A stretch of 64,000 nt of DNA from Flavobacteriaceae bacterium (GTDB lineage Bacteria; Bacteroidota; Bacteroidia; UKL13-3), in the NCBI GenBank assembly GCA_009693575.1, contig SHWZ01000001.1:26095-90094 (forward strand), given 5' to 3'. Below the pieces are notes generated by a model, which saw only the letters and a program-made list of their open reading frames with translations, was not told where the DNA came from and ran no database searches. Below are positions 1 to 64,000 of this stretch, piece after piece. Made by a program: the position numbers and the translations under genes. Positions within the stretch are counted from its first letter, which is position 1. Every line of letters starts with the position of its first letter.

Positions 1-38
1 ACTACCAAAAATTTTTATGATATTTTGAAGTTGATTGT

Positions 39-1163
39 TCACAACACTTCTGAGTATATTTTTTTGAATTTGAGTATCAGGCTTTCTTCCGAAAATTTGA
101 CGGCAAACTCCTGCATTTCTAAACTGTCTGCAAGTTCAGGATGTGCTAGAAAATACCGAACCTGTTGGCAAATTTCTTCGGGTGTTTTGGCTAGTACTAC
201 TCCCTCTAGTTTGTATGTATTCATCGGTGCAATATCTGATGAAACAACAGGCAGGCCACAAGCCAATGCCTCAAGCACAGTGATCCCTTGTGTTTCGTAA
301 TCGCTAAAGCTAACTAGGCAAGTGGCGTTACGCATGAGTGCGGCAATGTATGCTGGCTCCATCACATCTTCAAAATGCACTTTAGCATTTAGTTTTTTGT
401 TTGCTAAAACATATTGACGGCAGGCATCTTTTTCGCCTTCATTTTCACCAATCATCAACAGTTTTATTTCTTCATTTTCAAGCAACAGCACTTCCAATCC
501 TTGTATAATTTTTAAAGAATTTTTTAGAGAATTAAAATTTGAAATATGTAAAATAGTTTTAGAGCGGTCACCCGTTTCCTGCTTTTTGAAAAAAGTATTG
601 AGCACCAAGTTGGGCAAGGTTTTCCAGCCCTTTGTGCCGGTGAGTTCTTTTATATCTGCCATTAAATGTTTTGACACCGCAGAATTCAACGTAGAATGCT
701 GAAAAATAAATTTATGAAGCCAATGCATCTCTGTGGTGTTTTTCTTCAGGTAGCCACTCCAATGCTCCGTTACTACATACTTTACCCCACAAAAAAAACG
801 TAGACATAATGCGAATACCCCTGCTGGAAATGCCACATGCACATGGATTAACTGTGGTTTTCCTGTTTTCTTTTTCAAGTAACGCCAACCTTTCCATCTA
901 TACTTAAAAAAACAAAAATAGCGGCTAAGCTTGGTGCTGGCTTTGGGATAATAAACTATGACTTCCCTGAAACCTTCAAATGTGGTATCCTGAATTTCGA
1001 ACTGTTTACAGTTGGCATCGGGCTGTGCATATAACACTAGCACTTCGGCCACACGGTTGGCCACCCTTGCATGGTTGCGAATAAAATTTCCGTTAGTGGG
1101 GGTTACCCTATTTGGATACCAAGATGGAAGGAACAGAACGAGTGGCCGTATCATTGGCTGCAA
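39..1163 (-). CDS. Glycosyltransferase family 4 (GT1 group, retaining)
   Basis: 374 aa. C-terminal EX7E-like GT4 region reads ...ETQGITVLEALACGLPVV... Placed beside other LPS/glycan genes. Confidence 0.75.
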   Translation of the reverse strand: MQPMIRPLVLFLPSWYPNRVTPTNGNFIRNHARVANRVAEVLVLYAQPDANCKQFEIQDTTFEGFREVIVYYPKASTKLSRYFCFFKYRWKGWRYLKKKTGKPQLIHVHVAFPAGVFALCLRFFCGVKYVVTEHWSGYLKKNTTEMHWLHKFIFQHSTLNSAVSKHLMADIKELTGTKGWKTLPNLVLNTFFKKQETGDRSKTILHISNFNSLKNSLKIIQGLEVLLLENEEIKLLMIGENEGEKDACRQYVLANKKLNAKVHFEDVMEPAYIAALMRNATCLVSFSDYETQGITVLEALACGLPVVSSDIAPMNTYKLEGVVLAKTPEEICQQVRYFLAHPELADSLEMQEFAVKFSEESLILKFKKIYSEVL

Positions 1164-1190
1164 AGTACGCAGCTAAACTGCAATTCTGTT

Positions 1191-2342
1191 TTACTTAAGG
1201 TTTTGTTTTATCCATTCTTTCGCTTCTCTTTTCAGGCTGGGATATTCTGCGTGCTGCTCACATAGCTTATAGTATTTGTGGGCTTCGGCTTTGTTTCCTT
1301 TTAGGGTATAAATCTGCCCATACACTTGGTAGATATATCCGGGAATATTCTCAGAGGTTTTGGGTAACCGCTTGTTGTGGTTGTCGGCAAACTGTATAGC
1401 TTTCAGGGCTTCGTCCACCTTGCCAGCCTTTAGGTGAAGTTTTGCCAAAAAGGTAAATCCCGCCATGTCGTAATAGTCATTATTGGCCTTGAAAAGCTTG
1501 CTGATTATGGCCAATACGCCATCCACTTTTCCTGTCCACAAAAGTCCATCGGCATACTTATGTTGCAAGAAAAGGTTGCCGGGGTATTTCTTCACGGCCT
1601 CGGCCAGTTCGGGCATTATTTCGTTTGGCTTGCCTTCATATTTGAAATAGATATTCACCAAATAATTGATGCTTTCAATTTTTGAAAATAGGGAAGTTTT
1701 ATGTGCCAAGCGAATCTGTTTGATTCCCAACTCTGCGTTACCTGGCTCCAGCAGGCCTGCAAAAGGTTTTACAACAGGTTGCAGTTCCGGATACCGTTGG
1801 CGATAATAGTTATACATACCTGTTGAGAAATAAAAATCAGCAAATTTTTCCTTAAGTTTGAATCCCTGCTTCACCGTTTGGTAGGCATTCAACGAATAGT
1901 TCACCGCCCGCATCCATTCACCTGAAAACGAACTGACCCTAGCTAAAAAACCTTGTGCGGTGAAGTAGATAAATAATGCCTCTGCATCGTTTTTATTTTC
2001 TTTGTAAAGTATGTAATTGGCTTCTTTCACAGCTTCGTTCAGATGGGCATGTAATTTTCCCAGCAATACTTTGTCTTTCACAGCGGGTTCCCATTGCCAG
2101 TCGATATTCATGGCCATCAGCATGTGAAAAATAGGGTGGGAAGGAAGTCTTTTACGAATCTCTTTACATTTCTCTACACAGGCTTCATGTTCAAAATTGT
2201 ACATCTTGTCCAATGCATCCATCACTAGTTGCTTCATCTCAGGCGAATTGCTGATGGGGGTTACAGGCTCAGTAGGTGTGCGGAAGTGTGCTTGCGAACT
2301 CAGAACACAACAAGCAAGTAGTAAGGTGGGAAAGAATTTCAT
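1191..2342 (-). CDS. Secreted TPR-like repeat protein (hypothetical)
   Basis: N-terminal signal peptide MKFFPTLLLACCVLSSQA. Helical repeat-rich sequence with TPR-like composition (AEAHKYYKLCEQHAEY, LKAGKVDEALKAIQFA). Confidence 0.5.
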   Translation of the reverse strand: MKFFPTLLLACCVLSSQAHFRTPTEPVTPISNSPEMKQLVMDALDKMYNFEHEACVEKCKEIRKRLPSHPIFHMLMAMNIDWQWEPAVKDKVLLGKLHAHLNEAVKEANYILYKENKNDAEALFIYFTAQGFLARVSSFSGEWMRAVNYSLNAYQTVKQGFKLKEKFADFYFSTGMYNYYRQRYPELQPVVKPFAGLLEPGNAELGIKQIRLAHKTSLFSKIESINYLVNIYFKYEGKPNEIMPELAEAVKKYPGNLFLQHKYADGLLWTGKVDGVLAIISKLFKANNDYYDMAGFTFLAKLHLKAGKVDEALKAIQFADNHNKRLPKTSENIPGYIYQVYGQIYTLKGNKAEAHKYYKLCEQHAEYPSLKREAKEWIKQNLK

Positions 2343-2410
2343 ACAAATAAGGGAACAAAGAACGGCGAGGGATTGTTACTGTGAAGTTAAGAATGATTGA
2401 TTAGGATTCT

Positions 2411-3325
2411 TCACTTCCTATTTTTCGTAGCCCGTCCCTTTCCGCCTTTGAAGCTCCTTTTGTCTTCGTTATTTCGTGAAGGAGCTTTGTTTTTTGCAGC
2501 TGCTTCTCCTTTCTGTTTTTGGGTTGGCTTCACAAAATATTTCACTACATTTTTGTCCATTGATGTTTTCACAGACCCTCGTTTCTCCGATTCTGAAACG
2601 GAATTACCTATTAGCTTAAATATTCCATCAAGTTCGAGCTTTGTCAAATCACGCCAATCCCCTTGTGGTAATCCTTGCAGGCTTATATGCATGATGCGGG
2701 TACGTTCTAGTTTGGTCACATTGTAGCCAAAGTGTTCGCACATTCGACGTATCTGTCTGTTGAGGCCTTGTATCAGTGTGATGCGGAACACAAAAGGTGC
2801 TACTTGTTGCACGTTGCATTTTTTTGTCATCACTCCCAGCATGGGCACACCAGTAGACATTGATTCTATAAATTGTGCTGTTACAGGCTTGTCCACTGTT
2901 ACCAAGTATTCTTTTTGGTGGGCATTTTCGGCTCGTAGGATTTTGTTCACAATGTCACCATCGTTGGTGAGGAAAATGAGACCCTGCGAATCTTTATCTA
3001 ACCTACCAATGGGAAACACTCGGCTACTATGGTTCACATAGTTCACTATGTTGCCTTTAGTGCTAGTTTCGGTAGTGCACTCCACTCCCACAGGTTTGTT
3101 GAAAGCAATATAAATCCGTTCTTCAGCCTGCCGAGGTTCAAGGTGCTGCCCGTTCACTACCACCTTGTCACCATGCATTACTAGGTCACCTATCTTTGCT
3201 TTTCTTCCATTGATGTTCACAAGCCCTTTTTCAATAGACCTGTCCGCTTCCCGCCGTGAGCATATACCGCTTTCGGCAATGAATTTATTAAGTCGGATTG
3301 GAGGAGAGTTTTGCATTTTAAGCAC
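2411..3325 (-). CDS. rluB: 23S rRNA pseudouridine synthase, RluB/RsuA family, with S4 domain and Lys-rich tail
   Basis: N-terminal S4 RNA-binding motif [18 protein letters not shown]. Catalytic motif [18 protein letters not shown]. Basic K-rich C-terminus typical of Bacteroidota RluB. Confidence 0.8.
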
Positions 3326-3967
3326 AAAGGAAATGGGTAAAGGTGTTTAGTTGGATTATTGGCTTCAATTTAATAGTGGCTCTTGTAGCTAGTTTCATAG
3401 CCTGGGGCAGGCTCAAGAAAGTCAAACTATTGGAAAAATGAATTTCCTAAAAAATGACACTCCAAGGAAAGTCAACTAAAAACTTTATTTGCTTTTTTGT
3501 GTTTACATTTGTCGTCACAAAACACAAATAGAGCATTGAACAAAGCAATAGCTACCCTATTTATCTTCCTTATCTCATACACGTTTAGTTATGAGGCGGT
3601 TGCCTATTTGGCGAAGCATGTGGCCAATTGTTCGATAGTAGCTACCGATGATTTTGAATGTGAGGAAAACACCAGTGAGCCTGAAAAATCGGACGAAGCA
3701 AAGAAGGAAATAGCCGACGATGATAGGCTGCTGCACAATGGCCACCATCAACTGCCAATGCTTCAGGTGGGCAGCTTGCGGTCGGGACACAGTAGCCACA
3801 TAGCTTTCAGCGACCACAGCAACGAGGTTTACTCGCCGCCTGAAGCCTGATTTGTTTTTTGGGTTGGATTTTTCCTACCTGTTTCTCCCTTTCTTTTTTT
3901 AATTTTAATTTGGCAAGCCACTTAATTGGCATAAAGCCTCAAACGCAATACTTTCTTTTCAAAAAAT

Positions 3968-5545
3968 ATGAGTAATCCTAGCAACAAAGGCAGTGGCCTT
4001 ACTTTCAAGTACCTAAAAAATGACTTGCCATCTGGAATAGTCGTATTCCTAGTCGCTCTCCCACTCTGTCTGGGCATTGCACTTGCTTCAGGGGCTCCGC
4101 TGTTCTCGGGCATCATCGCAGGAATCGTTGGCGGTACGGTTGTGGCATTCACAAGCGGTTCGGCATTGAGCGTAAGTGGGCCAGCCGCTGGACTTACAGT
4201 TATTGTGCTAAATGCAATAACCCAACTGGGCAGTTACGAAGTGTTTTTGTTTGCCGTGGTGCTTGCAGGCTTATTTCAAATTGCACTGGGCTATCTCAAG
4301 GCAGGCTTCATTGGGTACTATTTTCCATCCAGTGTCATCAAGGGAATGTTGGCGGCCATCGGAATTATTTTAATATTGAAACAACTTCCACATGCCATTG
4401 GTTTCGACAAGGATGTGGAGGGTGACGAAGAGTTTATGCAGGCCGATGGGCAGAACACTTTCTCTGAGTTGAGCAATGCCTTCGATTATATTCAGCCCGG
4501 TGCTGTTATTATTGCAGTTATTTCATTGTTTATACTCATTATGTGGGAGCGTCCTTTCCTGAAAAAATATTCATTCTTCAAGATAGTTCCTGGAGCTCTG
4601 TTAGTAGTCGTTCTGGGAATTGTTATTAATGAAATATTCAAGGTAAATGCACCACAGCTATACCTTACCGGCGACAAACTTGTAAGGCTTCCCGTGGCCA
4701 ATTCTGTTAAGGAATTTGTAGGTCAGTTTACCCTGCCCGATTTCAAGGCGTACAGCAATTACCATGTATATGTAGTAGCAATTACCATTGCGATCATTGC
4801 CAGCCTTGAATCGTTGTTGAGTGTTGAAGCCGCCGACAAATTGGATCCTTACAAGCGTAACACACCCGCTAATCAGGAACTGAAAGCTCAGGGGCTAGGT
4901 AACCTTCTTTCTGGAATGATAGGCGGCCTTCCACTCACTGCTGTTATAGTTCGCACCTCGGCCAATATCAATTCAGGTGCAAAAACCAAACTATCTGCCA
5001 TTATTCATGGGGTATTGCTTTTGTTAAGCGTGATTGGGCTAGCCTCTGTGCTCAACAAAATACCACTGGCCTGCCTTGCTGCTCTGTTGCTTGTGGTTGG
5101 ATATAAACTAGCCAGAATATCGCTGTTCAAAACAATGTATAAACTTGGCTGGGATCAGTTCCTGCCATTCATCATCACCGTGGTAGCCATACAGCTCTCT
5201 GACTTGCTTAAAGGCATTGCCGTGGGCATGGTTGTATCGGTATTTTTTATTCTGCGTAACAACTACAAGCGGGCTTACTTTTTTCATAAAGAAACCCACC
5301 ACACAGGCGATACCATAACTATCTCATTGGGCGAAGACGTGACCTTCCTCAACAAAGGCAGCATCGTGCTCACCCTTGCCAATTTGCCCGAAAACGCCAA
5401 AGTAGTGATTGACGGCAGCAAGTCGCAGAACATTGACATGGATGTGCTGGAAATTATCCACGACTTCAAGAATACTGCAGAACTGAAAAACATAACATTA
5501 GAACTAAAGGACATCCCTGAATTAATGGGAATGTCAGGACATTAA
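3968..5545 (+). CDS. SulP family anion transporter (sulfate/bicarbonate permease) with C-terminal STAS domain
   Basis: 525 aa polytopic membrane protein with a SulP signature region around GGLPLTAVIVRTSANINSGAKT. C-terminal soluble STAS-like domain. First gene of a 4-gene + strand run. Confidence 0.85.
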   Translation: MSNPSNKGSGLTFKYLKNDLPSGIVVFLVALPLCLGIALASGAPLFSGIIAGIVGGTVVAFTSGSALSVSGPAAGLTVIVLNAITQLGSYEVFLFAVVLAGLFQIALGYLKAGFIGYYFPSSVIKGMLAAIGIILILKQLPHAIGFDKDVEGDEEFMQADGQNTFSELSNAFDYIQPGAVIIAVISLFILIMWERPFLKKYSFFKIVPGALLVVVLGIVINEIFKVNAPQLYLTGDKLVRLPVANSVKEFVGQFTLPDFKAYSNYHVYVVAITIAIIASLESLLSVEAADKLDPYKRNTPANQELKAQGLGNLLSGMIGGLPLTAVIVRTSANINSGAKTKLSAIIHGVLLLLSVIGLASVLNKIPLACLAALLLVVGYKLARISLFKTMYKLGWDQFLPFIITVVAIQLSDLLKGIAVGMVVSVFFILRNNYKRAYFFHKETHHTGDTITISLGEDVTFLNKGSIVLTLANLPENAKVVIDGSKSQNIDMDVLEIIHDFKNTAELKNITLELKDIPELMGMSGH

Positions 5546-5564
5546 AAATCATTTAACAAAAAAA

Positions 5565-6218
5565 ATGGAGCAATCCTATCAAAAACTAATAACAGGCAAC
5601 AGGATTTATGCAGAAACAAAATTGTTTCAGGATCCTGATTACTTTAACAAATTATCAAAAGGACAAAAGCCTAACTACCTCTGGATTGGATGCAGCGACA
5701 GCCGTGTGCCAGCCAACGAAATAACAAGCACTAAGAGCGGCGAAATATTCGTACACCGCAACATAGCCAATCTGGTTGTGCATACCGATTCAAATATGCT
5801 AAGTGTATTGGAATATGCCGTGAATGTGTTGAAAGTAGAACACATTATTGTATGTGGCCACTACGGTTGTGGGGGCGTTCATGCATCTATGACTAATACT
5901 TTTCACGGCTTCGTTGACAACTGGTTGAGGCATATCAAAGACGTATATCATCACAATGAAGTAGAGTTGAAGGCTATTGAAGACCATGAAGAAAGAGCAA
6001 ATAGACTTACGGAAATGAACGTGATATCACAAGTGCGAAATTTGGCCAAGACTATCATTGTGCAGCAGGCCTGGGATGAAAGGGAACTGCACCTACATGG
6101 CTGGGTATATGGTCTGCACAACGGGCTGGTAAAGGATTTGGCAGTCATACATAATCATCAGGAAGATATTGACCCGATATATCAATACAATATAAGCAAG
6201 GTAACTGCGAACATTTGA
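5565..6218 (+). CDS. Beta-class carbonic anhydrase (cytoplasmic)
   Basis: 217 aa. CSDSRV (Cys43/Asp45/Arg47) and HYGCGG zinc-ligand motifs. No signal peptide. Starts 19 nt after the SulP stop. Confidence 0.85.
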   Translation: MEQSYQKLITGNRIYAETKLFQDPDYFNKLSKGQKPNYLWIGCSDSRVPANEITSTKSGEIFVHRNIANLVVHTDSNMLSVLEYAVNVLKVEHIIVCGHYGCGGVHASMTNTFHGFVDNWLRHIKDVYHHNEVELKAIEDHEERANRLTEMNVISQVRNLAKTIIVQQAWDERELHLHGWVYGLHNGLVKDLAVIHNHQEDIDPIYQYNISKVTANI

Positions 6219-8752
6219 GTATGTCTTCATTTGCATTTGACGAAAAGCATGTGCTGCATGAATTGTGGCATTTCCTGCCAACGCAAACCCCTTTGCGGGA
6301 TTTTATTCACCACAACTCGCTCCATGCCTTTCAGGACATGAAATTTTTTGATGCCATATTCAAGGCATCGAAAATATTTGGGTATCAGGTTACACTTGAA
6401 CTGCGGGATTTCAGAAAACTGTATGAGATTGGACGGATACGGGAGCATATTTTGGAGCAGGTTATTGCAAAAAGGAAAGGCACTGAAAGTATAGGGGAAT
6501 GGAAAGCAAAACTACTTACAGGGGACTACAACGAATTGAATGAGCCACGGATAGGAAACCTACGTAAACATTGGAGGGAAGCCTATCAACTTGACATGGA
6601 TTCATTGGTGCAGCCCCTGCTTTTCAGGATACTTTGTAGCTACCTCGACCAAGGCATTTCGCTATGGGATTTCCCCAACAAGCCTGAAGGATTTTTGGCC
6701 TCGCTTCGTCAATTGGAGAACAACAGCTTCACCAGTTTTTTCAAGACAAAGCGGGCGAAAAAAATGTTGATGGATGGACAGTATACTATTGCACAACTTC
6801 TAAAAATGGTTGTTGGTGATGAAGCTTTTTTTGAGCAATATGTATTCGACCAGCAGTTCAGCCACAGAGGTTGGTCTGGCATGGTAGCCACCGTGGAAGA
6901 ACGCCCCGACACTTTGTTGGATACCAAAATAATTTCACTTCACGACCTGATTATTTTTGAATTGTTGTTGGAAATTGACACTCTTGATTATCATTTTGGA
7001 AGTGATTGGAAACCGCTTTGCACTGATATAAATAACAAGCCTGTGGATTTATTCGGAGATGTTCCGGCAACTGAATTGAATGAAGTATTCACCCTCTGGC
7101 AGGAAGCCTTTGAGTGGAGCTATTACGATGAAGTGCTTGCGGGAATTAAAGCAAGCAATTCTGCTACCCCCTTTGGGGGCAAGGGGGCTACGTCCTTCCA
7201 AGCCATGTTCTGTATAGATGAACGGGAATGTTCTATCCGCAGACATATAGAAAAGGTGGACGCAAATTGTGTAACTTTCGGTACTCCCGGTTTCTTTACG
7301 GTAGAGTTTTATTTCCTGCCTCAAGGAGGAAAATTTTACGATAAACTTTGCCCAGCACCCGTCACTCCAAAATACCTGATCAAGGAATTTGGGGTGCACG
7401 GACATCGGCAGCACGAGATGCTTTACACGAATAAAACGCATACCCTAGTTCCTGGATTTATTTCAACACTCTCCTTGGGGTTTGCTGCTGCCGGACGTTT
7501 GTTCCAGAATATATTCAGACCAAAAATGAGCCCCGCTATTTCCAATGCGTTTACCCACATGAACAAACATTCGCAGCTTACCATTGAAAACAAAAATCTG
7601 GATGATCGGGAAAACGATTTACAGATTGGTTTCACAGTAGAAGAAATGGCGGCAAGGGCTGAAGGGATGCTGCGGGGCATCGGCTTGACAGAGAATTTCG
7701 CACCCTTGGTATATCTTGTTGCACATGGTTCAAGCAGTGCCAATAACCCACACCATGGTGCCCACGATTGTGGTGCATGTAGTGGACGACCCGGTTCAGT
7801 GAATGCCAAAGTGATGTCGTTCATGTTGAATCATGTTGCCGTGCGGGAATTGCTGAACCAGAGAGGAATTAATATACCAAACGAAACACAGTTTGTAGGT
7901 GGGCTGCATGATACCGCGGCGGATGAAGTTGAATTTTATGATGAACAAATCCTGAGTGAAGCCAACCGGGCTGGGCATCTCAAAAATAAAATTGCATTTG
8001 AAAATGCCCTTGATTTGAATGCAAAGGAAAGGTCGAGAAGGTTTGCATCCATCAAGACAAAGAATGGGTTGAAAACTATTCGTAAAGCCATTAAAGACCG
8101 TTCGGTTTCATTGTTTGAGCCAAGGCCGGAACTGGGTCACGGCACAAATTCCCTTTGCATAGTTGGCGGTAGGAATCTGACAAAGGACTTGTTTTTGGAC
8201 AGGCGGGCTTTCCTCAATTCATATAATTACAAAACGGATTTGGATGGGAAATTCCTCACTGGAATCATGAAGCCTTTAGGACCAGTTTGCGGAGGTATCA
8301 ATCTGGAATATTATTTTTCACGGGTTGACAACCACAAGTTGGGGGCTGGCACCAAATTGCCACATCATGTGATGGGCTTGATAGGTGTAGCCAATAGTGT
8401 TGATGGGGATTTACGACCCGGTCTTCCGCTGCAAATGATCGAAGTACACGACCCAGTCCGCCTGCTGATTATCGTTGAACATTTTCCTGAAGTGGTGTTA
8501 AAAACCATTCAATCCGTCCCTGAAATGTATGAATGGTTTATCAACGAATGGGTGCACCTGATGGTGCTCAATCCTGAAACAAAAACGTTCCATTATTTTA
8601 AGGAAGGCAGCTTCACTGAATATACTCCACTTGTACAAGTGATACCAGCCTTGAACGATGTGAATGCATTCATCGAATCGGCCAAGGAGATGAAGACCAA
8701 CTACATTGTGCATGCTACGCAGGAAAATTTACCCGTTCACACACTCAACTAA
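6215..8752 (+). CDS. dabA: DabA, DUF2309 family probable inorganic carbon transporter subunit (DAB complex)
   Basis: 845 aa soluble protein. Putative Zn-ligand positions match those described for DabA: FCIDERECS (C333/D335) and VAHGSSSANNPHHGAHDCGACSG (H504, C519/C522). Its start overlaps the CA stop by 4 nt, and it is followed 9 nt later by a NuoL-like membrane protein. Confidence 0.8.
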   Translation: MSMSSFAFDEKHVLHELWHFLPTQTPLRDFIHHNSLHAFQDMKFFDAIFKASKIFGYQVTLELRDFRKLYEIGRIREHILEQVIAKRKGTESIGEWKAKLLTGDYNELNEPRIGNLRKHWREAYQLDMDSLVQPLLFRILCSYLDQGISLWDFPNKPEGFLASLRQLENNSFTSFFKTKRAKKMLMDGQYTIAQLLKMVVGDEAFFEQYVFDQQFSHRGWSGMVATVEERPDTLLDTKIISLHDLIIFELLLEIDTLDYHFGSDWKPLCTDINNKPVDLFGDVPATELNEVFTLWQEAFEWSYYDEVLAGIKASNSATPFGGKGATSFQAMFCIDERECSIRRHIEKVDANCVTFGTPGFFTVEFYFLPQGGKFYDKLCPAPVTPKYLIKEFGVHGHRQHEMLYTNKTHTLVPGFISTLSLGFAAAGRLFQNIFRPKMSPAISNAFTHMNKHSQLTIENKNLDDRENDLQIGFTVEEMAARAEGMLRGIGLTENFAPLVYLVAHGSSSANNPHHGAHDCGACSGRPGSVNAKVMSFMLNHVAVRELLNQRGINIPNETQFVGGLHDTAADEVEFYDEQILSEANRAGHLKNKIAFENALDLNAKERSRRFASIKTKNGLKTIRKAIKDRSVSLFEPRPELGHGTNSLCIVGGRNLTKDLFLDRRAFLNSYNYKTDLDGKFLTGIMKPLGPVCGGINLEYYFSRVDNHKLGAGTKLPHHVMGLIGVANSVDGDLRPGLPLQMIEVHDPVRLLIIVEHFPEVVLKTIQSVPEMYEWFINEWVHLMVLNPETKTFHYFKEGSFTEYTPLVQVIPALNDVNAFIESAKEMKTNYIVHATQENLPVHTLN

Positions 8753-8761
8753 ACAACATCC

Positions 8762-10630
8762 ATGTCAGAACTATTACAACTATTTATTTGGATTCCATTT
8801 GTTGGGTTACTTGTTGGCTTTTTTGTTCCAAGCAAAAACGAACGAATTATTTCGGGTATTGCTATTGCAAACTTGAGTGTTTATTTATTAGGCTTGGTTG
8901 CATTTCTTGTTTATTGGACCCTGAACGACTTCCCGGTTCTCGACAGAAAACATATTGTGCTCTTTGAAACCGACAATATGGCGTTTTTCATTGATTATTA
9001 CTTCGACAAGTTGACCGCTGTATTTTCTGTGGTTGGTGCTTTCGTCGCTTTATTGGTAAACATCTTTAGCCGCTACTATATTCACCGCGACGAAGGCTTC
9101 AAACGGTTTTTTAGCACCATAATGCTTTTCTTCCTGGGCTATAATATTATGGTTTTTTCCGGCAATTTTGAAACATTCTTTGTCGGCTGGGAAATATTGG
9201 GAATATGTTCTTTCTTGCTCATTGCCTTTTACAGGGACAGGTATTTGCCTGTAAAAAACAGCCTGAAAGTTATATCCATTTATCGTGTTGGTGATATATG
9301 CCTCATGCTTGCCATGTGGATGAGCCACCACCTTTGGCACCAAAACATCACCTTCCTGAAACTGAACGATGCGAACTTGGTTACGGAACATTTGCAAGCC
9401 AATGGCGGGTATCCTGTATTCATAGCTGCAATGTTTCTGATAGCCGCTGCTGTCAAGTCTGCACAGTTGCCTTTCTCAAGTTGGCTGCCCCGTGCCATGG
9501 AAGGTCCAACTACCTCCAGTGCTATATTTTACGGTTCACTTTCTGTACATCTAGGTGTCTTCCTTTTGCTGCGAACCTATCCTTATTGGGAAAGCATGGC
9601 AGCAATTAAGACTTCCGTCATTGTTCTCGGAATTGTTACAAGCCTTGTCGCCAATGGTATTGCAAGGGTTCAGTCGTCAGTGAAGGTACAGATTGCCTAT
9701 TCGTCCATAGCCCAAATAGGGCTGATGTTCATAGAAGTTGGATTGGATTTTCATATACTTGCCTTGGTGCATTTTGCTGGCAATGCTTTCCTGCGAACCT
9801 ATCAATTGCTGGTATCTCCATCGGTGATGAGCTACCTCATCCATAACATGGTTTTTAATTTTGTTCCGAAGAACCAAAGCAATGTAAACTCCATTTATGG
9901 CAAGTTAAAAAATTCCATATATATGCTTTCCATCAAGGAATGGAACTTGGATTTCTTGCTTCAAAAATTTCTTTGGAATCCATTCAAATGGGCTGGCAGG
10001 CAGTTGAACTTCCTAACTTCAAGAACATTTGCATTCTTGTTTGTTACAATCATTATCGTACTTCTGTATTTTTACTTTAGCCCTGAAATACCAGAAGTAA
10101 TTGTAACATTTTCACCGATGCTTTTCTCTCTATTCGGATTGTTGTTTGTCCTGCGTGCATTTGTAGAAAAAGCGAATGCCTTGACCGCTTGGAGCCTTTT
10201 GCTAGCTGGACAGGTTTGCATTACACTTTCGGTTGCACTACTCAATCCAAAGTTTGGATTAGGTCAAGTTTCCATTTACCTCAGCGGCATCTTACTCTCT
10301 TCGCTTTTGGGCTACTATGTATTGTTAAAAATAAGGAAAGTTGACAACGATATTAGTCTCAATCGCTTTCATGGATATGTATATGAACAACCTAAATTGG
10401 GTTTCTTATTCCTGCTGTCCTGTCTTGGTTTTGTAGCATTGCCACTCACCCCTGCTTTTGTAGGAATTGATATTCTATTCAGTCAAATATTCAAACACGA
10501 AATGGGTATTATTATTTGTACATCATGTAGCTTTTTGGTCATGGAAATATCGGTGCTTCGCATATACGCCCGCATTTTTATGGGGCAAAGCAAACGGACT
10601 GACCATGCGATGGCTTATCGGTCGTCGTAA
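8762..10630 (+). CDS. dabB: DabB, NuoL/MrpA/ND5-like proton-pumping membrane subunit (DAB complex)
   Basis: 622 aa with many TM helices. Complex I antiporter-like (PF00361-type) core reads ...AMEGPTTSSAIFYGSLSVHLGVFLLLR... Immediately downstream of dabA. Confidence 0.8.
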   Translation: MSELLQLFIWIPFVGLLVGFFVPSKNERIISGIAIANLSVYLLGLVAFLVYWTLNDFPVLDRKHIVLFETDNMAFFIDYYFDKLTAVFSVVGAFVALLVNIFSRYYIHRDEGFKRFFSTIMLFFLGYNIMVFSGNFETFFVGWEILGICSFLLIAFYRDRYLPVKNSLKVISIYRVGDICLMLAMWMSHHLWHQNITFLKLNDANLVTEHLQANGGYPVFIAAMFLIAAAVKSAQLPFSSWLPRAMEGPTTSSAIFYGSLSVHLGVFLLLRTYPYWESMAAIKTSVIVLGIVTSLVANGIARVQSSVKVQIAYSSIAQIGLMFIEVGLDFHILALVHFAGNAFLRTYQLLVSPSVMSYLIHNMVFNFVPKNQSNVNSIYGKLKNSIYMLSIKEWNLDFLLQKFLWNPFKWAGRQLNFLTSRTFAFLFVTIIIVLLYFYFSPEIPEVIVTFSPMLFSLFGLLFVLRAFVEKANALTAWSLLLAGQVCITLSVALLNPKFGLGQVSIYLSGILLSSLLGYYVLLKIRKVDNDISLNRFHGYVYEQPKLGFLFLLSCLGFVALPLTPAFVGIDILFSQIFKHEMGIIICTSCSFLVMEISVLRIYARIFMGQSKRTDHAMAYRSS

Positions 10631-10633
10631 GTT

Positions 10634-10930
10634 TTAATCTACTTCTTCCAACCGTTCCATGCTCCAAGCCTCGGCTTTTTTGGCAAAATGAATTTTTGTC
10701 AAAGCCCAGGTTTCTGCAAAAAGCTCAGAGTTACGATAGGCATCCAAGTCTTGCTGGCTTTGCCAATGGCTGTATGTGTAAATGATTTCGGGGCGATCAA
10801 TTTCGTGCAGCAGTTCAAGGTGTGTGCAACCTGAAAAATTGCGGATACGCTGTTTGGAATTATTGAACACTGCCAGAAAATCATTGACACTTTCAGGCTT
10901 GAAAGTCATTTTTACGATTCGGATAAGCAT
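10634..10930 (-). CDS. Antibiotic biosynthesis monooxygenase (ABM)-like small protein
   Basis: 98 aa with ferredoxin-like ABM-domain composition. Convergent with dabB. Confidence 0.45.
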   Translation of the reverse strand: MLIRIVKMTFKPESVNDFLAVFNNSKQRIRNFSGCTHLELLHEIDRPEIIYTYSHWQSQQDLDAYRNSELFAETWALTKIHFAKKAEAWSMERLEEVD

Positions 10931-11099
10931 GAGGCAAAATTACTGTAGGCAATATGGAACCGCCATTGCGAGATTGCACGGAACGTGCAACAAAGCAACC
11001 TCCCAACTCTTGGGAAGAAGTCTTGTCCGCTGAAAGAGAAGATTGTTTCGTTCGTCGAACTGAAGGTAACTTTTCCGTTTGTAAAGCATCTTTGCAGCC

Positions 11100-12455
11100 A
11101 TGCAACAAGAAACAGAGCAAAAACCTGTCGGGTTTTATTCAGCGGCGGCCATTGTGGTGGCCAATATTATTGGGGTGGGCGTGTTCACCAGCCTTGGCTA
11201 TCAAGTGCAGGGCATCCACGATGTTACCGCCTTGATGATGCTGTGGGTGGTGGGCGGCATCATCGCTCTCTGCGGTGCATTGACCTATGGCGAAATTGGG
11301 ACGGTGTTTCCCAAAAGCGGCGGTGAGTACCAATACCTGAGCAAACTCTATCATCCTTTTGTTGGCTTCTTGAGCGGCTGGGTGAGCAGCACTATCGCTT
11401 TTACTGCACCCGTGGCGGCTGCTTCGGTGGCCATGGCTGCTTATTTGCACAAGGTTTTTCCTGCCTGCGACACTCAGCTAACTGCTCTCGCAGTTGTGGC
11501 CGGTATAACCACCATCCACGCCACCACATTGAAAGCTGGTTTCAAATTTCAGAATATTTTCAGCACTGGCAAAGTGATATTGATTATCATCTTTATTATC
11601 TGTGGTTTTTCGATGGGGAAACATACAGACATACATTTTACCTTCAATGAAGATACTTGGAAATATGTATTCAGTGGTGATTTTGCCGAGAGCCTGGTGT
11701 ATGTTGCCTACGCATACAGCGGCTGGAATGCTGCAGCCTACTTAGCTGGTGAAATTCGCAATCCCCGCCGCAATTTGCCCATGGCTTTGGTGGGTGGCAC
11801 CATGTTGGTGATGTTCCTTTATTTTTTGATTAACTATGTTTTCCTTTCCACCATCCCTATTGATACCCTTGCGGCAGAGCAGGCTAAGGATTTCAGCAAG
11901 CCAGTAGAGGTAGGCTATTTTTCGGCTGATTATATCTTTGGACAAGGTGGTGCTAACACCATGGCATTGATTATTTCTGTTTTACTTATCAGCACCATCT
12001 CAGCCATGATTATAGCGGGGCCACGTGTATTGGCAGCCATGGGCGAGGATATTAAAGTGCTTAGTTTCTTCTCTCAAAAAACAAAAAAGGGTATACCCGC
12101 CCGTGCGGTCATTGGTCAAAGTTTGGTTTCCGTAATTCTCATTCTCACCGCTTCCTTCGACCAGTTATTGATATATGTTGGCTTCACACTCCAGTTGTTT
12201 AGTTTCCTCACAGTCATGGGTATTTTCATTGTCCGCTACCGCAAACTGAAAGGGCCACAGGGGGCTTACCGCACGTTTGGCTACCCCATTACCCCTATCA
12301 TTTTTCTGTTGCTAAGCGGTTGGAGTCTCTGGTTTATTGCAGATAAAAAGCCAACGGAATCTTTGTATGGCTTGGCCACCGTAGGCATTGGTGCATTGGT
12401 GTGGTTACTCAACAAAAAAATTAGCAAAGAAGAACAATCAACTGCCAGTAATTGA
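11100..12455 (+). CDS. APC superfamily amino acid permease
   Basis: 451 aa, 12 predicted TM helices. N-terminal region FYSAAAIVVANIIGVGVFTSLG is typical of APC transporters. Confidence 0.8.
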   Translation: MQQETEQKPVGFYSAAAIVVANIIGVGVFTSLGYQVQGIHDVTALMMLWVVGGIIALCGALTYGEIGTVFPKSGGEYQYLSKLYHPFVGFLSGWVSSTIAFTAPVAAASVAMAAYLHKVFPACDTQLTALAVVAGITTIHATTLKAGFKFQNIFSTGKVILIIIFIICGFSMGKHTDIHFTFNEDTWKYVFSGDFAESLVYVAYAYSGWNAAAYLAGEIRNPRRNLPMALVGGTMLVMFLYFLINYVFLSTIPIDTLAAEQAKDFSKPVEVGYFSADYIFGQGGANTMALIISVLLISTISAMIIAGPRVLAAMGEDIKVLSFFSQKTKKGIPARAVIGQSLVSVILILTASFDQLLIYVGFTLQLFSFLTVMGIFIVRYRKLKGPQGAYRTFGYPITPIIFLLLSGWSLWFIADKKPTESLYGLATVGIGALVWLLNKKISKEEQSTASN

Positions 12456-12465
12456 ACCGAGCCAC

Positions 12466-12957
12466 TTACTTTTTCCAAATAATTGCAGAATAGCTTGTAT
12501 CAGACGAATTCTCCCCAATTTGGGTAACACTGAAACTGTAATGAAGGTGGTAAAATTTGTTTTCAAACGCTAATAAATCTTCTAGATTCTCTTCAGTTGT
12601 ATTCTGTTTTTTCTCAGGCACAAAGGCCAGCTTTAACATTTCGAATCTGTACATATCCTTCAGGTTTTTAGTAGTGGAATAAACCACCAGTGGCTTACCA
12701 TCAGCATAGTCTTTTAAGGTGATAGAACCAACAGTGCTTTTATTCTTATTCGTATAAATGTAGCTGGTAAAAGTTGTGTAGTTATCGTTCTCATTTTTGC
12801 TGTCAACTGTATATCCTAAGGTTTTCATCTTGGAGTCAAATCCCACATAGCCACTGCTGTTTGCCAACAAGGTAAGTTGTTGCAAGCGTAGGTGCTCAGG
12901 CGAAATGTACCTAAAACCTAAACAAGTCAACAACAAAAGGATAAATGTGTATTTCAA
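12466..12957 (-). CDS. Hypothetical lipoprotein/secreted protein
   Basis: Probable TTG start gives MKYTFILLLLTCLGF, a signal peptide with a lipobox-like LTC. The tool ORF extends to 13038, but that extension lacks signal-peptide logic. No recognisable domain. Confidence 0.35.
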   Translation of the reverse strand: MKYTFILLLLTCLGFRYISPEHLRLQQLTLLANSSGYVGFDSKMKTLGYTVDSKNENDNYTTFTSYIYTNKNKSTVGSITLKDYADGKPLVVYSTTKNLKDMYRFEMLKLAFVPEKKQNTTEENLEDLLAFENKFYHLHYSFSVTQIGENSSDTSYSAIIWKK

Positions 12958-13063
12958 AACGAGGCTAAGTTGCAAAATTAAGGTTTGGATAAATAAGGAA
13001 AATAGAGAGTGCCGAGATAAGAAATGAGCAATCACCATAGATTATCATTAGTTTTGCCAGCAA

Positions 13064-13463
13064 AAGGCAAACCGACTTGTCGCTCCTTTAGCAATAAGGG
13101 TGAGGAAAGTCCGGGCAACACAGGGCACCGCCCTTCCTAACGGGAAGGAACTTGGCTGTAATGGCTGGGTTACAGATAGTGTCACAGAAAACAAACCGCC
13201 TTTTTGCTGTCCTTCGGCTTCGCTCAGGATGACAAAAAGGTAAGGGTGAAAAGGCGGGGTAAGAGCCCACCGCATTCCGTGTGAGCGGGATGGCACGATA
13301 AACCTGGCGGGTTGCAAGGCCAAATAAGCAAGGGAACGAGGGCTGCCCGCCCGAGTAGCTCTCCGGAGCAATGCCTTTGTGGGTAGGCTGCATGAGCCAC
13401 TGCGTGAGCAATGGCCCAGATAAATGACAGGATAAAACAGAACCCGGCTTATGGGTTTGCCTT
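13064..13463 (+). ncRNA. rnpB: RNase P RNA (bacterial type A), rnpB
   Basis: Conserved P4 strand GAGGAAAGTCCGGGC. Also GGTAAGGGTGAAAAGGCGGGGTAAGAGCCCACC, the AGGGAA...GGCTG region, and ACAGAACCCGGCTTA at the 3' end. The 5' aaggcaaacc pairs with the 3' gggtttgcc (P1). Overlapped only by two implausible minus-strand ORFs. Confidence 0.85.
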
Positions 13464-13467
13464 TTTT

Positions 13468-13875
13468 TTACATCCCCGCCAAAGCCATGATACAATCAAA
13501 CTCCACTGGCTTCACCGTCTGAACACTCAGTCTTCCCAACCTTACCAAGTCCATGTTTTGCAATTTTTTGTCGGCCTTCACGGTGGCAAGTGATACAGTT
13601 TTTTTCAACGCTTTGAAAGGAGAGAGGTCCACCACCAGCCATGCCGTTTCTTCGGTGGTTGGGTCTTGGTAGGCTTCTTTCACCACCTTGGCTATGCCAA
13701 CAATCTCCAGCCCTTCGTTGCTGTGGTACCACAAAACAAGGTCACCCTTTTTCATGTCACGCAGGTTGTTTCGGGCAGCATAGTTGCGAACGCCATCCCA
13801 CATCGTTTTTTTGTCTTTTTGAAATTGCTCCCAACTGTATTTGTGGGGTTCTGATTTTACGAGCCAGTAGTTCAT
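13468..13875 (-). CDS. EVE (PUA-like) domain protein
   Basis: 135 aa. MNYWLVKSEPHKYSWEQF...WDGVRNYAARNNLRDMKKGDLVLWYHS matches the EVE/DUF55 fold signature. Abuts the rnpB 3' end. Confidence 0.7.
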   Translation of the reverse strand: MNYWLVKSEPHKYSWEQFQKDKKTMWDGVRNYAARNNLRDMKKGDLVLWYHSNEGLEIVGIAKVVKEAYQDPTTEETAWLVVDLSPFKALKKTVSLATVKADKKLQNMDLVRLGRLSVQTVKPVEFDCIMALAGM

Positions 13876-13965
13876 GGGTGAAGTACGATTTTGGAGTTAC
13901 GAGGTACGATTTTGAGAGATAGAAGTTGGAAGAGGGGAGATGGAAGAATGGTTCAAATTTCTATT

Positions 13966-14859
13966 TTATAATTGACTCCTTAGTATAGCCAGTCCTTCTT
14001 CAAAACTATGTGGTTCATAGCCGAAAGAAGCCTTTGCTTTGTCTATATTGAATCCTGTAATTGGCGGGCGTTTGGCGGGTTGTTTTATATCGGCTGATTT
14101 GGCACGTTTCACCAGCGATTTATCAAGCCCCCAGTGGTCGGCCACCCGGTAAACCAAGTCGATGATGCTCATAAAATCTTTGCCTGAAATGTTATAAATG
14201 CCTTCGGCCATGCTTGTAGCACACTGAAAGCAGCCCATGGCCAAGTCCTCTGCCAAGGTAGGGGTGCGAAACTGGTCGTCAACCACGTTGATAGTCTCTC
14301 CTTTTTCCAAGGCACCCTTTGCCCAAAGCACCACATTGCTGCGGCTCATGTTCAGGGTTATCCCATAAACCAATACGGTACGGAGAATGCTCCAACGTTG
14401 AGCTGTCAGCATCACCGCCTGTTCGCCTTTCAGCTTGCCAAGGGCATAGTAGCTGAGTGGGTTTGGCCGCTCGTCCTCTTTCAGCGGGCCATGTGTGCCA
14501 TCAAAAATAAAATCGGTAGAGATATGTATAAGGTGAGCACCCACATTGTTGGCCGCACGAGCAAGGTATCCGGGGGATAGGGTATTCATCAGGTCTGCAG
14601 ATTCTTTCTCGGTTTCGCAGGCATCCACATTGGTCATGGCGGCGGTGTTGATGATGCAATGTGGCCTATGCCTTGCCACTGTGTCGAGCACCTCCTCTAG
14701 GCTGGTCACATCCATGCTTTCATAAAAATAACCAAACTGATTTGGATAGCGGTCTTCGCCTTTTCCAGTGGCTATCAGTTCGTGTTCAGGATGTTTGAGC
14801 AGCAGGTCGGTGAGCTTTTGGCCAGTGAGTCCGTTGCTTCCGGTTACCAATATTTTCAT
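13966..14859 (-). CDS. rfbD: dTDP-4-dehydrorhamnose reductase-like NAD(P)-dependent sugar reductase (RmlD family)
   Basis: True start likely MKILVTGSNGLTGQKL (Rossmann GxxGxxG) at 14859; the tool ORF begins 28 codons upstream. RmlD-like length and motifs. Confidence 0.7.
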   Translation of the reverse strand: MKILVTGSNGLTGQKLTDLLLKHPEHELIATGKGEDRYPNQFGYFYESMDVTSLEEVLDTVARHRPHCIINTAAMTNVDACETEKESADLMNTLSPGYLARAANNVGAHLIHISTDFIFDGTHGPLKEDERPNPLSYYALGKLKGEQAVMLTAQRWSILRTVLVYGITLNMSRSNVVLWAKGALEKGETINVVDDQFRTPTLAEDLAMGCFQCATSMAEGIYNISGKDFMSIIDLVYRVADHWGLDKSLVKRAKSADIKQPAKRPPITGFNIDKAKASFGYEPHSFEEGLAILRSQL

Positions 14860-14894
14860 GGGGCGAAAATAGGGTAGGAGGGAAGCTGTATTTT

Positions 14895-15731
14895 TTGGTT
14901 TCTGTCCAATTAATGCCAAGCCCCTATTTTCGCAGGGTGACACCCCGGCTCACCATCATCACTGTAACCCTGAATGCTGAAAAGTATATTGGGGAAACCA
15001 TGGAAAGTGTGCTTGCCCAGTCTTTCACCGACTACGAACACCTAGTGTTTGATGGGGTTTCAAAAGACAAAACCTTGGAGATAGCCGCTGCTTTTCCGCA
15101 GGATAGAGTCACGATTGTGAGCCGCAAGGACAAAGGCATTTATGATGCCATGAACCAAGCCATTGCCGAAGCCAAGGGTGAGTGGCTCTATTTTCTGAAT
15201 GCGGGCGACACTCTACATGGAACGGATATTTTGGCTAAAATTTTTAACAATGAAACCAATTGCGAAGCCGACCTGCTGAGTGGATTTGTGAAAACAAAAA
15301 ACGACCCAACGGGTGTGAGCCTTCTTTCAGGCAAACCATTGTCGCTGCAAAGTTTTTACCACCAGATTCCTGTCAGCCACCAAGGGGCTTTTATCAAACG
15401 AAAACTGTTTGCCGAACTTGGCAACTACGATACTTTTTATACCGTGGTGGCCGATCAGCAATGGTTTGTACGTTTTTTCAAAGCTGGCAGCTACAAATAT
15501 ATTTTCACAGGTGAGATATTTGCCGACTACGAAACGGTGGGCTACAGTTTCAACAACAGGCTGAAGGGCTTGAGGCAAATGCTGCATTACTCCAAAAAGT
15601 ATTTTCCGCTGAATGTCACATTAATCAACTACCTCCGCTACCCTGTGATGGTGCTTAAATCCAAAACCATAAAGGCATTGCAGGGCAGTAAACTTTACAC
15701 CAACTATCGCCAAATGCGGTACAAAAAATAA
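14895..15731 (+). CDS. Glycosyltransferase family 2
   Basis: LTIITVTLNAEKYIGETMESVLAQSFTDYEHLVFDGVSKD is a GT2 N-terminal motif, with DxD-like LNAGD. Exact start uncertain (alternative M at 14913). Confidence 0.75.
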   Translation: MVSVQLMPSPYFRRVTPRLTIITVTLNAEKYIGETMESVLAQSFTDYEHLVFDGVSKDKTLEIAAAFPQDRVTIVSRKDKGIYDAMNQAIAEAKGEWLYFLNAGDTLHGTDILAKIFNNETNCEADLLSGFVKTKNDPTGVSLLSGKPLSLQSFYHQIPVSHQGAFIKRKLFAELGNYDTFYTVVADQQWFVRFFKAGSYKYIFTGEIFADYETVGYSFNNRLKGLRQMLHYSKKYFPLNVTLINYLRYPVMVLKSKTIKALQGSKLYTNYRQMRYKK

Positions 15732-15736
15732 AGGCC

Positions 15737-16276
15737 ATGAAGAAAACCATTGTAAACGGGCAGGAGTTCAAATGCTATATAACACATTCGAAGATAAAAA
15801 AGCGGGTGGTGGAACTGGCCAAGGCCATAAACAAAGAGTACGAAGGCCGCACACCGCTGTTTATCCCTGTGCTCAATGGCTCTTTCATGTTTGCCAGCGA
15901 CCTGCTTAAAAATGTGAGCATACAAAGCAACGTGTCTTTCATAAAAATACAGAGCTACGATGGAATGAAATCAAGCGGAAAGACCAAGGAATTGATAGGA
16001 CTTGACCACAGCATCGAAGGCCGCGACATCATCATTGTGGAAGACATTATTGATACCGGCCTCACCATGGAGCAACTGCTAAAAGCGGTAAACAAACTGA
16101 AGCCCGCCTCGGTGAAAGTAGCTACTTTGCTTTTCAAGCGTGAATGCCTTCAAAAGCCAATAGAGCCTGACTATGTAGGCTTTGAAATACCAGGTCGTTT
16201 CGTGGTTGGCTACGGTCTCGACTTTGATGGCTATGGCCGCAACCTGAAACATATCTACAAGGCAGTGCTGGAGTGA
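15737..16276 (+). CDS. hpt: Hypoxanthine phosphoribosyltransferase
   Basis: 179 aa. PRPP-binding motif IIIVEDIIDTGLTM. Typical HPRT length and layout. Confidence 0.85.
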   Translation: MKKTIVNGQEFKCYITHSKIKKRVVELAKAINKEYEGRTPLFIPVLNGSFMFASDLLKNVSIQSNVSFIKIQSYDGMKSSGKTKELIGLDHSIEGRDIIIVEDIIDTGLTMEQLLKAVNKLKPASVKVATLLFKRECLQKPIEPDYVGFEIPGRFVVGYGLDFDGYGRNLKHIYKAVLE

Positions 16277-16356
16277 TTTTTTTTGGTCAACTAAAGCTAA
16301 TATTCAGCTTATAATTAAGTCCCATCAGGATCTCACTTAAGTAGTAAATTTGCACT

Positions 16357-17892
16357 ATGAAAAAACGCCAATCAAAGCGTCCAGTTATCATTCAACGCAC
16401 GGCTACGCCCGAAGATTTTGCGGCCATCATCAAGCTGTCGGTGATATGTTTCAGGGACAACGACCCCTGGACTCGAGATATGCTGGAAAGCCAGTACAAA
16501 ATTTTCCCAGAAGGGATGCAATTGGTTGAGTTTGAGGGAATAATTGTTGGCTCTGCCACAAGTCTTATCATCAACCAAGACGATTACGACGACGACCATA
16601 CTTGGAGCGAGATATGCGACAAAGGATATATTACAAACCACAATGATGACGGCGACACCTTGTATGGCATTGAAGCTATGGTTCACCCGGAATACCAAGG
16701 GTTGAAAATTGGCCGAAGGATATATGAACTCCGTCGTGAATTGTGCATTGAAAAAAACTTAAAACAAATACTGATTGGTGGTCGCCTACCCAACTATCAC
16801 TTGCATTCGCATAAGTTCGGTATCAAGGCTTTTGTGAAACGGGTGGTGGAGAAAAAGATTAAAGACCCTGTGCTGACGTTTCAGCTTTCACAAGGCTTTG
16901 CCATTAGACGCATCATCAAAGACTACCTGCCATTTGATATAGAAAGCGAAGGATATGCCTGCCTGCTGGAATGGAACAACATTGACTACATACCCGAAAG
17001 CAAAAGCGAACGGACGGTGATGATGCGGAAGGTGCGGGTATGTGCCATCCAATATGAGCTTCGCAAAATAAATACCTTTGAGGAATTTGCTCAGCAATGC
17101 GAATACTTCACCGATGTGGCCAGTAATTACAAATCGGACTTTGCCCTTTTTCCGGAACTGTTCTCTACACAATTGCTGTCGCTGATTGACTATCGAGGTA
17201 TGAGTCCCGAAGACAGTATACGCAAAATGGACGAATACACGGAGGATTTTCTTAAACTTTTCACTCGCCTTTCGCTTGAATACAATATAAACATCATAGC
17301 TGGAACCCACCTGCAATTGGAGGGCGACGACCTGTATAATGTGGCCTATCTATTTAAACGTGACGGGACACAAGAGCGGCAGTACAAACTACACATCACA
17401 GGAAACGAACAAAAATGGTGGGGAGTAAAACCCGGTTGGGAAATGAATGTTTTCAATACCGATTGCGGCAAGATTGCCATCAATATTTGCTACGATGTAG
17501 AGTTTCCTGAACTGGCCCGCATAGCTTGTCAGAAAGGAGCTAAGCTGCTGTTCGTACCATTCAGTACAGATGAAAAGCATGGCTTTCTGCGTGTCAAATT
17601 ATGCAGTCAAGCCCGTGCCATTGAAAATCAGATATATGTGGTTACAGCTGGTACCATAGGCAATATTCCTTCGGTTGACAACATGGATATCAACTATGCC
17701 CAGTCAGGTATTTATACACCTAGTGACTTTAGCTTTCCGCCTGATGCTGTGGCTGGGGAATGCAGCACAAATATTGAAACCGTTGTTATAGCCGACCTTG
17801 ACCTTGCAGCACTTGAACGTATCCGCAACACGGGCACTGTGCTTAATTGGAAAGACAGAAGGTTAGATTTGTATGAAGTGAGGGAGTTATAA
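16357..17892 (+). CDS. Bifunctional GNAT N-acetyltransferase / carbon-nitrogen hydrolase (nitrilase superfamily) protein
   Basis: N-terminal GNAT motif region GIEAMVHPEYQGLKIGRRIYELRREL. C-terminal CN-hydrolase region with ALFPELF (E), K, and catalytic Cys in NICYDVEFPE. Confidence 0.8.
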   Translation: MKKRQSKRPVIIQRTATPEDFAAIIKLSVICFRDNDPWTRDMLESQYKIFPEGMQLVEFEGIIVGSATSLIINQDDYDDDHTWSEICDKGYITNHNDDGDTLYGIEAMVHPEYQGLKIGRRIYELRRELCIEKNLKQILIGGRLPNYHLHSHKFGIKAFVKRVVEKKIKDPVLTFQLSQGFAIRRIIKDYLPFDIESEGYACLLEWNNIDYIPESKSERTVMMRKVRVCAIQYELRKINTFEEFAQQCEYFTDVASNYKSDFALFPELFSTQLLSLIDYRGMSPEDSIRKMDEYTEDFLKLFTRLSLEYNINIIAGTHLQLEGDDLYNVAYLFKRDGTQERQYKLHITGNEQKWWGVKPGWEMNVFNTDCGKIAINICYDVEFPELARIACQKGAKLLFVPFSTDEKHGFLRVKLCSQARAIENQIYVVTAGTIGNIPSVDNMDINYAQSGIYTPSDFSFPPDAVAGECSTNIETVVIADLDLAALERIRNTGTVLNWKDRRLDLYEVREL

Positions 17893-17999
17893 ATGAGTAG
17901 ATGGTAAATTGGGTATATTAAGTAACATAGGTATTTTTTTTAGAAGAAAGTGCCGAGCTATTTTATATTATTTACCCCTTTATCCAATTCACTTGAAAT

Positions 18000-18743
18000 A
18001 TGACCAATACGTACCAATTCACACCCCTCCCTGTCTTGTACAAAATAAAATGGATATTTCTATGGTTAATGATTCCGCTGGGTGGGTGGGCTCAGGTAAT
18101 GTTGGTAGGCAAGACCCTTAGGAGTAGCGACTCAAGTATAGTGGAGCAGGTAGTTGTAGTAAGGCAAAATGATTTGGTGGGTTCTTTGTCAGGCATAGAT
18201 GGTTTCTTCAGTCGAGAAGTAAGAGCCACAGATATACTTTTCTTCAAACGGGTTGGGTTTTTTGCCGACACACTTAGGGTTGCAAAGATTTACAATTTGG
18301 CTAAAGATGGTAAGCTTTATTTTACTATTTATCTGAATGAAAAACCTGTGGAACTGCCTAGCTTCAACCTCACTCGCAAAAAAACGGTGGTGATAGACAA
18401 TGCCGAAAAGCGGCAGGAGTGGAGCTTTGTTTTGGATAGACCCGTAGCAGGTGCTTCAAGCCCGCTAACAGCCATTTGGCAACAGTTTAGCAAAAAGGGA
18501 AAGGAGCTCCGGAAGTTGGAAGACTTGTTTTATGCCGACGAACAGAAACGGATCTTTGCACAACGGTTCAACAGGTTGCAAGCTTACCTGCTCACTGGAC
18601 TTGTAGATAAACAATTGGACGATTATTTAGTAAAATGCAGACCTGTGCCTGAGTTTGTATCTGTTGCAACTGACTACGAACTTATCATGTATATGAAAGG
18701 CTGCTTTGAAGATTGGAAGAAGGTGAACTTTTTGACTCACTAA
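18000..18743 (+). CDS. Hypothetical secreted protein with CarboxypepD_reg-like N-terminal domain
   Basis: Signal-peptide-like WIFLWLMIPLGGWAQV. The true start may be a TTG at about 18036. VVVVRQNDLVGSLSGIDGFFS resembles carboxypeptidase regulatory-like beta-sandwich domains. Confidence 0.4.
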   Translation: MTNTYQFTPLPVLYKIKWIFLWLMIPLGGWAQVMLVGKTLRSSDSSIVEQVVVVRQNDLVGSLSGIDGFFSREVRATDILFFKRVGFFADTLRVAKIYNLAKDGKLYFTIYLNEKPVELPSFNLTRKKTVVIDNAEKRQEWSFVLDRPVAGASSPLTAIWQQFSKKGKELRKLEDLFYADEQKRIFAQRFNRLQAYLLTGLVDKQLDDYLVKCRPVPEFVSVATDYELIMYMKGCFEDWKKVNFLTH

Positions 18744-20636
18744 TCACACCACCTTAAACTCTGTCCTTCTGTTTTTATGGCGGCCTTCATCAGTGTTGTT
18801 GTCGGCTACAGGCTTAGTATCGCCATAGCCTTTGTGACTGAGGCGGGCTGCTTCTATTCCCTGTTTTACAAGATAGTCATACACGGCCTTTGCCCTGTTT
18901 TGAGATAGAAGTTGGTTCTCCTGTTTTTTGCCTACATTATCGGTGTGTCCACTCAGTTCAATCTTCAGTTTTGGGTTTTGTTTCAATAAGGTTACCAGTT
19001 TGTCCAGTTCTATATTCGATTCTCTTTTCAGGTCAAACTTGGCGGTCTCAAAAAATACATTTTTCAGTATTACAGTACCGCCGGGTACTATTTTTTTCAA
19101 GGGTATCTCCTGTTTGATTGGTTTGTTCGGGAGTGTTTGTCCGAAAGAATAATTTTCGGAGAAAAATAGATAACCATCGTTGCCAACATTGAAGGCATAA
19201 TTGACTCCAGTTCTGAGGCAAGCCATCATCATCCCTTTGCTGTTACACATTGTTTGGTATTCGGTCTTCCCAGTTTCCAAATTAATAAGTTCCACATCGG
19301 CTTCCAATGGTTGTTTTGTATCCACATCATATACCAGCCCTGCCACGTAAGTAGTTTGTACTGGACGTTTGCTTTCAGGCATTTTGAATGTCCAAAGATC
19401 CCAATCCCCAAATCCTCCTTTGATATATCCACTTGTTAAGATTGCATCAACTCCATTTGCAGCAACACACAATGCCATTTCATCTTCATGGGTGTTTATA
19501 GGATAGCCCATATTTTCTGCTTCTGACCAAGAGCCATCTTTTTGCAACCTGCTTAGAAAAATATCGGACTTCCCCATCCCTAAATGACCTGTGCTGCTAA
19601 AATAAAGTGTTTGCCCATCGGGATGAATAAAAGGAGCTTCTTCATTTCCTGAACTGTTCACCTTCGGCCCTAAGTTCACGGGCTTCCCCCAGTGTCCGCC
19701 AGCCAGTGTACTTTTCCAGATGTCGATACCTCCAAGTCCACCGGGCATTCCACTTAAAAAATAGAGCGTGCGTCCGTCAGCCGAAATACATGGCTGCGAT
19801 TCCCAAGACTTTGAATTGATTGGATACCCAACGTTCACAGGCTTGTTCCAGGCCTCCCCATTAAAGGCTGCAAACCATATATCATTGTCATTGTTTGGTG
19901 GCGGGTTGAATTTACAGAAAAATACAAAATACCCATCAGCAGTAAAGCTTGGATAGCTTTCCTTTTCAGGGGTGTTTAGTGGTGTCCCTGCATTCTTAGC
20001 TACCCCCCAACTTCCATCAGGATTTCGTTTGGCTATCATAAATTCCTCGTCTCCACGGCTTTCTTGCCTATCGTATATCAGGGTCTTTCCATCTACTGTT
20101 ATACTAGCAAAATATTCCCTATTACTGCTGTTAATTCCAGGCCCCATATTTACTGGTTCGAAAGTCTGAGGTTGTTTCAATTGCTGAATCCCAAACTCAG
20201 CTATCTGCTGAATCCTTTTAGCTTCTTCAGTTGTGCGTGGAGAAAGCTTAAAGGCAAGAAAATGGTCAATATTTTCTTTGGCAATCAGATAGTTTCCAGA
20301 TTCAAGTGCGAGGTGTGCCAATCCATAATAAGCTTGCTGCACTTCCTTACTTATTGATAGTACTTTGGCATATACTTCTATCGCTTTCTCTGGCTGTCTA
20401 GTTTTTTCGTAAAGTTCTCCAGTCAGCATATATGCATCCACAAAGTTTGGGTCTTTTTCTAAAACCTCCACTAGTAACTTCAATGCTCCCTCAGCATCAC
20501 GTTGTTGATATTTATTAAGAGCCTCATTAAATAGCTTCTCGGCTTTCTTGTTGCTAGTGCCAATCCCGTTTTTTGGCTGACTCACCGCACACGATGTTAT
20601 CAGAAATGGTAGCAGAAGTAGTAGTATTTTTTTCAC
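18744..20636 (-). CDS. OmpA family protein with N-terminal TPR repeats and PD40/TolB-like beta-propeller repeats
   Basis: Signal/lipoprotein N-terminus MKKILLLLLPFLITSCA. TPR motifs, WD40-like PD40 repeats (TLYFSS..., DGRTLYFLSG), and a C-terminal OmpA peptidoglycan-binding domain (LSGHTDNVGKKQENQLLSQNRAKAVYDYLVKQGI...GYGDTKP). Confidence 0.8.
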   Translation of the reverse strand: MKKILLLLLPFLITSCAVSQPKNGIGTSNKKAEKLFNEALNKYQQRDAEGALKLLVEVLEKDPNFVDAYMLTGELYEKTRQPEKAIEVYAKVLSISKEVQQAYYGLAHLALESGNYLIAKENIDHFLAFKLSPRTTEEAKRIQQIAEFGIQQLKQPQTFEPVNMGPGINSSNREYFASITVDGKTLIYDRQESRGDEEFMIAKRNPDGSWGVAKNAGTPLNTPEKESYPSFTADGYFVFFCKFNPPPNNDNDIWFAAFNGEAWNKPVNVGYPINSKSWESQPCISADGRTLYFLSGMPGGLGGIDIWKSTLAGGHWGKPVNLGPKVNSSGNEEAPFIHPDGQTLYFSSTGHLGMGKSDIFLSRLQKDGSWSEAENMGYPINTHEDEMALCVAANGVDAILTSGYIKGGFGDWDLWTFKMPESKRPVQTTYVAGLVYDVDTKQPLEADVELINLETGKTEYQTMCNSKGMMMACLRTGVNYAFNVGNDGYLFFSENYSFGQTLPNKPIKQEIPLKKIVPGGTVILKNVFFETAKFDLKRESNIELDKLVTLLKQNPKLKIELSGHTDNVGKKQENQLLSQNRAKAVYDYLVKQGIEAARLSHKGYGDTKPVADNNTDEGRHKNRRTEFKVV

Positions 20637-20693
20637 AATGGGAATTAATTTTCGTCACAGATTTACCAATAGCGTAAATCGTATTTCGTAACG

Positions 20694-21740
20694 CTAGAAG
20701 TTACATTCACTATTGAGCCTTTCCGACACAGCCAAGTATATTATTTCGTTGATGAAAGAAATATTTTCAGCATTTAAATTATTTCCGAACGCACTCCATT
20801 TCATCCAGTACATGGGGTCACTCATCACATAAGTTCCACCCATTTGCGAAGCATCAAACGTTGGACAAAAAGCATCTAATGTAACCTTTTGGAACTTATT
20901 AATTGGGTCATTGACCATCCTCAATGAGAATCCAAAGCCATTGATGGAATCATATGAAAACGGGTCGTACACTACTGTTTGATAATCGTATTCACGGTGG
21001 GCAGTATCCTGTATCACTGTCACAGTTCGTCCCTGTTTGAACTTCTCATCCAATTCCTTCCCTGCATATTTTGATTTGTAATCGTGTAGGCTGTAAGTCT
21101 GTACTTTTCCAAGCGAAGGCAGATTCCAAAGCTCACTTTTAAAGTTGAACGATTTCCATTTTTGGTTCATAAAGCTTTGTCTGTCCAGCAGCTTACCATT
21201 GGCGGTGTTCTTTGTCAAGAATTCCCATTGGTATTCCCCGAATAAGTTTTTCAAATCGACGGCTTTGCAAAAGCCAAGTAGTTCACCTTTGCCCGTACTA
21301 TCGTCTTTTGGTTTTTGGTAATAGATGCAATAGGTTTCAAGGTTTATTTTTTGGTAGCCCCAAATCCATGACCATTCCATTACTACAGGCATTGCAGTGT
21401 CTATCATTACGTATTTATCATCCTTTTGCACTTCCACCTGAGTCTTCACTTTGTAACTCCCTACTTTAATAAAATCTTCTGCCGAGATTGCCTTTTCCAA
21501 TTTTTCGTTTTTGAAATCTTTGTATAGCTGGAAATGGCGATTTCTTCCGTTGTCGAATACCCTTCGGGCCATGTCGTTCATCACGTTCATGTAAAGGCGT
21601 CCAGCAATTCGCTTGTTAATAATTATTGGGGCATTTTCCTGAGCAAATACTAAAGTTGGAAGCAGCAGGATAAAGAGGATTTTGACTATTTTTTGCATAA
21701 GAGAAGTACGTTTTAGTTTGCTTGACAAAAATACTGCCAC
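20694..21740 (-). CDS. Hypothetical secreted protein (possible gliding-motility GldN-like family member, low confidence)
   Basis: 348 aa, signal peptide LLLPTLVFAQ. Trp/Tyr-rich beta-type composition. No catalytic motif recognised. Not placed in a gldKLMN context. Confidence 0.45.
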   Translation of the reverse strand: MAVFLSSKLKRTSLMQKIVKILFILLLPTLVFAQENAPIIINKRIAGRLYMNVMNDMARRVFDNGRNRHFQLYKDFKNEKLEKAISAEDFIKVGSYKVKTQVEVQKDDKYVMIDTAMPVVMEWSWIWGYQKINLETYCIYYQKPKDDSTGKGELLGFCKAVDLKNLFGEYQWEFLTKNTANGKLLDRQSFMNQKWKSFNFKSELWNLPSLGKVQTYSLHDYKSKYAGKELDEKFKQGRTVTVIQDTAHREYDYQTVVYDPFSYDSINGFGFSLRMVNDPINKFQKVTLDAFCPTFDASQMGGTYVMSDPMYWMKWSAFGNNLNAENISFINEIIYLAVSERLNSECNF

Positions 21741-22724
21741 TTATGCCTCGATAGAATTCAAGGCTTCTTGCAGCAATTTTTCTTTGTTTATCGGCACTAC
21801 GCCAATCTCTTCGCACACTATGCCGCCTGCCAAGTTGCTTAGGTAAGCAATCTCACGAATTGGCAGACTACTGGCAAGGCAAAGAGCTGCTACACTCACT
21901 ACCGAATCACCCGCCCCCGACACATCGGCTATGTGACGAATATGGGCTGGCAGGTGGTGCTTTTGCGTATCGTCGCTGATGTAGATGCCATGCTCCGAAA
22001 GGGTGACCATAGATATATCGTGGCCAAGCTGCTTCTTGAGTTCGGCCAGAGCAGCATCAATATTTTCAGTCGTGGGATTCAGTTCCAACAGTTTCAGGCC
22101 TTCTTGCAATTCTTTCAGGTTGGGCTTGAAAATGGTGGCCTGTTTATAGTTCAGAAAATTACGTTTCTTGGGGTCAACAATGGTAGGAATGTTCCGTTTG
22201 TTGGCCTCTGCTATCATGGTGCTGATAAGTTTCTCAGTCAAAACGCCTTTGTCATAATCAGAAAAAATAACCACGTTGATTCCTTCTAACAACTCAGGAA
22301 TTTTATCACAGAAAAGCTGCTCTGCCTCGGCATCCAATGGTTGTGTCACTTCTTGGTCAATTCGTAGCATCTGATGGTTGTTGCCTATCACACGTGTCTT
22401 CACAGTGGTGATGCGACTTTTGCTCTTCACAATGCCTTTATCGGTAAGGTTGTTTTGTTTCAATAGCTCCAAAAACATGGCTGACTCTGCATCCTCGCCC
22501 ACCACCGAGCAAAGCACAGCATCAGCCCCCATTGATTTTACATTCAGTGCCACGTTGGCCGCACCACCCAAACGGTTTTCTTTTCGTTGCAAAGCCACCA
22601 CCGGCACAGGAGCTTCGGGTGATATGCGGTCCACTTTGCCAAAGTAGTAGGCATCCACCATCACATCGCCCACCACAAGGACTTTGAGTTTGCTAAATGA
22701 GTCGAATATTTCGGAGTAGTTCAA
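21741..22724 (-). CDS. D-glycero-beta-D-manno-heptose-7-phosphate kinase (RfaE/HldE domain I, PfkB carbohydrate kinase)
   Basis: N-terminus KVLVVGDVMVDAYYFGKVDRISPEAPVPVV is typical of HldE domain I. PfkB-family C-terminal DxSGAGD motif (ADVSGAGDSV). 327 aa, so the kinase domain only. Confidence 0.75.
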   Translation of the reverse strand: MNYSEIFDSFSKLKVLVVGDVMVDAYYFGKVDRISPEAPVPVVALQRKENRLGGAANVALNVKSMGADAVLCSVVGEDAESAMFLELLKQNNLTDKGIVKSKSRITTVKTRVIGNNHQMLRIDQEVTQPLDAEAEQLFCDKIPELLEGINVVIFSDYDKGVLTEKLISTMIAEANKRNIPTIVDPKKRNFLNYKQATIFKPNLKELQEGLKLLELNPTTENIDAALAELKKQLGHDISMVTLSEHGIYISDDTQKHHLPAHIRHIADVSGAGDSVVSVAALCLASSLPIREIAYLSNLAGGIVCEEIGVVPINKEKLLQEALNSIEA

Positions 22725-22846
22725 AGTTGATTAGGAAATTTGGTGATGTGATGATTTAGAAATGTATTAAGACTAAAATAGTAGGACTGAGGAATATTTA
22801 TTTACTGAATTTACACATCGTACTTTGTAATTCCAACCTTATAATT

Positions 22847-24040
22847 CTACCTCAACTTCTCCAACACCTCCTTTATTCGCCCTAAAGCCTCCACTAATTT
22901 TTCATCGGCGGCGGCATAGCTGAAGCGGATACAGTTGGGGTTGCCAAATGCTTCGCCGGGCACAAGGGATACGAAGCCATTGTTAAGGATATACATACAA
23001 AGGTCTTCTGCATTATTGATAGTGTTCGTTCCGTCTGTTTTGCCAAAATACCAGCTCACATCAGGGAATACATAGAAAGCCCCGCCTGGTATGTATGTTT
23101 TGAATCCAGGAAGATCATCCATTAGTCCAAGCACAAGGTCACGCCTCCGCAGGTAGGCATCACGCATGTCAAACGTGGGTTTCATATCTCCACTGATGGC
23201 AGCTATGGCCGCACGTTGGGCAATGCTCACGGCCCCACTAGTGAATTGCCCCTGAATCTTTTCGCAGCCTTGGGCTATTTCTTTGCTCGCACCGATGTAC
23301 CCAATCCGCCAGCCAGTCATAGCGAAGCCTTTGGAAACACCATTCACCACAATCACCCGGTCGCGAATGCTTTCAAATTGTGCTATGCTTTCGTGCTTGC
23401 CTACAAAGTTGATGTATTCGTAAATTTCGTCAGAAATAATATAGATGCTAGGATGCCTTTCAAAAACAGCGGCCAAACCTGCCAATTCTTCTTTGGTGTA
23501 TAGTGTTCCTGTGGGATTGGACGGAGAGGAGAAGATAAACAGGCTCGTCTTGGGTGTGATGGCGGCCTCCAATTGTTCGGGGGTAATCTTGAAGCCAGAT
23601 TCAACCGTGGAGTGCACATGCACAGGCACACCTTCTGCCAACTGAATCATGGCTGAATAGCTTACCCAGTATGGTGTAGGAATGATACATTCGTCGCCGG
23701 GATTGATCGTGCAAAGCACCACATTCATGATACTGTGTTTAGCACCTACTGACACTACAACTTGGTCAGGGGCAAAATCGAGGTTATTGTCACGCTTGAA
23801 CTTGGCCGAAATAGCCTGCTTCAGTTCGGGGTAGCCTGCCACGGGGGTATAAAAAGTAAAGCCTTCATCGATGGCGGCTTTGGCTGCATCCTTTATGTGT
23901 TGGGGTGTTTGAAAATCAGGTTCACCAAAACTAAGGTTGATTACGTCGTGGCCTTTGGCGGCCAATTCACGCCCCAGTTTGGCCATGCCAATGGTTTGTG
24001 ACTCGCTGAAACGGTTGAGCCTAGCTGCTAAATGGAGCAT
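22847..24040 (-). CDS. Class I/II pyridoxal-phosphate aminotransferase (aspartate aminotransferase family)
   Basis: 397 aa. PLP-lysine motif SKGFAMTGWRIGY and N-terminal LNRFSESQTIGMAKLGRELAAKGHDVINLSFGEPDF, typical of AspAT. Confidence 0.85.
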   Translation of the reverse strand: MLHLAARLNRFSESQTIGMAKLGRELAAKGHDVINLSFGEPDFQTPQHIKDAAKAAIDEGFTFYTPVAGYPELKQAISAKFKRDNNLDFAPDQVVVSVGAKHSIMNVVLCTINPGDECIIPTPYWVSYSAMIQLAEGVPVHVHSTVESGFKITPEQLEAAITPKTSLFIFSSPSNPTGTLYTKEELAGLAAVFERHPSIYIISDEIYEYINFVGKHESIAQFESIRDRVIVVNGVSKGFAMTGWRIGYIGASKEIAQGCEKIQGQFTSGAVSIAQRAAIAAISGDMKPTFDMRDAYLRRRDLVLGLMDDLPGFKTYIPGGAFYVFPDVSWYFGKTDGTNTINNAEDLCMYILNNGFVSLVPGEAFGNPNCIRFSYAAADEKLVEALGRIKEVLEKLR

Positions 24041-24183
24041 ATTTTTCGGGTTATCAATAAGCCTGCGAATATAGGCAGACCGCAGTTTTGGGCATGGATA
24101 AAATATGGTTTTGGGTTGGTAATGAAAATTTCACAGCCAATATTCCCAAAAATATCCCTTCTTTGCACCTCAAAAGTAAGTAA

Positions 24184-25722
24184 GTGAAAGGTGTAGCCCA
24201 AGCATTTGCCCCCATAGTGATAGCCCTAGCTGGGGCCTCACTTTTGCTTGCATTTGCAGGAGGTTATCCGTTACTTCCTTTTTTTGAAACAAGCTCTGCC
24301 GTTGCAGCTAAAGCGATGTCCAACTTTGGTAGTTTTCCTTTTGTTACCAATGGTTTAGTACACTCGTTTGAGTATCATCCATTGCCTATTTGGTTGCAGG
24401 CTCTGGGCATCCATTTCTTTGGTGTCAATGAGTTTGCGGTGCGAATGCCTATGATTGTTTGCAGCATATTTATGTTGCTTTCGGCTTATGTTATTGGCAG
24501 CCGTCATTTTGGAGCCGATGTTGGTTTTTGGTGGGTGGCCTGCTTGCTTTCATGTACCTTTGTGTTGCCGCTGCTCAAAACTGCCGAAACCGGATTTATC
24601 GGAGCCTATTTTGCTTTTTTGGCTGTGTATAGGGTTTCACTAGGAGCCTATAGAAGCAGAAAAACATCCAGTTTCCTCTTGGCTGGCATTTTTGCTGGAT
24701 TGGCAGGGCTGTCGGGAGGGTTACAATTCCTCATTTTTATCTATGCCATCATTTTGCTCTATTGGGTTCTCGACCGCTTTCGCAGCCTCACCAACCTTTC
24801 TGATTTTTTGATGTTCATTACCCTTTCTTTGGTCATGGTTTTGGGATATCCCATTTTTGAAATTATCACCTTCAACGATATCAGCTTCAGTTCATGGATT
24901 CAAACACAGTTTCAGGATATTTCTTTTTCAATTGAAACCATAAAATCAGTTCCTTTCATTGTGTTTGTTGGGGGCTTTCCTGCTGTGCTGTTTATCTTTG
25001 GGGCTGGTGGTATTCACACTCGCGATAATGTGGAGCAGCGACATATCAAACGTTGGCTATTGTATGTGTTCTACTTTTCTATTTTTCTAATTTTTGTTAG
25101 TAATTATTTCTTTTTTACCTTGGCCATCTCAGGCACATTTCTTTCAGCCTATTGTATGGAAAAATTCATACACCGCCACTTGGTCTGGAATAGGAGTTTT
25201 ACCCATTTTGTCATGTTGATTGGAGGTATGTTGGCCACATGTATGTTTTTATTGGGTGTTGTTGGTGGCTTTGGTAACGAAGTAAAGGAAAATTTAGGCA
25301 TCATACTTCCCAATATGGACATGCCGGGTTGGTATATGTTTCCGGGCATTGGTGTTGGGTTAGTGGTGGTTGTTTCCTGTTTCTTTTTGTATAAAAAAAA
25401 CTTGCAAGCAGGCCTGTCAATTTTGTTGCTAGGAACTATTGCTTGCAACACCGTTTTCGTATCTTCGGTCGGCGTGCAGTTGGCCAATGCACACACCGGG
25501 CCTATTGCCAATTTTTGCAAAGCAAACCCAGCGGCAAACATTATTGGCATAACCTTGGACAATAACCTTATTCAGTTTTACCAAGAAAAAAAGTATGTGA
25601 AGGCCACAGTTTCTTACACTATTGTCCCACTGAGTATGGCTGCATCTTACGCAAAGGTTTCGCCTTGGTACAAAGAGCTTTTTATGGAAGGTGAATATGT
25701 GTTTTTTGAGCGGTTGAAGTAG
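24184..25722 (+). CDS. Polytopic membrane protein (possible GT-C/ArnT-like glycosyltransferase or DUF), GTG start
   Basis: 512 aa with about 12 hydrophobic segments. No soluble catalytic motif recognised. Confidence 0.45.
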   Translation: MKGVAQAFAPIVIALAGASLLLAFAGGYPLLPFFETSSAVAAKAMSNFGSFPFVTNGLVHSFEYHPLPIWLQALGIHFFGVNEFAVRMPMIVCSIFMLLSAYVIGSRHFGADVGFWWVACLLSCTFVLPLLKTAETGFIGAYFAFLAVYRVSLGAYRSRKTSSFLLAGIFAGLAGLSGGLQFLIFIYAIILLYWVLDRFRSLTNLSDFLMFITLSLVMVLGYPIFEIITFNDISFSSWIQTQFQDISFSIETIKSVPFIVFVGGFPAVLFIFGAGGIHTRDNVEQRHIKRWLLYVFYFSIFLIFVSNYFFFTLAISGTFLSAYCMEKFIHRHLVWNRSFTHFVMLIGGMLATCMFLLGVVGGFGNEVKENLGIILPNMDMPGWYMFPGIGVGLVVVVSCFFLYKKNLQAGLSILLLGTIACNTVFVSSVGVQLANAHTGPIANFCKANPAANIIGITLDNNLIQFYQEKKYVKATVSYTIVPLSMAASYAKVSPWYKELFMEGEYVFFERLK

Positions 25723-25725
25723 TTT

Positions 25726-26508
25726 TTATATTTCAATTTCGCCTTCAAAAATAAACTCGGCAGGTCCTTCTAAAACTATTGTACTGTACTGGCCTTCTTT
25801 GCAGGTGAAATGGACTTTTAATGAACCGCCGAGTGTATCGACAAGGATCACAAAATTTCCGTTTGATTTTATGTTTTTAGCATGGTGGGCAATTGCTGCA
25901 GCTGTGACACCAGTGCCGCAAGACAAGGTTTCATCTTCCACACCGCGTTCGTAGGTGCGAACATATATTCCGTTAGAAGTTTGCCCAACAAAATTCACAT
26001 TTATTCCTTCGGTTTTGTAGGTATCGTTGTTACGAATATTTCTTCCTTCGGTTTTTACATCCTCAGATTGAATGGCATCCACAAACAATACATAATGTGG
26101 TGAGCCAGTATTCAAAATAAATACATCTTCCTCTATTAAGATGTTAGAGACATTGTTCATACCTAGCTGCACGTTTCCATTTCTGAGCTTTGCACGGTGA
26201 CTTCCATCGGTTGCCACAAAATTGCATAAGCCGTCCACTACTTTCATTTCATTTGCAAATTTCACTATACACCGTCCTCCATTCCCACACATGCTGCTCA
26301 GTTTTCCATCGGCATTATAATATACCATTTTGAAGTCTGCACCACGGGCATCCTCCAGTAGCATCATCCCATCGGCCCCTACCCCGAAGCGGCGGTCGCA
26401 TATTTTTTTTATCTGAGCTGCCGTTAGCTTCCCTACCTCACCATTGCGGTTGTCGAGTATCACAAAGTCGTTGCCTGTGCCTTGGTATTTGTAGAATTTT
26501 AGTTTCAT
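25726..26508 (-). CDS. dapF: Diaminopimelate epimerase
   Basis: MKLKFYKYQGTGNDFVILD N-terminus. Both catalytic Cys motifs present (CGNGGRC and SCGTG). Confidence 0.9.
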   Translation of the reverse strand: MKLKFYKYQGTGNDFVILDNRNGEVGKLTAAQIKKICDRRFGVGADGMMLLEDARGADFKMVYYNADGKLSSMCGNGGRCIVKFANEMKVVDGLCNFVATDGSHRAKLRNGNVQLGMNNVSNILIEEDVFILNTGSPHYVLFVDAIQSEDVKTEGRNIRNNDTYKTEGINVNFVGQTSNGIYVRTYERGVEDETLSCGTGVTAAAIAHHAKNIKSNGNFVILVDTLGGSLKVHFTCKEGQYSTIVLEGPAEFIFEGEIEI

Positions 26509-27473
26509 TCGCTAATAAGTAATTGAATAATTCGTTTGTCAGTTTCGGGCCAATAACTGTTGTAGTGGTCTTCTTTTGCAAGTAGAAAAACCTGTTCATT
26601 GATCACTAAATATAGGTTTTCTTTGTAATATTTGAACTTTGCTTTATTGGGCTGTACCACCCCGAAAAGTTGTACTTTTTTACCATTATACCTGTAGCCC
26701 CTGTAGTTTATTGGAGATTTCCATATTTCCACTTGCAAGGGTTTCATTACATCCGACTTTTTATACGATTGAGTCTTCTCTGGGGATGAAATCTTTGTAT
26801 CCTTTTTCTTGGCAGTATATCCATTTGCACTTGCAGGTTTTTGCTCAGCGTCCATCATGGCCAAATCTTCCAATATCAAGGCTGTAAATGTGGTATCAAG
26901 GAGAAGGTAGTCTTCCTGCACTTTGAATTCATCAGCTGCTTTGCCATATTCCATTACATCCGATTGAGTCAAAGCAGGCGTTTGTTGATTTTCGGGTGCT
27001 GTTGGCCGAGTAATTTCCATTTCTTGTTTGGCCAACAGTTCATCTTCAGTCATATCACTTTCAGACAATTGGTTTGAAGTGACGCCGGTTTGTGGTGGTG
27101 TTGCAGGCAGTCCATTGGCTGAAGCTGGGTCATTCATTGTTTGTTCTTTCACTTTAGCTGACTCCGTTTCCATTTTTGGCTTTTCCTTTTTAAGATAATG
27201 ATAAGCCAGCTCCGGTTTAGGGAAATAAAACTCAACCATGGCCCATGAAACTGCCAGCAGAATGACAGAAGCTGCGGCACTGTATATAAAAATACTCTGC
27301 CACATTCCCAACTTTTTGTCGCGGGGGGCATTCTTCCGCAAATAATCACGAAGCTCTAGTTCCCGTTGCTGCTTGATGATCTGTATGGCCAGCTTTCGTA
27401 ATGAAAAAGCTTCAGCCAATTCTGTATCCACAGTAAGCTTGTGTTCAAACAATCCCTTGTCAAACTGGCCCAT
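26505..27473 (-). CDS. Hypothetical membrane-anchored protein, putative anti-sigma factor
   Basis: Directly downstream of the ECF sigma gene; start overlaps dapF by 4 nt. Single TM helix WQSIFIYSAAASVILLAVSWAMV, then a low-complexity Thr/Pro/Gln-rich linker and a C-terminal domain. Confidence 0.4.
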   Translation of the reverse strand: MGQFDKGLFEHKLTVDTELAEAFSLRKLAIQIIKQQRELELRDYLRKNAPRDKKLGMWQSIFIYSAAASVILLAVSWAMVEFYFPKPELAYHYLKKEKPKMETESAKVKEQTMNDPASANGLPATPPQTGVTSNQLSESDMTEDELLAKQEMEITRPTAPENQQTPALTQSDVMEYGKAADEFKVQEDYLLLDTTFTALILEDLAMMDAEQKPASANGYTAKKKDTKISSPEKTQSYKKSDVMKPLQVEIWKSPINYRGYRYNGKKVQLFGVVQPNKAKFKYYKENLYLVINEQVFLLAKEDHYNSYWPETDKRIIQLLISE

Positions 27474-27539
27474 CTGCCCGGTGAGGTAGCGGTCTATTTC
27501 TTCGTTATGTGGGTCTTGCTTTTCGATGACTTGGGTTGA

Positions 27540-28103
27540 TTAAAGAAGGTCTTGTTTGGTATATTTGGCTTTCACTATTGCTTCCAGTTTTTTCATACAC
27601 TGATATTTTTTGGCCTTGGCCGTATCTGAGTTGGCAAAATCCATAAGTTTGGCTATCTTATCCATGGCGAATCCATCAAAATAAAAATATCCCAACAGTT
27701 GTTTGCAGGTTTGGCCAATTTCGTCCATGCAGACTCGCACCAGTTTCATGTCCATCCGTTCACCATGTTCTTCCACTTGCACGGTTAGTTTACTGTCATC
27801 ATCCATCAGCACCAGGCGTCCATTCTTGCGAAGTCTTGCCAGCCAAAGGTTTCTAGCTACAGCATATACAAAGGTTGTGAGCTTGGCCGAAAGCTTGAAC
27901 TCGGGTTCAATCACTTTTTGCCAAGTGATAATGAGGGATTCTTGTAGCATGTCTTCCGCGTCCATCTCGTTACCCTGGTTTTTCAATATTAGGTTCCGAA
28001 CGCTTTCTTTGCTCATTTTGTACAACCGCAACAAAGCCGCCTGCCGTCCTGAGCGTATCATGCTGATAAGCTCGTCGTCGCTTAGCTGTTTGTTGTCAAT
28101 CAT
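27540..28103 (-). CDS. RNA polymerase sigma-70 family ECF-type sigma factor
   Basis: 187 aa. Region 2 (ESVRNLILKNQGNEMDAEDMLQESLIITWQKV) and region 4 HTH (DGFAMDKIAKLMDFANSDTAKAKKYQCMKKL). Confidence 0.75.
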   Translation of the reverse strand: MIDNKQLSDDELISMIRSGRQAALLRLYKMSKESVRNLILKNQGNEMDAEDMLQESLIITWQKVIEPEFKLSAKLTTFVYAVARNLWLARLRKNGRLVLMDDDSKLTVQVEEHGERMDMKLVRVCMDEIGQTCKQLLGYFYFDGFAMDKIAKLMDFANSDTAKAKKYQCMKKLEAIVKAKYTKQDLL

Positions 28104-28148
28104 GGCTTTATTGCTTGAAATTGGAATTGGTAAAACCCTGCCGCAAAA

Positions 28149-29375
28149 TTATCCCATTTGGGTCGCAATGCTATTTCCTGCTAACCAGCCTGTGCTCCAA
28201 GCCGCCTGAAAGTTGAAGCCGCCCGTCACACCGTCAATGTCTAGTATCTCTCCAGCGAAAAACAATCGCGGCACCTTTTTACTTTGCATGGTTTTCATGT
28301 CCACTTCGTTCAATGGAATACCACCCGCAGTTACAAATTCTTCTTTGAACGTGCTTTTACCTTTGACTTCAAATGTGCAACGATAAAGTAATTGGACTAA
28401 TTTGTTGAGGTCTAATTTTCCTATTTCGGCACATAGCTTTTCGGCAAAAATATTTGCTCTATATAAAAGGTATTGCCAAAAATTGCTTGGTAGGTTTGAA
28501 ATTTTCACATTGGTAATTTTGGTTTTACTTTTCTCTAAAAATTCTTTCTTCAAAAGCTCTCGGGTTTGTTCTTCAGTTAAGTTGAGCCAGTTCACACAAA
28601 TTTCAAATTCATAATTGCAATCGAAAAGTTCACGGGCAGCCCAAGCCGATGTTTTCAAAATGGCTGGGCCACTTAGCCCCCAATGTGTAATCAAAATAGC
28701 TCCTTGATGCTTTTGTCTTACAGAAGGAATCCGCACTTCTACATTTTTGAATGACACCCCACTCAGTTTGTGAATTTCCTTGTCAGGAATATTAAATGTA
28801 AAGAGTGATGGCACTGGTTCTTTTGCGGTATGTCCAAGTCGTTTTATGAAATCGTATTGCTCCATTTTTGGAAAACCACCGCAGGCAATTACAAGGTAGT
28901 CGGCTTCCAAATCGTTGCGGTTTGTCTTCAACAAAAATTTCCCATCAACGGTCAATATTTCTTTTACAGAAATAGAATCGCACAATTTTACACCACTATT
29001 TCTCGCCGCTTCATTCAAACACTCTATAATGGTATCCGAAGAATTGCTTTGTGGAAACATCCGTCCATCTGCTTCAGTTTTCAAGGATACTCCGCGAGAG
29101 TTGTACCATGCTATTGTATCAGCTACTGCAAATCGTGCAAATACGTTTAGTAGTCCCTTTTCGCCCCTCGGGTAGTGCTTTAGTAATTCAGGTACTGCTA
29201 TACAATCATTTGTGACATTGCATCTGCCGCCACCTGATACTTTTACTTTAGAGAGAAATCGACTATGCCTTTCTATAATGCTTACATTTAAGTCAGAATT
29301 TTGGCTGGCACAAGTAATTGCAGCCATAAATCCGGCAGCACCACCTCCAATTACAACCACATTTTTTTTTATCAT
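28149..29375 (-). CDS. NAD(P)/FAD-dependent oxidoreductase, HI0933/BaiN-like flavoprotein family
   Basis: N-terminal VVVIGGGAAGFMAAI dinucleotide-binding motif. About 408 aa, typical of the HI0933-like family. Confidence 0.75.
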   Translation of the reverse strand: MIKKNVVVIGGGAAGFMAAITCASQNSDLNVSIIERHSRFLSKVKVSGGGRCNVTNDCIAVPELLKHYPRGEKGLLNVFARFAVADTIAWYNSRGVSLKTEADGRMFPQSNSSDTIIECLNEAARNSGVKLCDSISVKEILTVDGKFLLKTNRNDLEADYLVIACGGFPKMEQYDFIKRLGHTAKEPVPSLFTFNIPDKEIHKLSGVSFKNVEVRIPSVRQKHQGAILITHWGLSGPAILKTSAWAARELFDCNYEFEICVNWLNLTEEQTRELLKKEFLEKSKTKITNVKISNLPSNFWQYLLYRANIFAEKLCAEIGKLDLNKLVQLLYRCTFEVKGKSTFKEEFVTAGGIPLNEVDMKTMQSKKVPRLFFAGEILDIDGVTGGFNFQAAWSTGWLAGNSIATQMG

Positions 29376-29546
29376 AGAAATAGCAACTTGAATTCAATAA
29401 GCAATAGAACCAAAAAGGCTATACGAAAAAGATTTATACATTCAATGGTATTATTATTACCTCACAAAGAAACGGTAAAACCGATCAAAGGGTTTATCCT
29501 ACTTTTGCTGACAATTTTAGTAAACATACAAAACCTATATACAAAA

Positions 29547-30323
29547 ATGTACAACAACCTACTCACCGAAAACCGTGAAAGAATTTTAATCATCACCATC
29601 AACCGCGAAACAAAACTGAATGCACTTAATCTGGAAACTCTTTCTGAAATAAAAGCAGTAATCGCATCTGCACAAACTGATGAAGCTGTTTCAGGAATCA
29701 TCATCACTGGAGCCGGAGAAAAAGCATTTGTTGCAGGAGCTGACATAGCAGAATTCGCAAATTTTTCGGAAGCAGAAGGAACCAATATGGCGAAAAACGG
29801 ACACGACATTTTCTTCTCCATTGAGCAATCGTTGAAACCCGTAATTGCTGCTGTGAATGGCTTTGCACTCGGGGGAGGCTGCGAGTTGGCAATGGCCTGT
29901 CACATGCGTGTGGCAAGTGACAACGCAAAGTTTGGACAGCCAGAAGTGAGCCTAGGCATTATACCAGGATATGCAGGAACGCAACGGTTGATTCAACTTG
30001 TTGGAAAAGGGAAAGCACTTGAACTATTAATGACAGCCGATTTGATTTCGGCACACGAGGCACATCAACTTGGTTTAGTAAATCATGTAACCACTCCCGA
30101 TGAACTTATGAATAAATGTATCGAAATCACGAATAAGATAAAATCAAAATCACCTATTGCAATAGCTGCCGTCATCAAATGTGTGAATACACAGTTTACC
30201 AAAGACCAACCTGGCTTCGACAAAGAGGTTGAGTTGTTTGGAAAATCATTTGCTACTGAAGATTTCAAAGAAGGAACAACTGCATTTATGGAAAAAAGAA
30301 AAACAGTTTTTACTGGAAAATAA
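29547..30323 (+). CDS. Enoyl-CoA hydratase/isomerase (crotonase) family protein
   Basis: True start MYNNLLTENRERILIITINRETKLNALN; the tool ORF begins 82 codons upstream and overlaps the divergent gene. Crotonase motifs ITGAGEKAFVAGADI and oxyanion-hole GGGCELAMACH. Confidence 0.85.
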   Translation: MYNNLLTENRERILIITINRETKLNALNLETLSEIKAVIASAQTDEAVSGIIITGAGEKAFVAGADIAEFANFSEAEGTNMAKNGHDIFFSIEQSLKPVIAAVNGFALGGGCELAMACHMRVASDNAKFGQPEVSLGIIPGYAGTQRLIQLVGKGKALELLMTADLISAHEAHQLGLVNHVTTPDELMNKCIEITNKIKSKSPIAIAAVIKCVNTQFTKDQPGFDKEVELFGKSFATEDFKEGTTAFMEKRKTVFTGK

Positions 30324-30823
30324 TTTCATTTTTATTCACTTATAAAAGTGGTCGACAAATATTGCATGACATTTTTTTTTGCATTTTGAATAAGTTTTTT
30401 TTTTTTTTTCAGTATAAGTATACAAATTTATCCACACACTTTTTGTAATTTACTTCTAATTTATTTTTTTAAATATATAATTTAAATTCAAGGTTGATAA
30501 TTGCATGTTCTTTTTTCTATTACTTTACCACACTTTCTGTTGATAGCAGTAAAATCAATTGTTTTCATCCGTTGTATATTCAAATTTATTTTGTTTGGCG
30601 TATAAAATATTCAAAGTATATCCAACATTTTTGAGGTTGAATGTATTTTGTTTTTGCTTTTTTGTGGTACTTTTTTTTGTGTGGATAAGTTAAACCATTT
30701 TTCTATACATATAACCAACGATGGTAAAAAGTAGTTTTTATTTGCATCGTGATTCTGAGGCACTCCAAAATAAAAATGCACGGAGCACACAACTAAAAAA
30801 CTAAACCTTAAACAAAAACAACA

Positions 30824-31444
30824 ATGGCAAAATCAACCAAACCTGCAGCTAAAAAAGCTGCACCAAAGAAAGCCGCTGCTAAACCTGCAGCTAAGAAAGC
30901 TGCTCCAAAGAAAGCTGCAGCTAAGAAAGCCGCTCCAAAGAAAGCCGCTGCTAAGAAAGCCGCTCCAAAGAAAGCCGCTCCAAAGAAAGCCGCTGCTAAA
31001 AAGGCCGCTCCAAGAAAAGCTGCTGGTAAGCCAGCTGCTAAGAAAGCTGCTCCAAAGAAAGCTGCCTCTAAACCAGCTGCAAAAAAGGCCGCCGCCAAAA
31101 AACCAGCTGCTAAAAAAGCAGCCGGTGGAGCCAAAAAGGCTGCAAAGAAACCTGCTGCCAAAAAAGCAAAGCCTGCCCGAAAAGCAAAGCCTGCTCGAAA
31201 AGCTCCACAAACTTCTGGTTCAGGCCCACGCCCTGGTAGTTTAGGTTCTCGCATCTTGGGTGCAATCAAAACCGCAGGTAAAAGGCTTTCTTCAAGTGAG
31301 CTTGCCGATAAATTAGCTACACCACAAAAAAGTGCTGCTAAACTTAAACCGTATCTCAATCTCCAACTGGTGAATATGAAAAAACGCGGTTATGTGACCG
31401 CTTTGAGAAACGGGCGTAAGTACATGTACGGAGCTGGCAAATGA
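30824..31444 (+). CDS. Histone H1-like basic protein with KAAPKKAAAK tandem repeats and a non-repetitive C-terminal domain
   Basis: 206 aa. About 125 aa of AAKKAAPKK-type repeats, then a unique basic 70-aa C-terminus (ILGAIKTAGKRLSSSELADKLA...KRGYVTALRNGRKYMYGAGK). Preceded by a 490-bp AT-rich region. Confidence 0.7.
   Translation: MAKSTKPAAKKAAPKKAAAKPAAKKAAPKKAAAKKAAPKKAAAKKAAPKKAAPKKAAAKKAAPRKAAGKPAAKKAAPKKAASKPAAKKAAAKKPAAKKAAGGAKKAAKKPAAKKAKPARKAKPARKAPQTSGSGPRPGSLGSRILGAIKTAGKRLSSSELADKLATPQKSAAKLKPYLNLQLVNMKKRGYVTALRNGRKYMYGAGK
30840..31200. repeat. Coding tandem repeat (15/30-nt period, AAG-GCN-GCT-CCA-AAG units) inside the H1-like gene
   Basis: aagaaagccgctccaaagaaagccgctgctaag is repeated many times. 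It generates a mirror-image spurious ORF on the minus strand (30808..31359, AAFLAA repeats). Confidence 0.7.
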
Positions 31445-31465
31445 TAAATTGAATTCAAAAGGAAA

Positions 31466-31493
31466 AGGCAGGTGAATAACCTGCCTTTTTTTT
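31466..31493. terminator. Bidirectional rho-independent terminator between convergent genes
   Basis: aaggcaggt-gaataa-cctgcc stem-loop followed by T8, with an A-run on the other side. Confidence 0.6.
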
Positions 31494-32895
31494 ATGGTTT
31501 CTTTGGAACAATATCAATCACAGAAAACTTCTCAACTACGACTTCTCCAATATGCCTGTTTTTAGATTTGCGAATATATTTCGCTTCGGTGTACAATACT
31601 GGCACAAGGCTACTGTTGCGAGCTTTTGAATACCATGCAGCATAAGAGGCAGCTTGTTCTAATACACTATTGGGTATAGGTTTTTTGCTTCCATTTTTTA
31701 TAAGCACATGCGACCCGGCGATACTTTGGGCAGCATGTAGCCATATATCATTTTTGTGTGCAAATCGAAATGAAAGTTCTTCGTTGCTCCCAGCATTTTT
31801 TCCAATGAAAATAAGAAAGCCATCTTTCTCGTATTTGTAGAATTTATCCTCAGCTACTATTTTTTTTCGTTCAGTTTTTCCGATTTTTTTTTTAAGAGCT
31901 AAATCTCCTAGTTGCATGTCTTGAAATTTAATAATTTCGGATCGAAGATGCTGCAATTTATTTTTTGCTGACAAGACTATTTCATTCAATTTTTCAATTT
32001 CCTTAATTCGATTTTTTGTTCTGCGGTAAAGTTTTTCTGCATGTTCCTGCGGTGATTCATTTTCTAAAAATTCAACTGTTATTAATGTGTCAGAATAGAA
32101 ATTATGTATGGTGGCTGAACTGCTTCCAGGCTTTATATCGTGTAGGTTAGCCATCACTACATCCGCAATTTCTTTGAGTGGTCTTTCATGTTGAAGTTGA
32201 TGCAGTCGATCACTTGATTTTGTTACTTGTTGCTCATTTTTTTTTATTTCCTTTTGCAAAACAGATAGTTCATTTTTTTTGTAGAGCTCGAACGAATCAA
32301 GTTTCAAAAATTCGCTTGCATACCTATCTAGTGCCTGTAAAATAGTTGGAGTTTCAAATAGGACCTCTTCATTTTGCATTACAACATATGTATCACCAAG
32401 GTCTGAAAAGTGCAACCCTTTTTGCTGGATACTTTTCTTTGCAACTGTGGTAAAATGTTTCGTTAAAAATGTCGTTGGGCTTGTGGCCAAATCTTTTTGG
32501 TGAACAGAAATAAATGTAGAAATTCCAATTTCATTTTGAAACAAGGAAATATTTCCATTGCTACCATAACATTTTATCCAAAGCATAAAACCATTTGAAA
32601 ATTTTAGAAAAAAGCTTCGTTCATTTTTAATCGAAATTACAGCTAACAGTTGCTGATTAAGCAACTCGGAAAATTGCGACAAGTCTTTTGTTTTTTTGTG
32701 CCCAAGTTTTGTCTGAAACAATGTGCCACCTCGTGCATTAAAAATAACCTGCAAGCAGAGAAGCTCTTTTTTATTTCTGAATACTAAAGAGATTTCATTT
32801 TTTGATTTGCTGAAACAATCGGCTAACCAATGTTTGCTGAATTTCTTTTCAATAAAATTGGCGAGAGCATAAATAGTGTCGGAGTGATTGTGCAC
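31492..32895 (-). CDS. NFACT-family protein (RqcH/FbpA-like, C-terminal DUF814/NFACT-R domain)
   Basis: 467 aa. Coiled-coil middle region. C-terminus NDIWLHAAQSIAGSHVLIKNG...VPVLYTEAKYIRK resembles the NFACT-R (DUF814) domain. Confidence 0.5.
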   Translation of the reverse strand: MHNHSDTIYALANFIEKKFSKHWLADCFSKSKNEISLVFRNKKELLCLQVIFNARGGTLFQTKLGHKKTKDLSQFSELLNQQLLAVISIKNERSFFLKFSNGFMLWIKCYGSNGNISLFQNEIGISTFISVHQKDLATSPTTFLTKHFTTVAKKSIQQKGLHFSDLGDTYVVMQNEEVLFETPTILQALDRYASEFLKLDSFELYKKNELSVLQKEIKKNEQQVTKSSDRLHQLQHERPLKEIADVVMANLHDIKPGSSSATIHNFYSDTLITVEFLENESPQEHAEKLYRRTKNRIKEIEKLNEIVLSAKNKLQHLRSEIIKFQDMQLGDLALKKKIGKTERKKIVAEDKFYKYEKDGFLIFIGKNAGSNEELSFRFAHKNDIWLHAAQSIAGSHVLIKNGSKKPIPNSVLEQAASYAAWYSKARNSSLVPVLYTEAKYIRKSKNRHIGEVVVEKFSVIDIVPKKP

Positions 32896-32959
32896 AGGGC
32901 GACAAAAATAGTTACTTGTGAATAGAGAAGGGGGCTACATTTGCAAAAACAAATAGAGA

Positions 32960-33955
32960 ATGTTGAACACCCAACAGATAAACTGGCTGAACATTGGGCT
33001 GATGGTAGTTTCCATGATTTTGGCCTACATCATTCCCTTCGAGCTTTTTTTGCTTTCGTATGCTATCTTAGGACCACTTCACTATCTCACAGAAATTTCA
33101 TGGCTTCAAAAAAACAAGTTTTATGTACCTGGAAAATTTGACCCCTGGTTTTTGGCTGTGCTTGGGTTGATAGTTAGTTTGATAGTCTGGAAATACGTGG
33201 CCTACCAAGAAACGGTTGACAACATCAACTATATTGCTTTACTCTCTGGTCTGTGTATGATTTTTTTCAAAGACAAGAGACTCAGGACTGGTTCCATCAT
33301 TGCTGTTTGCCTTTCAAGTTTCTTGTTTGAACCGGGCACACTTGGCATAAGTTCGTACTACCTTTTCAATAGTTTTTTTGTTATCTTTTTGCCAACGCTC
33401 ATTCACGTGTATTTGTTTACGGGCTTTTTCATAATCTATGGAGCAATGAAAAGTAAAAGTTCGACTGGCTATCTTTCTGTTATTGTGTTTGTATTGTGCG
33501 GGCTCAGCTTCTTTTTTGTTGGCACGGATTGGGATTCCATAGTAACGGAAAAAGGAAAAAAAATTTACTCCATTTTTGCTGGGATTAATACAGAAATTCT
33601 TTTATTTTTTAATGTAGATGGAGTACAGAGAACTACTGATTATGTATTCGGCTCGCAAGCTTCGGTGGTGCTTACCCGCTTTATTGGATTTGCATACACA
33701 TATCATTATCTCAACTGGTTTTCCAAAACAAGTATCATCAAATGGCATCAGATTTCCAAAAATAGGTTCGCTATTATTTTGTTCATGTGGGTGCTTTCGG
33801 TGTATGTTTATTTTGTGAATTACAAACTTGGATTACAGTACCTTTATTTTCTCAGTATTGTGCATGTGTTTCTAGAGTTTCCGCTCAATTTTAGAAGTAT
33901 GGGGGGTATTGGAACTGAACTTGGAAAACGACTCAAAATAGTCAAAGCATCTTGA
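32960..33955 (+). CDS. Hypothetical polytopic membrane protein
   Basis: 331 aa, about 9 TM segments. Its stop overlaps the start of the rhomboid gene by 4 nt. Confidence 0.5.
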   Translation: MLNTQQINWLNIGLMVVSMILAYIIPFELFLLSYAILGPLHYLTEISWLQKNKFYVPGKFDPWFLAVLGLIVSLIVWKYVAYQETVDNINYIALLSGLCMIFFKDKRLRTGSIIAVCLSSFLFEPGTLGISSYYLFNSFFVIFLPTLIHVYLFTGFFIIYGAMKSKSSTGYLSVIVFVLCGLSFFFVGTDWDSIVTEKGKKIYSIFAGINTEILLFFNVDGVQRTTDYVFGSQASVVLTRFIGFAYTYHYLNWFSKTSIIKWHQISKNRFAIILFMWVLSVYVYFVNYKLGLQYLYFLSIVHVFLEFPLNFRSMGGIGTELGKRLKIVKAS

Positions 33956-34587
33956 CAGTTTCTATAACCTTCATTATTCTAGCTGCAACAGTGTATGTCA
34001 GCTATGTGGCATTTCAGCAAACGGATGTTTTCAATCGTTTTGTTTTCAATCCATACACCATTTCACGTAGAAAAGAATGGTACCGATTTGTGAGTTGTGC
34101 CTTACTTCATGCCGACTACATGCACCTTGCAGTGAACATGATTGTTTTCTATTCTTTTGGAAGATATGTGGAGCGTGAATACCATGAATATTTCGGGCAG
34201 CTTGGCAGTTTCTATTTTATCGGATTGTATGTGTTTGGGGCGGCGTTTGCCAATATTGCATCCTACTTTAAGCACCGTCATAATGCAGGTTACAATGCAG
34301 TGGGGGCTTCAGGGGCAGTGAGTGCGGTCACGTTTGCATCCATCGTGTTCAGCCCTTGGGGTGAGATTCTGATTTTTGGAATTTTGCCTTTGTATTCCTT
34401 AGTTTATGGACTCCTTTATTTGGGTGTCGAATATTATCTCTCGTGGCAAGATCGTGGCGACCATGTGAACCACGATGCCCATTTTTATGGTGCATTGTTT
34501 GGCATTATTTATACTATGATTTGTAAGCATGGTTTGTACGATAAATTTATTTTCCAGATCACACATCCACCATTTTTGAGTAATTAA
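33952..34587 (+). CDS. Rhomboid family intramembrane serine protease
   Basis: Catalytic GxSG in TM4 (GASGAVSAV) and a His in TM6 (HDAHFYGALFG). 211 aa, 6 TM helices. Confidence 0.75.
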   Translation: MTVSITFIILAATVYVSYVAFQQTDVFNRFVFNPYTISRRKEWYRFVSCALLHADYMHLAVNMIVFYSFGRYVEREYHEYFGQLGSFYFIGLYVFGAAFANIASYFKHRHNAGYNAVGASGAVSAVTFASIVFSPWGEILIFGILPLYSLVYGLLYLGVEYYLSWQDRGDHVNHDAHFYGALFGIIYTMICKHGLYDKFIFQITHPPFLSN

Positions 34588-34591
34588 AATC

Positions 34592-35755
34592 ATGAAAATA
34601 TTTACCCATAAAACCTTTCGGCCAACACGTGTTTTTCAAAATGCCTGGAAATTTTTTGGGCGGGAAAGTTCCTTGGAACTAGATAAAAAATCGAATACTA
34701 CAAGTCCAAACAAGAAAGTACGGCCTTACAATGACCCACCGGTTTCTTTGTACATGTACAACAAAGATCACTTTGAAGAGTTACATAATCTGAGCCTTGA
34801 CGAGGCATTAGAAAAATATGCTGAAGCACTTACAAATCACCGTTGTTGGATAGATGTGGAAGGGCAAGGAGATGCTGCTTTTATAAAAAAAATCGGACAA
34901 TATTTCGGGCTTCACGAATTGGAAGTGGAAGACATGGCTAAACTATATCAGCGGCCAAAGGTAGAAGAGTACGGAGAGCACATTTTTGTTGTGAGCCGCA
35001 TGATTTATTATAGTCAACTTAATGGCAACCTAGTGAATGAGCAAGTTTCTTTTTTTGTGTTTGACAATATCCTTCTAACTGTGCAGGAGGAAAATGAAGA
35101 TGCATTCGAGCCTGTGAGAATAAAACTTCGGAAGGGTGGCACTGCTCTTTGCGAGGCCAATACTTTTCACTTAGCATGGGCCTTGATGGATGCTATTGTC
35201 GATAATTATTTTCCGATACTGGAGCGAATAGGCAACGACCTTGACCGCATAGAAGACGAATTGCTTAACAGACCCAATAAACGCCATCTTACCGAACTTC
35301 AACAAATAAAGCGTGAAGTGTTTTTCTTGCGAAAATCTATTTGGGCTGAGCGGGATAAACTGAACGAATTGCTGCGAAATGAATCTGTACAGATAGACGA
35401 ACGAACCCGCTTGTATTTGCGAGATACTTACGACCACACGGTTCAGATAATGGATATTATTGAAGGCCACAAAGAGATTAGCTACTCGCTAATGGAGATT
35501 TATTTGAGCAGTCAAAATAATCGCATGAGTGAAGTAATGAAAGTGCTCACGGTTATTTCTAGCATTTTTATCCCACTCACTTTTGTTGTTGGGGTGTATG
35601 GTATGAACTTTCAGCCAGCCGACCATCAGGGAAACCCTCTTAATCTGAACATGCCAGAACTCTACTGGCCACATGGCTACCTTATCGTCATGGCTATTAT
35701 GTTGGCTATTGCTTTGGGGCAGATTTTATTTTTCAGAAAAAAAGGATGGCTATAG
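34592..35755 (+). CDS. corA: Magnesium/cobalt transporter CorA
   Basis: Soluble N-terminal domain plus two C-terminal TM helices carrying the YGMNF signature (VYGMNFQ). Confidence 0.85.
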   Translation: MKIFTHKTFRPTRVFQNAWKFFGRESSLELDKKSNTTSPNKKVRPYNDPPVSLYMYNKDHFEELHNLSLDEALEKYAEALTNHRCWIDVEGQGDAAFIKKIGQYFGLHELEVEDMAKLYQRPKVEEYGEHIFVVSRMIYYSQLNGNLVNEQVSFFVFDNILLTVQEENEDAFEPVRIKLRKGGTALCEANTFHLAWALMDAIVDNYFPILERIGNDLDRIEDELLNRPNKRHLTELQQIKREVFFLRKSIWAERDKLNELLRNESVQIDERTRLYLRDTYDHTVQIMDIIEGHKEISYSLMEIYLSSQNNRMSEVMKVLTVISSIFIPLTFVVGVYGMNFQPADHQGNPLNLNMPELYWPHGYLIVMAIMLAIALGQILFFRKKGWL

Positions 35756-35846
35756 GCTCAATAGCTGATTGCTTTATTTTTACTATTATTTGTACTATTT
35801 AGAAACCTAACTTACTTTTGCACTCGAAATAAATAAAACCAAACAA

Positions 35847-36767
35847 ATGAATAAAAAATTCACATCCATTCTTTCATTAACGATTTTAGTAGCTGCTATT
35901 TCTTTCATAAGCAGTTGCAAACCTAAAACAGAGGCCCCAACCATAACCCTAAGCGAAGGCTTATCTGGGAATGCTGCTATCTACAGCAATCTCACTTTCG
36001 ACATCGTGATGAACTCTGATGCCAACGCAGAACTGAAAACACTTACCATAACCAAAAAGATTGCCGGCGTTGATGATGTAACTACTAAGAACCTTTCAGG
36101 TGTTAGCTATATTTTTCCGTTTATTGATACCATTAAGCCAGGAGCTACGCTCATTGAATACACTTTTATGGTGACAGACAATCAGAACATGACAGACACG
36201 AAGACATTCACACTAACAGTTACTACTCCTGCCAGTTGGGGAATGGTAGATGAGCGTGATGGATCGCCGATTGATAACCAATTCAGTGGAAGGCAGTTTT
36301 GGTGCTTTACCAATCCTTCATCTCTTTTTACCAATAATATGAATATTAACGAAGCCAAAGAAAACTATGCAATTGTAGATTTTTGCTACGGCTCAAGAGG
36401 TTCAGCTAACGGAGCGAATTTTATAGCAGCCCCTAGTTCGTCTGATGCAAAGATTATTTATGATAATACTGGAAATGACAAACTCTCCACTTGGAAAAAG
36501 CTAAATCCCACACAATTCAAATTAACTACACTTACAGGTGCTGATTGGGCGGGCATCACCAACGACTCAACTATACTCGCCAACACTGCTTTTGGCATGT
36601 CAAACCAAGTTTTGAATTTGAACAAGCAAGGTGGTCAAATCTTGTCTTTTGTGTTGGTGAATGGTAAGAAGGGACTTATCAAGACAACCTGGGCTCAAGG
36701 TTCCTATGAGCCCTATCCAGTTGGAACACTTGGTACACTCGTATGGAAATTCAAAATCCAGCAGTAA
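35847..36767 (+). CDS. Hypothetical lipoprotein
   Basis: Signal peptide plus lipobox (ISFISSCKP). Thr/Asn-rich beta-type sequence. No recognised domain. Confidence 0.5.
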   Translation: MNKKFTSILSLTILVAAISFISSCKPKTEAPTITLSEGLSGNAAIYSNLTFDIVMNSDANAELKTLTITKKIAGVDDVTTKNLSGVSYIFPFIDTIKPGATLIEYTFMVTDNQNMTDTKTFTLTVTTPASWGMVDERDGSPIDNQFSGRQFWCFTNPSSLFTNNMNINEAKENYAIVDFCYGSRGSANGANFIAAPSSSDAKIIYDNTGNDKLSTWKKLNPTQFKLTTLTGADWAGITNDSTILANTAFGMSNQVLNLNKQGGQILSFVLVNGKKGLIKTTWAQGSYEPYPVGTLGTLVWKFKIQQ

Positions 36768-36794
36768 AATTTAATAAGAAATAAATAAATAAAA

Positions 36795-36820
36795 GGGCAG
36801 CCTCAGGGTTGCCTTTTTTA
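36795..36820 (+). terminator. Rho-independent terminator
   Basis: gggcagcc-tcag-ggttgcc stem (one G-U pair) followed by T6, directly before pfkA. Confidence 0.5.
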
Positions 36821-36830
36821 TTTTTGTAAC

Positions 36831-37799
36831 ATGAAAAAAATAGCAGTTTTTACTAGTGGGGGCGATGCCCCCGGAATGAATGCCGCTATACGTTCAGCAG
36901 TTCGTACTGCTTTGTATCATGGGGTCGAAATTTGTGGCATAATGGGAGGCTATCAAGGGTTGATTGATGGTAACATTATAGAGATGAATAGTCAATCAGT
37001 GGCTAATATAATTCAACGTGGCGGCACCATCCTTAAGACTAGTCGAAGTGAAGAATTCAGGACAACGGAAGGGAGGGTGAAGGCGGCGGTAAATGTAAAA
37101 AAGTATGGGATTGAAGGACTAGTCGCTATTGGTGGAGATGGCACCTTTACTGGAGCCGAAATTTTTTGCAATGAAACAGGTATTACCGTGATGGGTGTGC
37201 CAGGCACTATAGACAATGATTTGTTTGGTACCGACTATACCATTGGTTTCGACACAGCAGTGAACACAGCAATTGATGCTATCGACAAAATTCGTGATAC
37301 TGCCGATTCGCACAACCGTACTTTTTTTGTAGAGGTAATGGGTCGCCATGCAGGATTTATTGCTATGGATGTAGGCATCTGCGGTGGGGCGGAAGCTATT
37401 TTATTGCCTGATATTCCAACAGACATGGATGAACTTGTGCGATTTTTTACGACTGACAAAAAGAAACAGAAATCCTTCTCAATAGTAGTAGTAGCAGAAG
37501 GTGATGATGCTGGCGGTGCTTTCACAATTGTCGAAAAATTGAAGGTGCTCATCCCTGAATTTGATGCCCGCGTGAGTGTGCTAGGTCATATACAACGTGG
37601 TGGCAAACCAAGTGCCTACGACAGATTGATGGGCTCGCGGTTGGGCAGTGCAGCAGTGGTAGAATTAATAGAAGGAGTGACCAACAAAATGGTTGGCATC
37701 GTGAGCAATGAGCTGATTTTAACATCCTTTCACGAAGCCATCAATCAAAAGAAAAAGGTGGATGTGAGCCTGCTTAAACTGGCGAAAATGTTGGCATGA
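36831..37799 (+). CDS. pfkA: ATP-dependent 6-phosphofructokinase
   Basis: MKKIAVFTSGGDAPGMNAAIR N-terminus, GGDGT and PGTIDND motifs. 322 aa. Confidence 0.9.
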   Translation: MKKIAVFTSGGDAPGMNAAIRSAVRTALYHGVEICGIMGGYQGLIDGNIIEMNSQSVANIIQRGGTILKTSRSEEFRTTEGRVKAAVNVKKYGIEGLVAIGGDGTFTGAEIFCNETGITVMGVPGTIDNDLFGTDYTIGFDTAVNTAIDAIDKIRDTADSHNRTFFVEVMGRHAGFIAMDVGICGGAEAILLPDIPTDMDELVRFFTTDKKKQKSFSIVVVAEGDDAGGAFTIVEKLKVLIPEFDARVSVLGHIQRGGKPSAYDRLMGSRLGSAAVVELIEGVTNKMVGIVSNELILTSFHEAINQKKKVDVSLLKLAKMLA

Positions 37800-37851
37800 G
37801 AAAGGGGAGTTTATGGTTCTTAGTCTGTAGTTACTAATTTGCTTTTATTCG

Positions 37852-38325
37852 CTAAAAAAGCACAGTCGTATCAGAACCCGTCCGTTCAAACTCAGTATCA
37901 GTCAACAGTTTCTTGTTTTGCGAAGCAATCACAGCAAGTTGGTCGCAGCGTTCGTTCATTGGGTGGCCAGCATGGCCTTTCACCCACACCATTTTTACTT
38001 TATGTTTTTGGTAAACTGCATAAAATCGTTTCCACAAATCTGGATTCTTTTTGCCTTTGAAATCTTTTTTGAGCCAGCCAAACAGCCAGCCTTTGGTCAC
38101 AGAATCGCATACATACTTAGAGTCGGACACAATGCTTACTTCATGGCCTTCATTTTTTATGGCTTCAAGTCCTACGATGCAGGCCAATAGTTCCATACGG
38201 TTGTTGGTGGTGAGGCGGTATCCGGCACTCAGCTCCAGTTCTGATCCTTTGAAAGTGAGAATAGCTGCATAACCACCGGGGCCAGGGTTGCCACTACATG
38301 CACCATCTGTGTAAATGTGTATCAT
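37852..38325 (-). CDS. rnhA: Ribonuclease HI
   Basis: MIHIYTDGACSGNPGPGGYAAIL and the DSKYV...TKGW catalytic core. Tool ORF begins 6 codons upstream. Confidence 0.85.
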   Translation of the reverse strand: MIHIYTDGACSGNPGPGGYAAILTFKGSELELSAGYRLTTNNRMELLACIVGLEAIKNEGHEVSIVSDSKYVCDSVTKGWLFGWLKKDFKGKKNPDLWKRFYAVYQKHKVKMVWVKGHAGHPMNERCDQLAVIASQNKKLLTDTEFERTGSDTTVLF

Positions 38326-38495
38326 TTTTTTGCAAAGGTGCAAACGATTTGGCCAATTTCTACGTTATTGCGATACGAATCCAGATCGCTCCAATGGGGT
38401 TGAAACATTTTCAAGGCAATAAACCAAGGAATTAACTGCCAAAATTTGGATTGGTTCAATAATTGCCAACCAAGCGAACAAAACAAAAACATTAA

Positions 38496-38990
38496 ATGAA
38501 GAGCCTTTTCATCACACTTGCCGCATTGTCGATTTCCTTCGGAAGTTTTGCTCAAACAAAGCAACTGCCCGACCTAAAACTGAAAGACCTGAACGGCAAC
38601 GAACGCAACATCAAAGACCTAGGGACTACCGGAAAAATCACTATCATCACGATGTGGGCAACTTGGTGCAAGCCATGTGTGCAAGAGATAAACGCAATAA
38701 ATGAAGTGATGGAAGAGTGGAAAACAAAGTACGGTGTGGTGTTGGTAGCAGTGAGCGTGGATAATGCTCGTAACACTCCTAAAGTAAAACCTTTCGTAGA
38801 TGGCCAAGGTTGGGACTTCGATGTGATATTGGATGTGAATGAAGACCTGAAACGTGCCTTGAATGCCCCGTCCGTCCCCTACCTGATTCTGGTAGACGAG
38901 AAAGGAAAAATAGTATATGAGCACAACGGCTACCTGCCCGGCGACGAAGTGAATTTGGAAGAAAAGATAAAGAAATTGAAAGGCTTGTGA
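38496..38990 (+). CDS. TlpA/ResA-like thiol-disulfide oxidoreductase (thioredoxin fold), secreted
   Basis: Signal peptide MKSLFITLAALSISFGSFAQ. Active-site WATWCKPC (CxxC). Confidence 0.75.
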   Translation: MKSLFITLAALSISFGSFAQTKQLPDLKLKDLNGNERNIKDLGTTGKITIITMWATWCKPCVQEINAINEVMEEWKTKYGVVLVAVSVDNARNTPKVKPFVDGQGWDFDVILDVNEDLKRALNAPSVPYLILVDEKGKIVYEHNGYLPGDEVNLEEKIKKLKGL

Positions 38991-39026
38991 GGCAATGCAG
39001 CCCGTTATGGTCTTTCACTAAAAAAG

Positions 39027-39056
39027 AAAACCCTCTAGTAATTGAGGGTTTTTTTA
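39027..39056 (+). terminator. Rho-independent terminator
   Basis: aaaaccctc-tagtaatt-gagggtttttttt. Confidence 0.55.
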
Positions 39057-39078
39057 TGAATATTTGCCAACGAATTTT

Positions 39079-40104
39079 ATGCAAAAAATAATTGACCTCC
39101 GCAGCGACACTGTGACCAAACCTACCCCAGCTATGCTTCAAGCAATGATGGATGCAAAGGTTGGCGACGATGTATTTGGCGATGACCCAACCGTGAACGA
39201 ACTGGAAAGTTTTTCTGCCAAATTGTTTGGCAAGGAGGCCGCCCTTTTCTGTACTAGCGGCACCATGACCAACCAAATAGCCATCAACGTGCATACCCGC
39301 CCCGGCAACGAAGTGGTGTGTTCCCAGTATTCACATATCTACCAATACGAAGGTGGCGGGGTGGCATCCAATAGTGGCGTGCAGGTGAAATTGCTGCCTG
39401 CCGAACGAGGACTCTTGACTGCAAAACAAGTTTTAGAGGCGATCAACCCTGATGATGTTCATCTGCCAAAAACAGTATTGGTATCATTAGAAAATACGCA
39501 TAACAGAGGAGGGGGTTCAGTGTATAATCCCGAAGAGATAAAGAGTATAAAACAAGTATGCCAAGCCTATAGACTAAAGCTCCATTTGGACGGGGCAAGG
39601 CTTTTCAATGCAACTACTGTGACGGGCGAAACTGCCTCTGAATCGGTTGCTCATTTTGACTCTGTATCGGTATGCTTGAGCAAAGGTTTGGGCTGTCCGG
39701 TTGGGTCTTTGCTATTGGGTAGTAAATCCTTTATCCATGAAGCTAGGCGTGTGCGTAAACGGTATGGCGGCGGATGGCGGCAAGCAGGTTTTTTGGCTGC
39801 TGCGGGTTTGTATGCACTCAACCACAATATAGAAAGGCTAAAAGAAGACCACCGCCGAGCAAAGCACCTAGCTGAAACCTTAACTGGATTAAGCTATGTG
39901 GAGAATGTGATGCCCGCAGAAACAAGCAATGTCATTTTTACCTTGAAACCCGAAATAGATGCGGCAGTTTTCCAACAAAAACTAACTGACCACGGCATTC
40001 TCACCGTACGCATGGGGCCAACAGGCATCCGCTTTGTGACTCACTTGGAGATTGATGATGCAATGATAGAGGAGGTGTGTAAGGTGATGAAGGGGATTGG
40101 CTAA
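39079..40104 (+). CDS. ltaE: Low-specificity L-threonine aldolase
   Basis: MQKIIDLRSDTVTKPT N-terminus. PLP-lysine region LSKGLGCPVGS. Tool ORF begins at a TTG 5 codons upstream. Confidence 0.85.
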   Translation: MQKIIDLRSDTVTKPTPAMLQAMMDAKVGDDVFGDDPTVNELESFSAKLFGKEAALFCTSGTMTNQIAINVHTRPGNEVVCSQYSHIYQYEGGGVASNSGVQVKLLPAERGLLTAKQVLEAINPDDVHLPKTVLVSLENTHNRGGGSVYNPEEIKSIKQVCQAYRLKLHLDGARLFNATTVTGETASESVAHFDSVSVCLSKGLGCPVGSLLLGSKSFIHEARRVRKRYGGGWRQAGFLAAAGLYALNHNIERLKEDHRRAKHLAETLTGLSYVENVMPAETSNVIFTLKPEIDAAVFQQKLTDHGILTVRMGPTGIRFVTHLEIDDAMIEEVCKVMKGIG

Positions 40105-40130
40105 CCAGAAGCACTAGAGTAATTTTTTGG

Positions 40131-40349
40131 CTAAAGCCAATTATGTACTTGAATCTCTTTGTCCTCCAGATAAATCTGGAGGCAATTCATTTGGAGCAAT
40201 CTTACAATTTCGCAATGCAATCCAGAAATATTGAAATCATCATTGCTTCTCCTTTCATTATAGATCATAAGACGTGTGATTAATTTCTTTCGGTTTACAT
40301 TCTTGAATGGAAGGTGCGACAAAAGAATTGCTGGTGATTCTACTTTCAA
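40131..40349 (-). CDS. Small hypothetical protein (72 aa), translationally coupled to the ABC ATPase
   Basis: Its start overlaps the stop of the upstream ABC ATPase gene by 4 nt. No motif recognised. Confidence 0.25.
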
Positions 40350-40993
40350 AGAGTTCCATCCCGCATCGTCAATATCCTATCACTCATTTGAGCAAGCTGT
40401 TCGTTGTGGGTCACTATCAGGAAGGTTTGCCCCATTTCGTCACGCAGTTTAAAAAAGAGTTTATGCAGTTCTTCGGCGTTGGCTGAGTCGAGGTTTCCGC
40501 TCGGTTCGTCGGCCATCACTACTGCGGGCTTGTTCACCAAGGCTCGGGCAACTGCCACCCGCTGCTGCTCGCCACCTGATAGCTGTCCTGGTTTGTTGCC
40601 AAGGCGGTGTCCCATCCCTAAGAACTTCAGTATTTCTTCGGCTCGGGCAAAAGATTCCTTTTTACTCAAACCGCTGATAAGGGCTGGCAGGGCAGCATTT
40701 TCTACCGAGGTAAATTCAGGCAACAATTGGTGAAACTGAAACACAAAGCCAATCTTGGCATTGCGAAATTTGGAGAGTTTTGTTCCGCTGAGTTTGGATA
40801 CATCTGTGCCGTCGAGGTTCACCGTTCCAGTATCTGCCTGCATGAGGGTGCCAAGTATATGCAGCAGCGTACTCTTGCCCGCCCCCGAAGCCCCTGCAAC
40901 ACTCACCACTTCGCCTCGGGCAATAGATAGGTGTACGCCTTTCAGCACTTGGGTGTCGCCAAATTTTTTTGTAATTCCTGTTGCGGTTATCAT
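40346..40993 (-). CDS. ABC transporter ATP-binding protein (LolD/MacB-ATPase-like)
   Basis: Walker [13 protein letters not shown] signature [15 protein letters not shown], Walker [13 protein letters not shown]. Likely start [12 protein letters not shown]. No adjacent permease gene. Confidence 0.85.
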
Positions 40994-40994
40994 A

Positions 40995-42128
40995 TCAATA
41001 AAACCTTGCAATATCCATGTCTTTGGGCAGTGGAAGGCCGTCAAAAATATGACTGCAAAGCAAATCGGCCAAAAGCGGAGCCATCAACACCCCCTTAGTG
41101 CCAAGTCCGTTCAGCATGAAAACGTTGTTATGTGTCAGCGATTTTCCTAGCAGCGGTCTGCGGTCTTTCACAGTAGGTCGAACAGCGGCTAGGTGGTTTA
41201 TTATTTTGTAGGGAATTTTCAGCAGATTGTTGAGATGCTTGGTAAGCCACGCTTTACCTTCTTCGCTGGGTGCATCGTTCAAATTGATATGGTTGTAAGT
41301 GGCACCACACCTGAAAACCCCATTTCCGATGGGAACTAAATAAACTCCATTATGCAGAATGCAATCGGTTGAAAAATCTGGAATTTCAAGGGTCAAAATT
41401 TCGCCTTTGCTGGGGTAGAAAGGAAGGGAAGGGAAATACGGATTCTGCCAGTCGGCAAACCCATTGCATAGAACCAAGGATTCTGCTTCTATATTTTGAT
41501 AATTGATTGTGGTATTTATTTCCAGTTTCGCAAAGTCAAGTTTTTCATTTATGAAATGGTTGGCTGGTTGGCGGGGACGCCAACCAGTGACCATATTGTT
41601 ACTGGTTGGCGTCCCCGTCAACCGATCAATTGTTTGCTCTATCAATGCCTGAGTATTTACGAAGCCTGATGCGTTGAAACTGACTCCTTCAAAAGGCTGC
41701 TTAACTAGTTCCAGTCCAATTTTTGGATTTGGTGAAATATACTTCATCAGGTGCGGCTCGCAGCCTTTAGTCAGCCAATCATTTTGCTGCCCAGCATCTT
41801 TGAAGATATGGTAGGAGGGGAGTAGGTGCAGCAAAGGTGGCCCACTTTCTATTTCAATATTTTGGTAGAAGGGCATTGCCTTGGCATAAAACTCATCGAA
41901 CTTCCAATGAGGTGCAAAACGTTTTTGATTTATTGGGTTGAAAATGCCTGCAGCGATGCGGCTGCTGTTAAGTTTCTCTTCTCTCTGTGCTTCGAGGTTA
42001 TTCGGAAGAGAGGGTGAAACATGCGAGCAGGGGTCAAAAACAGCAACTGACTTCCCCCGTTGTATCAAGGTTTCAGCCAGCACAGTACCTGCCAGCCCCA
42101 TACCTGAAATTAGCACATCCACTTTCAT
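40995..42128 (-). CDS. FAD-dependent oxidoreductase (DAO/MnmC-C-terminal-like family)
   Basis: N-terminal [24 protein letters not shown] Rossmann motif. 377 aa. Confidence 0.65.
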
Positions 42129-42165
42129 TCTGCCTTTTGGGTTCTATGTTTGTTGCCGTTTCCCA

Positions 42166-42771
42166 ATGCCCGCAATATTAACCGAACCTCATTATTTTCC
42201 ATGCATTGGTCAAGTAGCAGCCATCGTTCGTGATGGGTCTGTGTACTTTGATATGCAAAGCCGTTTTGTAAAACAAACCTACAGAAACCGCTGCTTGATT
42301 TTGAGTGCCAATGGACCACAGTCACTCACTGTCCCCATAATGAATGGCAGCAACTACCTACCAATGTCAGAAGTAATAATAAGCCCTGATCACGACTGGA
42401 AACGTCAGCATTTGAGGGCTATTCGCTCAGCATATAGCAGTAGCCCATATTATTTGTTCTATAGCGAAAAAATAGAAACGTTACTGAACAAGAATCATGA
42501 ACGGTTAATGGATTTACTGCTCGATTCGTACATGCTAATCTTTGAGCTTTTCAAAACCTCCGTTCTGTTTTTACGGCCTGGCCAAGAGGAAAATTTATCT
42601 GCTTCATACACAGACTTACGCAATTTATTTTCACCTAAAGTACCGAGCACATGCAACCTAAAACCATATTCGCAAGTCTTTACATACAAATTCGAATTCG
42701 TGCCAGGATTGTCAGTTCTCGACTTTTTGTTTAACTGCGGCCCTAACATATCTTACTTGACTACTATCTAG
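42166..42771 (+). CDS. WbqC-like family protein
   Basis: Start at MPAILTEPHYFPCIGQV, typical of WbqC-family N-termini (ILQPNYIPWIGYF). The tool ORF extends upstream into the opposite-strand gene. Confidence 0.55.
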   Translation: MPAILTEPHYFPCIGQVAAIVRDGSVYFDMQSRFVKQTYRNRCLILSANGPQSLTVPIMNGSNYLPMSEVIISPDHDWKRQHLRAIRSAYSSSPYYLFYSEKIETLLNKNHERLMDLLLDSYMLIFELFKTSVLFLRPGQEENLSASYTDLRNLFSPKVPSTCNLKPYSQVFTYKFEFVPGLSVLDFLFNCGPNISYLTTI

Positions 42772-42772
42772 T

Positions 42773-43768
42773 ATGCCCAAAATACTTATTATCCGCTTTT
42801 CAAGTATTGGCGACATTGTGCTTACCACACCTGTTGTCCGTTGCTTGAAAGCACAGATGCCCGATGCTGAAATCCATTATCTTGTGAAATCGAAACACGT
42901 GGGTTTGATACGAAATAATCCTAACGTGGCGAAAGTTCATGCCTTTGATAGCAACCTGCGAAAAGTAGCTCAAAAGCTCAAGTCGAACAAGTTTGATTTT
43001 GTGATTGACCTGCACAACAATCTGCGTTCGAGGTATATCACGACTATGCTAGGCTGTAAGACCATCCATTTCGACAAACTTAACTTACGCAAATGGCTGT
43101 TGACTCGCTTGCATATAAAAATGATGCCATCAAAACATTTGGTTGATAGGTATATGGAAACTTTGGAAAGTTTTGGAATAAAAAACGATGGCAAAGGGCT
43201 TGATTTTTTTATTCGAGAAAAAGACGAAGTACCAATGAGTAGTCTTCCCGAGAACTTCCGAAATGGTTATTATGCATTTGTGATTGGAGGAAGCTTTTTC
43301 ACCAAAAAGTTGCCCAACGACAAAATAGTGAATGTTATAAACAAGTCGAAACGCCCAGTGATATTAATTGGTGACGAAAGCGACCAAGGCAATGGCTACG
43401 AAATAGCCCGCAAAGTGAATGCTCCTATACTTAACCAATGTGGCAAATATTCCATCGGGCAATCTGCCAGTATTTTGCTGCAGGCTGATGGTATTATTAC
43501 CAATGATACAGGCATGATGCACATTGCTGCAGCTCTCAAAAAACCGCTTGTTTCCGTTTGGGGTAATACGGTGCCGGCCTTTGGTATGACCCCTTATTAT
43601 GGTGATGAAAAGGTGACACACCCTATTGTGCAAGTGCACGGCCTGAGCTGCCGGCCTTGTAGCAAACTTGGCCATAGCAAGTGCCCCAAAGGTCATTTTG
43701 AGTGCATGGAAATGATGCCCAGTGACGAGATAGTGAAGCGGCTGAGTGAAATATCTTTATTAGCCTGA
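42773..43768 (+). CDS. Glycosyltransferase family 9 (LPS heptosyltransferase)
   Basis: MPKILIIRFSSIGDIVLTTPVVRCLK N-terminus. GT9 C-terminal region DTGMMHIAAALKKPLVSVWG. Confidence 0.8.
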   Translation: MPKILIIRFSSIGDIVLTTPVVRCLKAQMPDAEIHYLVKSKHVGLIRNNPNVAKVHAFDSNLRKVAQKLKSNKFDFVIDLHNNLRSRYITTMLGCKTIHFDKLNLRKWLLTRLHIKMMPSKHLVDRYMETLESFGIKNDGKGLDFFIREKDEVPMSSLPENFRNGYYAFVIGGSFFTKKLPNDKIVNVINKSKRPVILIGDESDQGNGYEIARKVNAPILNQCGKYSIGQSASILLQADGIITNDTGMMHIAAALKKPLVSVWGNTVPAFGMTPYYGDEKVTHPIVQVHGLSCRPCSKLGHSKCPKGHFECMEMMPSDEIVKRLSEISLLA

Positions 43769-43845
43769 TAACTAGGCTTCTGATTTTTTTTCTTGTTTTA
43801 TTCAAAAAATTGTTCTTACTTGCCCTCAAATAATTAGAGGATAAC

Positions 43846-44676
43846 ATGGAACAACTATTCAAAAAAATTCTGGTGACCTCTGAAAAAGCTAACACTTTTC
43901 CGGTTGCCTGTGAGTTTGCAGAATTTCTTCTGACCAAGACCCTGCCCGACGAACTGGACTTCCTTTTCGTCAACGAAGACCTTTCCCATTACAACGAAGA
44001 AGTAAAAGGCCGCGTAAAAGACTGCATTAACCTGATGCACAGCAAAGGCATTATGACCGAACACTCATTCAGGCAAGGCAATTTTCACCATGGCACTATT
44101 GATATGGCTACGCACAACGAGTCAGACTTGATAATCTGCGGGGCAGAACTTGTGAAAGGCTTCCGTCGATTTTGGAACGGCAGCGAAACGTATAAGTTGA
44201 TGAAGGCTTCGCCATGCTATGTGATTTCGGTGCAAAAGCCAATGAAAAGGTTTGGTATAAAAAACATCATTATACCTGTTGATAGCTCTGGAGAAACACG
44301 TCAAAAAGTACCTGCCGCCATACAAATGGCAAAACTGATGAATGCTACTATACATGTAGTAGGCGTGTCGAGCACCAAGGGGGGCGATGTGATGAATACA
44401 GTGCAAAGCTATACACATCAAACAGCTGAATTCTTGGCGAAAAAAAACGTGAACGTGGTAACAGCATTTATGCAAGGCACCAACCTTACCGACATTACCT
44501 TACAATACGCAGAAGACCAACACGCTGACCTAATAATCATTATGGCCACAGAAGAACCTAACCCTTACGGCATGTTTGAAGGTTCTTTCGCGGAACAAAT
44601 GATACTAAAATCGGAAGCACCTGTAATGGCCATTAAACTGCGGGACGACCTACAAGTGTCACACTTTTCGGTGTAG
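43846..44676 (+). CDS. Universal stress protein family (tandem Usp domains)
   Basis: Two UspA-like alpha/beta units. The second reads IIIPVDSSGETRQKVPAAIQMAKLMNATIHVVGV. Confidence 0.6.
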   Translation: MEQLFKKILVTSEKANTFPVACEFAEFLLTKTLPDELDFLFVNEDLSHYNEEVKGRVKDCINLMHSKGIMTEHSFRQGNFHHGTIDMATHNESDLIICGAELVKGFRRFWNGSETYKLMKASPCYVISVQKPMKRFGIKNIIIPVDSSGETRQKVPAAIQMAKLMNATIHVVGVSSTKGGDVMNTVQSYTHQTAEFLAKKNVNVVTAFMQGTNLTDITLQYAEDQHADLIIIMATEEPNPYGMFEGSFAEQMILKSEAPVMAIKLRDDLQVSHFSV

Positions 44677-44705
44677 TAGTTCTCAACTTCCATGGGCATC
44701 TACCT

Positions 44706-45689
44706 TTGCCCGCTGTGAAACACTACGAACATTATCTAAATATTATTAACACTGGCTTGGAAAGTTTGACTTTTCCAGAGCAACCAGCCAGTTTGTATGA
44801 GCCAATTAAATTTTCACTTGATTTAGGTGGCAAAAGGTTGAGGCCAGTACTACTACTGATAGCCAATGAACTTTATGGAGGAAAAGAAAAGGAAGCATTG
44901 CCTGCGGCCTTAGCTATTGAGGTATTTCATAATTTTACGCTGATGCACGACGACATCATGGACAAGGCACCATTGCGACGGGGCAAACCAACTGTACATG
45001 AAAAATGGGATACAAATTCCGCCATACTTAGTGGCGATCAGATGCTGGTGTGGGCTTACAGTCTTTTGAGTGGGACGAATGAATTCTATTTGTCCCAGGC
45101 ATATACACTATTTAATGAAACAGCAAAAGGTGTTTGCGAAGGGCAGCGATGGGATATGGATTTTGAACAACTTGAAAAAGTAGATGACCTTCAATACATT
45201 CAGATGATAACGCTGAAAACAGCGGTGTTGTTGGCAGCCTCGCTTCAAATGGGAGCATTGCTGGCAGGTGCCGACGAGTTTGAGCAAAAACATATTTACC
45301 AGTTTGGTTTAAACTTGGGAATCTCCTTTCAGTTGCAGGATGACTTGTTGGATGTGTTTGGCAGCACAGCCGATGTAGGTAAGATACAAGGTGGCGACAT
45401 TGTGGCCAACAAAAAAACCTACCTTTGGATTGTGGCACACAAACTCGCCAATGATGAAAATCAAAAGCAGCTTTTGCATTGGTCTTCCAACAAAAATGCA
45501 GATCAAAAAGATAAGATTAGAGCCGTAAAAAAAATCTATGAAACCCTTGGTATACCTGCATTAGCGGAGGAACGCAAGTCCTATTTTTACATGGAAGCAT
45601 TGAAGCATCTCGACCAACTTTCGTTGCCACAAGAAAAGAAAAATATTTTACAAGGCCTGGCTCAAAACCTTATGGACAGAATTAGCTGA
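44706..45689 (+). CDS. Polyprenyl diphosphate synthase (trans-isoprenyl diphosphate synthase, IspA/GGPPS-like)
   Basis: First DDxxD in LMHDDIMD, second in FQLQDDLLD. 327 aa. Confidence 0.85.
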   Translation: MPAVKHYEHYLNIINTGLESLTFPEQPASLYEPIKFSLDLGGKRLRPVLLLIANELYGGKEKEALPAALAIEVFHNFTLMHDDIMDKAPLRRGKPTVHEKWDTNSAILSGDQMLVWAYSLLSGTNEFYLSQAYTLFNETAKGVCEGQRWDMDFEQLEKVDDLQYIQMITLKTAVLLAASLQMGALLAGADEFEQKHIYQFGLNLGISFQLQDDLLDVFGSTADVGKIQGGDIVANKKTYLWIVAHKLANDENQKQLLHWSSNKNADQKDKIRAVKKIYETLGIPALAEERKSYFYMEALKHLDQLSLPQEKKNILQGLAQNLMDRIS

Positions 45690-47023
45690 TGCAGAAGAAG
45701 AGTTTGGGGTTTGCCACTTCGACTACGATCAGTACCACATACACATTGAGCTTTTTAGGGCTTGTGTTTATTGCCAAAATTTCCCAGCAATACCTCTTCC
45801 CGTTGCCGGGTACGGATGCCGTTTGGTATTTGAGCCCGATGTACGAATTTCTTCGTGGCCATTGGTTTCACAACGGATTTGCTAATCAGGATACTACTTT
45901 TTTTCTAGGATATTGCTCATTAATTACCCCGTTCTTCATACTACTAAATGGTAGTACTTATTTTCTATTTTTCTTCTACGATTTGCTGAATGTGTTCATC
46001 CTGTTCATGCTTTGGAAACTGCTGCGACAAACATTTACAGACAGGCAATCGTTGCCTTTCATTTTAGTATTTTTATGCACTCCCATCTTCTGGCATTATC
46101 GCCCTGAGCAATTGATTTTTCTGCTGTTTGTAGTGTTATTTTTGATAAAAGATAAACCTGGACTGACTATCATGCTCACGGTTGTACTTGCTTTGGTGCA
46201 TCCCTTTGCTGGCTTGGTGGCAGCTATTATTTTGGTAGAAGCAAATTGGCATGGAAACAAAAGGAAATTACTCCGAATTGGAGTGGCTGCCGCAGTCATT
46301 TATTTACTTTGTATTTTCTGGGTTTCACACTTCGTAGATGTATCAAAAAGCACTGGCACTCTTGCCGACATGATGCAAACCCGCCTTGAGAATTTTAGCC
46401 TACGAAACTTCGTGGAGTTTTTTAAGTATTCTTTCCCGATTGTGTTGTTCAGTCTGGCTTGTGTTTGGGGCTACCTAAAGGCAAACCCAAAGCAATGCAT
46501 TCTGATGGTGGCCTTCGCTATGTTCTGCCTATTCATGAACAAGCCCTACTACTTCTACTACCTCGATTTTTATTTGCTGTGGAAGGTTTCTGTTCATGGG
46601 ATGTGGCCAAAAGTAAAATGGATGTATGCCCCTTTATTGGTTTCTGCCTTAGGCATCAATGTAGCCAAACCATTTTATCCATTCTTATTTGAAAATGGGA
46701 TGGATGAAAGCCAGCAGATTCATAAAATTTTGAATAAGTTGGAATCTCTTTCAATGGAAATAACCTATAGGCAAATCCATATCCCTGCTAATTTTGCTAC
46801 CCCTCTGTTAAGCAACGAAAATGTGCGGATGCTATACTTCAACAACCACACTCCATCGTTCACTACACTTCCCAAACCTGGAGATTATATTTTTCTTCAA
46901 CATCCTTATCAGGTAGCTGAATTACAAAATGCCTATCCAAATTTGCTGATAGACTCTTCGTATTTGATTCACGATGAAACAGGCCGAGAGCATTATTGTT
47001 TGATTCAGTTGGAGGTGCAGTAG
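45689..47023 (+). CDS. Hypothetical polytopic membrane protein (translationally coupled to the polyprenyl synthase)
   Basis: ATG overlaps the upstream TGA (ATGA-type junction). 444 aa, at least 10 TM segments, with a soluble C-terminal domain. Confidence 0.5.
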   Translation: MQKKSLGFATSTTISTTYTLSFLGLVFIAKISQQYLFPLPGTDAVWYLSPMYEFLRGHWFHNGFANQDTTFFLGYCSLITPFFILLNGSTYFLFFFYDLLNVFILFMLWKLLRQTFTDRQSLPFILVFLCTPIFWHYRPEQLIFLLFVVLFLIKDKPGLTIMLTVVLALVHPFAGLVAAIILVEANWHGNKRKLLRIGVAAAVIYLLCIFWVSHFVDVSKSTGTLADMMQTRLENFSLRNFVEFFKYSFPIVLFSLACVWGYLKANPKQCILMVAFAMFCLFMNKPYYFYYLDFYLLWKVSVHGMWPKVKWMYAPLLVSALGINVAKPFYPFLFENGMDESQQIHKILNKLESLSMEITYRQIHIPANFATPLLSNENVRMLYFNNHTPSFTTLPKPGDYIFLQHPYQVAELQNAYPNLLIDSSYLIHDETGREHYCLIQLEVQ

Positions 47024-47142
47024 TTTTCAATCTCAAAATCATTCAATCTTCCCACTCCCAACTTTCAGTCTGCCTCACCTTCACAATTTGTTCATTTCCC
47101 ATCAAAGCCAAGCCGTTACATTTGCACTCCTTTTTATAAAAT

Positions 47143-49554
47143 ATGAACAAAATTATTACCCTTGCCTTTGCTGCAATTGCAGGCATCTGTGCTCAGGCTC
47201 AGACCATCCCATTCCCGCTTATCAAGATTGACACCGCCCAGTATGTGAACAGTGGCAAGCTTTCAGTCGAAACAACCATCCCAGATTATGAAAATCCGGT
47301 GTTTCAAAATGCTAAATATGCTGATACTATTCAGATTGAAGGTGTTGTTACATTCGACCCCCACTATTATGGGTTGAGTACAACAAAGTCTAGAATTTCT
47401 GCTTTCATTCAAACAACAGACAGCCTAGGCTGGAACGGCATTGAAGTGATGTTTGATACTAGCTTTTTTGGGAAGGGAGGAAACAACCCTACCAAAGCTG
47501 CATTGCAGAACAGTACCAAATTTTATGACAATTTCCAAGTAGGGCTCACGGTTAAGGTAACAGGAGTCTTGGACAATTTTACAGGAGGTGGCAATACCAA
47601 AACCGGGCACACTCAAATGAAGATCTTGGATTACGAAACGGTGATAACTAATGCGAATACTACGACCATCAAACCAATTGTAACCACCATCGAACAGTTT
47701 ATGAAAAACAACGGCAGCGGTGGCCAAGTGTGGCAGCCAGAAACAGGTGAAAAATATGAAGGCGTGTATGTTGAACTGCGAAATGTGAAGGTGGTTGACA
47801 GAAGTCAAAGCAGCCTACGCTGGAACTGGAGCTTAGCAGATAATTTTGGTAATAAGATTAAAATACGCGATTACAGCGTGTGGATGCGTAACGATAAATA
47901 CTGTGATTGTGCCTTACCGAACGGGTATACATTTGCTCCACCACCGACCAACAGTTTCCTTGAACATGTGCGTGGTATTATTGTAGAAAGCGTGAGTAGT
48001 GCAGGTGTAGCAGAATATTATCTTGCACCGCTTGAAATCAACGACATCGGTTCAATTAATACGTATTCGCCACCACTTATTTCGTTTAGCGGTCGCAGCC
48101 CAAAGGTGCCAACCTCATCGCAAAATGTAACCATTTCGGCTAAGATAACGGATGATACTACTGTGGCTGACGCCTCATTGTATTATTCAGTGAACGGTGG
48201 TGGTTTTACTATGGTGAGTATGGCCAGTAGCGGCAGCAATTATGCTGCTGATATACCCATGCAGGCTAATGGCAGTTTTGTGAAATTTTATATCAAAGCG
48301 GTTGATAATAGCGGCTTCACCAGCTACGCCAACGACACCTTTGGTACTGGGCTTGACTATATGGTAATAGATAATGGTATCACACTGATAAGCGAAATAC
48401 AGCAAACTAATTACAGCAATGGAAACAGTTTTTGGGCTGGCGAAAGACTGCCGATGGATATAAAAGCTGTAGTAACAGCTACTGCAGTTTCGTCGGATGA
48501 TTTAGGTGAAGTTTCCATACAACAAGGCACTGGCCTTTGGAGCGGTATTTTGCTACGCAGCAACACAGGCGATGGACTGAATACTTTGAAACGTGGAGAT
48601 TCCATTTTGATTTCATCCGCATATATCCGCGAGAGTTTCAACTTCACTTACCTAGATTCGCTGAAAGGCAATTATTCGGTACTTTCTTCGGGCAATGCTT
48701 TACCAGGCTTCGTAACTCCGGCTTTTGATAGTGTGGCAAATAAAATATATCAATACACCGAACCCTACGAAGGCATGTTGGTGAAATGGGATAATGTGTT
48801 TGTGACCAGCCAAAATCCGGATGCCCCAAGCAATTTTGGGGAGTTTCTGGTAAATACTGACAGTGCATCAAGCTCAGGTTTCAGAGTTGACGACAAAAGC
48901 CTTGACCTCGGGATTACCTTCAATAAAGATTCTGTAGCATTGGGTCAAAAATTGATGTATATCCAAGGTGTATTTGGCTTTGCAAACGGGCAGTTCAAGT
49001 TGTGGCCACGCAACCGCATGGATATAGATTTGGCCTTGCAGCCTGATAAGATTGCACCCATTATTACCATGCTCGGAAGCTGGATGGACACGGTGATGGA
49101 AAACCAACATTACAACGACCCTGGTGCTACAGCTTTTGACAATAAAGATGGCGACATCACTTCTAAAATAATCCGCAATGGAACGGTGGACAGTACGAAA
49201 GTTGGGACATACTCACTATGCTACAATGTGAGTGACAATGCCGGCAATGCCGCGAACCAAGCTTGCCGCAATGTGTATGTGAAAAAGAATATAGGGATTT
49301 CGACTATGTTCAATATGATACAGACAGCGGTGAAGCTTTATCCAAACCCAGCCCAGAATTTGTTGAATATTGAGAACCAAGAAAAGGCTATCTTTATTCT
49401 TACTGATTTGAACGGGAAGACTATAAACATACTAGGCCAACTTAGTACTGGTATTCATGCAATCAATATTGCTGAACTTCCAAGTGGCCTTTATTTGCTT
49501 CAATCGCAAAATGAAGCGGGTAGGGCAGTAGTGAAGTTTTCTGTAATAAAGTAA
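47143..49554 (+). CDS. Secreted T9SS cargo protein with Ig-like (DUF5011/HYR-like) domain and C-terminal Por sorting domain
   Basis: Signal peptide MNKIITLAFAAIAGICAQA. DUF5011-like block DKIAPIITMLGS...ATAFDNKDGDIT...YSLCYNVSDNAGN. C-terminal CTD KLYPNPAQNLLNIE...LPSGLYLLQSQNEAGRAVVKFSVIK. Confidence 0.7.
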   Translation: MNKIITLAFAAIAGICAQAQTIPFPLIKIDTAQYVNSGKLSVETTIPDYENPVFQNAKYADTIQIEGVVTFDPHYYGLSTTKSRISAFIQTTDSLGWNGIEVMFDTSFFGKGGNNPTKAALQNSTKFYDNFQVGLTVKVTGVLDNFTGGGNTKTGHTQMKILDYETVITNANTTTIKPIVTTIEQFMKNNGSGGQVWQPETGEKYEGVYVELRNVKVVDRSQSSLRWNWSLADNFGNKIKIRDYSVWMRNDKYCDCALPNGYTFAPPPTNSFLEHVRGIIVESVSSAGVAEYYLAPLEINDIGSINTYSPPLISFSGRSPKVPTSSQNVTISAKITDDTTVADASLYYSVNGGGFTMVSMASSGSNYAADIPMQANGSFVKFYIKAVDNSGFTSYANDTFGTGLDYMVIDNGITLISEIQQTNYSNGNSFWAGERLPMDIKAVVTATAVSSDDLGEVSIQQGTGLWSGILLRSNTGDGLNTLKRGDSILISSAYIRESFNFTYLDSLKGNYSVLSSGNALPGFVTPAFDSVANKIYQYTEPYEGMLVKWDNVFVTSQNPDAPSNFGEFLVNTDSASSSGFRVDDKSLDLGITFNKDSVALGQKLMYIQGVFGFANGQFKLWPRNRMDIDLALQPDKIAPIITMLGSWMDTVMENQHYNDPGATAFDNKDGDITSKIIRNGTVDSTKVGTYSLCYNVSDNAGNAANQACRNVYVKKNIGISTMFNMIQTAVKLYPNPAQNLLNIENQEKAIFILTDLNGKTINILGQLSTGIHAINIAELPSGLYLLQSQNEAGRAVVKFSVIK

Positions 49555-49749
49555 ATTATAGAAAATGTTTGCAATTTTTAATTGAACGACATTGCACAAC
49601 AAACATTTCATCCACTATTTCAAGTAGTTCGGGTTGATGTGAAAGGGTTTAAAGAGCCAACCCAGTCTAAACTGGAGACTCCAACAATAGACAGTGAATG
49701 AAAAGACACCGACCATGAATCAAAATCGCTTAAAAATAAATTTTTCCTA

Positions 49750-50154
49750 ATGATGATTAAAAAATTAACTGATGAGCAAATTGCTATTGCAAATCAGTTT
49801 CAAGCTCACATTGATGCTGAAATTGAAGGTGATTTAGCTACACCCCTTGCTACTATGGTAACTAACCCGCATCTCAATAATATACCTACCATGATTGGTG
49901 GGGTTGGTTATGAAGGTGTAAAGAATTTTTATAGTAGTCTTATTCCATTTAATAGGTTCTTTCCACCAGATCTTGAAATGGTATCAGTTTCGAACACAAT
50001 TGACCAAAATCAATTGGTTGATGAAATACTTTTTAAATTTACACATACTACTGAAGTTGGATGGATGTTACCTAATATCTTCCCCACTGGAAAGCGAGTT
50101 GAAATTCCTTTGGTGGTTATAGTTGGATTTAAGGACGGGAAAGTTACTCATTAA
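49750..50154 (+). CDS. NTF2-like/SnoaL-like (ketosteroid-isomerase-fold) protein, apparently truncated by an in-frame TAA
   Basis: 134 aa ending ...VGFKDGKVTH-TAA. The same frame continues HIYWDQASVLVQIGLLDSKGLPVHGVETAQRIKIYTL to a TGA at 50266-50268, which overlaps the ATG of the next gene. Confidence 0.5.
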   Translation: MMIKKLTDEQIAIANQFQAHIDAEIEGDLATPLATMVTNPHLNNIPTMIGGVGYEGVKNFYSSLIPFNRFFPPDLEMVSVSNTIDQNQLVDEILFKFTHTTEVGWMLPNIFPTGKRVEIPLVVIVGFKDGKVTH

Positions 50155-50264
50155 CACATCTATTGGGATCAAGCAAGTGTACTTGTCCAAATTGGTTTGC
50201 TAGACTCTAAAGGATTGCCTGTTCATGGTGTTGAAACTGCTCAACGAATTAAAATATATACATT

Positions 50265-50645
50265 ATGACACCAGCACAAAAATTAGTACCCAAATGGATA
50301 TTTATTGTTTCAGCACTTTTTGCAGTAATGGAAGTTGTGGTAAGTGTACAAATATGCTTTTCAACGCAATCGGTTTCGGAGACAATTGACTTGAATGCAA
50401 AAGGGGTTGACTACTTAATTTATTTGTGGGCTTCCCGTCAATTTGCCCTTGGTTTTATTGTAGCTTTTGCCACATTCAAAAAATCAATTCCCATGCTCAC
50501 CATTGCCTATATTTTCTTTTTGGTTATGTTTGTTGGCGACTTTTTTATTGGAATTTCACAAAAAGAAAATGTCCTTATGTATAGTGCATTAGTCATGTGT
50601 GCTATTTCTTCAGCCATGATTGTTGCACTCAATAGGCGGAAATGA
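50265..50645 (+). CDS. Small hypothetical membrane protein (4 TM)
   Basis: 126 aa with four hydrophobic helices. Start overlaps the stop of the extended upstream reading frame (ATGA). Confidence 0.4.
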   Translation: MTPAQKLVPKWIFIVSALFAVMEVVVSVQICFSTQSVSETIDLNAKGVDYLIYLWASRQFALGFIVAFATFKKSIPMLTIAYIFFLVMFVGDFFIGISQKENVLMYSALVMCAISSAMIVALNRRK

Positions 50646-50709
50646 TTTGTGCAGGTGCTGTTTTTTCCTTTTGACAGCTATCGAACCCACTATTACTTAA
50701 ATTTGTACT

Positions 50710-51429
50710 ATGCAACGTTTTTATACTTCTGGTGTTTTAAAAAAAAATGATTTCCTGCTTGAGGAAAGCGAAAGCCATCATGCTCTGAAGGTCTTGCGGC
50801 ACAAGGCGGGGGATGTGTTACAGGTGGTGGATGGCCTTGGACATTTGTTCCAATGTGAACTAATTGGAGAAGAAACAAAGCAATGCCGCCTAAGGGTGAT
50901 GGAAACTTTTTTTACAAAAAAAACAAGCCCCGAAATACATATTGCGGTAGCCCCAACTAAGCAAATTGAACGTATGGAATGGATGACGGAGAAATTGACC
51001 GAATTGGGGATTGCGGGCATTCATTTCATCATCACCGAACGCACTGAACGGCCACGATTGAAAATGGAGCGGTTGAAGAAGACTGCTATATCGGCCATGA
51101 AGCAATGTCAACGGCTATGGTTGCCTGAAATTGAGGAAGCTATGCCATTTTTGAAATTCATTGAACAAGCTAAAACTGATAGGAAAATGATTGCACATTG
51201 TTCATCAACTAAAGCAGGCGATAATGAAGGTATGATCTCTCACATCCCAGCTTCCTTCTCCCTGCATACTGCTCACATCCTCCTCCTCATTGGACCTGAG
51301 GGGGATTTTACCAAACAAGAGATTGACTTGGCCTTAGCCAATAGTTTTACCCCCGTCTCATTAGGACAAAATATCCTGCGGACAGAGACAGCAGCCACAG
51401 CTGCAGCTGCTTTGCTTTGCATTCGATAG
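50710..51429 (+). CDS. rsmE: 16S rRNA (uracil1498-N3)-methyltransferase RsmE
   Basis: MQRFYTS...ESHHALKVLRHKAGDVLQVVDGLG PUA-like N-terminus. C-terminal SPOUT region LLIGPEGDFT. Confidence 0.85.
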   Translation: MQRFYTSGVLKKNDFLLEESESHHALKVLRHKAGDVLQVVDGLGHLFQCELIGEETKQCRLRVMETFFTKKTSPEIHIAVAPTKQIERMEWMTEKLTELGIAGIHFIITERTERPRLKMERLKKTAISAMKQCQRLWLPEIEEAMPFLKFIEQAKTDRKMIAHCSSTKAGDNEGMISHIPASFSLHTAHILLLIGPEGDFTKQEIDLALANSFTPVSLGQNILRTETAATAAAALLCIR

Positions 51430-51546
51430 GTGTGTTTTTTCGTTACATTTTCTAGTATTTTGATACTAAGTGCAACTAAAATTGCAATAAAGTGTCTGAT
51501 TGTAAAAATAATAGTACCTTTACCCCCAAAATTAAAACCTAATACA

Positions 51547-54500
51547 ATGAAGCAATTCTTTAGCTTAATCACGGCTCTCTTTTTTTTAGCCAATGGCTTG
51601 CAACACACAAGTGCTCAAGTTTATTGTATGCCAAGCTATACAGGACATGGCAATCAGTTTACTGGTGTGGCAAATGTGGCTGATGCTTTTTTTACCCATA
51701 TCCGCAACGTGAAATTTTCGGACATAAACCACACTACGGGAGCACCTACCTACTACGGAACTGTAGCCTACAAAGATTACACCTACGATACTGGATTTGT
51801 AGCTAAGGGTGGCACCTACATTCTCAGTATTTGGCTAGGCAATGGTGCCAACTCTCAGACTTGTGCTGTGTGGATCGACTATAATCAAAACCAAGTGTTC
51901 GAAGCCTCTGAACGGATTTTTTCGGCCTTTGACCCACAGAACCAAGGAAGTCACATTGTAGGCGGAAAAATAACTATACCCGCTGGGGCTAAAACAGGAA
52001 CAACTATGATGCGTGTGGGCACGAGGCTAAACAATGGAATGCCTGACCCTTGTGTGAACAATGACCCTAATGCCAGCACCAACAACTGGTCGCAGGATTT
52101 TCATGATTATACAATCCAAGTTCAAACTCCAACTACTCAAAGTTTCTTGAGCTGTACCACCAACCGCAACGTGTTTGACGAGGTGACAATGGGCAGCACC
52201 GACAACTTGATTATGGGGATAGAAGTGACCACCAACTCTGCCGGAACCCTAAGCCCATTGACAGCAGGCTATTTAACTTTCAACACATTAGGAACTACCA
52301 ATCCAACTGAACTTGCTGCTGCGAAACTGTATTACACTGGGCAAAATCCCAATTTCAATATCCTGAACCAAGTAGGTAGCACCAAGGCAAATCCCAATGG
52401 CACCTATACCATAAACGCAAATACTAAACTAAATGCTGGCACTAACTTCTTCTGGCTCGTGTACGATATCGCAGGTTCTGCAGTGATTGGTAACGACCTT
52501 TCGAGTCGCTGCCCAAAGATTCAAGTTTCAGGCATTGACAGATATCCTGTTGTGACAAGCCCTACCGGCGTAAGAAAAATTGGGTATTGTATATCTAAAG
52601 GTTCTCAAATGAATTTTATTGGAGTATGGGGGGTTAGGTTAGGAAGCATTGTCAACAATACATTCGGGCAACAATTTTCACCATATACTTACTATGCTAA
52701 TTTGCGAGACACCCTGGCACGCGGAACATCAGATACACTTACTGTTCAGGTTGGAAATGGTATTAATGCTGCAAAGCTGAAAGCGTGGATTGACTTCAAT
52801 AGGGATGGTGATTTTACGGATGCTGGGGAGCTTATTATGGATTCATTTAATTTCCAAAATAATCAAGCAAATACATCATACCCATTTATTAAAAAAGGAT
52901 TTTCAATTCCCGCCAACGCAGTGGTTGGCACTACCCGTATGCGTGTATCTACCCAGCAGTATAATGCAGCCAAAGCATTCACATCTTGCACGAATCCTAC
53001 TGACATAGGTGAGGTAGAAGATTATAGTATAATTATCAGTGCACCAGGCGAACCAGTTGCCGATTTTAAATCCTCTATTTCATGCTTGGGTGGTGTCACA
53101 GACTTTTATGATGGTAGTTATACTTTCGATACATTCCAAGTGAATAGTTGGGATTGGGATTTCGGAGAACCAGCATCGGGATCAAATACTTCATCACAGC
53201 AAAACCCATCGCATACCTACGCAGCTGGTGGGGTGTATAATGTAAAATTGAAGGTTGGCAGTAATAAAAGTGGCAGCACTCCGCAAAGCATTACCAAAGC
53301 TGTTTTGGTAGAAGAACCTGTTGCCGATTTTAATTATTATCCACCTGTGTTTCAGGTGCCAGTATCCTTTTATGATAATTCATCAGGTGGTTCTATGATG
53401 GCATGGAGCTGGGATTTTGGAGATTTGCAATCTGCATTTAACACCTCGGGCAAACCGAATCCTACACATACATTTGATACCGCTGGCACCTATACCGTTA
53501 CACTTATTGTAATCACATCAGGCGGTTGTCAGGATACCATTGTAAAGCAAGTGACCATTTTGCAACATCAAGTGCCGATTGCTGATTTCACCGCACATAC
53601 TTTCACCCCATACATTGGTGCAGCTAATGACCTCACTGACCAATCGGTAAACTCGCCCGGCAACTGGAAGTGGACTATTACTCCAAATAAATACAAGTAC
53701 TTGAATAGTACCAACGACAGCAGCCAAAACCCAACCGTATCGTTTGACTCACTCACTACTTATACTGTTTTTCTGGAAGCTAAAAATCCAGCAGGAAGCC
53801 ACACTGCCAGCAAAACATTTACAACTAAAAATTACACAGCACCAAAGACTTGGTTGGCTGCTACACCAACCGTAGCAAGGGTTGGCGAGCAAATTTCGTT
53901 TATTGATAGTAGCGACAATGATCCAACTGCTTGGGAATGGCAGTTTGGCGATACTACAGGTTTGATTCAATCTACTGTGCAGTACCCTACGCATAGTTAT
54001 AATAAAGCAGGAAGTTACACAGTGCAGCTAAAAGCAAGCAATCCTGCTGGTGTTGATAGTGCTAGTAGGGCCCAATACATCACAGTGACGAATGGATTTA
54101 ATATGTGCGATAATACTGCAACCACAACTGCTACCACCGCAGGATTGATATGCGATAGCGGTGGCCCAAATGCCAACTACAATGATGGGAGTAATTGTGG
54201 ATTCCTCATTAAGCCAAACTGTTCAGGTAAAATAGTTCTAGCATTTACGAAGTTTGATATGATGGCAAACGACCTACTAAAAGTGTATGATGGAGAGGAC
54301 GACATTACTGGCAAGCCACTTCACACAGGAAATGGGTTTACGGGTAATGCCATTCCTGGTACATTTGTTTGCACAAGTGGAGCAATATTTATTAAAGAAA
54401 TTACTGACGGAACGGGGAACAGTTCAGGCTTTGCTGCAAGTTGGACTGCATTTGTAAATCAAATTCCTAATCCTAAAATTCTAAATGACTCTGTATGGTA

Positions 54501-57288
54501 TGTAAATAGTCCATTAACTATAAAAAATGGAACAACCCTTGGAGCCGGCAATAGGTATGAATGGGACTTTGAAAATGATGGTGTAGTGGATGACACTATA
54601 AGTATTTCACCCAAAATAATCTATCCTGTCGTTGGAAAATATTCCATCAAATTATTGGTGTCAAACTGCATAGGAAAAGATAGTGTTTACTTTACAGTAA
54701 ATATTAAAACTCCAACTCAAGTGCCTGTTGCCAATTTTGTGGCCGACCGTGATACCGTTTTGCCTATCGATGAGATACAGCTGACTGACCTAACCACAAA
54801 TGGACCGAGTTCTTGGTTTTGGGAGTTTACCCCTGCTGGGCATGAGTTCTACCCGTTGGGCGAGAATGAATTTACTCAAAGTCCACGCATCGGCTTTGTT
54901 GACCCAGGAAACTATAGCGTATGTCTTACCAGTACCAATTCAATTGGAAATAGCCAAAAAGTATGTAAAACAAATTACATAGTGGTGAAAGAGAAAATGT
55001 ATATGTGTGTATTTCCATATAGCAGCAATGTGGCAGCAGGAAAATTTGTAGACGAGGGCGATGTAAACAATGGATATAATGACAACAGCAGTTGTGATAT
55101 GCTACTTAACCCATGTGCTGAGGAATTGTATCTAAACTTTAAGAGCTTCGACCTTGGCAGTGGCGATTATCTACGTATTTACGATGGCTCCGACCTAAGT
55201 GGAATTCCATTGTTCAGTGGTTCGGGATACACTGGAACGACCATACCAGGGCCATTTACATCGTATACTGGCAATTTGTTTATTGAATTCACCTCGGATG
55301 CAAGTGTGCGTGGCCAAGGCTGGGAAGCTGAATGGACCAGTAAAGCTCCAGCAGCAGCTAATGCTTCTTTTACTTCACCAGCAATAGTATATGCTAATGG
55401 CTTCAATTATTTCAAAAATACCACAGCAGGTGGCAAGGGGCTAAGCTATGAATGGTATGTGGACGGTAACTTAGAATCCAATGTTAGGAATTTTGATTTT
55501 CGTGGATTTTCTGCTGGCTCACACACTGTGCTTTTGATTGTGGCCAATTGCCTTGGTGCTGATTCGGCCATGGTGACAGTGAATGCAATTAATGCTACCA
55601 CAAAACCAACCGTTGATTATACTGTTGATATTCAAAACCCCGATACGCAGCAAGTGATTGCTTTCATGGATAAGAGTACCAATGGTCCCAATTCTTGGGC
55701 TTGGACAATAACACCTTCCTCTGGGGTGAATTGGTTGAATGGTGATACTCTGCCCTATCCAATGGTGTCATTTACTGATACTGGCTGGTACGAGGTATGC
55801 CTCACTGCTTCCAACGGAATTGGTTCAGATAAGCTATGTCAAACGAACTACATACATGTGTTGGGCTATTGCAAACCAGGACCAGGCACAAGCCAAAGTG
55901 TTGGCATAACCAAATTGATTCTGAACGGATTTAGCAACAATACACCTATTGATGTTGGCTATGCTGATTACACTAACCAAGGAACTATTACTACACTTGA
56001 AAGAAGGTCATCATATACGATTACTCTCGAGAAGAACATAGCTGGGACTAATCAAAATTGGAGAGCCTGGATGGACTGGAACCGTGATGGCGACTTTCTT
56101 GATGCTGGCGAACAGGTATTGAGCCAGCCTTCTACAAGCAACCTTTCTGTGACTTCAAGTTTCAAAGTGCCGAATGTATCACTTGGCCAAGTGCGTCTGC
56201 GGGTGAGTGCCAGTTATGTGGCCAATGCGAATACCCCTTGTTTTGTGAGCTTTGGTGATGTGGAAGATTATTTGTTAGACTTGGGCGATGACAAAACAAA
56301 GCCTGTAATTACCATATTAGGAAACAATCCTGAGCAACTAGAACAAGGCTACAACTACACCGATGCCGGTGCAACTGCTCAGGACAATGTGGATGGAAAT
56401 ATTACCACAGCCATCGTGTCCACTAGTAATGTGAACAATATGGTGATTGGAAATTATCAAGTGAAATATACTGTGAGTGACTCAGCCGGAAACAAGGCCG
56501 ATGAAGCCATTAGGGACGTAGAAGTAACTGCTGATATTACTGGTCCATCCATTGCTCTGGTAGGTAAAGATACAGAGATGATACAAGTATTTTATACCTT
56601 TACTGAAAAGGGCTATATATCCAACGACTTGGTAGATGGAAACACTACTGCCTTGGTGATAGTAACTGGAACGGTGGATACTACGAAGCTAGGTTTCTAT
56701 TCCAAAATATACAGTGTGACCGACAGCAAGGGGAATACCCGCAATAAAACACGCGTAATAGAAGTGAAAGATACCATGCGGCCAACTATTATCTTAATTG
56801 GTACGGACACTGTGAAGTTGACGTTCAATACAACTTGGAACGACCCTGGCACCACTGTTACCGACAATTACGACCTTGGCCTCGCTGCCACTGTTATAGG
56901 CACAGTGAACAACAATTTGAAAGGATTCTATACCCTCACATATACCGCCGAAGACCTAAGCGGAAACAAGGCTCAAAGTAAAAAACGTGTGGTGGAAGTT
57001 GAATATGCACTTGGCGTTTCTAATGTGCTAAATGCAAACAATATTACCTTGTATCCAAACCCTGCCAAGCAAATGGCATATTTAGAAGTGAACCTGCCCG
57101 ACGATATGAAAAATCAAGTAAACCTTTGCCTGATGAATGCACTTGGTCAATGTGTGTTGAATACCGGCCCACAGCAGTTGCAAGGTTCACGCTACATCAT
57201 CAACCTCGATGGCATGGCAGCAGGCATGTACCTCGTTCAGGTAAGCAATGGCAAGGAAATTTACACCCTAAAACTGGTGAAAGAATAA
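51547..57288 (+). CDS. Giant secreted multidomain T9SS cargo protein (GEVED, PKD, CUB-like, DUF5011/Ig-like repeats, C-terminal Por sorting domain)
   Basis: True start MKQFFSLITALFFLANGLQHTSAQ at 51547 (signal peptide); the tool ORF begins 39 codons upstream. Three GEVED-type blocks (...DIGEVEDYSII, ...FGDVEDYLLD). PKD-like WDWDFGEP/WSWDFGD units. Two CUB-like modules (CGFLIKPNCSGKIVLAFTKFDMMANDLLKVYDGED; CDMLLNPCAEELYLNFKSFDLGSGDYLRIYDGSD). Three tandem DUF5011 repeats (KPVITILGN..., GPSIALVGKD..., RPTIILIGTD...). CTD ...ITLYPNPAKQMAYLEVNL...GMYLVQVSNGKEIYTLKLVKE. Confidence 0.8.
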   Translation: MKQFFSLITALFFLANGLQHTSAQVYCMPSYTGHGNQFTGVANVADAFFTHIRNVKFSDINHTTGAPTYYGTVAYKDYTYDTGFVAKGGTYILSIWLGNGANSQTCAVWIDYNQNQVFEASERIFSAFDPQNQGSHIVGGKITIPAGAKTGTTMMRVGTRLNNGMPDPCVNNDPNASTNNWSQDFHDYTIQVQTPTTQSFLSCTTNRNVFDEVTMGSTDNLIMGIEVTTNSAGTLSPLTAGYLTFNTLGTTNPTELAAAKLYYTGQNPNFNILNQVGSTKANPNGTYTINANTKLNAGTNFFWLVYDIAGSAVIGNDLSSRCPKIQVSGIDRYPVVTSPTGVRKIGYCISKGSQMNFIGVWGVRLGSIVNNTFGQQFSPYTYYANLRDTLARGTSDTLTVQVGNGINAAKLKAWIDFNRDGDFTDAGELIMDSFNFQNNQANTSYPFIKKGFSIPANAVVGTTRMRVSTQQYNAAKAFTSCTNPTDIGEVEDYSIIISAPGEPVADFKSSISCLGGVTDFYDGSYTFDTFQVNSWDWDFGEPASGSNTSSQQNPSHTYAAGGVYNVKLKVGSNKSGSTPQSITKAVLVEEPVADFNYYPPVFQVPVSFYDNSSGGSMMAWSWDFGDLQSAFNTSGKPNPTHTFDTAGTYTVTLIVITSGGCQDTIVKQVTILQHQVPIADFTAHTFTPYIGAANDLTDQSVNSPGNWKWTITPNKYKYLNSTNDSSQNPTVSFDSLTTYTVFLEAKNPAGSHTASKTFTTKNYTAPKTWLAATPTVARVGEQISFIDSSDNDPTAWEWQFGDTTGLIQSTVQYPTHSYNKAGSYTVQLKASNPAGVDSASRAQYITVTNGFNMCDNTATTTATTAGLICDSGGPNANYNDGSNCGFLIKPNCSGKIVLAFTKFDMMANDLLKVYDGEDDITGKPLHTGNGFTGNAIPGTFVCTSGAIFIKEITDGTGNSSGFAASWTAFVNQIPNPKILNDSVWYVNSPLTIKNGTTLGAGNRYEWDFENDGVVDDTISISPKIIYPVVGKYSIKLLVSNCIGKDSVYFTVNIKTPTQVPVANFVADRDTVLPIDEIQLTDLTTNGPSSWFWEFTPAGHEFYPLGENEFTQSPRIGFVDPGNYSVCLTSTNSIGNSQKVCKTNYIVVKEKMYMCVFPYSSNVAAGKFVDEGDVNNGYNDNSSCDMLLNPCAEELYLNFKSFDLGSGDYLRIYDGSDLSGIPLFSGSGYTGTTIPGPFTSYTGNLFIEFTSDASVRGQGWEAEWTSKAPAAANASFTSPAIVYANGFNYFKNTTAGGKGLSYEWYVDGNLESNVRNFDFRGFSAGSHTVLLIVANCLGADSAMVTVNAINATTKPTVDYTVDIQNPDTQQVIAFMDKSTNGPNSWAWTITPSSGVNWLNGDTLPYPMVSFTDTGWYEVCLTASNGIGSDKLCQTNYIHVLGYCKPGPGTSQSVGITKLILNGFSNNTPIDVGYADYTNQGTITTLERRSSYTITLEKNIAGTNQNWRAWMDWNRDGDFLDAGEQVLSQPSTSNLSVTSSFKVPNVSLGQVRLRVSASYVANANTPCFVSFGDVEDYLLDLGDDKTKPVITILGNNPEQLEQGYNYTDAGATAQDNVDGNITTAIVSTSNVNNMVIGNYQVKYTVSDSAGNKADEAIRDVEVTADITGPSIALVGKDTEMIQVFYTFTEKGYISNDLVDGNTTALVIVTGTVDTTKLGFYSKIYSVTDSKGNTRNKTRVIEVKDTMRPTIILIGTDTVKLTFNTTWNDPGTTVTDNYDLGLAATVIGTVNNNLKGFYTLTYTAEDLSGNKAQSKKRVVEVEYALGVSNVLNANNITLYPNPAKQMAYLEVNLPDDMKNQVNLCLMNALGQCVLNTGPQQLQGSRYIINLDGMAAGMYLVQVSNGKEIYTLKLVKE

Positions 57289-57310
57289 CTTATACTGTAT
57301 CTCAAACAGA

Positions 57311-57337
57311 AAACCGCCTAAAATTGGCGGTTTTTTT
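57311..57337 (+). terminator. Rho-independent terminator after the giant gene
   Basis: aaaccgcc-taaaatt-ggcggttttttt. Confidence 0.65.
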
Positions 57338-57356
57338 GTTTCTTTGTCCCTCTTTT

Positions 57357-58088
57357 ATGAAAGCAAAAATAAAACTACTACTACACCGTTTGATAGGCTT
57401 TGAGCGATTTCTATATTGGTTCTCATTGTTCAAAATATTCACCCTTAAGAGTGATAGGAAAGAAAAAGATCTATTTCTATTTTTGAGTAAAATAAAAGCG
57501 AAACATGATGGGGTCTTACTTGATATTGGGGCAAATATTGGAGTTACTTCAACAATTATGGCAAAAAATACAGTAGTGCCTATTCATGCCTTTGAGCCAC
57601 TGCCGCTTAACATCCGTATCTTGAAAAAAGTACTGAAACGGATGAAGCTAGAGGATAGAATAATTCTTCACGAAACAGCTTTGGGTAATTACCATGGCAC
57701 TTGTGAAATGGTGCTTCCTATAGTAGAGAATGTGTCAATGCATGGACTCAGCCATGTGGTAGACCCAAGCATTACCGAGTTTAATACTGGAGAGAAAACC
57801 GCTCAGATACCTATTGATAAATTAGACAATATATTTCCATCGCAAAAAATCGCAGGTATCAAATTAGACGTGGAGAACTTTGAACACGAAGTATTAAAAG
57901 GAGCTGAGCAATTGTTGAGGGCACAACATCCAATTATCTATACCGAACTTTGGGACAACGAAAACCGACAGCTGTGTTTTTCGTTTCTTCGTGGTTTGGG
58001 ATATACTTCCTTCTACAACGAAAAAGGCAAACTGAAAGCATTTGAAGCCAACGAATGTGTTGGCCAAACGTTTTTGTTTGTTCAATAA
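57357..58088 (+). CDS. FkbM family methyltransferase
   Basis: Start MKAKIKLLL at 57357; the tool ORF extends upstream into the giant gene. SAM-binding LLDIGANIGVTS motif typical of FkbM_dom. Confidence 0.65.
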   Translation: MKAKIKLLLHRLIGFERFLYWFSLFKIFTLKSDRKEKDLFLFLSKIKAKHDGVLLDIGANIGVTSTIMAKNTVVPIHAFEPLPLNIRILKKVLKRMKLEDRIILHETALGNYHGTCEMVLPIVENVSMHGLSHVVDPSITEFNTGEKTAQIPIDKLDNIFPSQKIAGIKLDVENFEHEVLKGAEQLLRAQHPIIYTELWDNENRQLCFSFLRGLGYTSFYNEKGKLKAFEANECVGQTFLFVQ

Positions 58089-58095
58089 GTAGTAA

Positions 58096-58659
58096 CTAAA
58101 CATCTTTATATTTAAAACACTCGGTCAGGTGATCGTTCACTAGGCCAGCAGCTTGCATGTAGGCGTAACATATAGTTGCTCCTACGAATTTGAAACCCCT
58201 CTTGTATAGGTCCTTGCTCATTGCTTCAGATTCTGTAGTTGATACAGGCACATCCTGCATAGTCTTTCGTTTACTATTCAGTGTTCTGTTTTTTGTAAAC
58301 AGCCAAATGTATGCATCGAAAGTGCCAAACTCTTTTTGGATGGCCATGAATGCTTGAGCATTGCTTATCGTGCTTCGAATTTTTAGTTTGTTGCGAATGA
58401 TCCCGATGTCAAGCATTAATCGTTCGAAATCAGTCTCGCTGAACTCGGCTACCTTTTTTACATCGAAGTTGGCGAATGCTGTTTTAAAACCTGCCCTGCG
58501 ATGAAGGATTGTTTTCCAGCTTAGCCCTGCCTGAAAAGTATCAAGCACAATGATCTCAAAGTGCTTTTTATCATGATGAACGGGTACACCCCATTCGGTG
58601 TCGTGGTAGTCCATCATCTGCTGATCACCTAGGCACCAGTTGCATCGTGTCTTTTCCAT
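58096..58659 (-). CDS. tag: DNA-3-methyladenine glycosylase I
   Basis: RCNWCLGDQQMMDYHDTEWGVPVHHDKKHFEIIVLDTFQAGLSW is the classic Tag N-terminus with Zn-binding Cys/His. Confidence 0.85.
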   Translation of the reverse strand: MEKTRCNWCLGDQQMMDYHDTEWGVPVHHDKKHFEIIVLDTFQAGLSWKTILHRRAGFKTAFANFDVKKVAEFSETDFERLMLDIGIIRNKLKIRSTISNAQAFMAIQKEFGTFDAYIWLFTKNRTLNSKRKTMQDVPVSTTESEAMSKDLYKRGFKFVGATICYAYMQAAGLVNDHLTECFKYKDV

Positions 58660-58662
58660 GTG

Positions 58663-59307
58663 TTAAATTTTTTCGCCGAAACTAAGGTCCCCGGCATCAC
58701 CCAGTCCGGGAATGATGTATGAATGCTCGTCCAATTTCTCATCGATAGCTGCTATCCAAAGTTTTGCTTCTGGCAAATGTTGATTTATATAAGCTACACC
58801 TTCTGGGCTACCTATCACACAAAGCAAATGAAGTTCCTCGGGTGTGCCATTTTTGTATAATGCTTTACAGGCTTCTACCAGCGATTTCCCTGTGGCCAAC
58901 ATAGGGTCGGCCACTATTAGGCATTTGCCTTCTAACCTAGGACAAGCTACATAGCCAAGTTCTATTTCAAAACTGTTGTCGGCCCGATGTGCCCCTCTTG
59001 CGGCACCTACAAATGCAGCTTCCGAAGTATTAAATATTTTCAAGACTCCTTGAAGCAAAGGCATTCCAGCACGAAGTATGGTCGCACATACGATTTCGTT
59101 TTTTGGCAGGTTCACATTGGCAATGCCCAGCGGAGTGTGTATTCCTTTTTCGTAATAAGTCAGCGTTTTGGAAAGCTCGAATGCTAACAACGAGCCCAGA
59201 AGTTCGAGGTTAGTCCTAAACTTCATGCGGTCCTGCTGCTGCTTGGTGTCACGTAGCTCGGCCAGAAACTGGTTAGCAATAGTGTTGTAATGGTTTAGTA
59301 CAAACAT
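58663..59307 (-). CDS. upp: Uracil phosphoribosyltransferase
   Basis: ILRAGMPLL and YIIPGLGDAGD motifs. Likely start MFVLNHYN; the tool ORF begins 26 codons upstream. Confidence 0.85.
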   Translation of the reverse strand: MFVLNHYNTIANQFLAELRDTKQQQDRMKFRTNLELLGSLLAFELSKTLTYYEKGIHTPLGIANVNLPKNEIVCATILRAGMPLLQGVLKIFNTSEAAFVGAARGAHRADNSFEIELGYVACPRLEGKCLIVADPMLATGKSLVEACKALYKNGTPEELHLLCVIGSPEGVAYINQHLPEAKLWIAAIDEKLDEHSYIIPGLGDAGDLSFGEKI

Positions 59308-59664
59308 GAGGCAAAGATGCGAGGGGTTAAGAGTTAGGAGTTTCTGTTTTCTAGTTCCTAGTCTGGAGTTGTCGCCCCGAGCCAAGTCGAGGAGTTTATA
59401 GTTTGTTGGAAAACTGAAAGGCTCTGAGTTTTGAATGAAAGTTCAAGATTAGAGAATGGAATTGATAATTGGCAGCATTGTTGAAACACCATTTCACATG
59501 AAATCCCGCATCTTATTTTCTACTTTAGCTCTCGCTTTGTTGCTTTTCATTGAAAGTTGTTGCTGCGGCAATGGACTTGGCTCCTCCAACAAACAAGCTC
59601 CTAAAAAGAAAGAACGCACAGAAACTTGTGCCCGCTTCTGATATTTTGAATAGTAATCCTCAAA

Positions 59665-60285
59665 TTGTCAAAAACCTTTTTTTGGGCTAGTAGATTTTAT
59701 GGCTTTAATTGCAACCTACAAAGTCAAAGCCGGATGCTTCAAACTTTACCCTCACAAAAGCTTCACCACCTTAAATTACTGGTGATATTGGTTGGAATGC
59801 TTATGATGGCAATTCCTAAACAGGCCTTCTGTCAGGAACTTGACTATGGCATCCATGCTAAATATATTTACTATTTTACAAAATATGTGGATTGGCCCGC
59901 TGATAGAAAAACAGGACCATTCATCATTGGAATTATCGGCAACCCTGATTTATTTGAGCAACTTACCAAAGTGACAGAATCAAAGAAAGTACGGAATCAG
60001 CAAATAATTGTGATAAACCTCACGGCTGAAACTGACCCTAGCAATTGCAATATATTATTTATCGGCAGAATTCAATCAAAACTTATCGATAACTATTTGC
60101 TAAGGATAGGAGGTAGGCCAGTTTTGATTGTTGGAGAAAAACAAGGATTTGCAAAAAAGGGAGCTGACATCAACTTCACTATCAGGGATGAAATGCTGCG
60201 TTTTGAAATGAACGTGGGAAACTGCAAAAGCAAAGGGTTAAAGGTGGCGGGCGAACTCGAAAAATTATCGTATAGAATTGACTAG
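59665..60285 (+). CDS. DUF4154/YfiR-like periplasmic protein
   Basis: Signal peptide. GPFIIGIIGNPDLFEQL...NCNILFIGRIQSKL...PVLIVGEKQGFAKKGADINF is typical of YfiR-family proteins. Confidence 0.55.
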   Translation: MSKTFFWASRFYGFNCNLQSQSRMLQTLPSQKLHHLKLLVILVGMLMMAIPKQAFCQELDYGIHAKYIYYFTKYVDWPADRKTGPFIIGIIGNPDLFEQLTKVTESKKVRNQQIIVINLTAETDPSNCNILFIGRIQSKLIDNYLLRIGGRPVLIVGEKQGFAKKGADINFTIRDEMLRFEMNVGNCKSKGLKVAGELEKLSYRID

Positions 60286-60288
60286 CAA

Positions 60289-62256
60289 ATGAAATTCACG
60301 ATATTACCATTAACACTCTTTTTAATGTTTCCACTATTGGTCAATGGTCAGCAGGATACCTCAAAGAAGGACCTAGACGGCATGAGCCTGCTCGACCTTA
60401 TGAAGGAAAAACTAAAATTTACGATGAAGTCAGAGCAGGATACGAAAGATAATCTCAATTTGCTTACAACCCTTTATGGCAAAGACATTAGAAATTCAGG
60501 TGTAAGAGATTTGATAGATGTGTTGCGTCTAGTGCCAGGTATCTATTTTGCCTACGATCTTGATAATGTAGTGAGTATTGGGATACGCGGTAATTGGGCT
60601 CAGGAGGGAAAAGTACTTTTACTTATCGACAATCAAGAAGTTAATGAAAGCAGCTATGGTAATTTGGTGTTCAATAACCACTACCCGGTTGACAATATTG
60701 AGCGGATAGATATAATTCGAGGACCAGCATCAGCCCAATATGGCGGGAATGCAAGTATGGCAGTCATCCACATTATTACTCGTAAAGGCAGCGAAATAAG
60801 TGGAATGAAAGCAACTTTTACTTCGGGGCAATACGACTCGGCTAATGCAAGGCGGTCGCTGGAGGTGATGGCTGGTGGGATGACACTTGACAGTACCGAA
60901 TGGAGCATTCAAGGTTATGCAGCTTCTGGAAATATGAGCACCCGAACTAGCTTTAACGGAAAAGACACGGTGAGCTATTTGGGAAACTCCGGTTTTAAGA
61001 ATGCTTTCGGCCTTATCAAGGTTACCACTAAATCTGGTTGGCATTTCCGCAGCCTGTTGGATGCTTATCAAGCCCGAGCTACCATCAAAGAAAATGACTT
61101 GTACTTTCGCTCTGGTCAATACAGCCTTCGAAAAGACAAAAAGGTTAACAAGTTTCTAACCATTTCGCCACGCCTTATCCTCCGAACACAAAGCCCTTGG
61201 AATTGGGCATCTGCTCCATTGAACTGGAGCAATTGTCGCAACCGACGCATTACTGCACTGCTAACAGGCAGCTATCTGCGACCCTTCAAAAAGGGCGAAT
61301 CGGAGACCTTCTTTGGGTTGGAATACTTCAATGATTTTGCAAAGTTCAACGATACAGTTAATAGTGTCGCAAAAGAGCAAAGGATAAGCTATAACAACTA
61401 TTCACTGTTTTTGCACGAAGCATTTTACACTAAAAAGTACATTCTTCAAGGTGGCTTTAGGGTAGAGAGACACACTCTTTATGGGCCTGTGTTTGTGCCT
61501 AGAATTTCGCTTTCATACAAGCTGAAAAAGTATATTAACACAAAATTAATTTACACTCGAGCCTTTCGTGCCCCTGCCATTCTAACCCTTTACTATGGAA
61601 GTGCAACCACTGCATTAATACCTGAAAAGATTAGAAACATTGAAGGCGAAATTTCTTACGAAAAGAAGAAGGGTAATTTTGTAAAATTTTCAGCTTATCA
61701 GGTTTTTGTAAATGGCCCTATTGTGTACTCCCAAAATGGTTTTACGGATGTGGATGAATACATGAACAAAACAAGAACAGGCAGTTACGGGGCTGAAGCT
61801 GAATTGAGATATGCCGGAGTAGGTTATAGCTTTTATGCTTCCTATACATACGCCCATCAATACCGCAACGAGGTGGATAATTTTAAGGTAGTTGTTGGAA
61901 GTGATAGTAGCCGCATCATGCTGGCTATGCCGTTGCACAAGGTGGCAGCAAGTTTTCATTATCAACTGAATAAGCAGCTTGCGGCCAACGTGAACTGCCT
62001 TTTTGAATCGCATAAGTATGGCTACGCAGAAGACTCAGCCATACGTTTTTTTCAACCAATATTGCTGGCCAATGTCGCCTTGAACTATTGTGGCAATGAT
62101 GGAAGGTTTGAAGCCTCGGTGAGTGTGGCCGACCTTTTCAACCAGAAATACAATTACGTTCAGGCCTACAATTCAGCATATGGAAGCCTACCCGGAGCAG
62201 GGCGGGAGCTGTTAATTAGATTAAGAGTAAATTTGAGAAAGAACGCAAAATATTGA
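60289..62256 (+). CDS. TonB-dependent outer-membrane receptor (short, 655 aa)
   Basis: Signal peptide MKFTILPLTLFLMFPLLVNGQ. Plug-domain motif NIERIDIIRGPASAQYGGNA. Beta-barrel-type C-terminus. Confidence 0.7.
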   Translation: MKFTILPLTLFLMFPLLVNGQQDTSKKDLDGMSLLDLMKEKLKFTMKSEQDTKDNLNLLTTLYGKDIRNSGVRDLIDVLRLVPGIYFAYDLDNVVSIGIRGNWAQEGKVLLLIDNQEVNESSYGNLVFNNHYPVDNIERIDIIRGPASAQYGGNASMAVIHIITRKGSEISGMKATFTSGQYDSANARRSLEVMAGGMTLDSTEWSIQGYAASGNMSTRTSFNGKDTVSYLGNSGFKNAFGLIKVTTKSGWHFRSLLDAYQARATIKENDLYFRSGQYSLRKDKKVNKFLTISPRLILRTQSPWNWASAPLNWSNCRNRRITALLTGSYLRPFKKGESETFFGLEYFNDFAKFNDTVNSVAKEQRISYNNYSLFLHEAFYTKKYILQGGFRVERHTLYGPVFVPRISLSYKLKKYINTKLIYTRAFRAPAILTLYYGSATTALIPEKIRNIEGEISYEKKKGNFVKFSAYQVFVNGPIVYSQNGFTDVDEYMNKTRTGSYGAEAELRYAGVGYSFYASYTYAHQYRNEVDNFKVVVGSDSSRIMLAMPLHKVAASFHYQLNKQLAANVNCLFESHKYGYAEDSAIRFFQPILLANVALNYCGNDGRFEASVSVADLFNQKYNYVQAYNSAYGSLPGAGRELLIRLRVNLRKNAKY

Positions 62257-62279
62257 AATGTCCGTATCTTGCAGGTTAA

Positions 62280-64000
62280 TTGAAAGGCATTAGATTCAAT
62301 ATCAGTACCCAGATATTTCTGGGATTTATCACGTTGATAATTCTATTGATTATCAATGCTGTGGTCAGTTTTATGACCTTGAAAGAGAACACAAATCTGT
62401 CATCAGAAATAGCTACTGTAATTGCTCCTTCGCAAAAAGCGATGGAGGATTTTACGAAGTTGGTAATCGAATCTAAGATGCTTGCTACCAATTGGGTATT
62501 CTTACGCGATAAGCAGAGCGACAAAGAAGCCTTGATTGAAATTCATACTCGCCGGTATCCTGAAATCAGAAATCGCATTAAGAACCTAATGCCTGAATGG
62601 GAAAACCGAAGTATGGTGAACGAAATGAATGTTTTGTTCAAAAATTTTGAAATAGTAGTGAATTTGGAAAAGAATATCATGTCGGCCTTGGCAGAATTTG
62701 AAGACTATGATAATGGACAACTTAAGTTTGAAAGTGAGGGATATTTGGAAGATAATGATGTAAATGTATTGAAGATTTCGGATGAAATGATGCTGAGTGC
62801 TAATCATCTAAAAGAGATGAAGGGGCAGGAGTTTTTGGATTACGAAAAGCTGTTGATGGAATCTCAAAAAAACCTACGCTATAGCATCGTAGGTTTGTCC
62901 ATTATTCTTAGCTTTCTTGGGCTAGCCTTCGCTTTTTACATGTCGAACCTTATTACCAAACCTATTGTGCATCTTGGTTATGTAATAAATAGCCTTGGCC
63001 GAGGCGAACTGATGAAACCCGACCTTAAAATTCAGAAAAACGAAATAGGTCAGATGATACAATCGGTGATAAACCTGACCGATTCGCTAAAAAAGACCAC
63101 TGAATTTGCCAATGATATAGGTAAACGAAACTTCGATGTAGAATATGAACCCCTTAGCCCCAAAGATGATTTGGGATATGCTCTGATAGCGATGAGGGAT
63201 AATTTGAAAATAAGTGAGAAAAGCTTGATAAAAGCCAAGGAAGAAGCGGAAGGAGCAGTGGCTGCTAAGAGCCAGTTCTTGGGCAATATGAGTCATGAGA
63301 TTCGAACCCCGATGAACGCCATTATCGGGCTAACGGAATTACTGTTGCAAGAGCCCTACCTCACCGAGAAGCAATGGGAAAATCTCAAGTCTATCAAGCT
63401 TTCTGCTGAGAACCTGTTGGAGATAATTAACGACATTCTTGATATTTCGAAAATAGATTCCGGCAAGTTGAATATACAGATAATAGACTTCAATCTGCGT
63501 GACATAGTGAGTCAAGCAGTAAAGATTGCTGGTATTAAAGCTAAGGAAAAAAACCTCTACATCAATTTTATGGTGGCCGAGCAAATACCAGCTTGGCTCA
63601 AAGGCGATTCGGTGAGACTGAACCAAATACTTCTGAACTTGGTTGACAATGCAGTAAAATTTACAGACAACGGTTTTGTGAAGGTGAAAGTATCTGTGCT
63701 TAATCAGGATTATACCAGTAACAACATACGCCTGCTGTTTGAGGTTATTGATACTGGTATAGGTATACCCAGCGATCAGCACCAATTAATTTTTGAAAGT
63801 TTCAAACAACTAAAAGATGACCATGCACGCAAATGGGGCGGCACAGGTCTCGGCCTTTCCATTACTCGCAAACTGATTGAACTGATGAGTGGCAAGATCA
63901 AACTTGAAAGTGCTATTGGAAAAGGATCTCGTTTCTATTTCGAACTCAATTTTGACATGCCACCACAAGGCATGCAGGGTGGCACCATTATTCCAATGCA
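62280..64000 (+). CDS. Sensor histidine kinase (2 TM + periplasmic domain + HisKA + HATPase_c). Apparent +1 frameshift at a GGG run near 63238-63241; 3' end beyond the window
   Basis: Not in the supplied ORF track. Frame A (TTG at 62280 to TAA at 63267-63269) encodes TM1 [17 protein letters not shown], a periplasmic domain, TM2 [19 protein letters not shown] and a HAMP-like linker. Frame B, shifted by one base, continues [29 protein letters not shown] (H-box), then the N-box [11 protein letters not shown] and the G-boxes DTGIGIP and [19 protein letters not shown]. It has no stop before position 64000. Confidence 0.7.

Follow-up and report, generated by a model that had tools for sequence, protein, structure and literature searches.

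A candidate inorganic carbon operon of Bacteroidota that joins a SulP permease and a carbonic anhydrase to a divergent DabAB pair

A soluble carbonic anhydrase (CA) sits uneasily beside a pump that accumulates bicarbonate, and the presence of both in one run of genes in the window (the whole 64-kb stretch of DNA that was analysed) raises the question of what such a module does and whether its DabAB pair is the machine known from other bacteria. The sequence-only reading was right to point to this tension, and Fan et al. 2021 argue likewise (PMC8552792). Its coordinates, strand, junctions and families for four + strand genes were reproduced exactly by ORF calls and a Pfam search. The region 3536–10630 is most likely a five-gene operon encoding a small membrane-anchored protein, SulP, a type II β-CA, DabA and DabB, with the following features.

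3504–3511, + strand: candidate Bacteroidetes-type −7 promoter box TACATTTG (TAnnTTTG), 25 nt 5′ of the small-protein start
3536–3850, + strand: overlooked small gene, first of the module (104 aa, TTG start; jackhmmer and profile search)
3968–5545, + strand: SulP/SLC26-family anion permease with a short, divergent STAS-like tail (525 aa; PF00916, 216.9 bits)
5565–6218, + strand: type II (Can/ECCA-like) cytoplasmic β-CA (217 aa; PF00484 Pro_CA, 192.3 bits)
6215–8752, + strand: DabA, divergent 'His-type' or COGNAT clade C (845 aa; PF10070, 703.3 bits)
8762–10630, + strand: DabB, NuoL-like predicted ion-translocating membrane subunit (622 aa; PF00361, 129.3 bits; PF00662, 42.5 bits)
10606–10629, + strand: terminator-like hairpin at the dabB stop codon (10-pair stem with 4 GC pairs, T-rich tail; pattern scan)
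10634–10930, − strand: convergent ABM-domain gene after dabB (PF03992, 53.6 bits)

The packing is as tight as had been described, with junctions of 19 nt between sulP and the CA gene, −4 nt between the CA gene and dabA, and 9 nt between dabA and dabB. The second of these becomes +2 nt if dabA starts at ATG 6221, as in the public annotation (843 aa), rather than at TTG 6215. The genes of the module are probably co-transcribed, and a pattern scan revealed no prominent internal promoter- or terminator-like sites in the operon. The hairpin at its 3′ end is at most suggestive, because the total of such sites in the region does not exceed the shuffle expectation.

The 640 bp upstream of sulP (3326–3967), which had been taken to hold no clear gene, contain a conserved gene that is absent from the gene calls of the source MAG. 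In its 104-aa product, an N-terminal lysine and hydrophobic anchor is followed by an acidic linker of Glu, Lys and Ser and, at the C-terminus, by the conserved motif ...SDxSxxVYSPPE; the protein is 96% identical to P0121. Homologues were found by jackhmmer in 22 of 80 DabA loci, invariably on the same strand and at the head of the module. The profile matches at least 167 database proteins, 92–114 aa long and every one 'hypothetical', and neither they nor the window protein matched a Pfam family. The order small protein, SulP, CA recurs in independent contexts with or without DabAB (without it in Flavobacterium), while in Daejeonella the small gene directly precedes dabA and dabB. The box TACATTTG is the sole + strand TAnnTTTG in 3300–4000, and the interval from the small gene to sulP has no copy; it is weak evidence for a promoter because ~0.4 matches are expected there by chance. 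Neither a sigma-70-like site nor an Rfam RNA was found in the upstream region.

The predicted families PF00916, PF00484, PF10070 and PF00361 were all matched, and only PF01740 fell short, so that the SulP part of the former SulP/STAS label stands whereas the STAS part does not (17.6 bits against a cut-off of 22.6). SulP missed all NCBIfam equivalog cut-offs (DauA, 203 of 614; BicA, 154 of 880), and its substrate specificity cannot be read from its sequence. The best solved relative is the transmembrane domain of the bicarbonate transporter BicA (6ki1, 113 bits). The β-CA scores 249.9 bits against NF007756 (cut-off 251) and 233.9 bits against E. coli Can (1i6o), and it retains all zinc ligands (C43/D45/H99/C102). 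The cytoplasmic location claimed for it is borne out, as no N-terminal hydrophobic segment was detected. The non-catalytic bicarbonate pocket is also intact (W40/R65/Y182, equivalent to W39/R64/Y181 of ECCA), and work on ECCA and HICA is said to show that this pocket confers inhibition by bicarbonate.

The combination of these genes had been thought unusual; the neighbourhood survey shows it to be the majority architecture in this DabA lineage. SulP, CA, DabA and DabB follow one another on the same strand in 41 of the 66 related loci with enough upstream sequence to be informative, an order far beyond chance that spans Chitinophagales, Saprospiraceae, Flavobacteriales, Sphingobacteriales and Methylophilaceae MAGs. 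Wherever a locus extends far enough, DabA is followed by DabB, and the two genes overlap or lie a few bases apart. Loci of Daejeonella and Cytophagales carry DabAB without an adjacent co-oriented SulP. In Saprospiraceae, SulP (35% identical to that of the window) is fused to DabA in a 1,390-aa protein present on at least six contigs, and the locus reads small protein, SulP::DabA, DabB, CA.

Alignment of DabA, which covers positions 2–747 of the 747 in PF10070, with H. neapolitanus DabA2 (PDB 9rd0_A; E = 9e-58) confirmed the proposed Cys/Asp/His/Cys quartet, C333/D335 corresponding to C351/D353 and H504/C519 to H524/C539. R337, H565 and D570 are likewise kept. Relative to all reference DabAs, the replacements are S356 to E338, A376 to P358, E444 to L419, D648/W649 to S632/L633, W656 to L640 and L658 to H642. 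Thus, where the DAB1, DAB2, MpsAB and haloarchaeal references share Glu444 and DW..RPEWGL with Leu658, window-type DabA has Leu419 and SL..RPELGH with His642. E444A/Q cripples DAB2 (PMC13144422), and the Leu at 658 in DAB1 and DAB2 has been proposed to make bicarbonate binding less favourable (10.64898/2026.05.01.722082). His642 restores a hydrogen-bond donor, suggesting that the site is more conventional and may be reversible. The window pair belongs to a large branch, and of the 150 nearest 50%-identity clusters at least 109 are His-type.

DabB comprises a NuoL-homologous core (residues 7–366) and a novel, lineage-specific C-terminal domain of ~255 aa. In hhalign the core matched NuoL with E = 2.8e-33 (columns 7–366) and canonical DabB with E = 6.2e-21 (columns 80–358), and neither was matched past residue 366; the C-terminal domain bears a weak resemblance to ND4/MrpD bundles. 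In the AF2 model (pLDDT 79), TM1–11 superpose on NuoL. The references for DAB1, DAB2, MpsAB and haloarchaea share a non-Glu residue at NuoL-144 and a His/His/Lys axis. Window DabB keeps E144, R175, D178 and K232, the hydrophobic residue at NuoL-144 having reverted to Glu, and has Y257/N341/R345 at the His/His/Lys positions. In DAB2, I151E halves function, and H260A, H343A and K347A in TM8 and TM11 of DabB are crippling (PMC13144422). The expected grouping of the protein with DabB/MpsA was not recovered, since it falls outside the canonical DabB clade (100% support), and its sequence lies nearer to that of E. coli NuoL. It is unsafe to treat the pair as another copy of the characterised DAB/MpsAB machine: residues tied to vectorial coupling in the 2026 structures are systematically replaced. 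Judged by its sequence, the window DabAB belongs to a divergent branch lacking residues that, according to recent structures, make known DAB pumps one-directional, and its separate position (His-type, COGNAT clade C) implies that its coupling mechanism probably differs from those of DAB1, DAB2 and MpsAB. The literature searched contained no expression or functional report on any member of the His-type branch.

On balance, the module probably serves inorganic carbon handling in an aerobic heterotroph, keeping cytoplasmic bicarbonate available to carboxylases when CO2 is scarce. In the proposed mechanism, DabA, with its complete Cys2-His zinc site and Asp-Arg dyad, would dock on DabB, whose TM1–11 core would conduct H+ (or Na+), so that CO2 hydration could be linked to the ion-motive force. 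SulP would carry bicarbonate over the inner membrane in physical contact with DabA and/or CA, and the soluble Can-type CA would quicken CO2/HCO3− equilibration at low bicarbonate. Because it is of type II and its allosteric pocket is intact, the CA should shut itself off as bicarbonate rises, which would limit a futile cycle. This can be no general answer to the futile-cycle problem, since in 28 of the 41 SulP>CA>DabA loci the slot is occupied by a type I-like CA in which the allosteric Trp and Tyr are missing. E. coli lacking CA is rescued by DAB systems (10.1101/476713), and DAB/MpsAB-type systems serve heterotrophs (PMC6689103; PMC8552792). A separate observation runs against the carbon-supply reading, namely that the vectorial-coupling residues of DAB1 and DAB2 are replaced in both DabA and DabB.

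It is also conceivable, though unlikely, that metabolic CO2 is turned into cytoplasmic bicarbonate by DabAB and CA and then exported by SulP, either in return for another anion such as sulfate, chloride or an organic acid or to maintain acid-base balance. The ion-motive force would then be spent on a bicarbonate gradient powering anion uptake or pH control, and not on a carbon store. Many SLC26 relatives are anion/bicarbonate exchangers, SulP fails to reach the BicA equivalog score, a soluble CA encoded alongside would do no harm, and the possibly reversible His642 site would fit. The SulP::DabA fusion is easier to explain if the product of one part is the substrate of the other, and it fits enzyme-to-carrier hand-over together with SulP::β-CA fusions, which have long been known (Felce and Saier 2004, as cited in PMC10219603). 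Against such an exchange stand the kinship of SulP with a bicarbonate importer, the Daejeonella and Cytophagales loci without an adjoining SulP, the lack of conserved second-anion metabolism genes beside the module in the inspected relatives, and the role of every characterised DAB/MpsAB system in carbon supply.

Reverse operation, in which the CO2/bicarbonate reaction would drive H+ or Na+ outward and generate membrane potential, was proposed for the YbcC-NuoL family by COGNAT (PMC5700660) and is echoed in the naming of MpsAB as a membrane-potential-generating system (PMC6689103; PMC8552792). The NuoL-type Glu144/Arg175/Asp178/Lys229 gating ion pairs, dismantled in canonical DabBs, are retained here. 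We consider it improbable: CO2 hydration yields little free energy under physiological conditions, an uncoupler abolishes the activity of DAB2, which behaves as a gradient consumer (10.1101/476713), and the change of two of three TM11 proton-path residues (N341, R345) argues against efficient NuoL-like pumping. A classical CO2-concentrating mechanism that supplies the RuBisCO of an autotroph or mixotroph, a task performed by DAB1 and DAB2 in chemolithoautotrophs (in Nitrobacter, the DAB1 locus adjoins cbbLS and carboxysome genes), is very improbable here, since no RuBisCO, carboxysome or PII gene lies within 10 kb in the window's genome and all inspected relatives, a carboxysomal mechanism is incompatible with free cytoplasmic CA, and the hosts are typical heterotrophic Bacteroidota genera. 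That the 622-aa protein is a complex I NuoL incidentally beside DabA, as its higher score against NuoL/ND5 than DabB2, its Glu144 and frequent NuoL annotations might suggest, is refuted for practical purposes by the constant DabA adjacency and by the absence of nuoK/M/N or any other PF00361 gene from the 64-kb window, in line with the Tyr/Asn/Arg axis and a C-terminal domain without detectable homology to NuoL TM12–16 or the lateral helix.

Among known systems, DAB2 of H. neapolitanus (PDB 9rd0) shares with the window a PF10070 protein and a PF00361 NuoL-like subunit with a similar TM1–11 core, the Cys2-His zinc site, Asp-Arg dyad and His585/Asp590 relay of DabA, and a hydrophobic 'finger/elbow' hairpin. 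It differs in its dabB>dabA order, its divergent LysR gene, the DabA replacements described above, and a DabB of 551 aa with Ile151, the essential His260/His343/Lys347 and an unrelated C-terminal domain. DAB1 (DabABC; Thermocrinis albus, H. neapolitanus, Nitrobacter) has the same two core families and a third membrane element, DabC (~250 aa, a NuoM-like half), where window DabB has its extra helical domain; any likeness between these two is unproven (Smith-Waterman z = 5, hhalign E = 0.35). The window has no separate dabC or PII gene, and DabA1 is of the Leu type, with both Glu444 and DW..RPEWGL. Heterotrophs have DAB-type systems that supply bicarbonate at atmospheric CO2, namely MpsAB in Staphylococcus and ndhF-mpsB-canC in Bacillus subtilis. 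A β-CA gene belongs to the operon in Bacillus, including B. subtilis (10.64898/2026.09.08.750065) and B. anthracis, and in S. sciuri (PMC8552792; 10.64898/2026.09.08.750065). Unlike the window, these systems place mpsA (nuoL-like) first, have a Leu-type MpsB with all canonical hallmarks and an MpsA with the His/His/Lys axis and no Glu144, and carry neither SulP nor a small leader protein. The direct SulP–CA neighbourhood recalls the pairs and fusions attributed to Felce and Saier 2004, here extended by DabAB, with DabA in the fused position in Saprospiraceae; compared with BicA, the window SulP is far below the equivalog score and has a short, sub-threshold STAS tail. Cyanobacterial NDH-1(3/4) CupA/CupB also set a CA-like head on an NdhF/NuoL-type subunit for energised CO2 hydration, but they are unrelated to PF10070 and coupled to redox-driven NDH-1, whose genes are absent from the window locus. 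The 'clade C' that COGNAT described among YbcC operons (Klimchuk et al. 2017, PMC5700660) is the same lineage as the window DabA; in it, ybcC/dabA lies 5′ of a nuoL homologue with a COG0659 sulfate permease frequently nearby. That description predates the DAB function, and its main text is silent on the CA, the small protein, the fusion of SulP to DabA and the divergence of DabAB at residue level.

The module runs on the + strand from a small first gene to the end of dabB, between rluF and an ABM-domain gene:

2411–3325, divergent: rluF, an unrelated flanking gene
3536 (TTG start, within an ORF at 3497–3850), + strand: small protein gene, 104 aa, start fixed by family alignment
3968–5545, + strand: SulP/SLC26 permease, 525 aa (PF00916, 216.9 bits)
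5565–6218, + strand: beta-carbonic anhydrase (CA), 217 aa (PF00484, 192.3 bits)
6215–8752, + strand: DabA, 845 aa from TTG (PF10070, 703.3 bits against a cut-off of 25, profile positions 2–747 of 747)
8762–10630, + strand: DabB partner, 622 aa (PF00361, 129.3 bits; PF00662, 42.5 bits)
10634–10930, − strand: ABM-domain gene (PF03992, antibiotic biosynthesis monooxygenase-like), convergent flank with an amino-acid permease beyond

The sequence-only reading had described the four larger genes as one compact operon, and its observations held: all four ORFs lie on the + strand at exactly the coordinates it gave, with junctions of 19 nt (SulP/CA), −4 nt or +2 nt (CA/DabA) and 9 nt (DabA/DabB), and the Pfam search it had proposed matched PF00916, PF00484, PF10070 over its full length and PF00361. 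The two values for the second junction reflect an ambiguous DabA start (6215–6223), in which a start at TTG 6215 gives a 4-nt overlap with the CA stop and ATG 6221 lies 2 nt past it; the public annotation of the identical protein (P0001) picks ATG 6221, giving 843 aa. Neither a second copy of any module gene nor any other PF00361 or nuo gene was found in the 64-kb window. Recent horizontal transfer into this genome was rejected, as the module does not differ from its flanks in GC content.

The only −7 box of the Bacteroidetes type (TAnnTTTG) between 3300 and 4000 lies at 3504–3511, ahead of the small gene, and none separates the small gene from sulP; because about 0.4 such motifs would be expected by chance, the box is weak evidence for a promoter. 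An Rfam scan of 3200–11200 at E ≤ 1 returned no regulatory RNA, and a sigma-70 promoter scan, which is unsuited to Bacteroidota, found sites to be rarer than in shuffled sequence. The ABM gene ends 4 nt past the dabB stop on the opposite strand, and a hairpin at 10606–10629, common to both genes, is a possible bidirectional terminator. An ORF of ~32 codons with a GTG start (3343–3441, + strand) lies between rluF and the small gene, and a single hydrophobic helix was predicted in its product by eye.

To place the arrangement among its relatives, one genome per species was scanned, yielding 80 loci with DabA proteins 58–73% identical to that of the window, from Chitinophagales, Saprospiraceae, Flavobacteriales, Sphingobacteriales, Cytophagales and five Methylophilaceae metagenome-assembled genomes (MAGs). 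Gene order was counted in loci with 2.6 kb or more of upstream sequence, of which there are 66. The order SulP>CA>DabA>DabB, which had been called unusual, occurs in 41 of these 66 loci, and the SulP–CA–DabAB combination is thus the norm in this DabA lineage. DabA>DabB alone accounts for 21 loci, mostly from Cytophagales, and the exact form of the window, small gene>SulP>type II CA>DabA, for five. In every related locus that reaches far enough dabB adjoins dabA, as it does here. A LysR regulator of the kind seen in canonical DAB loci was sought and is absent from the window; among the relatives only Flavobacteriales have one, and these LysRs are 21–27% identical to most proteobacterial DAB-linked LysRs, a generic level.

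Several relatives carry variants of the arrangement. Two loci (L004, 4158–9363; L053, 2543–7665) each have two genes for SulP and two for CA, arranged in L053 as CA, SulP, small protein, SulP, CA; a third (L087, 9978–11345) has two CA genes in tandem, and four others (L013, L017, L018 and L035) have an extra Can-like CA after dabB. The five Methylophilaceae (Betaproteobacteria) MAGs (L042, L045, L049, L055 and L067), which come from different studies, hold a complete SulP>type I-like CA>DabA>DabB module at ~7500–14400 in each, with a DabA 63–64% identical to the Bacteroidota one and a module GC content matching the flanks. This suggests that the whole module crossed between phyla long ago, or else that mis-binning is systematic. 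Isolates that carry the module include Flavobacterium laiguense LB2P30, Dyadobacter sp. Leaf189, Runella zeae DSM 19591 and Emticicia sp. CRIBPO.

Two cryo-EM studies from 2026 attribute one-way hydration to a finger glutamate, the leucine of a DW..RPEWGL motif, a His/His/Lys set in TM11 and the loss of NuoL Glu144, and call these features family-wide (PMC13144422; 10.64898/2026.05.01.722082). The branch to which the window belongs keeps the zinc site and changes every residue that those studies invoke. The metal site proposed by the sequence-only reading was borne out by HMMER alignment to the solved H. neapolitanus DabA2/DabB2 structure (9rd0), in which C333/D335 and H504/C519 correspond to C351/D353 and H524/C539 of DabA2. 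R337 (= R355), H565 (= H585) and D570 (= D590) are also kept, and all 12 sampled lineage members share the zinc ligands and the Asp–Arg dyad. The zinc-site residues bind zinc and are required for function in DabA2 (PMC13144422).

For the remaining positions, reference loci were drawn from annotated plasmids and chromids of Gammaproteobacteria (Thiodictyon, Pantoea, Pseudoalteromonas, Salinivibrio), Alphaproteobacteria (Aminobacter, Phaeobacter), Actinomycetota (Nocardia), Haloarchaea (Haloarcula) and Staphylococcus pettenkoferi (MpsAB type), together with Nitrobacter hamburgensis (DAB1 type; dabB>dabC>dabA>PII beside cbbLS-csoS2), DabA2 from 9rd0 and E. coli NuoL/M/N. All 11 reference DabAs have Ser/Ala at 356, Ala376, Glu444, Asp648-Trp649, Trp656 and Leu658, whereas the 12 sampled lineage members uniformly have Glu, Pro, Leu/Phe/Met/Gln, Ser-Leu, Leu and His at these positions (E338, P358, L419, S632-L633, L640 and H642 in the window). 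Glu444 lies on a membrane-inserted finger and stands in for NuoL Lys399/Asp400, and E444A and E444Q are dead in DAB2 (PMC13144422). The window has Leu419 in its place, with the hydrophobic hairpin itself retained; the HMMER and MAFFT alignments, although gapped here, are consistent with each other. The DW(xxx)RPEWGL motif connects DabB TM11 with the active site, and its leucine replaces a bicarbonate-stabilising hydrogen-bond donor that is Gln in plant beta-CA and His in CsoSCA (PMC13144422; 10.64898/2026.05.01.722082). The window instead reads SLFEPRPELGH, with His642 opposite this leucine (L658 in DabA2, L825 in T. albus). Its lid and loop motifs are GTPGFFT and NNPHHGAHDCGACSG as against GI(A/G)GFFG and NNPxxxxLDCGACxG, so that the GFF and NNP...DCGAC cores are kept and flanking conserved positions are changed.

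The histidine-bearing form is widespread. A HMMER search of 1.84 billion representatives returned 3,505 DabA clusters, 1,618 of them at E ≤ 1e-30. Among the best 150 clusters (50% identity), at least 109 carry RPE-x-(G/N)-H (His-type), and RPEWGL is absent from all of them; the others are either fragmentary or were matched by the pattern at an unrelated RPE. The branch takes in thousands of Bacteroidota proteins as well as members from Methylophilaceae and Bacteriovoracaceae, and named examples include Dyadobacter sp. Leaf189 (labelled 'putative inorganic carbon transporter subunit DabA' by NCBI) and a Bacteriovoracaceae MAG. Long metagenomic His-type DabAs of 900–1,100 aa and 34–41% identity were also seen (P0419, P0426, P0450, P0492 and ~60 similar proteins), with the motif DL.QPRPE[YLC]GHAT and an insertion of ~120–170 residues after the first ~90. 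The module is ordinary in its lineage, but that lineage is a large variant of the DAB system without the residues used to explain vectorial CO2 hydration.

The DabB partner also departs from the references. Lineage members keep NuoL Glu144/Arg175/Asp178/Lys229, with Glu144 in 12 of 12, whereas the ten reference DabB/MpsA proteins all have I/V/A/T/S/L/G/F at NuoL-144. In DabB2 this residue is Ile151, the change from Glu144 to a non-acidic residue leaves the channel 'open', and I151E reduces function to half (PMC13144422). Tyr257, Asn341 and Arg345 of the window align with DabB2 His260/His343/Lys347 (NuoL H254/H338/K342), at which H260A, H343A and K347A are strongly deleterious in DAB2 (PMC13144422); H337 (= NuoL H334), K308 and S314 are kept. 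The reference DabBs retain NuoL His254/His334/His338/Lys342 and have nothing aligned opposite Lys399/Asp400.

A neighbour-joining tree (471 columns, 100 bootstraps, a single NuoL outgroup) recovered a canonical DabB clade with 100% support that does not include the window type, which forms a separate clade in a trichotomy with NuoL. The 622-aa protein, for which grouping with DabB/MpsA had been set as a test, therefore falls outside the canonical clade. It is not a NuoL either, as the window lacks nuo genes and the C-terminal half of the protein cannot be superposed on NuoL. Profile comparison matched it to NuoL over residues 7–366 (E = 2.8e-33) and to canonical DabB over residues 80–358 (E = 6.2e-21), and detected no homology to either for residues 367–622. 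An AF2 model (pLDDT 79.3, pTM 0.83) superposes on NuoL over TM1–11 only; its 50 best Foldseek matches, in a structure set reaching to releases of 2026-04-08 that may lack 9rd0, include no 9rd0 chain. The C-terminal domain modelled in isolation (pLDDT 80.7) forms a bundle of about seven helices, including a broken helix, and gave only weak Foldseek matches (E ≥ 0.011), the best of them to ND4/NuoM, MrpD and NdhD (~4 Å, ~175–180 columns, E 0.015–0.1). It contains a TM12-like motif, LPLTPAFVGID (560–570), in which P561/T563/P564/F566/G568/D570 are invariant and which aligns weakly with NuoL 389–400 (z = 2.2). An apparent retention of NuoL Asp400 in the MAFFT alignment was rejected, as D397, the residue aligned with it, is part of an amphipathic helix and no profile homology extends past residue 366. 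Descent of the C-terminus from a fused DabC is a lead only, since a Smith–Waterman z of 5.07 against Nitrobacter DabC (0 of 300 shuffles) stands against an hhalign E of 0.35. Public records often label DabB homologues (P0241–P0360) 'NADH-quinone oxidoreductase subunit L', and such mis-annotation, widespread in the branch, could inflate complex I calls in metabolic reconstructions of Bacteroidota.

The permease falls under all NCBIfam equivalog cut-offs (DauA, sulP and BicA; for BicA NF050096, 154.5 against 880), and the solved structure most closely related to it is that of the BicA membrane domain. Its tail is short, and the isolated C-terminus scores 17.6 bits for STAS (PF01740) against a cut-off of 22.6. 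In Saprospiraceae a protein of 1,390 aa (P0362), which recurs at this length on six contigs or more, joins a SulP half (residues 8–501, 35% identical to the SulP of the window) to a DabA half (548–1387, 53%). This fusion, in parallel with the classical SulP::beta-CA fusions, argues for physical coupling of permease and DabA; SulP–CA fusions were reportedly described by Felce and Saier in 2004. The fusion locus (L103/L104, 7001–11173) reads small anchored acidic protein>SulP::DabA>DabB (622 aa)>weak Pro_CA, and the 125-aa product of its first gene was not detected by the HMM of the window small-protein family. NCBI labels P0362 'Na-translocating system protein MpsB', and the Pro_CA of this locus (181 aa, weak score) may be degenerate.

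The CA of the window is of the Can/ECCA type (1i6o, 233.9 bits; NF007756, 249.9, just below the cut-off of 251), with zinc ligands C43/D45/H99/C102 and no signal sequence. Bicarbonate is an allosteric inhibitor of type II CAs (ECCA/HICA), and their non-catalytic pocket for it is complete here (W40/R65/Y182, corresponding to type II Trp39/Arg64/Tyr181). Among the relatives, the CA slot is filled in 13 loci by a Can-like type II enzyme 51–78% identical to that of the window, and in 28 loci by a type I-like enzyme that is 24–29% identical and lacks the allosteric Trp and Tyr.

The region upstream of sulP, in which the sequence-only reading saw no clear gene, encodes the conserved 104-aa protein. 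Homologues were found by jackhmmer in 22 of 80 DabA loci, invariably on the same strand and first in the module, and a profile search found at least 167 database proteins of 92–114 aa, all labelled 'hypothetical' and without a Pfam domain. In family members M-K/N-K is followed by a stretch of ~18 hydrophobic residues and then by an acidic linker of Glu/Lys/Ser, and the C-terminal motif is ...SSDYSxxVYSPPE, its Pro-Pro being invariant. Public annotation of this genome leaves the interval blank, so the gene was missed by gene callers here; P0121 is 96% identical to its product. Members found independently of DabA head small>SulP>CA(>CA) operons in Flavobacterium, which have a divergent LysR and no DabAB, and in one further locus they head small>SulP>CA>DabA>DabB; in Daejeonella it is small>DabA>DabB. 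Because it heads operons both with and without DabAB, including that of Daejeonella, the small gene is a genuine fifth component, tied primarily to SulP–CA. In the Flavobacterium loci without DabAB (L085–L089, ~6900–12100, with one or two beta-CAs), a LETM1_RBD-domain gene is always convergent downstream; it is also present in L090, where DabAB occurs.

Of the readings considered, the best supported is a module of five genes for inorganic carbon, through which an aerobic heterotroph would keep its carboxylases supplied with bicarbonate when CO2 is low. In this reading DabAB would hydrate CO2 with ion coupling and SulP would carry bicarbonate, both working in close physical association with the soluble CA. 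The observation in the sequence-only reading is confirmed, and its interpretation is partly supported. Its concern that a soluble CA would undo the work of a bicarbonate-building pump is real, and Fan et al. argue likewise (PMC8552792). In this window, self-inhibition of the type II CA could ease the paradox; allosteric shut-off was rejected as a general answer to the futile cycle, because most relatives hold a type I-like CA.

A more radical reading, which we consider unlikely, is a mechanistically distinct third kind of DAB: a SulP–DabA–DabB supercomplex with NuoL-style gated coupling and the small protein as a component. Its bicarbonate-binding CA site, more conventional in having His for Leu, would hand bicarbonate directly to or from SulP, and coupling would run through the Glu144 ion pairs, the Tyr/Asn/Arg axis and the private C-terminal bundle rather than a finger glutamate. 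That bundle may be a fused DabC-like half-subunit, and the small anchored acidic protein would then be the fourth component. This machine might run in both directions, be coupled to Na+, or drive anion exchange where a simple pump would trap CO2. Rather improbable in our judgement is a looser departure, in which bicarbonate is handed over to an exporting or exchanging SulP, or the machine is simply reversible; there is room for it in view of the SulP::DabA fusion, the hydrogen-bond donor regained in DabA and a DabB gate resembling that of NuoL. The His-type branch amounts to a natural experiment on how a carbonic anhydrase becomes vectorial; it also offers a handle on the role of SulP–CA pairs, and it brings an uncharacterised small protein with it.

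In the literature searched, DAB in heterotrophs (10.1101/476713) and DAB plus CA operons in Bacillus (PMC8552792; 10.64898/2026.09.08.750065) were already published, and neither a named third class ('DAB3') nor an experiment on a Bacteroidota or His-type DAB was found. The references have dabB>dabA and a DabB of 455–565 aa, whereas the lineage of the window reverses the order to dabA>dabB, has a DabB of 619–625 aa and is linked, sometimes by fusion, to a SulP permease and a soluble CA. Six reference loci have a divergent LysR, which the window lacks. DAB1 has a separate small membrane subunit, DabC, which is missing from the window operon, and the small protein, with its single hydrophobic segment, is of unrelated design. 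On plasmid 1 of Nitrobacter hamburgensis (L102, 1–8168) DAB1 is duplicated, a second DUF2309 gene with its own PII gene lying immediately upstream of the dabB-dabC-dabA-PII cassette, and the pair adjoins LysR and the cbbLS-csoS2 carboxysome genes. The closest precedent is the COGNAT study of 2017 (Klimchuk et al.), which predates the function of DAB and does not mention carbonic anhydrase in its main text (PMC5700660). It sorts YbcC operons into three clades: clade A, in which nuoL-like>ybcC is accompanied by a divergent LysR; clade B, with PII at the 3′ end; and clade C, with ybcC upstream of a nuoL homologue, often accompanied by a COG0659 sulfate permease and COG1008 (PMC5700660). With ybcC upstream of its nuoL homologue and a COG0659 permease nearby, the window matches clade C as the study defines it (PMC5700660).

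Follow-up and report, generated by a model that had tools for sequence, protein, structure and literature searches.

The window analysed here is a 64-kb stretch of DNA, and all positions refer to it. At the locus of interest, a gene for a histone H1-like protein follows an enoyl-CoA hydratase (ECH) gene and an AT-rich leader, and is itself followed by a convergent gene for an NFACT homologue (ribosome quality control); it does not form an operon with these neighbours. The comparison set consisted of four related metagenome/MAG loci from two evolutionarily distinct lineages, including L015, L017 and the divergent L016, and the gene order (ECH, leader, H1-like gene, convergent NFACT gene) is kept in these three. 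Scanning of species-representative genomes with the neighbouring NFACT protein returned only relatives of 26–44% identity, none of them syntenic, and therefore the lineage is absent from those genomes. The source is a poorly sampled lineage of Bacteroidota without a closed genome. The features of the locus are as follows.

30327..30823, unstranded: AT-rich non-coding leader, 497 bp, between the ECH gene (ends 30323) and the H1-like gene
30395..30409, plus strand: T15 homopolymer tract, different in every relative: T8GT7 (L015), T16 (L017), interrupted (L016)
30428..30436, plus strand: predicted DnaA box 1, perfect TTATCCACA, within a 35-nt block (30411-30445) invariant in all four relatives
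30457..30488, unstranded: pure A/T run of 32 nt, on the 3′ side of DnaA box 1 at a distance of 20 nt; would count as a candidate unwinding element only if the leader is an origin
30678..30823, plus strand: near-invariant block that spans DnaA box 2 and reaches the start codon, 80–100% identical to L016 in 25-nt windows
30680..30688, minus strand: predicted DnaA box 2, perfect TTATCCACA, heading a conserved run (30678-30758, L016)
30824..31444, plus strand: H1-like protein coding sequence, ATG start, 206 aa plus stop
30824..31213, plus strand: N-terminal AKP pentapeptide array, aa 1–130, 91% A+K+P, net charge +49
31214..31441, plus strand: Gly/Ser/Pro linker (aa 131–141) and basic C-terminal domain (aa 142–206), invariant, 0 non-synonymous differences from L016
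31459..31493, both strands: hairpin with a GC stem between T/A runs; bidirectional intrinsic terminator of this gene and the convergent NFACT gene

The terminator hairpin is kept in L016, in which an A-to-G change retains the pairing as G–U.

The repeat gene and its length variants

The first-pass annotation had proposed a translated Lys/Ala/Pro-repeat protein of the H1/Hc2 type, and the 206-aa ORF was indeed present where it had been placed. With 64 Ala, 56 Lys and 20 Pro residues, A+K+P make up 68% of the whole protein and 91% of residues 1–130, and the protein has a pI of 11.7; the annotated richness was real, although the figure given (about 60%) was too low. In the alignable segments of the array, 16 of 16 differences fell at third codon positions of the plus frame. 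Because the array substitutions are third-position, the length differences are in frame and the gene order is kept, we conclude that the H1-like gene is real and translated, and codon-level comparison shows it to be strongly constrained. It had been stated that the proposal would fall if the repeat region were unconserved or untranslated in homologues; we found the array both translated and kept in the relatives. Two minus-strand ORFs across the array (30808-31359 and 30833-31210) were rejected as repeat artefacts, given that the substitutions sit at plus-frame third positions. No paralogue of the gene was found in the 64-kb window.

Tandem Repeats Finder reported periods of 15, 42 and 18 bp over 30839-31203, with 14.5 copies of the 15-bp period. 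Among the relatives, protein length was 206, 205, 175 or 170 aa, corresponding to tails of 94–130 aa with net charges of +34 to +49. The length differences were 90, 18 and 15 bp and every indel was in frame, bearing out the repeat-number polymorphism that had been predicted. The longest exact repeat inside the array is only 32 nt and the length alleles also carry single-base differences; therefore the variants are real alleles, and assembly collapse is an unlikely source. Alignment of the relatives thus shows an array that changes in length by gain and loss of complete repeat units, in frame throughout.

We consider the tail H1/Hc2-like because of its 91% A+K+P content and the pI of 11.7, because its best matches are to Pfam HC2 (PF07382; 26.4 bits, E 8.6e-6, residues 6–127) and, in NCBIfam, to NF038053 (hist_H1_lk_Burk; 24.8 bits), and because like tails are fused to DNA- or nucleoid-associated domains. 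The repeat character claimed in the first-pass annotation was upheld. A closer likeness to H1 or Hc2 was not, since the HC2 and Burkholderia-type scores lie below the model cutoffs (40 and a curated 80, respectively) and the protein lacks a match to the linker-histone globular domain. Similar AKP tails were found fused to HU, SWIB, DksA, CarD, ParA and phasin domains, and they also occur on ribosomal proteins (L21, L22 and L30 homologues), RsfS, AhpC and phasins. Since the latter proteins carry such tails, the tail by itself is not proof of a nucleoid role; judged by these fusions, it is a promiscuous AKP module joined to many other domains. We infer that the array is disordered and binds DNA electrostatically.

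The AT-rich leader and its predicted DnaA boxes

The leader has a GC content of 25% compared with 42% for the window, and all of the lowest-GC 490-bp segments of the 64 kb fall within it. Nowhere in the window is the DNA richer in AT, as had been noted, but a single tract (T15) was found in place of the several T12–T15 tracts described; further T tracts are T9 (30372-30380) and T8 (30671-30678). The earlier observation that the leader has no ORF was effectively right: short ORFs of 20–59 aa occur, none is retained in L016, and a leader peptide or small ORF was rejected on this ground. Also rejected was a structured leader RNA or riboswitch (no Rfam match above noise, fold z-score −0.62, no covariation). 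The suggestion of a curved-DNA promoter found no support, as AA/TT periodicity at 10–11 bp, the mark of curvature by phased A-tracts, was at shuffle level (p 0.27–0.48).

Identity between the leader and its L016 counterpart is 79%, against ~53% at synonymous sites, which argues that the leader is functional. Several blocks are fully conserved, and conserved blocks besides the DnaA boxes lie at 30370-30390, 30531-30547, 30611-30632 and 30645-30663. The near-invariant block before the start codon (30678..30823) probably comprises the promoter and a 5′ UTR that is rich in A, lacks structure and has no Shine-Dalgarno sequence. A sigma-70 scan of the leader gave weak matches at background level only, and the Bacteroidota-type TAnnTTTG motif occurred at chance frequency in the window, with no plus-strand match in the leader.

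A perfect TTATCCACA occurs only twice in 64 kb, both times in the leader, in inverted orientation and 252 bp apart. The chance of at least two perfect boxes in the leader is ~1e-5 (2 of 200,000 shuffles). None of the other leader sites has exactly one mismatch; all have at least two. L015, L017 and the divergent L016 all have both predicted boxes unchanged, although these lie inside longer conserved blocks, so that the conservation is not specific to the 9-mers. These two perfect, conserved boxes were absent from the first-pass annotation. Judged from the predicted sites, the leader is most likely a DnaA-binding regulatory region.

Alternatively, the leader might be the chromosomal origin (oriC) or part of it, with DnaA binding the two boxes and weaker ones and opening the A/T run next to them. 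In that case, the H1-like gene would merely be origin-proximal, or would encode an origin-associated chromatin protein. We regard an origin as unlikely, and we view these two roles of the gene with the same doubt. The idea draws on the position of the only two perfect boxes of the 64 kb within its lowest-GC 500 bp, and on the 32-nt A/T run, which is the longest in the window (runner-up, 18 nt). The relative orientation of box 1 and the A/T run matches that of E. coli R1 and its unwinding element. Box 1 and the run are also compatible with a loose box–spacer–(NAN)n rule (PMC8287927), a trio rule that T-rich DNA satisfies trivially. Two further weak boxes are conserved (30538-30546, with 2 mismatches, and, within the block 30611-30632, the box-like TATCCAACA), and the cumulative GC skew reaches its minimum at 31367.

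However, only two boxes have at most one mismatch, whereas Ori-Finder-type criteria expect a cluster of at least three. The skew minimum follows gene orientation; placing a breakpoint at 30–33 kb in a GC3-skew model betters the fit by only ~2%, and within 64 kb skew and gene orientation are uninformative, being confounded by coding-strand skew. Left of the site, only ~52% of genes are co-oriented with the hypothetical fork, and dnaA, dnaN, gyrB, parAB and the other usual neighbours are all missing from the 64 kb. In L016 the A/T run is not pure, the region there having 25.5% GC. Finally, the H1-like gene needs the right third of the leader for its promoter and 5′ UTR. Taken as predicted binding sites, the DnaA boxes point to DnaA-linked control, and less likely to an origin.

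DnaA-box clusters are known both within oriC and away from it, and PMC2533591 describes DnaA-binding intergenic regions in B. subtilis. These regions, E. coli datA and DnaA-regulated promoters resemble the leader in having intergenic consensus boxes upstream of a gene. Several of the B. subtilis regions regulate the adjacent gene. In contrast to their DnaA-box clusters, the leader has only two strong boxes, inverted and 252 bp apart, and DnaA binding to it is a prediction. To our knowledge, a histone-like gene beside a DnaA-box region has not been described to date.

The C-terminal domain and readings of the protein

The basic, non-repetitive C-terminal segment quoted in the first-pass annotation is present. 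It is constrained and, as the evidence below suggests, probably folded. The annotated order also proved accurate: the domain (aa 142–206) follows the tail (aa 1–130), an inversion relative to eukaryotic H1. Comparison of the C-terminal 76 codons with L016 gave 26 synonymous and 0 non-synonymous differences (dS = 0.73, dN = 0). Across the available relatives, sequence comparison shows the C-terminal 65–76 residues to be without protein-level change. The NFACT protein next door is only 77% identical in L016, and therefore the C-terminal domain, with dN = 0 at a dS of 0.73, is functional.

The domain appears to be confined to its own lineage. An exhaustive phmmer search of 1.84 billion representative proteins recovered its own cluster plus two repeat-protein artefacts, and a local phmmer search of the 98 proteins retrieved, among them every AKP-tail protein, recovered its own cluster only. 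There was no match in a word-indexed search of 5.8 billion proteins, in a JGI metagenome scan with six back-translated peptides or in a tblastn search of plasmids and phages, and no meaningful match by sequence in the PDB. Sub-threshold Pfam matches were obtained to MarR_2 (E 0.01), HTH_IclR (0.035–0.049), HTH_20 (0.08–0.10) and Penicillinase_R (0.11–0.2, spanning residues 3–63). Four of the five weak matches (12–16 bits) are to winged-helix/HTH families and align in register, while in ten controls, shuffled or reversed, there was one unrelated match and no HTH. AlphaFold2 without an alignment, run on the full-length protein and on the domain alone, was uninformative (pLDDT 58–69, pTM 0.19–0.26, helices only), and Foldseek found 0 matches to the low-confidence model in the PDB. 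Given the in-register family matches, the C-terminal domain is probably a winged helix.

If the domain bound something other than DNA, the protein could be an adaptor and not a chromatin compactor, its AKP tail anchoring it non-specifically to the nucleoid or another polyanion and its C-terminal domain binding a cargo (a protein, a granule or polyphosphate). The PhaF/PhaM phasins and Pseudomonas AlgP are models for such an arrangement; of these, AlgP is H1-like and sets the spacing of polyphosphate granules (PMC9239181). Domains that do not bind DNA, among them phasin, ParA, AhpC and RsfS, carry AKP tails, and absolute conservation of the C-terminal domain would suit a specific protein–protein interface. 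Against this, the domain is itself strongly basic (pI 10.9) and its sole sequence leads are DNA-binding winged-helix families. Nor is a cargo candidate linked to the gene, as the neighbours are ECH and the convergent NFACT and do not form an operon with it. We therefore judge an adaptor role improbable.

The same weak matches would also fit a sequence-specific transcription factor, in which the winged helix reads an operator, possibly in its own conserved leader as autoregulation, and the basic tail only raises non-specific affinity or sliding. The families matched are repressors (MarR, IclR, ArsR-type HTH_20 and BlaI/MecI), and the leader has several conserved blocks besides the DnaA boxes. 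The repressor families that were weakly matched act as dimers. The domain, however, is only ~65 aa and comes without a dimerisation or ligand domain, most of the protein is a tail of 130 aa with a charge of +49, and the leader shows no clear palindromic operator. These points leave a dedicated regulator with little probability. An RNA- or ribosome-associated basic protein is very improbable: AKP tails do occur on L21, L22, L30 and RsfS homologues, there is a weak Pfam match to mitochondrial ribosomal protein L27 (E 0.018) and the adjacent gene is a ribosome-quality-control NFACT homologue, but the L27 match is one lysine-rich stretch and the NFACT gene is convergent and thus not co-transcribed. 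Most characterised proteins with such tails (Hc2, AlgP, HupB and PhaF) bind DNA.

Proposed function and related systems

The best explanation overall is that the product of the locus is a nucleoid-associated protein restricted to its lineage, an undersampled one within the Bacteroidota, with the leader as a DnaA-binding regulatory region (probability roughly 0.55). The array would act as a disordered polycationic tail that binds and condenses DNA, as do chlamydial Hc2 and, in eukaryotic H1, the C-terminal tail. The C-terminal winged-helix-type module would supply a further DNA contact, this one structured, by which a single molecule could dock and bridge or condense DNA. Transcription would start within the last ~150 bp of the leader, where a conserved promoter would precede an A-rich 5′ UTR, and would end at the hairpin terminator. 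The DnaA boxes may couple synthesis of a chromosome-coating protein to the state of replication initiation, or may titrate DnaA. Should DnaA bind the boxes, the locus would exemplify a nucleoid protein whose supply is tied to the initiation of replication; on the alternative view, what the boxes mark would be the origin of a lineage without a closed genome.

Other bacterial proteins share this two-part design. Pseudomonas AlgP, PhaF/PhaM and mycobacterial HupB are modular two-part proteins with AKP/H1-like tails, as here, and Streptomyces DdbA (H1-like plus DksA-like) and HupS likewise join the tail to an unrelated folded domain. The tail is interchangeable among many families (PMC3643593, PMC9239181). 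In contrast, the partner domain found here matches none of those in AlgP, PhaF/PhaM, DdbA, HupS or HupB.

Similarity to eukaryotic H1/H5 (PF00538) lies in the combination of a small basic domain, probably a winged helix, with a long disordered K/A/P tail. In H1/H5 the order is a short N-terminal tail, the globular domain and a long K/A/P C-terminal tail, whereas here the tail is N-terminal, the domain is C-terminal and there is no third region. Nucleosomes are not known from Bacteroidota. No match of the H1-like protein to PF00538 was found even at E ≤10, and BLASTP against the globular domains of GH5, H1.0 and H1.4 gave E ≥0.7, a result taken as a lead only. Linker-histone homology was rejected on sequence; the resemblance is one of design, not membership. 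The inverted domain order would have been arrived at independently of H1. H1 subtypes have an indel-prone tail and a highly conserved folded domain (PMC5400378), and the same pattern is seen here, where the tail is indel-prone and the C-terminal domain invariant. Summarising Kasinsky et al. 2001, PMC5400378 notes that bacteria have Lys/Ala-rich tails of the H1 type, which are considered older than the H1 globular domain.

A more specific proposal is that the protein is an independent bacterial linker-histone analogue (a winged helix with an inverted H1-type tail) whose gene is wired to DnaA through its promoter or abuts oriC. It is tentative, and we doubt that all of its parts will hold. If true, a tail plus a winged helix in a bacterium would mean that the design of a folded reader with a polycationic tail arose more than once, and would offer a simple system for asking what each half adds to DNA compaction. 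A DnaA-controlled promoter would then amount to replication-coupled ‘histone’ synthesis in a bacterium; were the gene instead to abut the origin of this deep, almost unsampled lineage of Bacteroidota, the protein might help to organise origin DNA.

Returning to the favoured nucleoid-associated protein, its closest counterparts by tail are chlamydial Hc2 (hctB; PF07382) and the Hc2-like proteins of Bordetella and Burkholderia (NF038053), which share a Lys/Ala/Pro pentapeptide array of similar size. Hc2 is not known to have a separate folded domain; unlike it, the H1-like protein carries the invariant, non-repetitive C-terminal domain of 65–76 aa. The host also differs, being a member of the Bacteroidota and not of the Chlamydiota (Hc2) or Betaproteobacteria (Burkholderia-type). 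Hc2 varies in length between 165 and 237 aa by in-frame gain and loss of repeats, a variation that stems from 36-aa repetitive elements (PMC2848022). In-frame variation is common to both proteins, with a range of 170–206 aa here, although the array in this case is built of 5-aa units (15-bp period). Through this polymorphism, naturally occurring alleles cover tail charges of +34 to +49, and strains could be typed by it in the way that hctB is used for Chlamydia.

A translated gene with a length-variable repeat array

The H1-like gene lies downstream of a leader and faces a convergent neighbour, and its product combines an Ala/Lys/Pro (AKP) array with a C-terminal domain.

Features of the H1-like gene and its flanks
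ends 30323: enoyl-CoA hydratase (ECH) gene, the upstream neighbour
30824-31444, + strand: H1-like coding sequence, ATG start, 206 aa
aa 131-141 of the product: Gly/Ser/Pro linker between array and C-terminal segment
31459-31493: GC-stem hairpin with T/A runs on both sides, found on both strands by the scan

The protein contains 64 Ala, 56 Lys and 20 Pro residues (pI 11.7), which together make up 68% of the whole and 91% of residues 1-130. Tandem Repeats Finder resolved the array (30839-31203) into 14.5 copies of a 15-bp unit with higher-order periods of 42 and 18 bp. The segment C-terminal to the linker is basic (pI 10.9) and free of repeats, and matches exactly the sequence quoted in the first-pass annotation. 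The start codon follows an A-rich stretch that lacks a Shine-Dalgarno sequence. Because the hairpin was found on both strands, it looks like a terminator common to the H1-like gene and the convergent downstream gene. The latter (31492-32895, − strand) encodes an NFACT/RqcH-type ribosome-quality-control homologue, which matched the NFACT_N model only distally (profile positions 276-421) and also matched NFACT-R_1.

We compared four related loci; for the H1-like gene, L018 supplies the last 47 codons only. The order ECH, ∼500-bp leader, H1-like gene and convergent NFACT gene was common to four of four. Over 10 kb, the DNA of L015 is 97.3% identical to that of the window; L017 and L018 are both from the same study, and the L017 leader equals that of L015 except in the poly-T tract. 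The divergent relative, L016, is from an NCBI metagenome-assembled genome (GCA_043755925.1), with an NFACT protein 77% identical to ours. An identical H1-like protein is encoded by a 140.7-kb metagenome contig from ENA. Sampling of the lineage is very sparse: among species-representative genomes, the NFACT protein retrieved only relatives of 26-44% identity, and among 5.8 billion proteins it gave one match at 99%, one at 77% and none above ∼39%. Beyond two close relatives, its nearest homologues share only ∼30% identity with it.

In the unambiguously alignable array segments, all 16 substitutions between the window and L016 fall at third codon positions, which shows that the plus frame of the H1-like gene is the translated one. 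The same pattern rules out the long antisense ORFs over the array. Products are 206 aa in the window, 205 aa in L016 (organised differently), 175 aa in L017 and 170 aa in L015. The arrays differ by indels of 90, 18 and 15 bp, which correspond to repeat units and are always in frame, so that the predicted length polymorphism was borne out, with four lengths; across alleles, the tail spans 94-130 aa and a net charge of +34 to +49. Collapse by the assembler is an unlikely source of these variants, since no exact internal repeat exceeds 32 nt and point changes, too, separate the alleles. In the last 76 codons, the window and L016 differ by 26 synonymous changes and no non-synonymous one (dS 0.73, dN 0); the C-terminal segment is under near-absolute constraint at the protein level. 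Third-position-only array substitutions, in-frame indels and a C-terminal dN of 0 are the opposite of the unconserved or untranslated array that the first-pass annotation had named as evidence against its reading. This comparison of relatives shows that the gene is translated and constrained, that its polycationic array varies and that its C-terminal domain is invariant.

Affinities of the tail and the C-terminal domain

The best family matches of the tail were Pfam HC2, at 26.4 bits against a cutoff of 40, and NCBIfam hist_H1_lk_Burk, at 24.8 bits against one of 80. The proposed likeness to H1 and Hc proteins is therefore kept as resemblance and not as membership, both scores being below cutoff; in membership tests for Hc2, the Burkholderia H1-like family and linker histones, the protein fell outside all three. 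In a full-length search of public proteins, AKP tails were also joined to SWIB, HU, DksA, CarD, ParA, phasin, RsfS, L21, L22, AhpC and Spx, and at least 12 unrelated partner domains occur in public data. One retrieved protein (P0062, from a eukaryote or a bacterium) carries a PF00538 linker-histone domain and an AKP tail with a repeat pattern almost identical to that in the window. The AKP tail is a generic, mobile polyanion-binding module, and the H1-like protein belongs to a known, broad class of bacterial proteins with an AKP tail plus another domain. Within this familiar class, the invariant orphan domain, the inverted H1-like design and the possible link to DnaA stand out.

No homologue of the C-terminal domain was found by word-indexed protein search, in the PDB by sequence, in JGI metagenomes, among plasmids and phages, or by local phmmer among the retrieved AKP-tail proteins, and exhaustive phmmer against 1.84 billion cluster representatives returned only its own cluster. 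The domain is a sequence orphan, new by sequence and confined to one thinly sampled lineage. Its only lead came from five sub-threshold Pfam matches, four of them to winged-helix families in a common register: MarR_2 (E 0.01), HTH_IclR, HTH_20 and Penicillinase_R (residues 3-63 of the 65-aa core). This signal is not due to composition, because nine shuffles of the domain and one reversal produced one unrelated match and none to HTH families. By eye, the domain end LNLQLVNMKKRGYVTALRNGRKYMY fits the BlaI/MecI-type recognition-helix-plus-wing pattern, L..L..KG......GR...Y, which offers a lead. AlphaFold2 without an alignment gave uninformative, low-confidence models (pLDDT 58-69, pTM 0.19-0.26), a Foldseek search against the PDB gave no matches, and no sequence relationship to the H1/H5 globular domain emerged. 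On balance, we consider a winged helix the probable fold, with modest confidence.

By analogy, we infer that the protein works like Hc2 and the H1 C-terminal tail. From what is established for Hc2, H1 tails, AlgP, HupB and PhaF, the array would be disordered and bind DNA electrostatically, neutralising its charge and condensing it, and tail length would set the charge delivered per molecule. More tentatively, a winged-helix C-terminal domain might provide a second, structured DNA contact, with which the protein could bridge or dock on DNA beyond merely coating it. Rival readings would make it an AlgP- or phasin-like adaptor, a specific regulator with a basic tail, or an RNA- or ribosome-binding protein. 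Hc2 (hctB) shares the strain-level length polymorphism (PMC2848022), and H1 subtypes likewise set an indel-prone tail against a conserved folded domain (PMC5400378). The order of eukaryotic H1 is inverted in the design seen here.

The leader and its DnaA boxes

The leader (30327-30823, 497 bp) is, as first described, the most AT-rich stretch of the window, with 25% GC against 42% overall; every 490-bp window of lowest GC in the 64 kb falls within it, and it holds no conserved ORF. T tracts are present (T15, T9 and T8), but only one falls in the T12-T15 range in which several had been reported. What was first described thus stands with minor corrections. The suggestion of curved DNA was not upheld in its simplest test, as AA/TT periodicity near 10.5 bp is no higher than in shuffles. 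An Rfam scan of the leader gave no match, and nothing pointed to a structured leader RNA (fold z = -0.62, covariation absent).

The leader is more than neutral filler: it shares 79% identity with that of L016, compared with ∼53% at synonymous sites of the adjacent gene. Runs at 30370-30390, 30411-30445, 30531-30547, 30611-30632 and 30645-30663 are fully conserved in L016, and conservation is almost complete between 30678 and the start codon. The poly-T tract (30395-30409) varies across loci (T15, T8GT7, T16, interrupted in L016), either as a slippage hot spot or as homopolymer sequencing or assembly noise. Two exact TAnnTTTG motifs, of the Bacteroidota -7 promoter type, lie on the minus strand (30423-30430 and 30581-30588) and point leftwards, so that the H1-like gene lies behind them. 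The motif at 30423-30430 adjoins DnaA box 1 and is kept in L016, and the motif count across the window is at chance level.

An inverted repeat, AATTTATCCACACA / TGTGTGGATAAGTT, led to two DnaA boxes overlooked at first reading.

Perfect DnaA boxes in the leader
30428-30436, + strand: box 1, TTATCCACA
30680-30688, − strand: box 2, TTATCCACA

No other perfect box occurs in the 64 kb (∼0.7 expected), and two or more arose in 2 of 200,000 shuffles of this length and composition. Both boxes and their flanks are identical in L016, so a conserved leader with two consensus DnaA boxes is shown by comparison. To our knowledge, conserved DnaA boxes have not been described as the context of such a gene. 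We prefer to read the leader as a putative DnaA-binding regulatory or titration site before the H1-like gene, and expression or local DnaA availability might, more speculatively, be linked to the two boxes. Several intergenic clusters of DnaA boxes of this kind are described in B. subtilis (PMC2533591).

That the leader is oriC is a live but less likely rival reading. In its favour, consensus boxes coincide with the lowest GC in the window, and a 32-nt pure A/T run (30457-30488), the longest in 64 kb (next, 18 nt), begins 20 nt 3′ of box 1, the two being oriented as R1 and the unwinding element are in E. coli. However, the run is not kept as a pure one in L016, and boxes with at most one mismatch number only two. 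The cumulative GC skew has its minimum at 31367, but this merely follows a block of minus-strand genes, and a GC3-skew regression on coding-strand versus replication effects, with its breakpoint at 30-33 kb, improves the fit by only ∼2%. Leftward genes are split about half per strand, origin-typical neighbours are absent and the 64 kb contain no replication genes. The box-spacer-(NAN)n rule (PMC8287927) is trivially satisfied in DNA so rich in T.

Other genes of the window

The window is a stretch of Bacteroidota chromosome with ordinary housekeeping genes. Type IX secretion sorting domains score above cutoff in two large proteins, one of them 1952 aa long with an M4-peptidase-like region; jointly with a PorE/CHU_0125-type OmpA protein, they assign the window to Bacteroidota. 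The genes at 3968-10630 (+ strand) form a probable inorganic-carbon uptake cluster.

Other features
47143-49554 and 51430-57288, + strand, and 18744-20636, − strand: type IX sorting-domain proteins and PorE/CHU_0125-type OmpA protein
3968-5545, + strand: SulP-family transporter, carbon-uptake cluster
5565-6218, + strand: beta-carbonic anhydrase, same cluster
6215-8752, + strand: DabA (Pfam E 5e-211)
8762-10630, + strand: NuoL-like DabB partner, same cluster
27540-28103, − strand: ECF-type sigma factor
26505-27473, − strand: 322-aa protein after the sigma factor gene, no Pfam match, hydrophobic TM-like stretch

The 322-aa protein is likely the anti-sigma partner of the ECF-type sigma factor.
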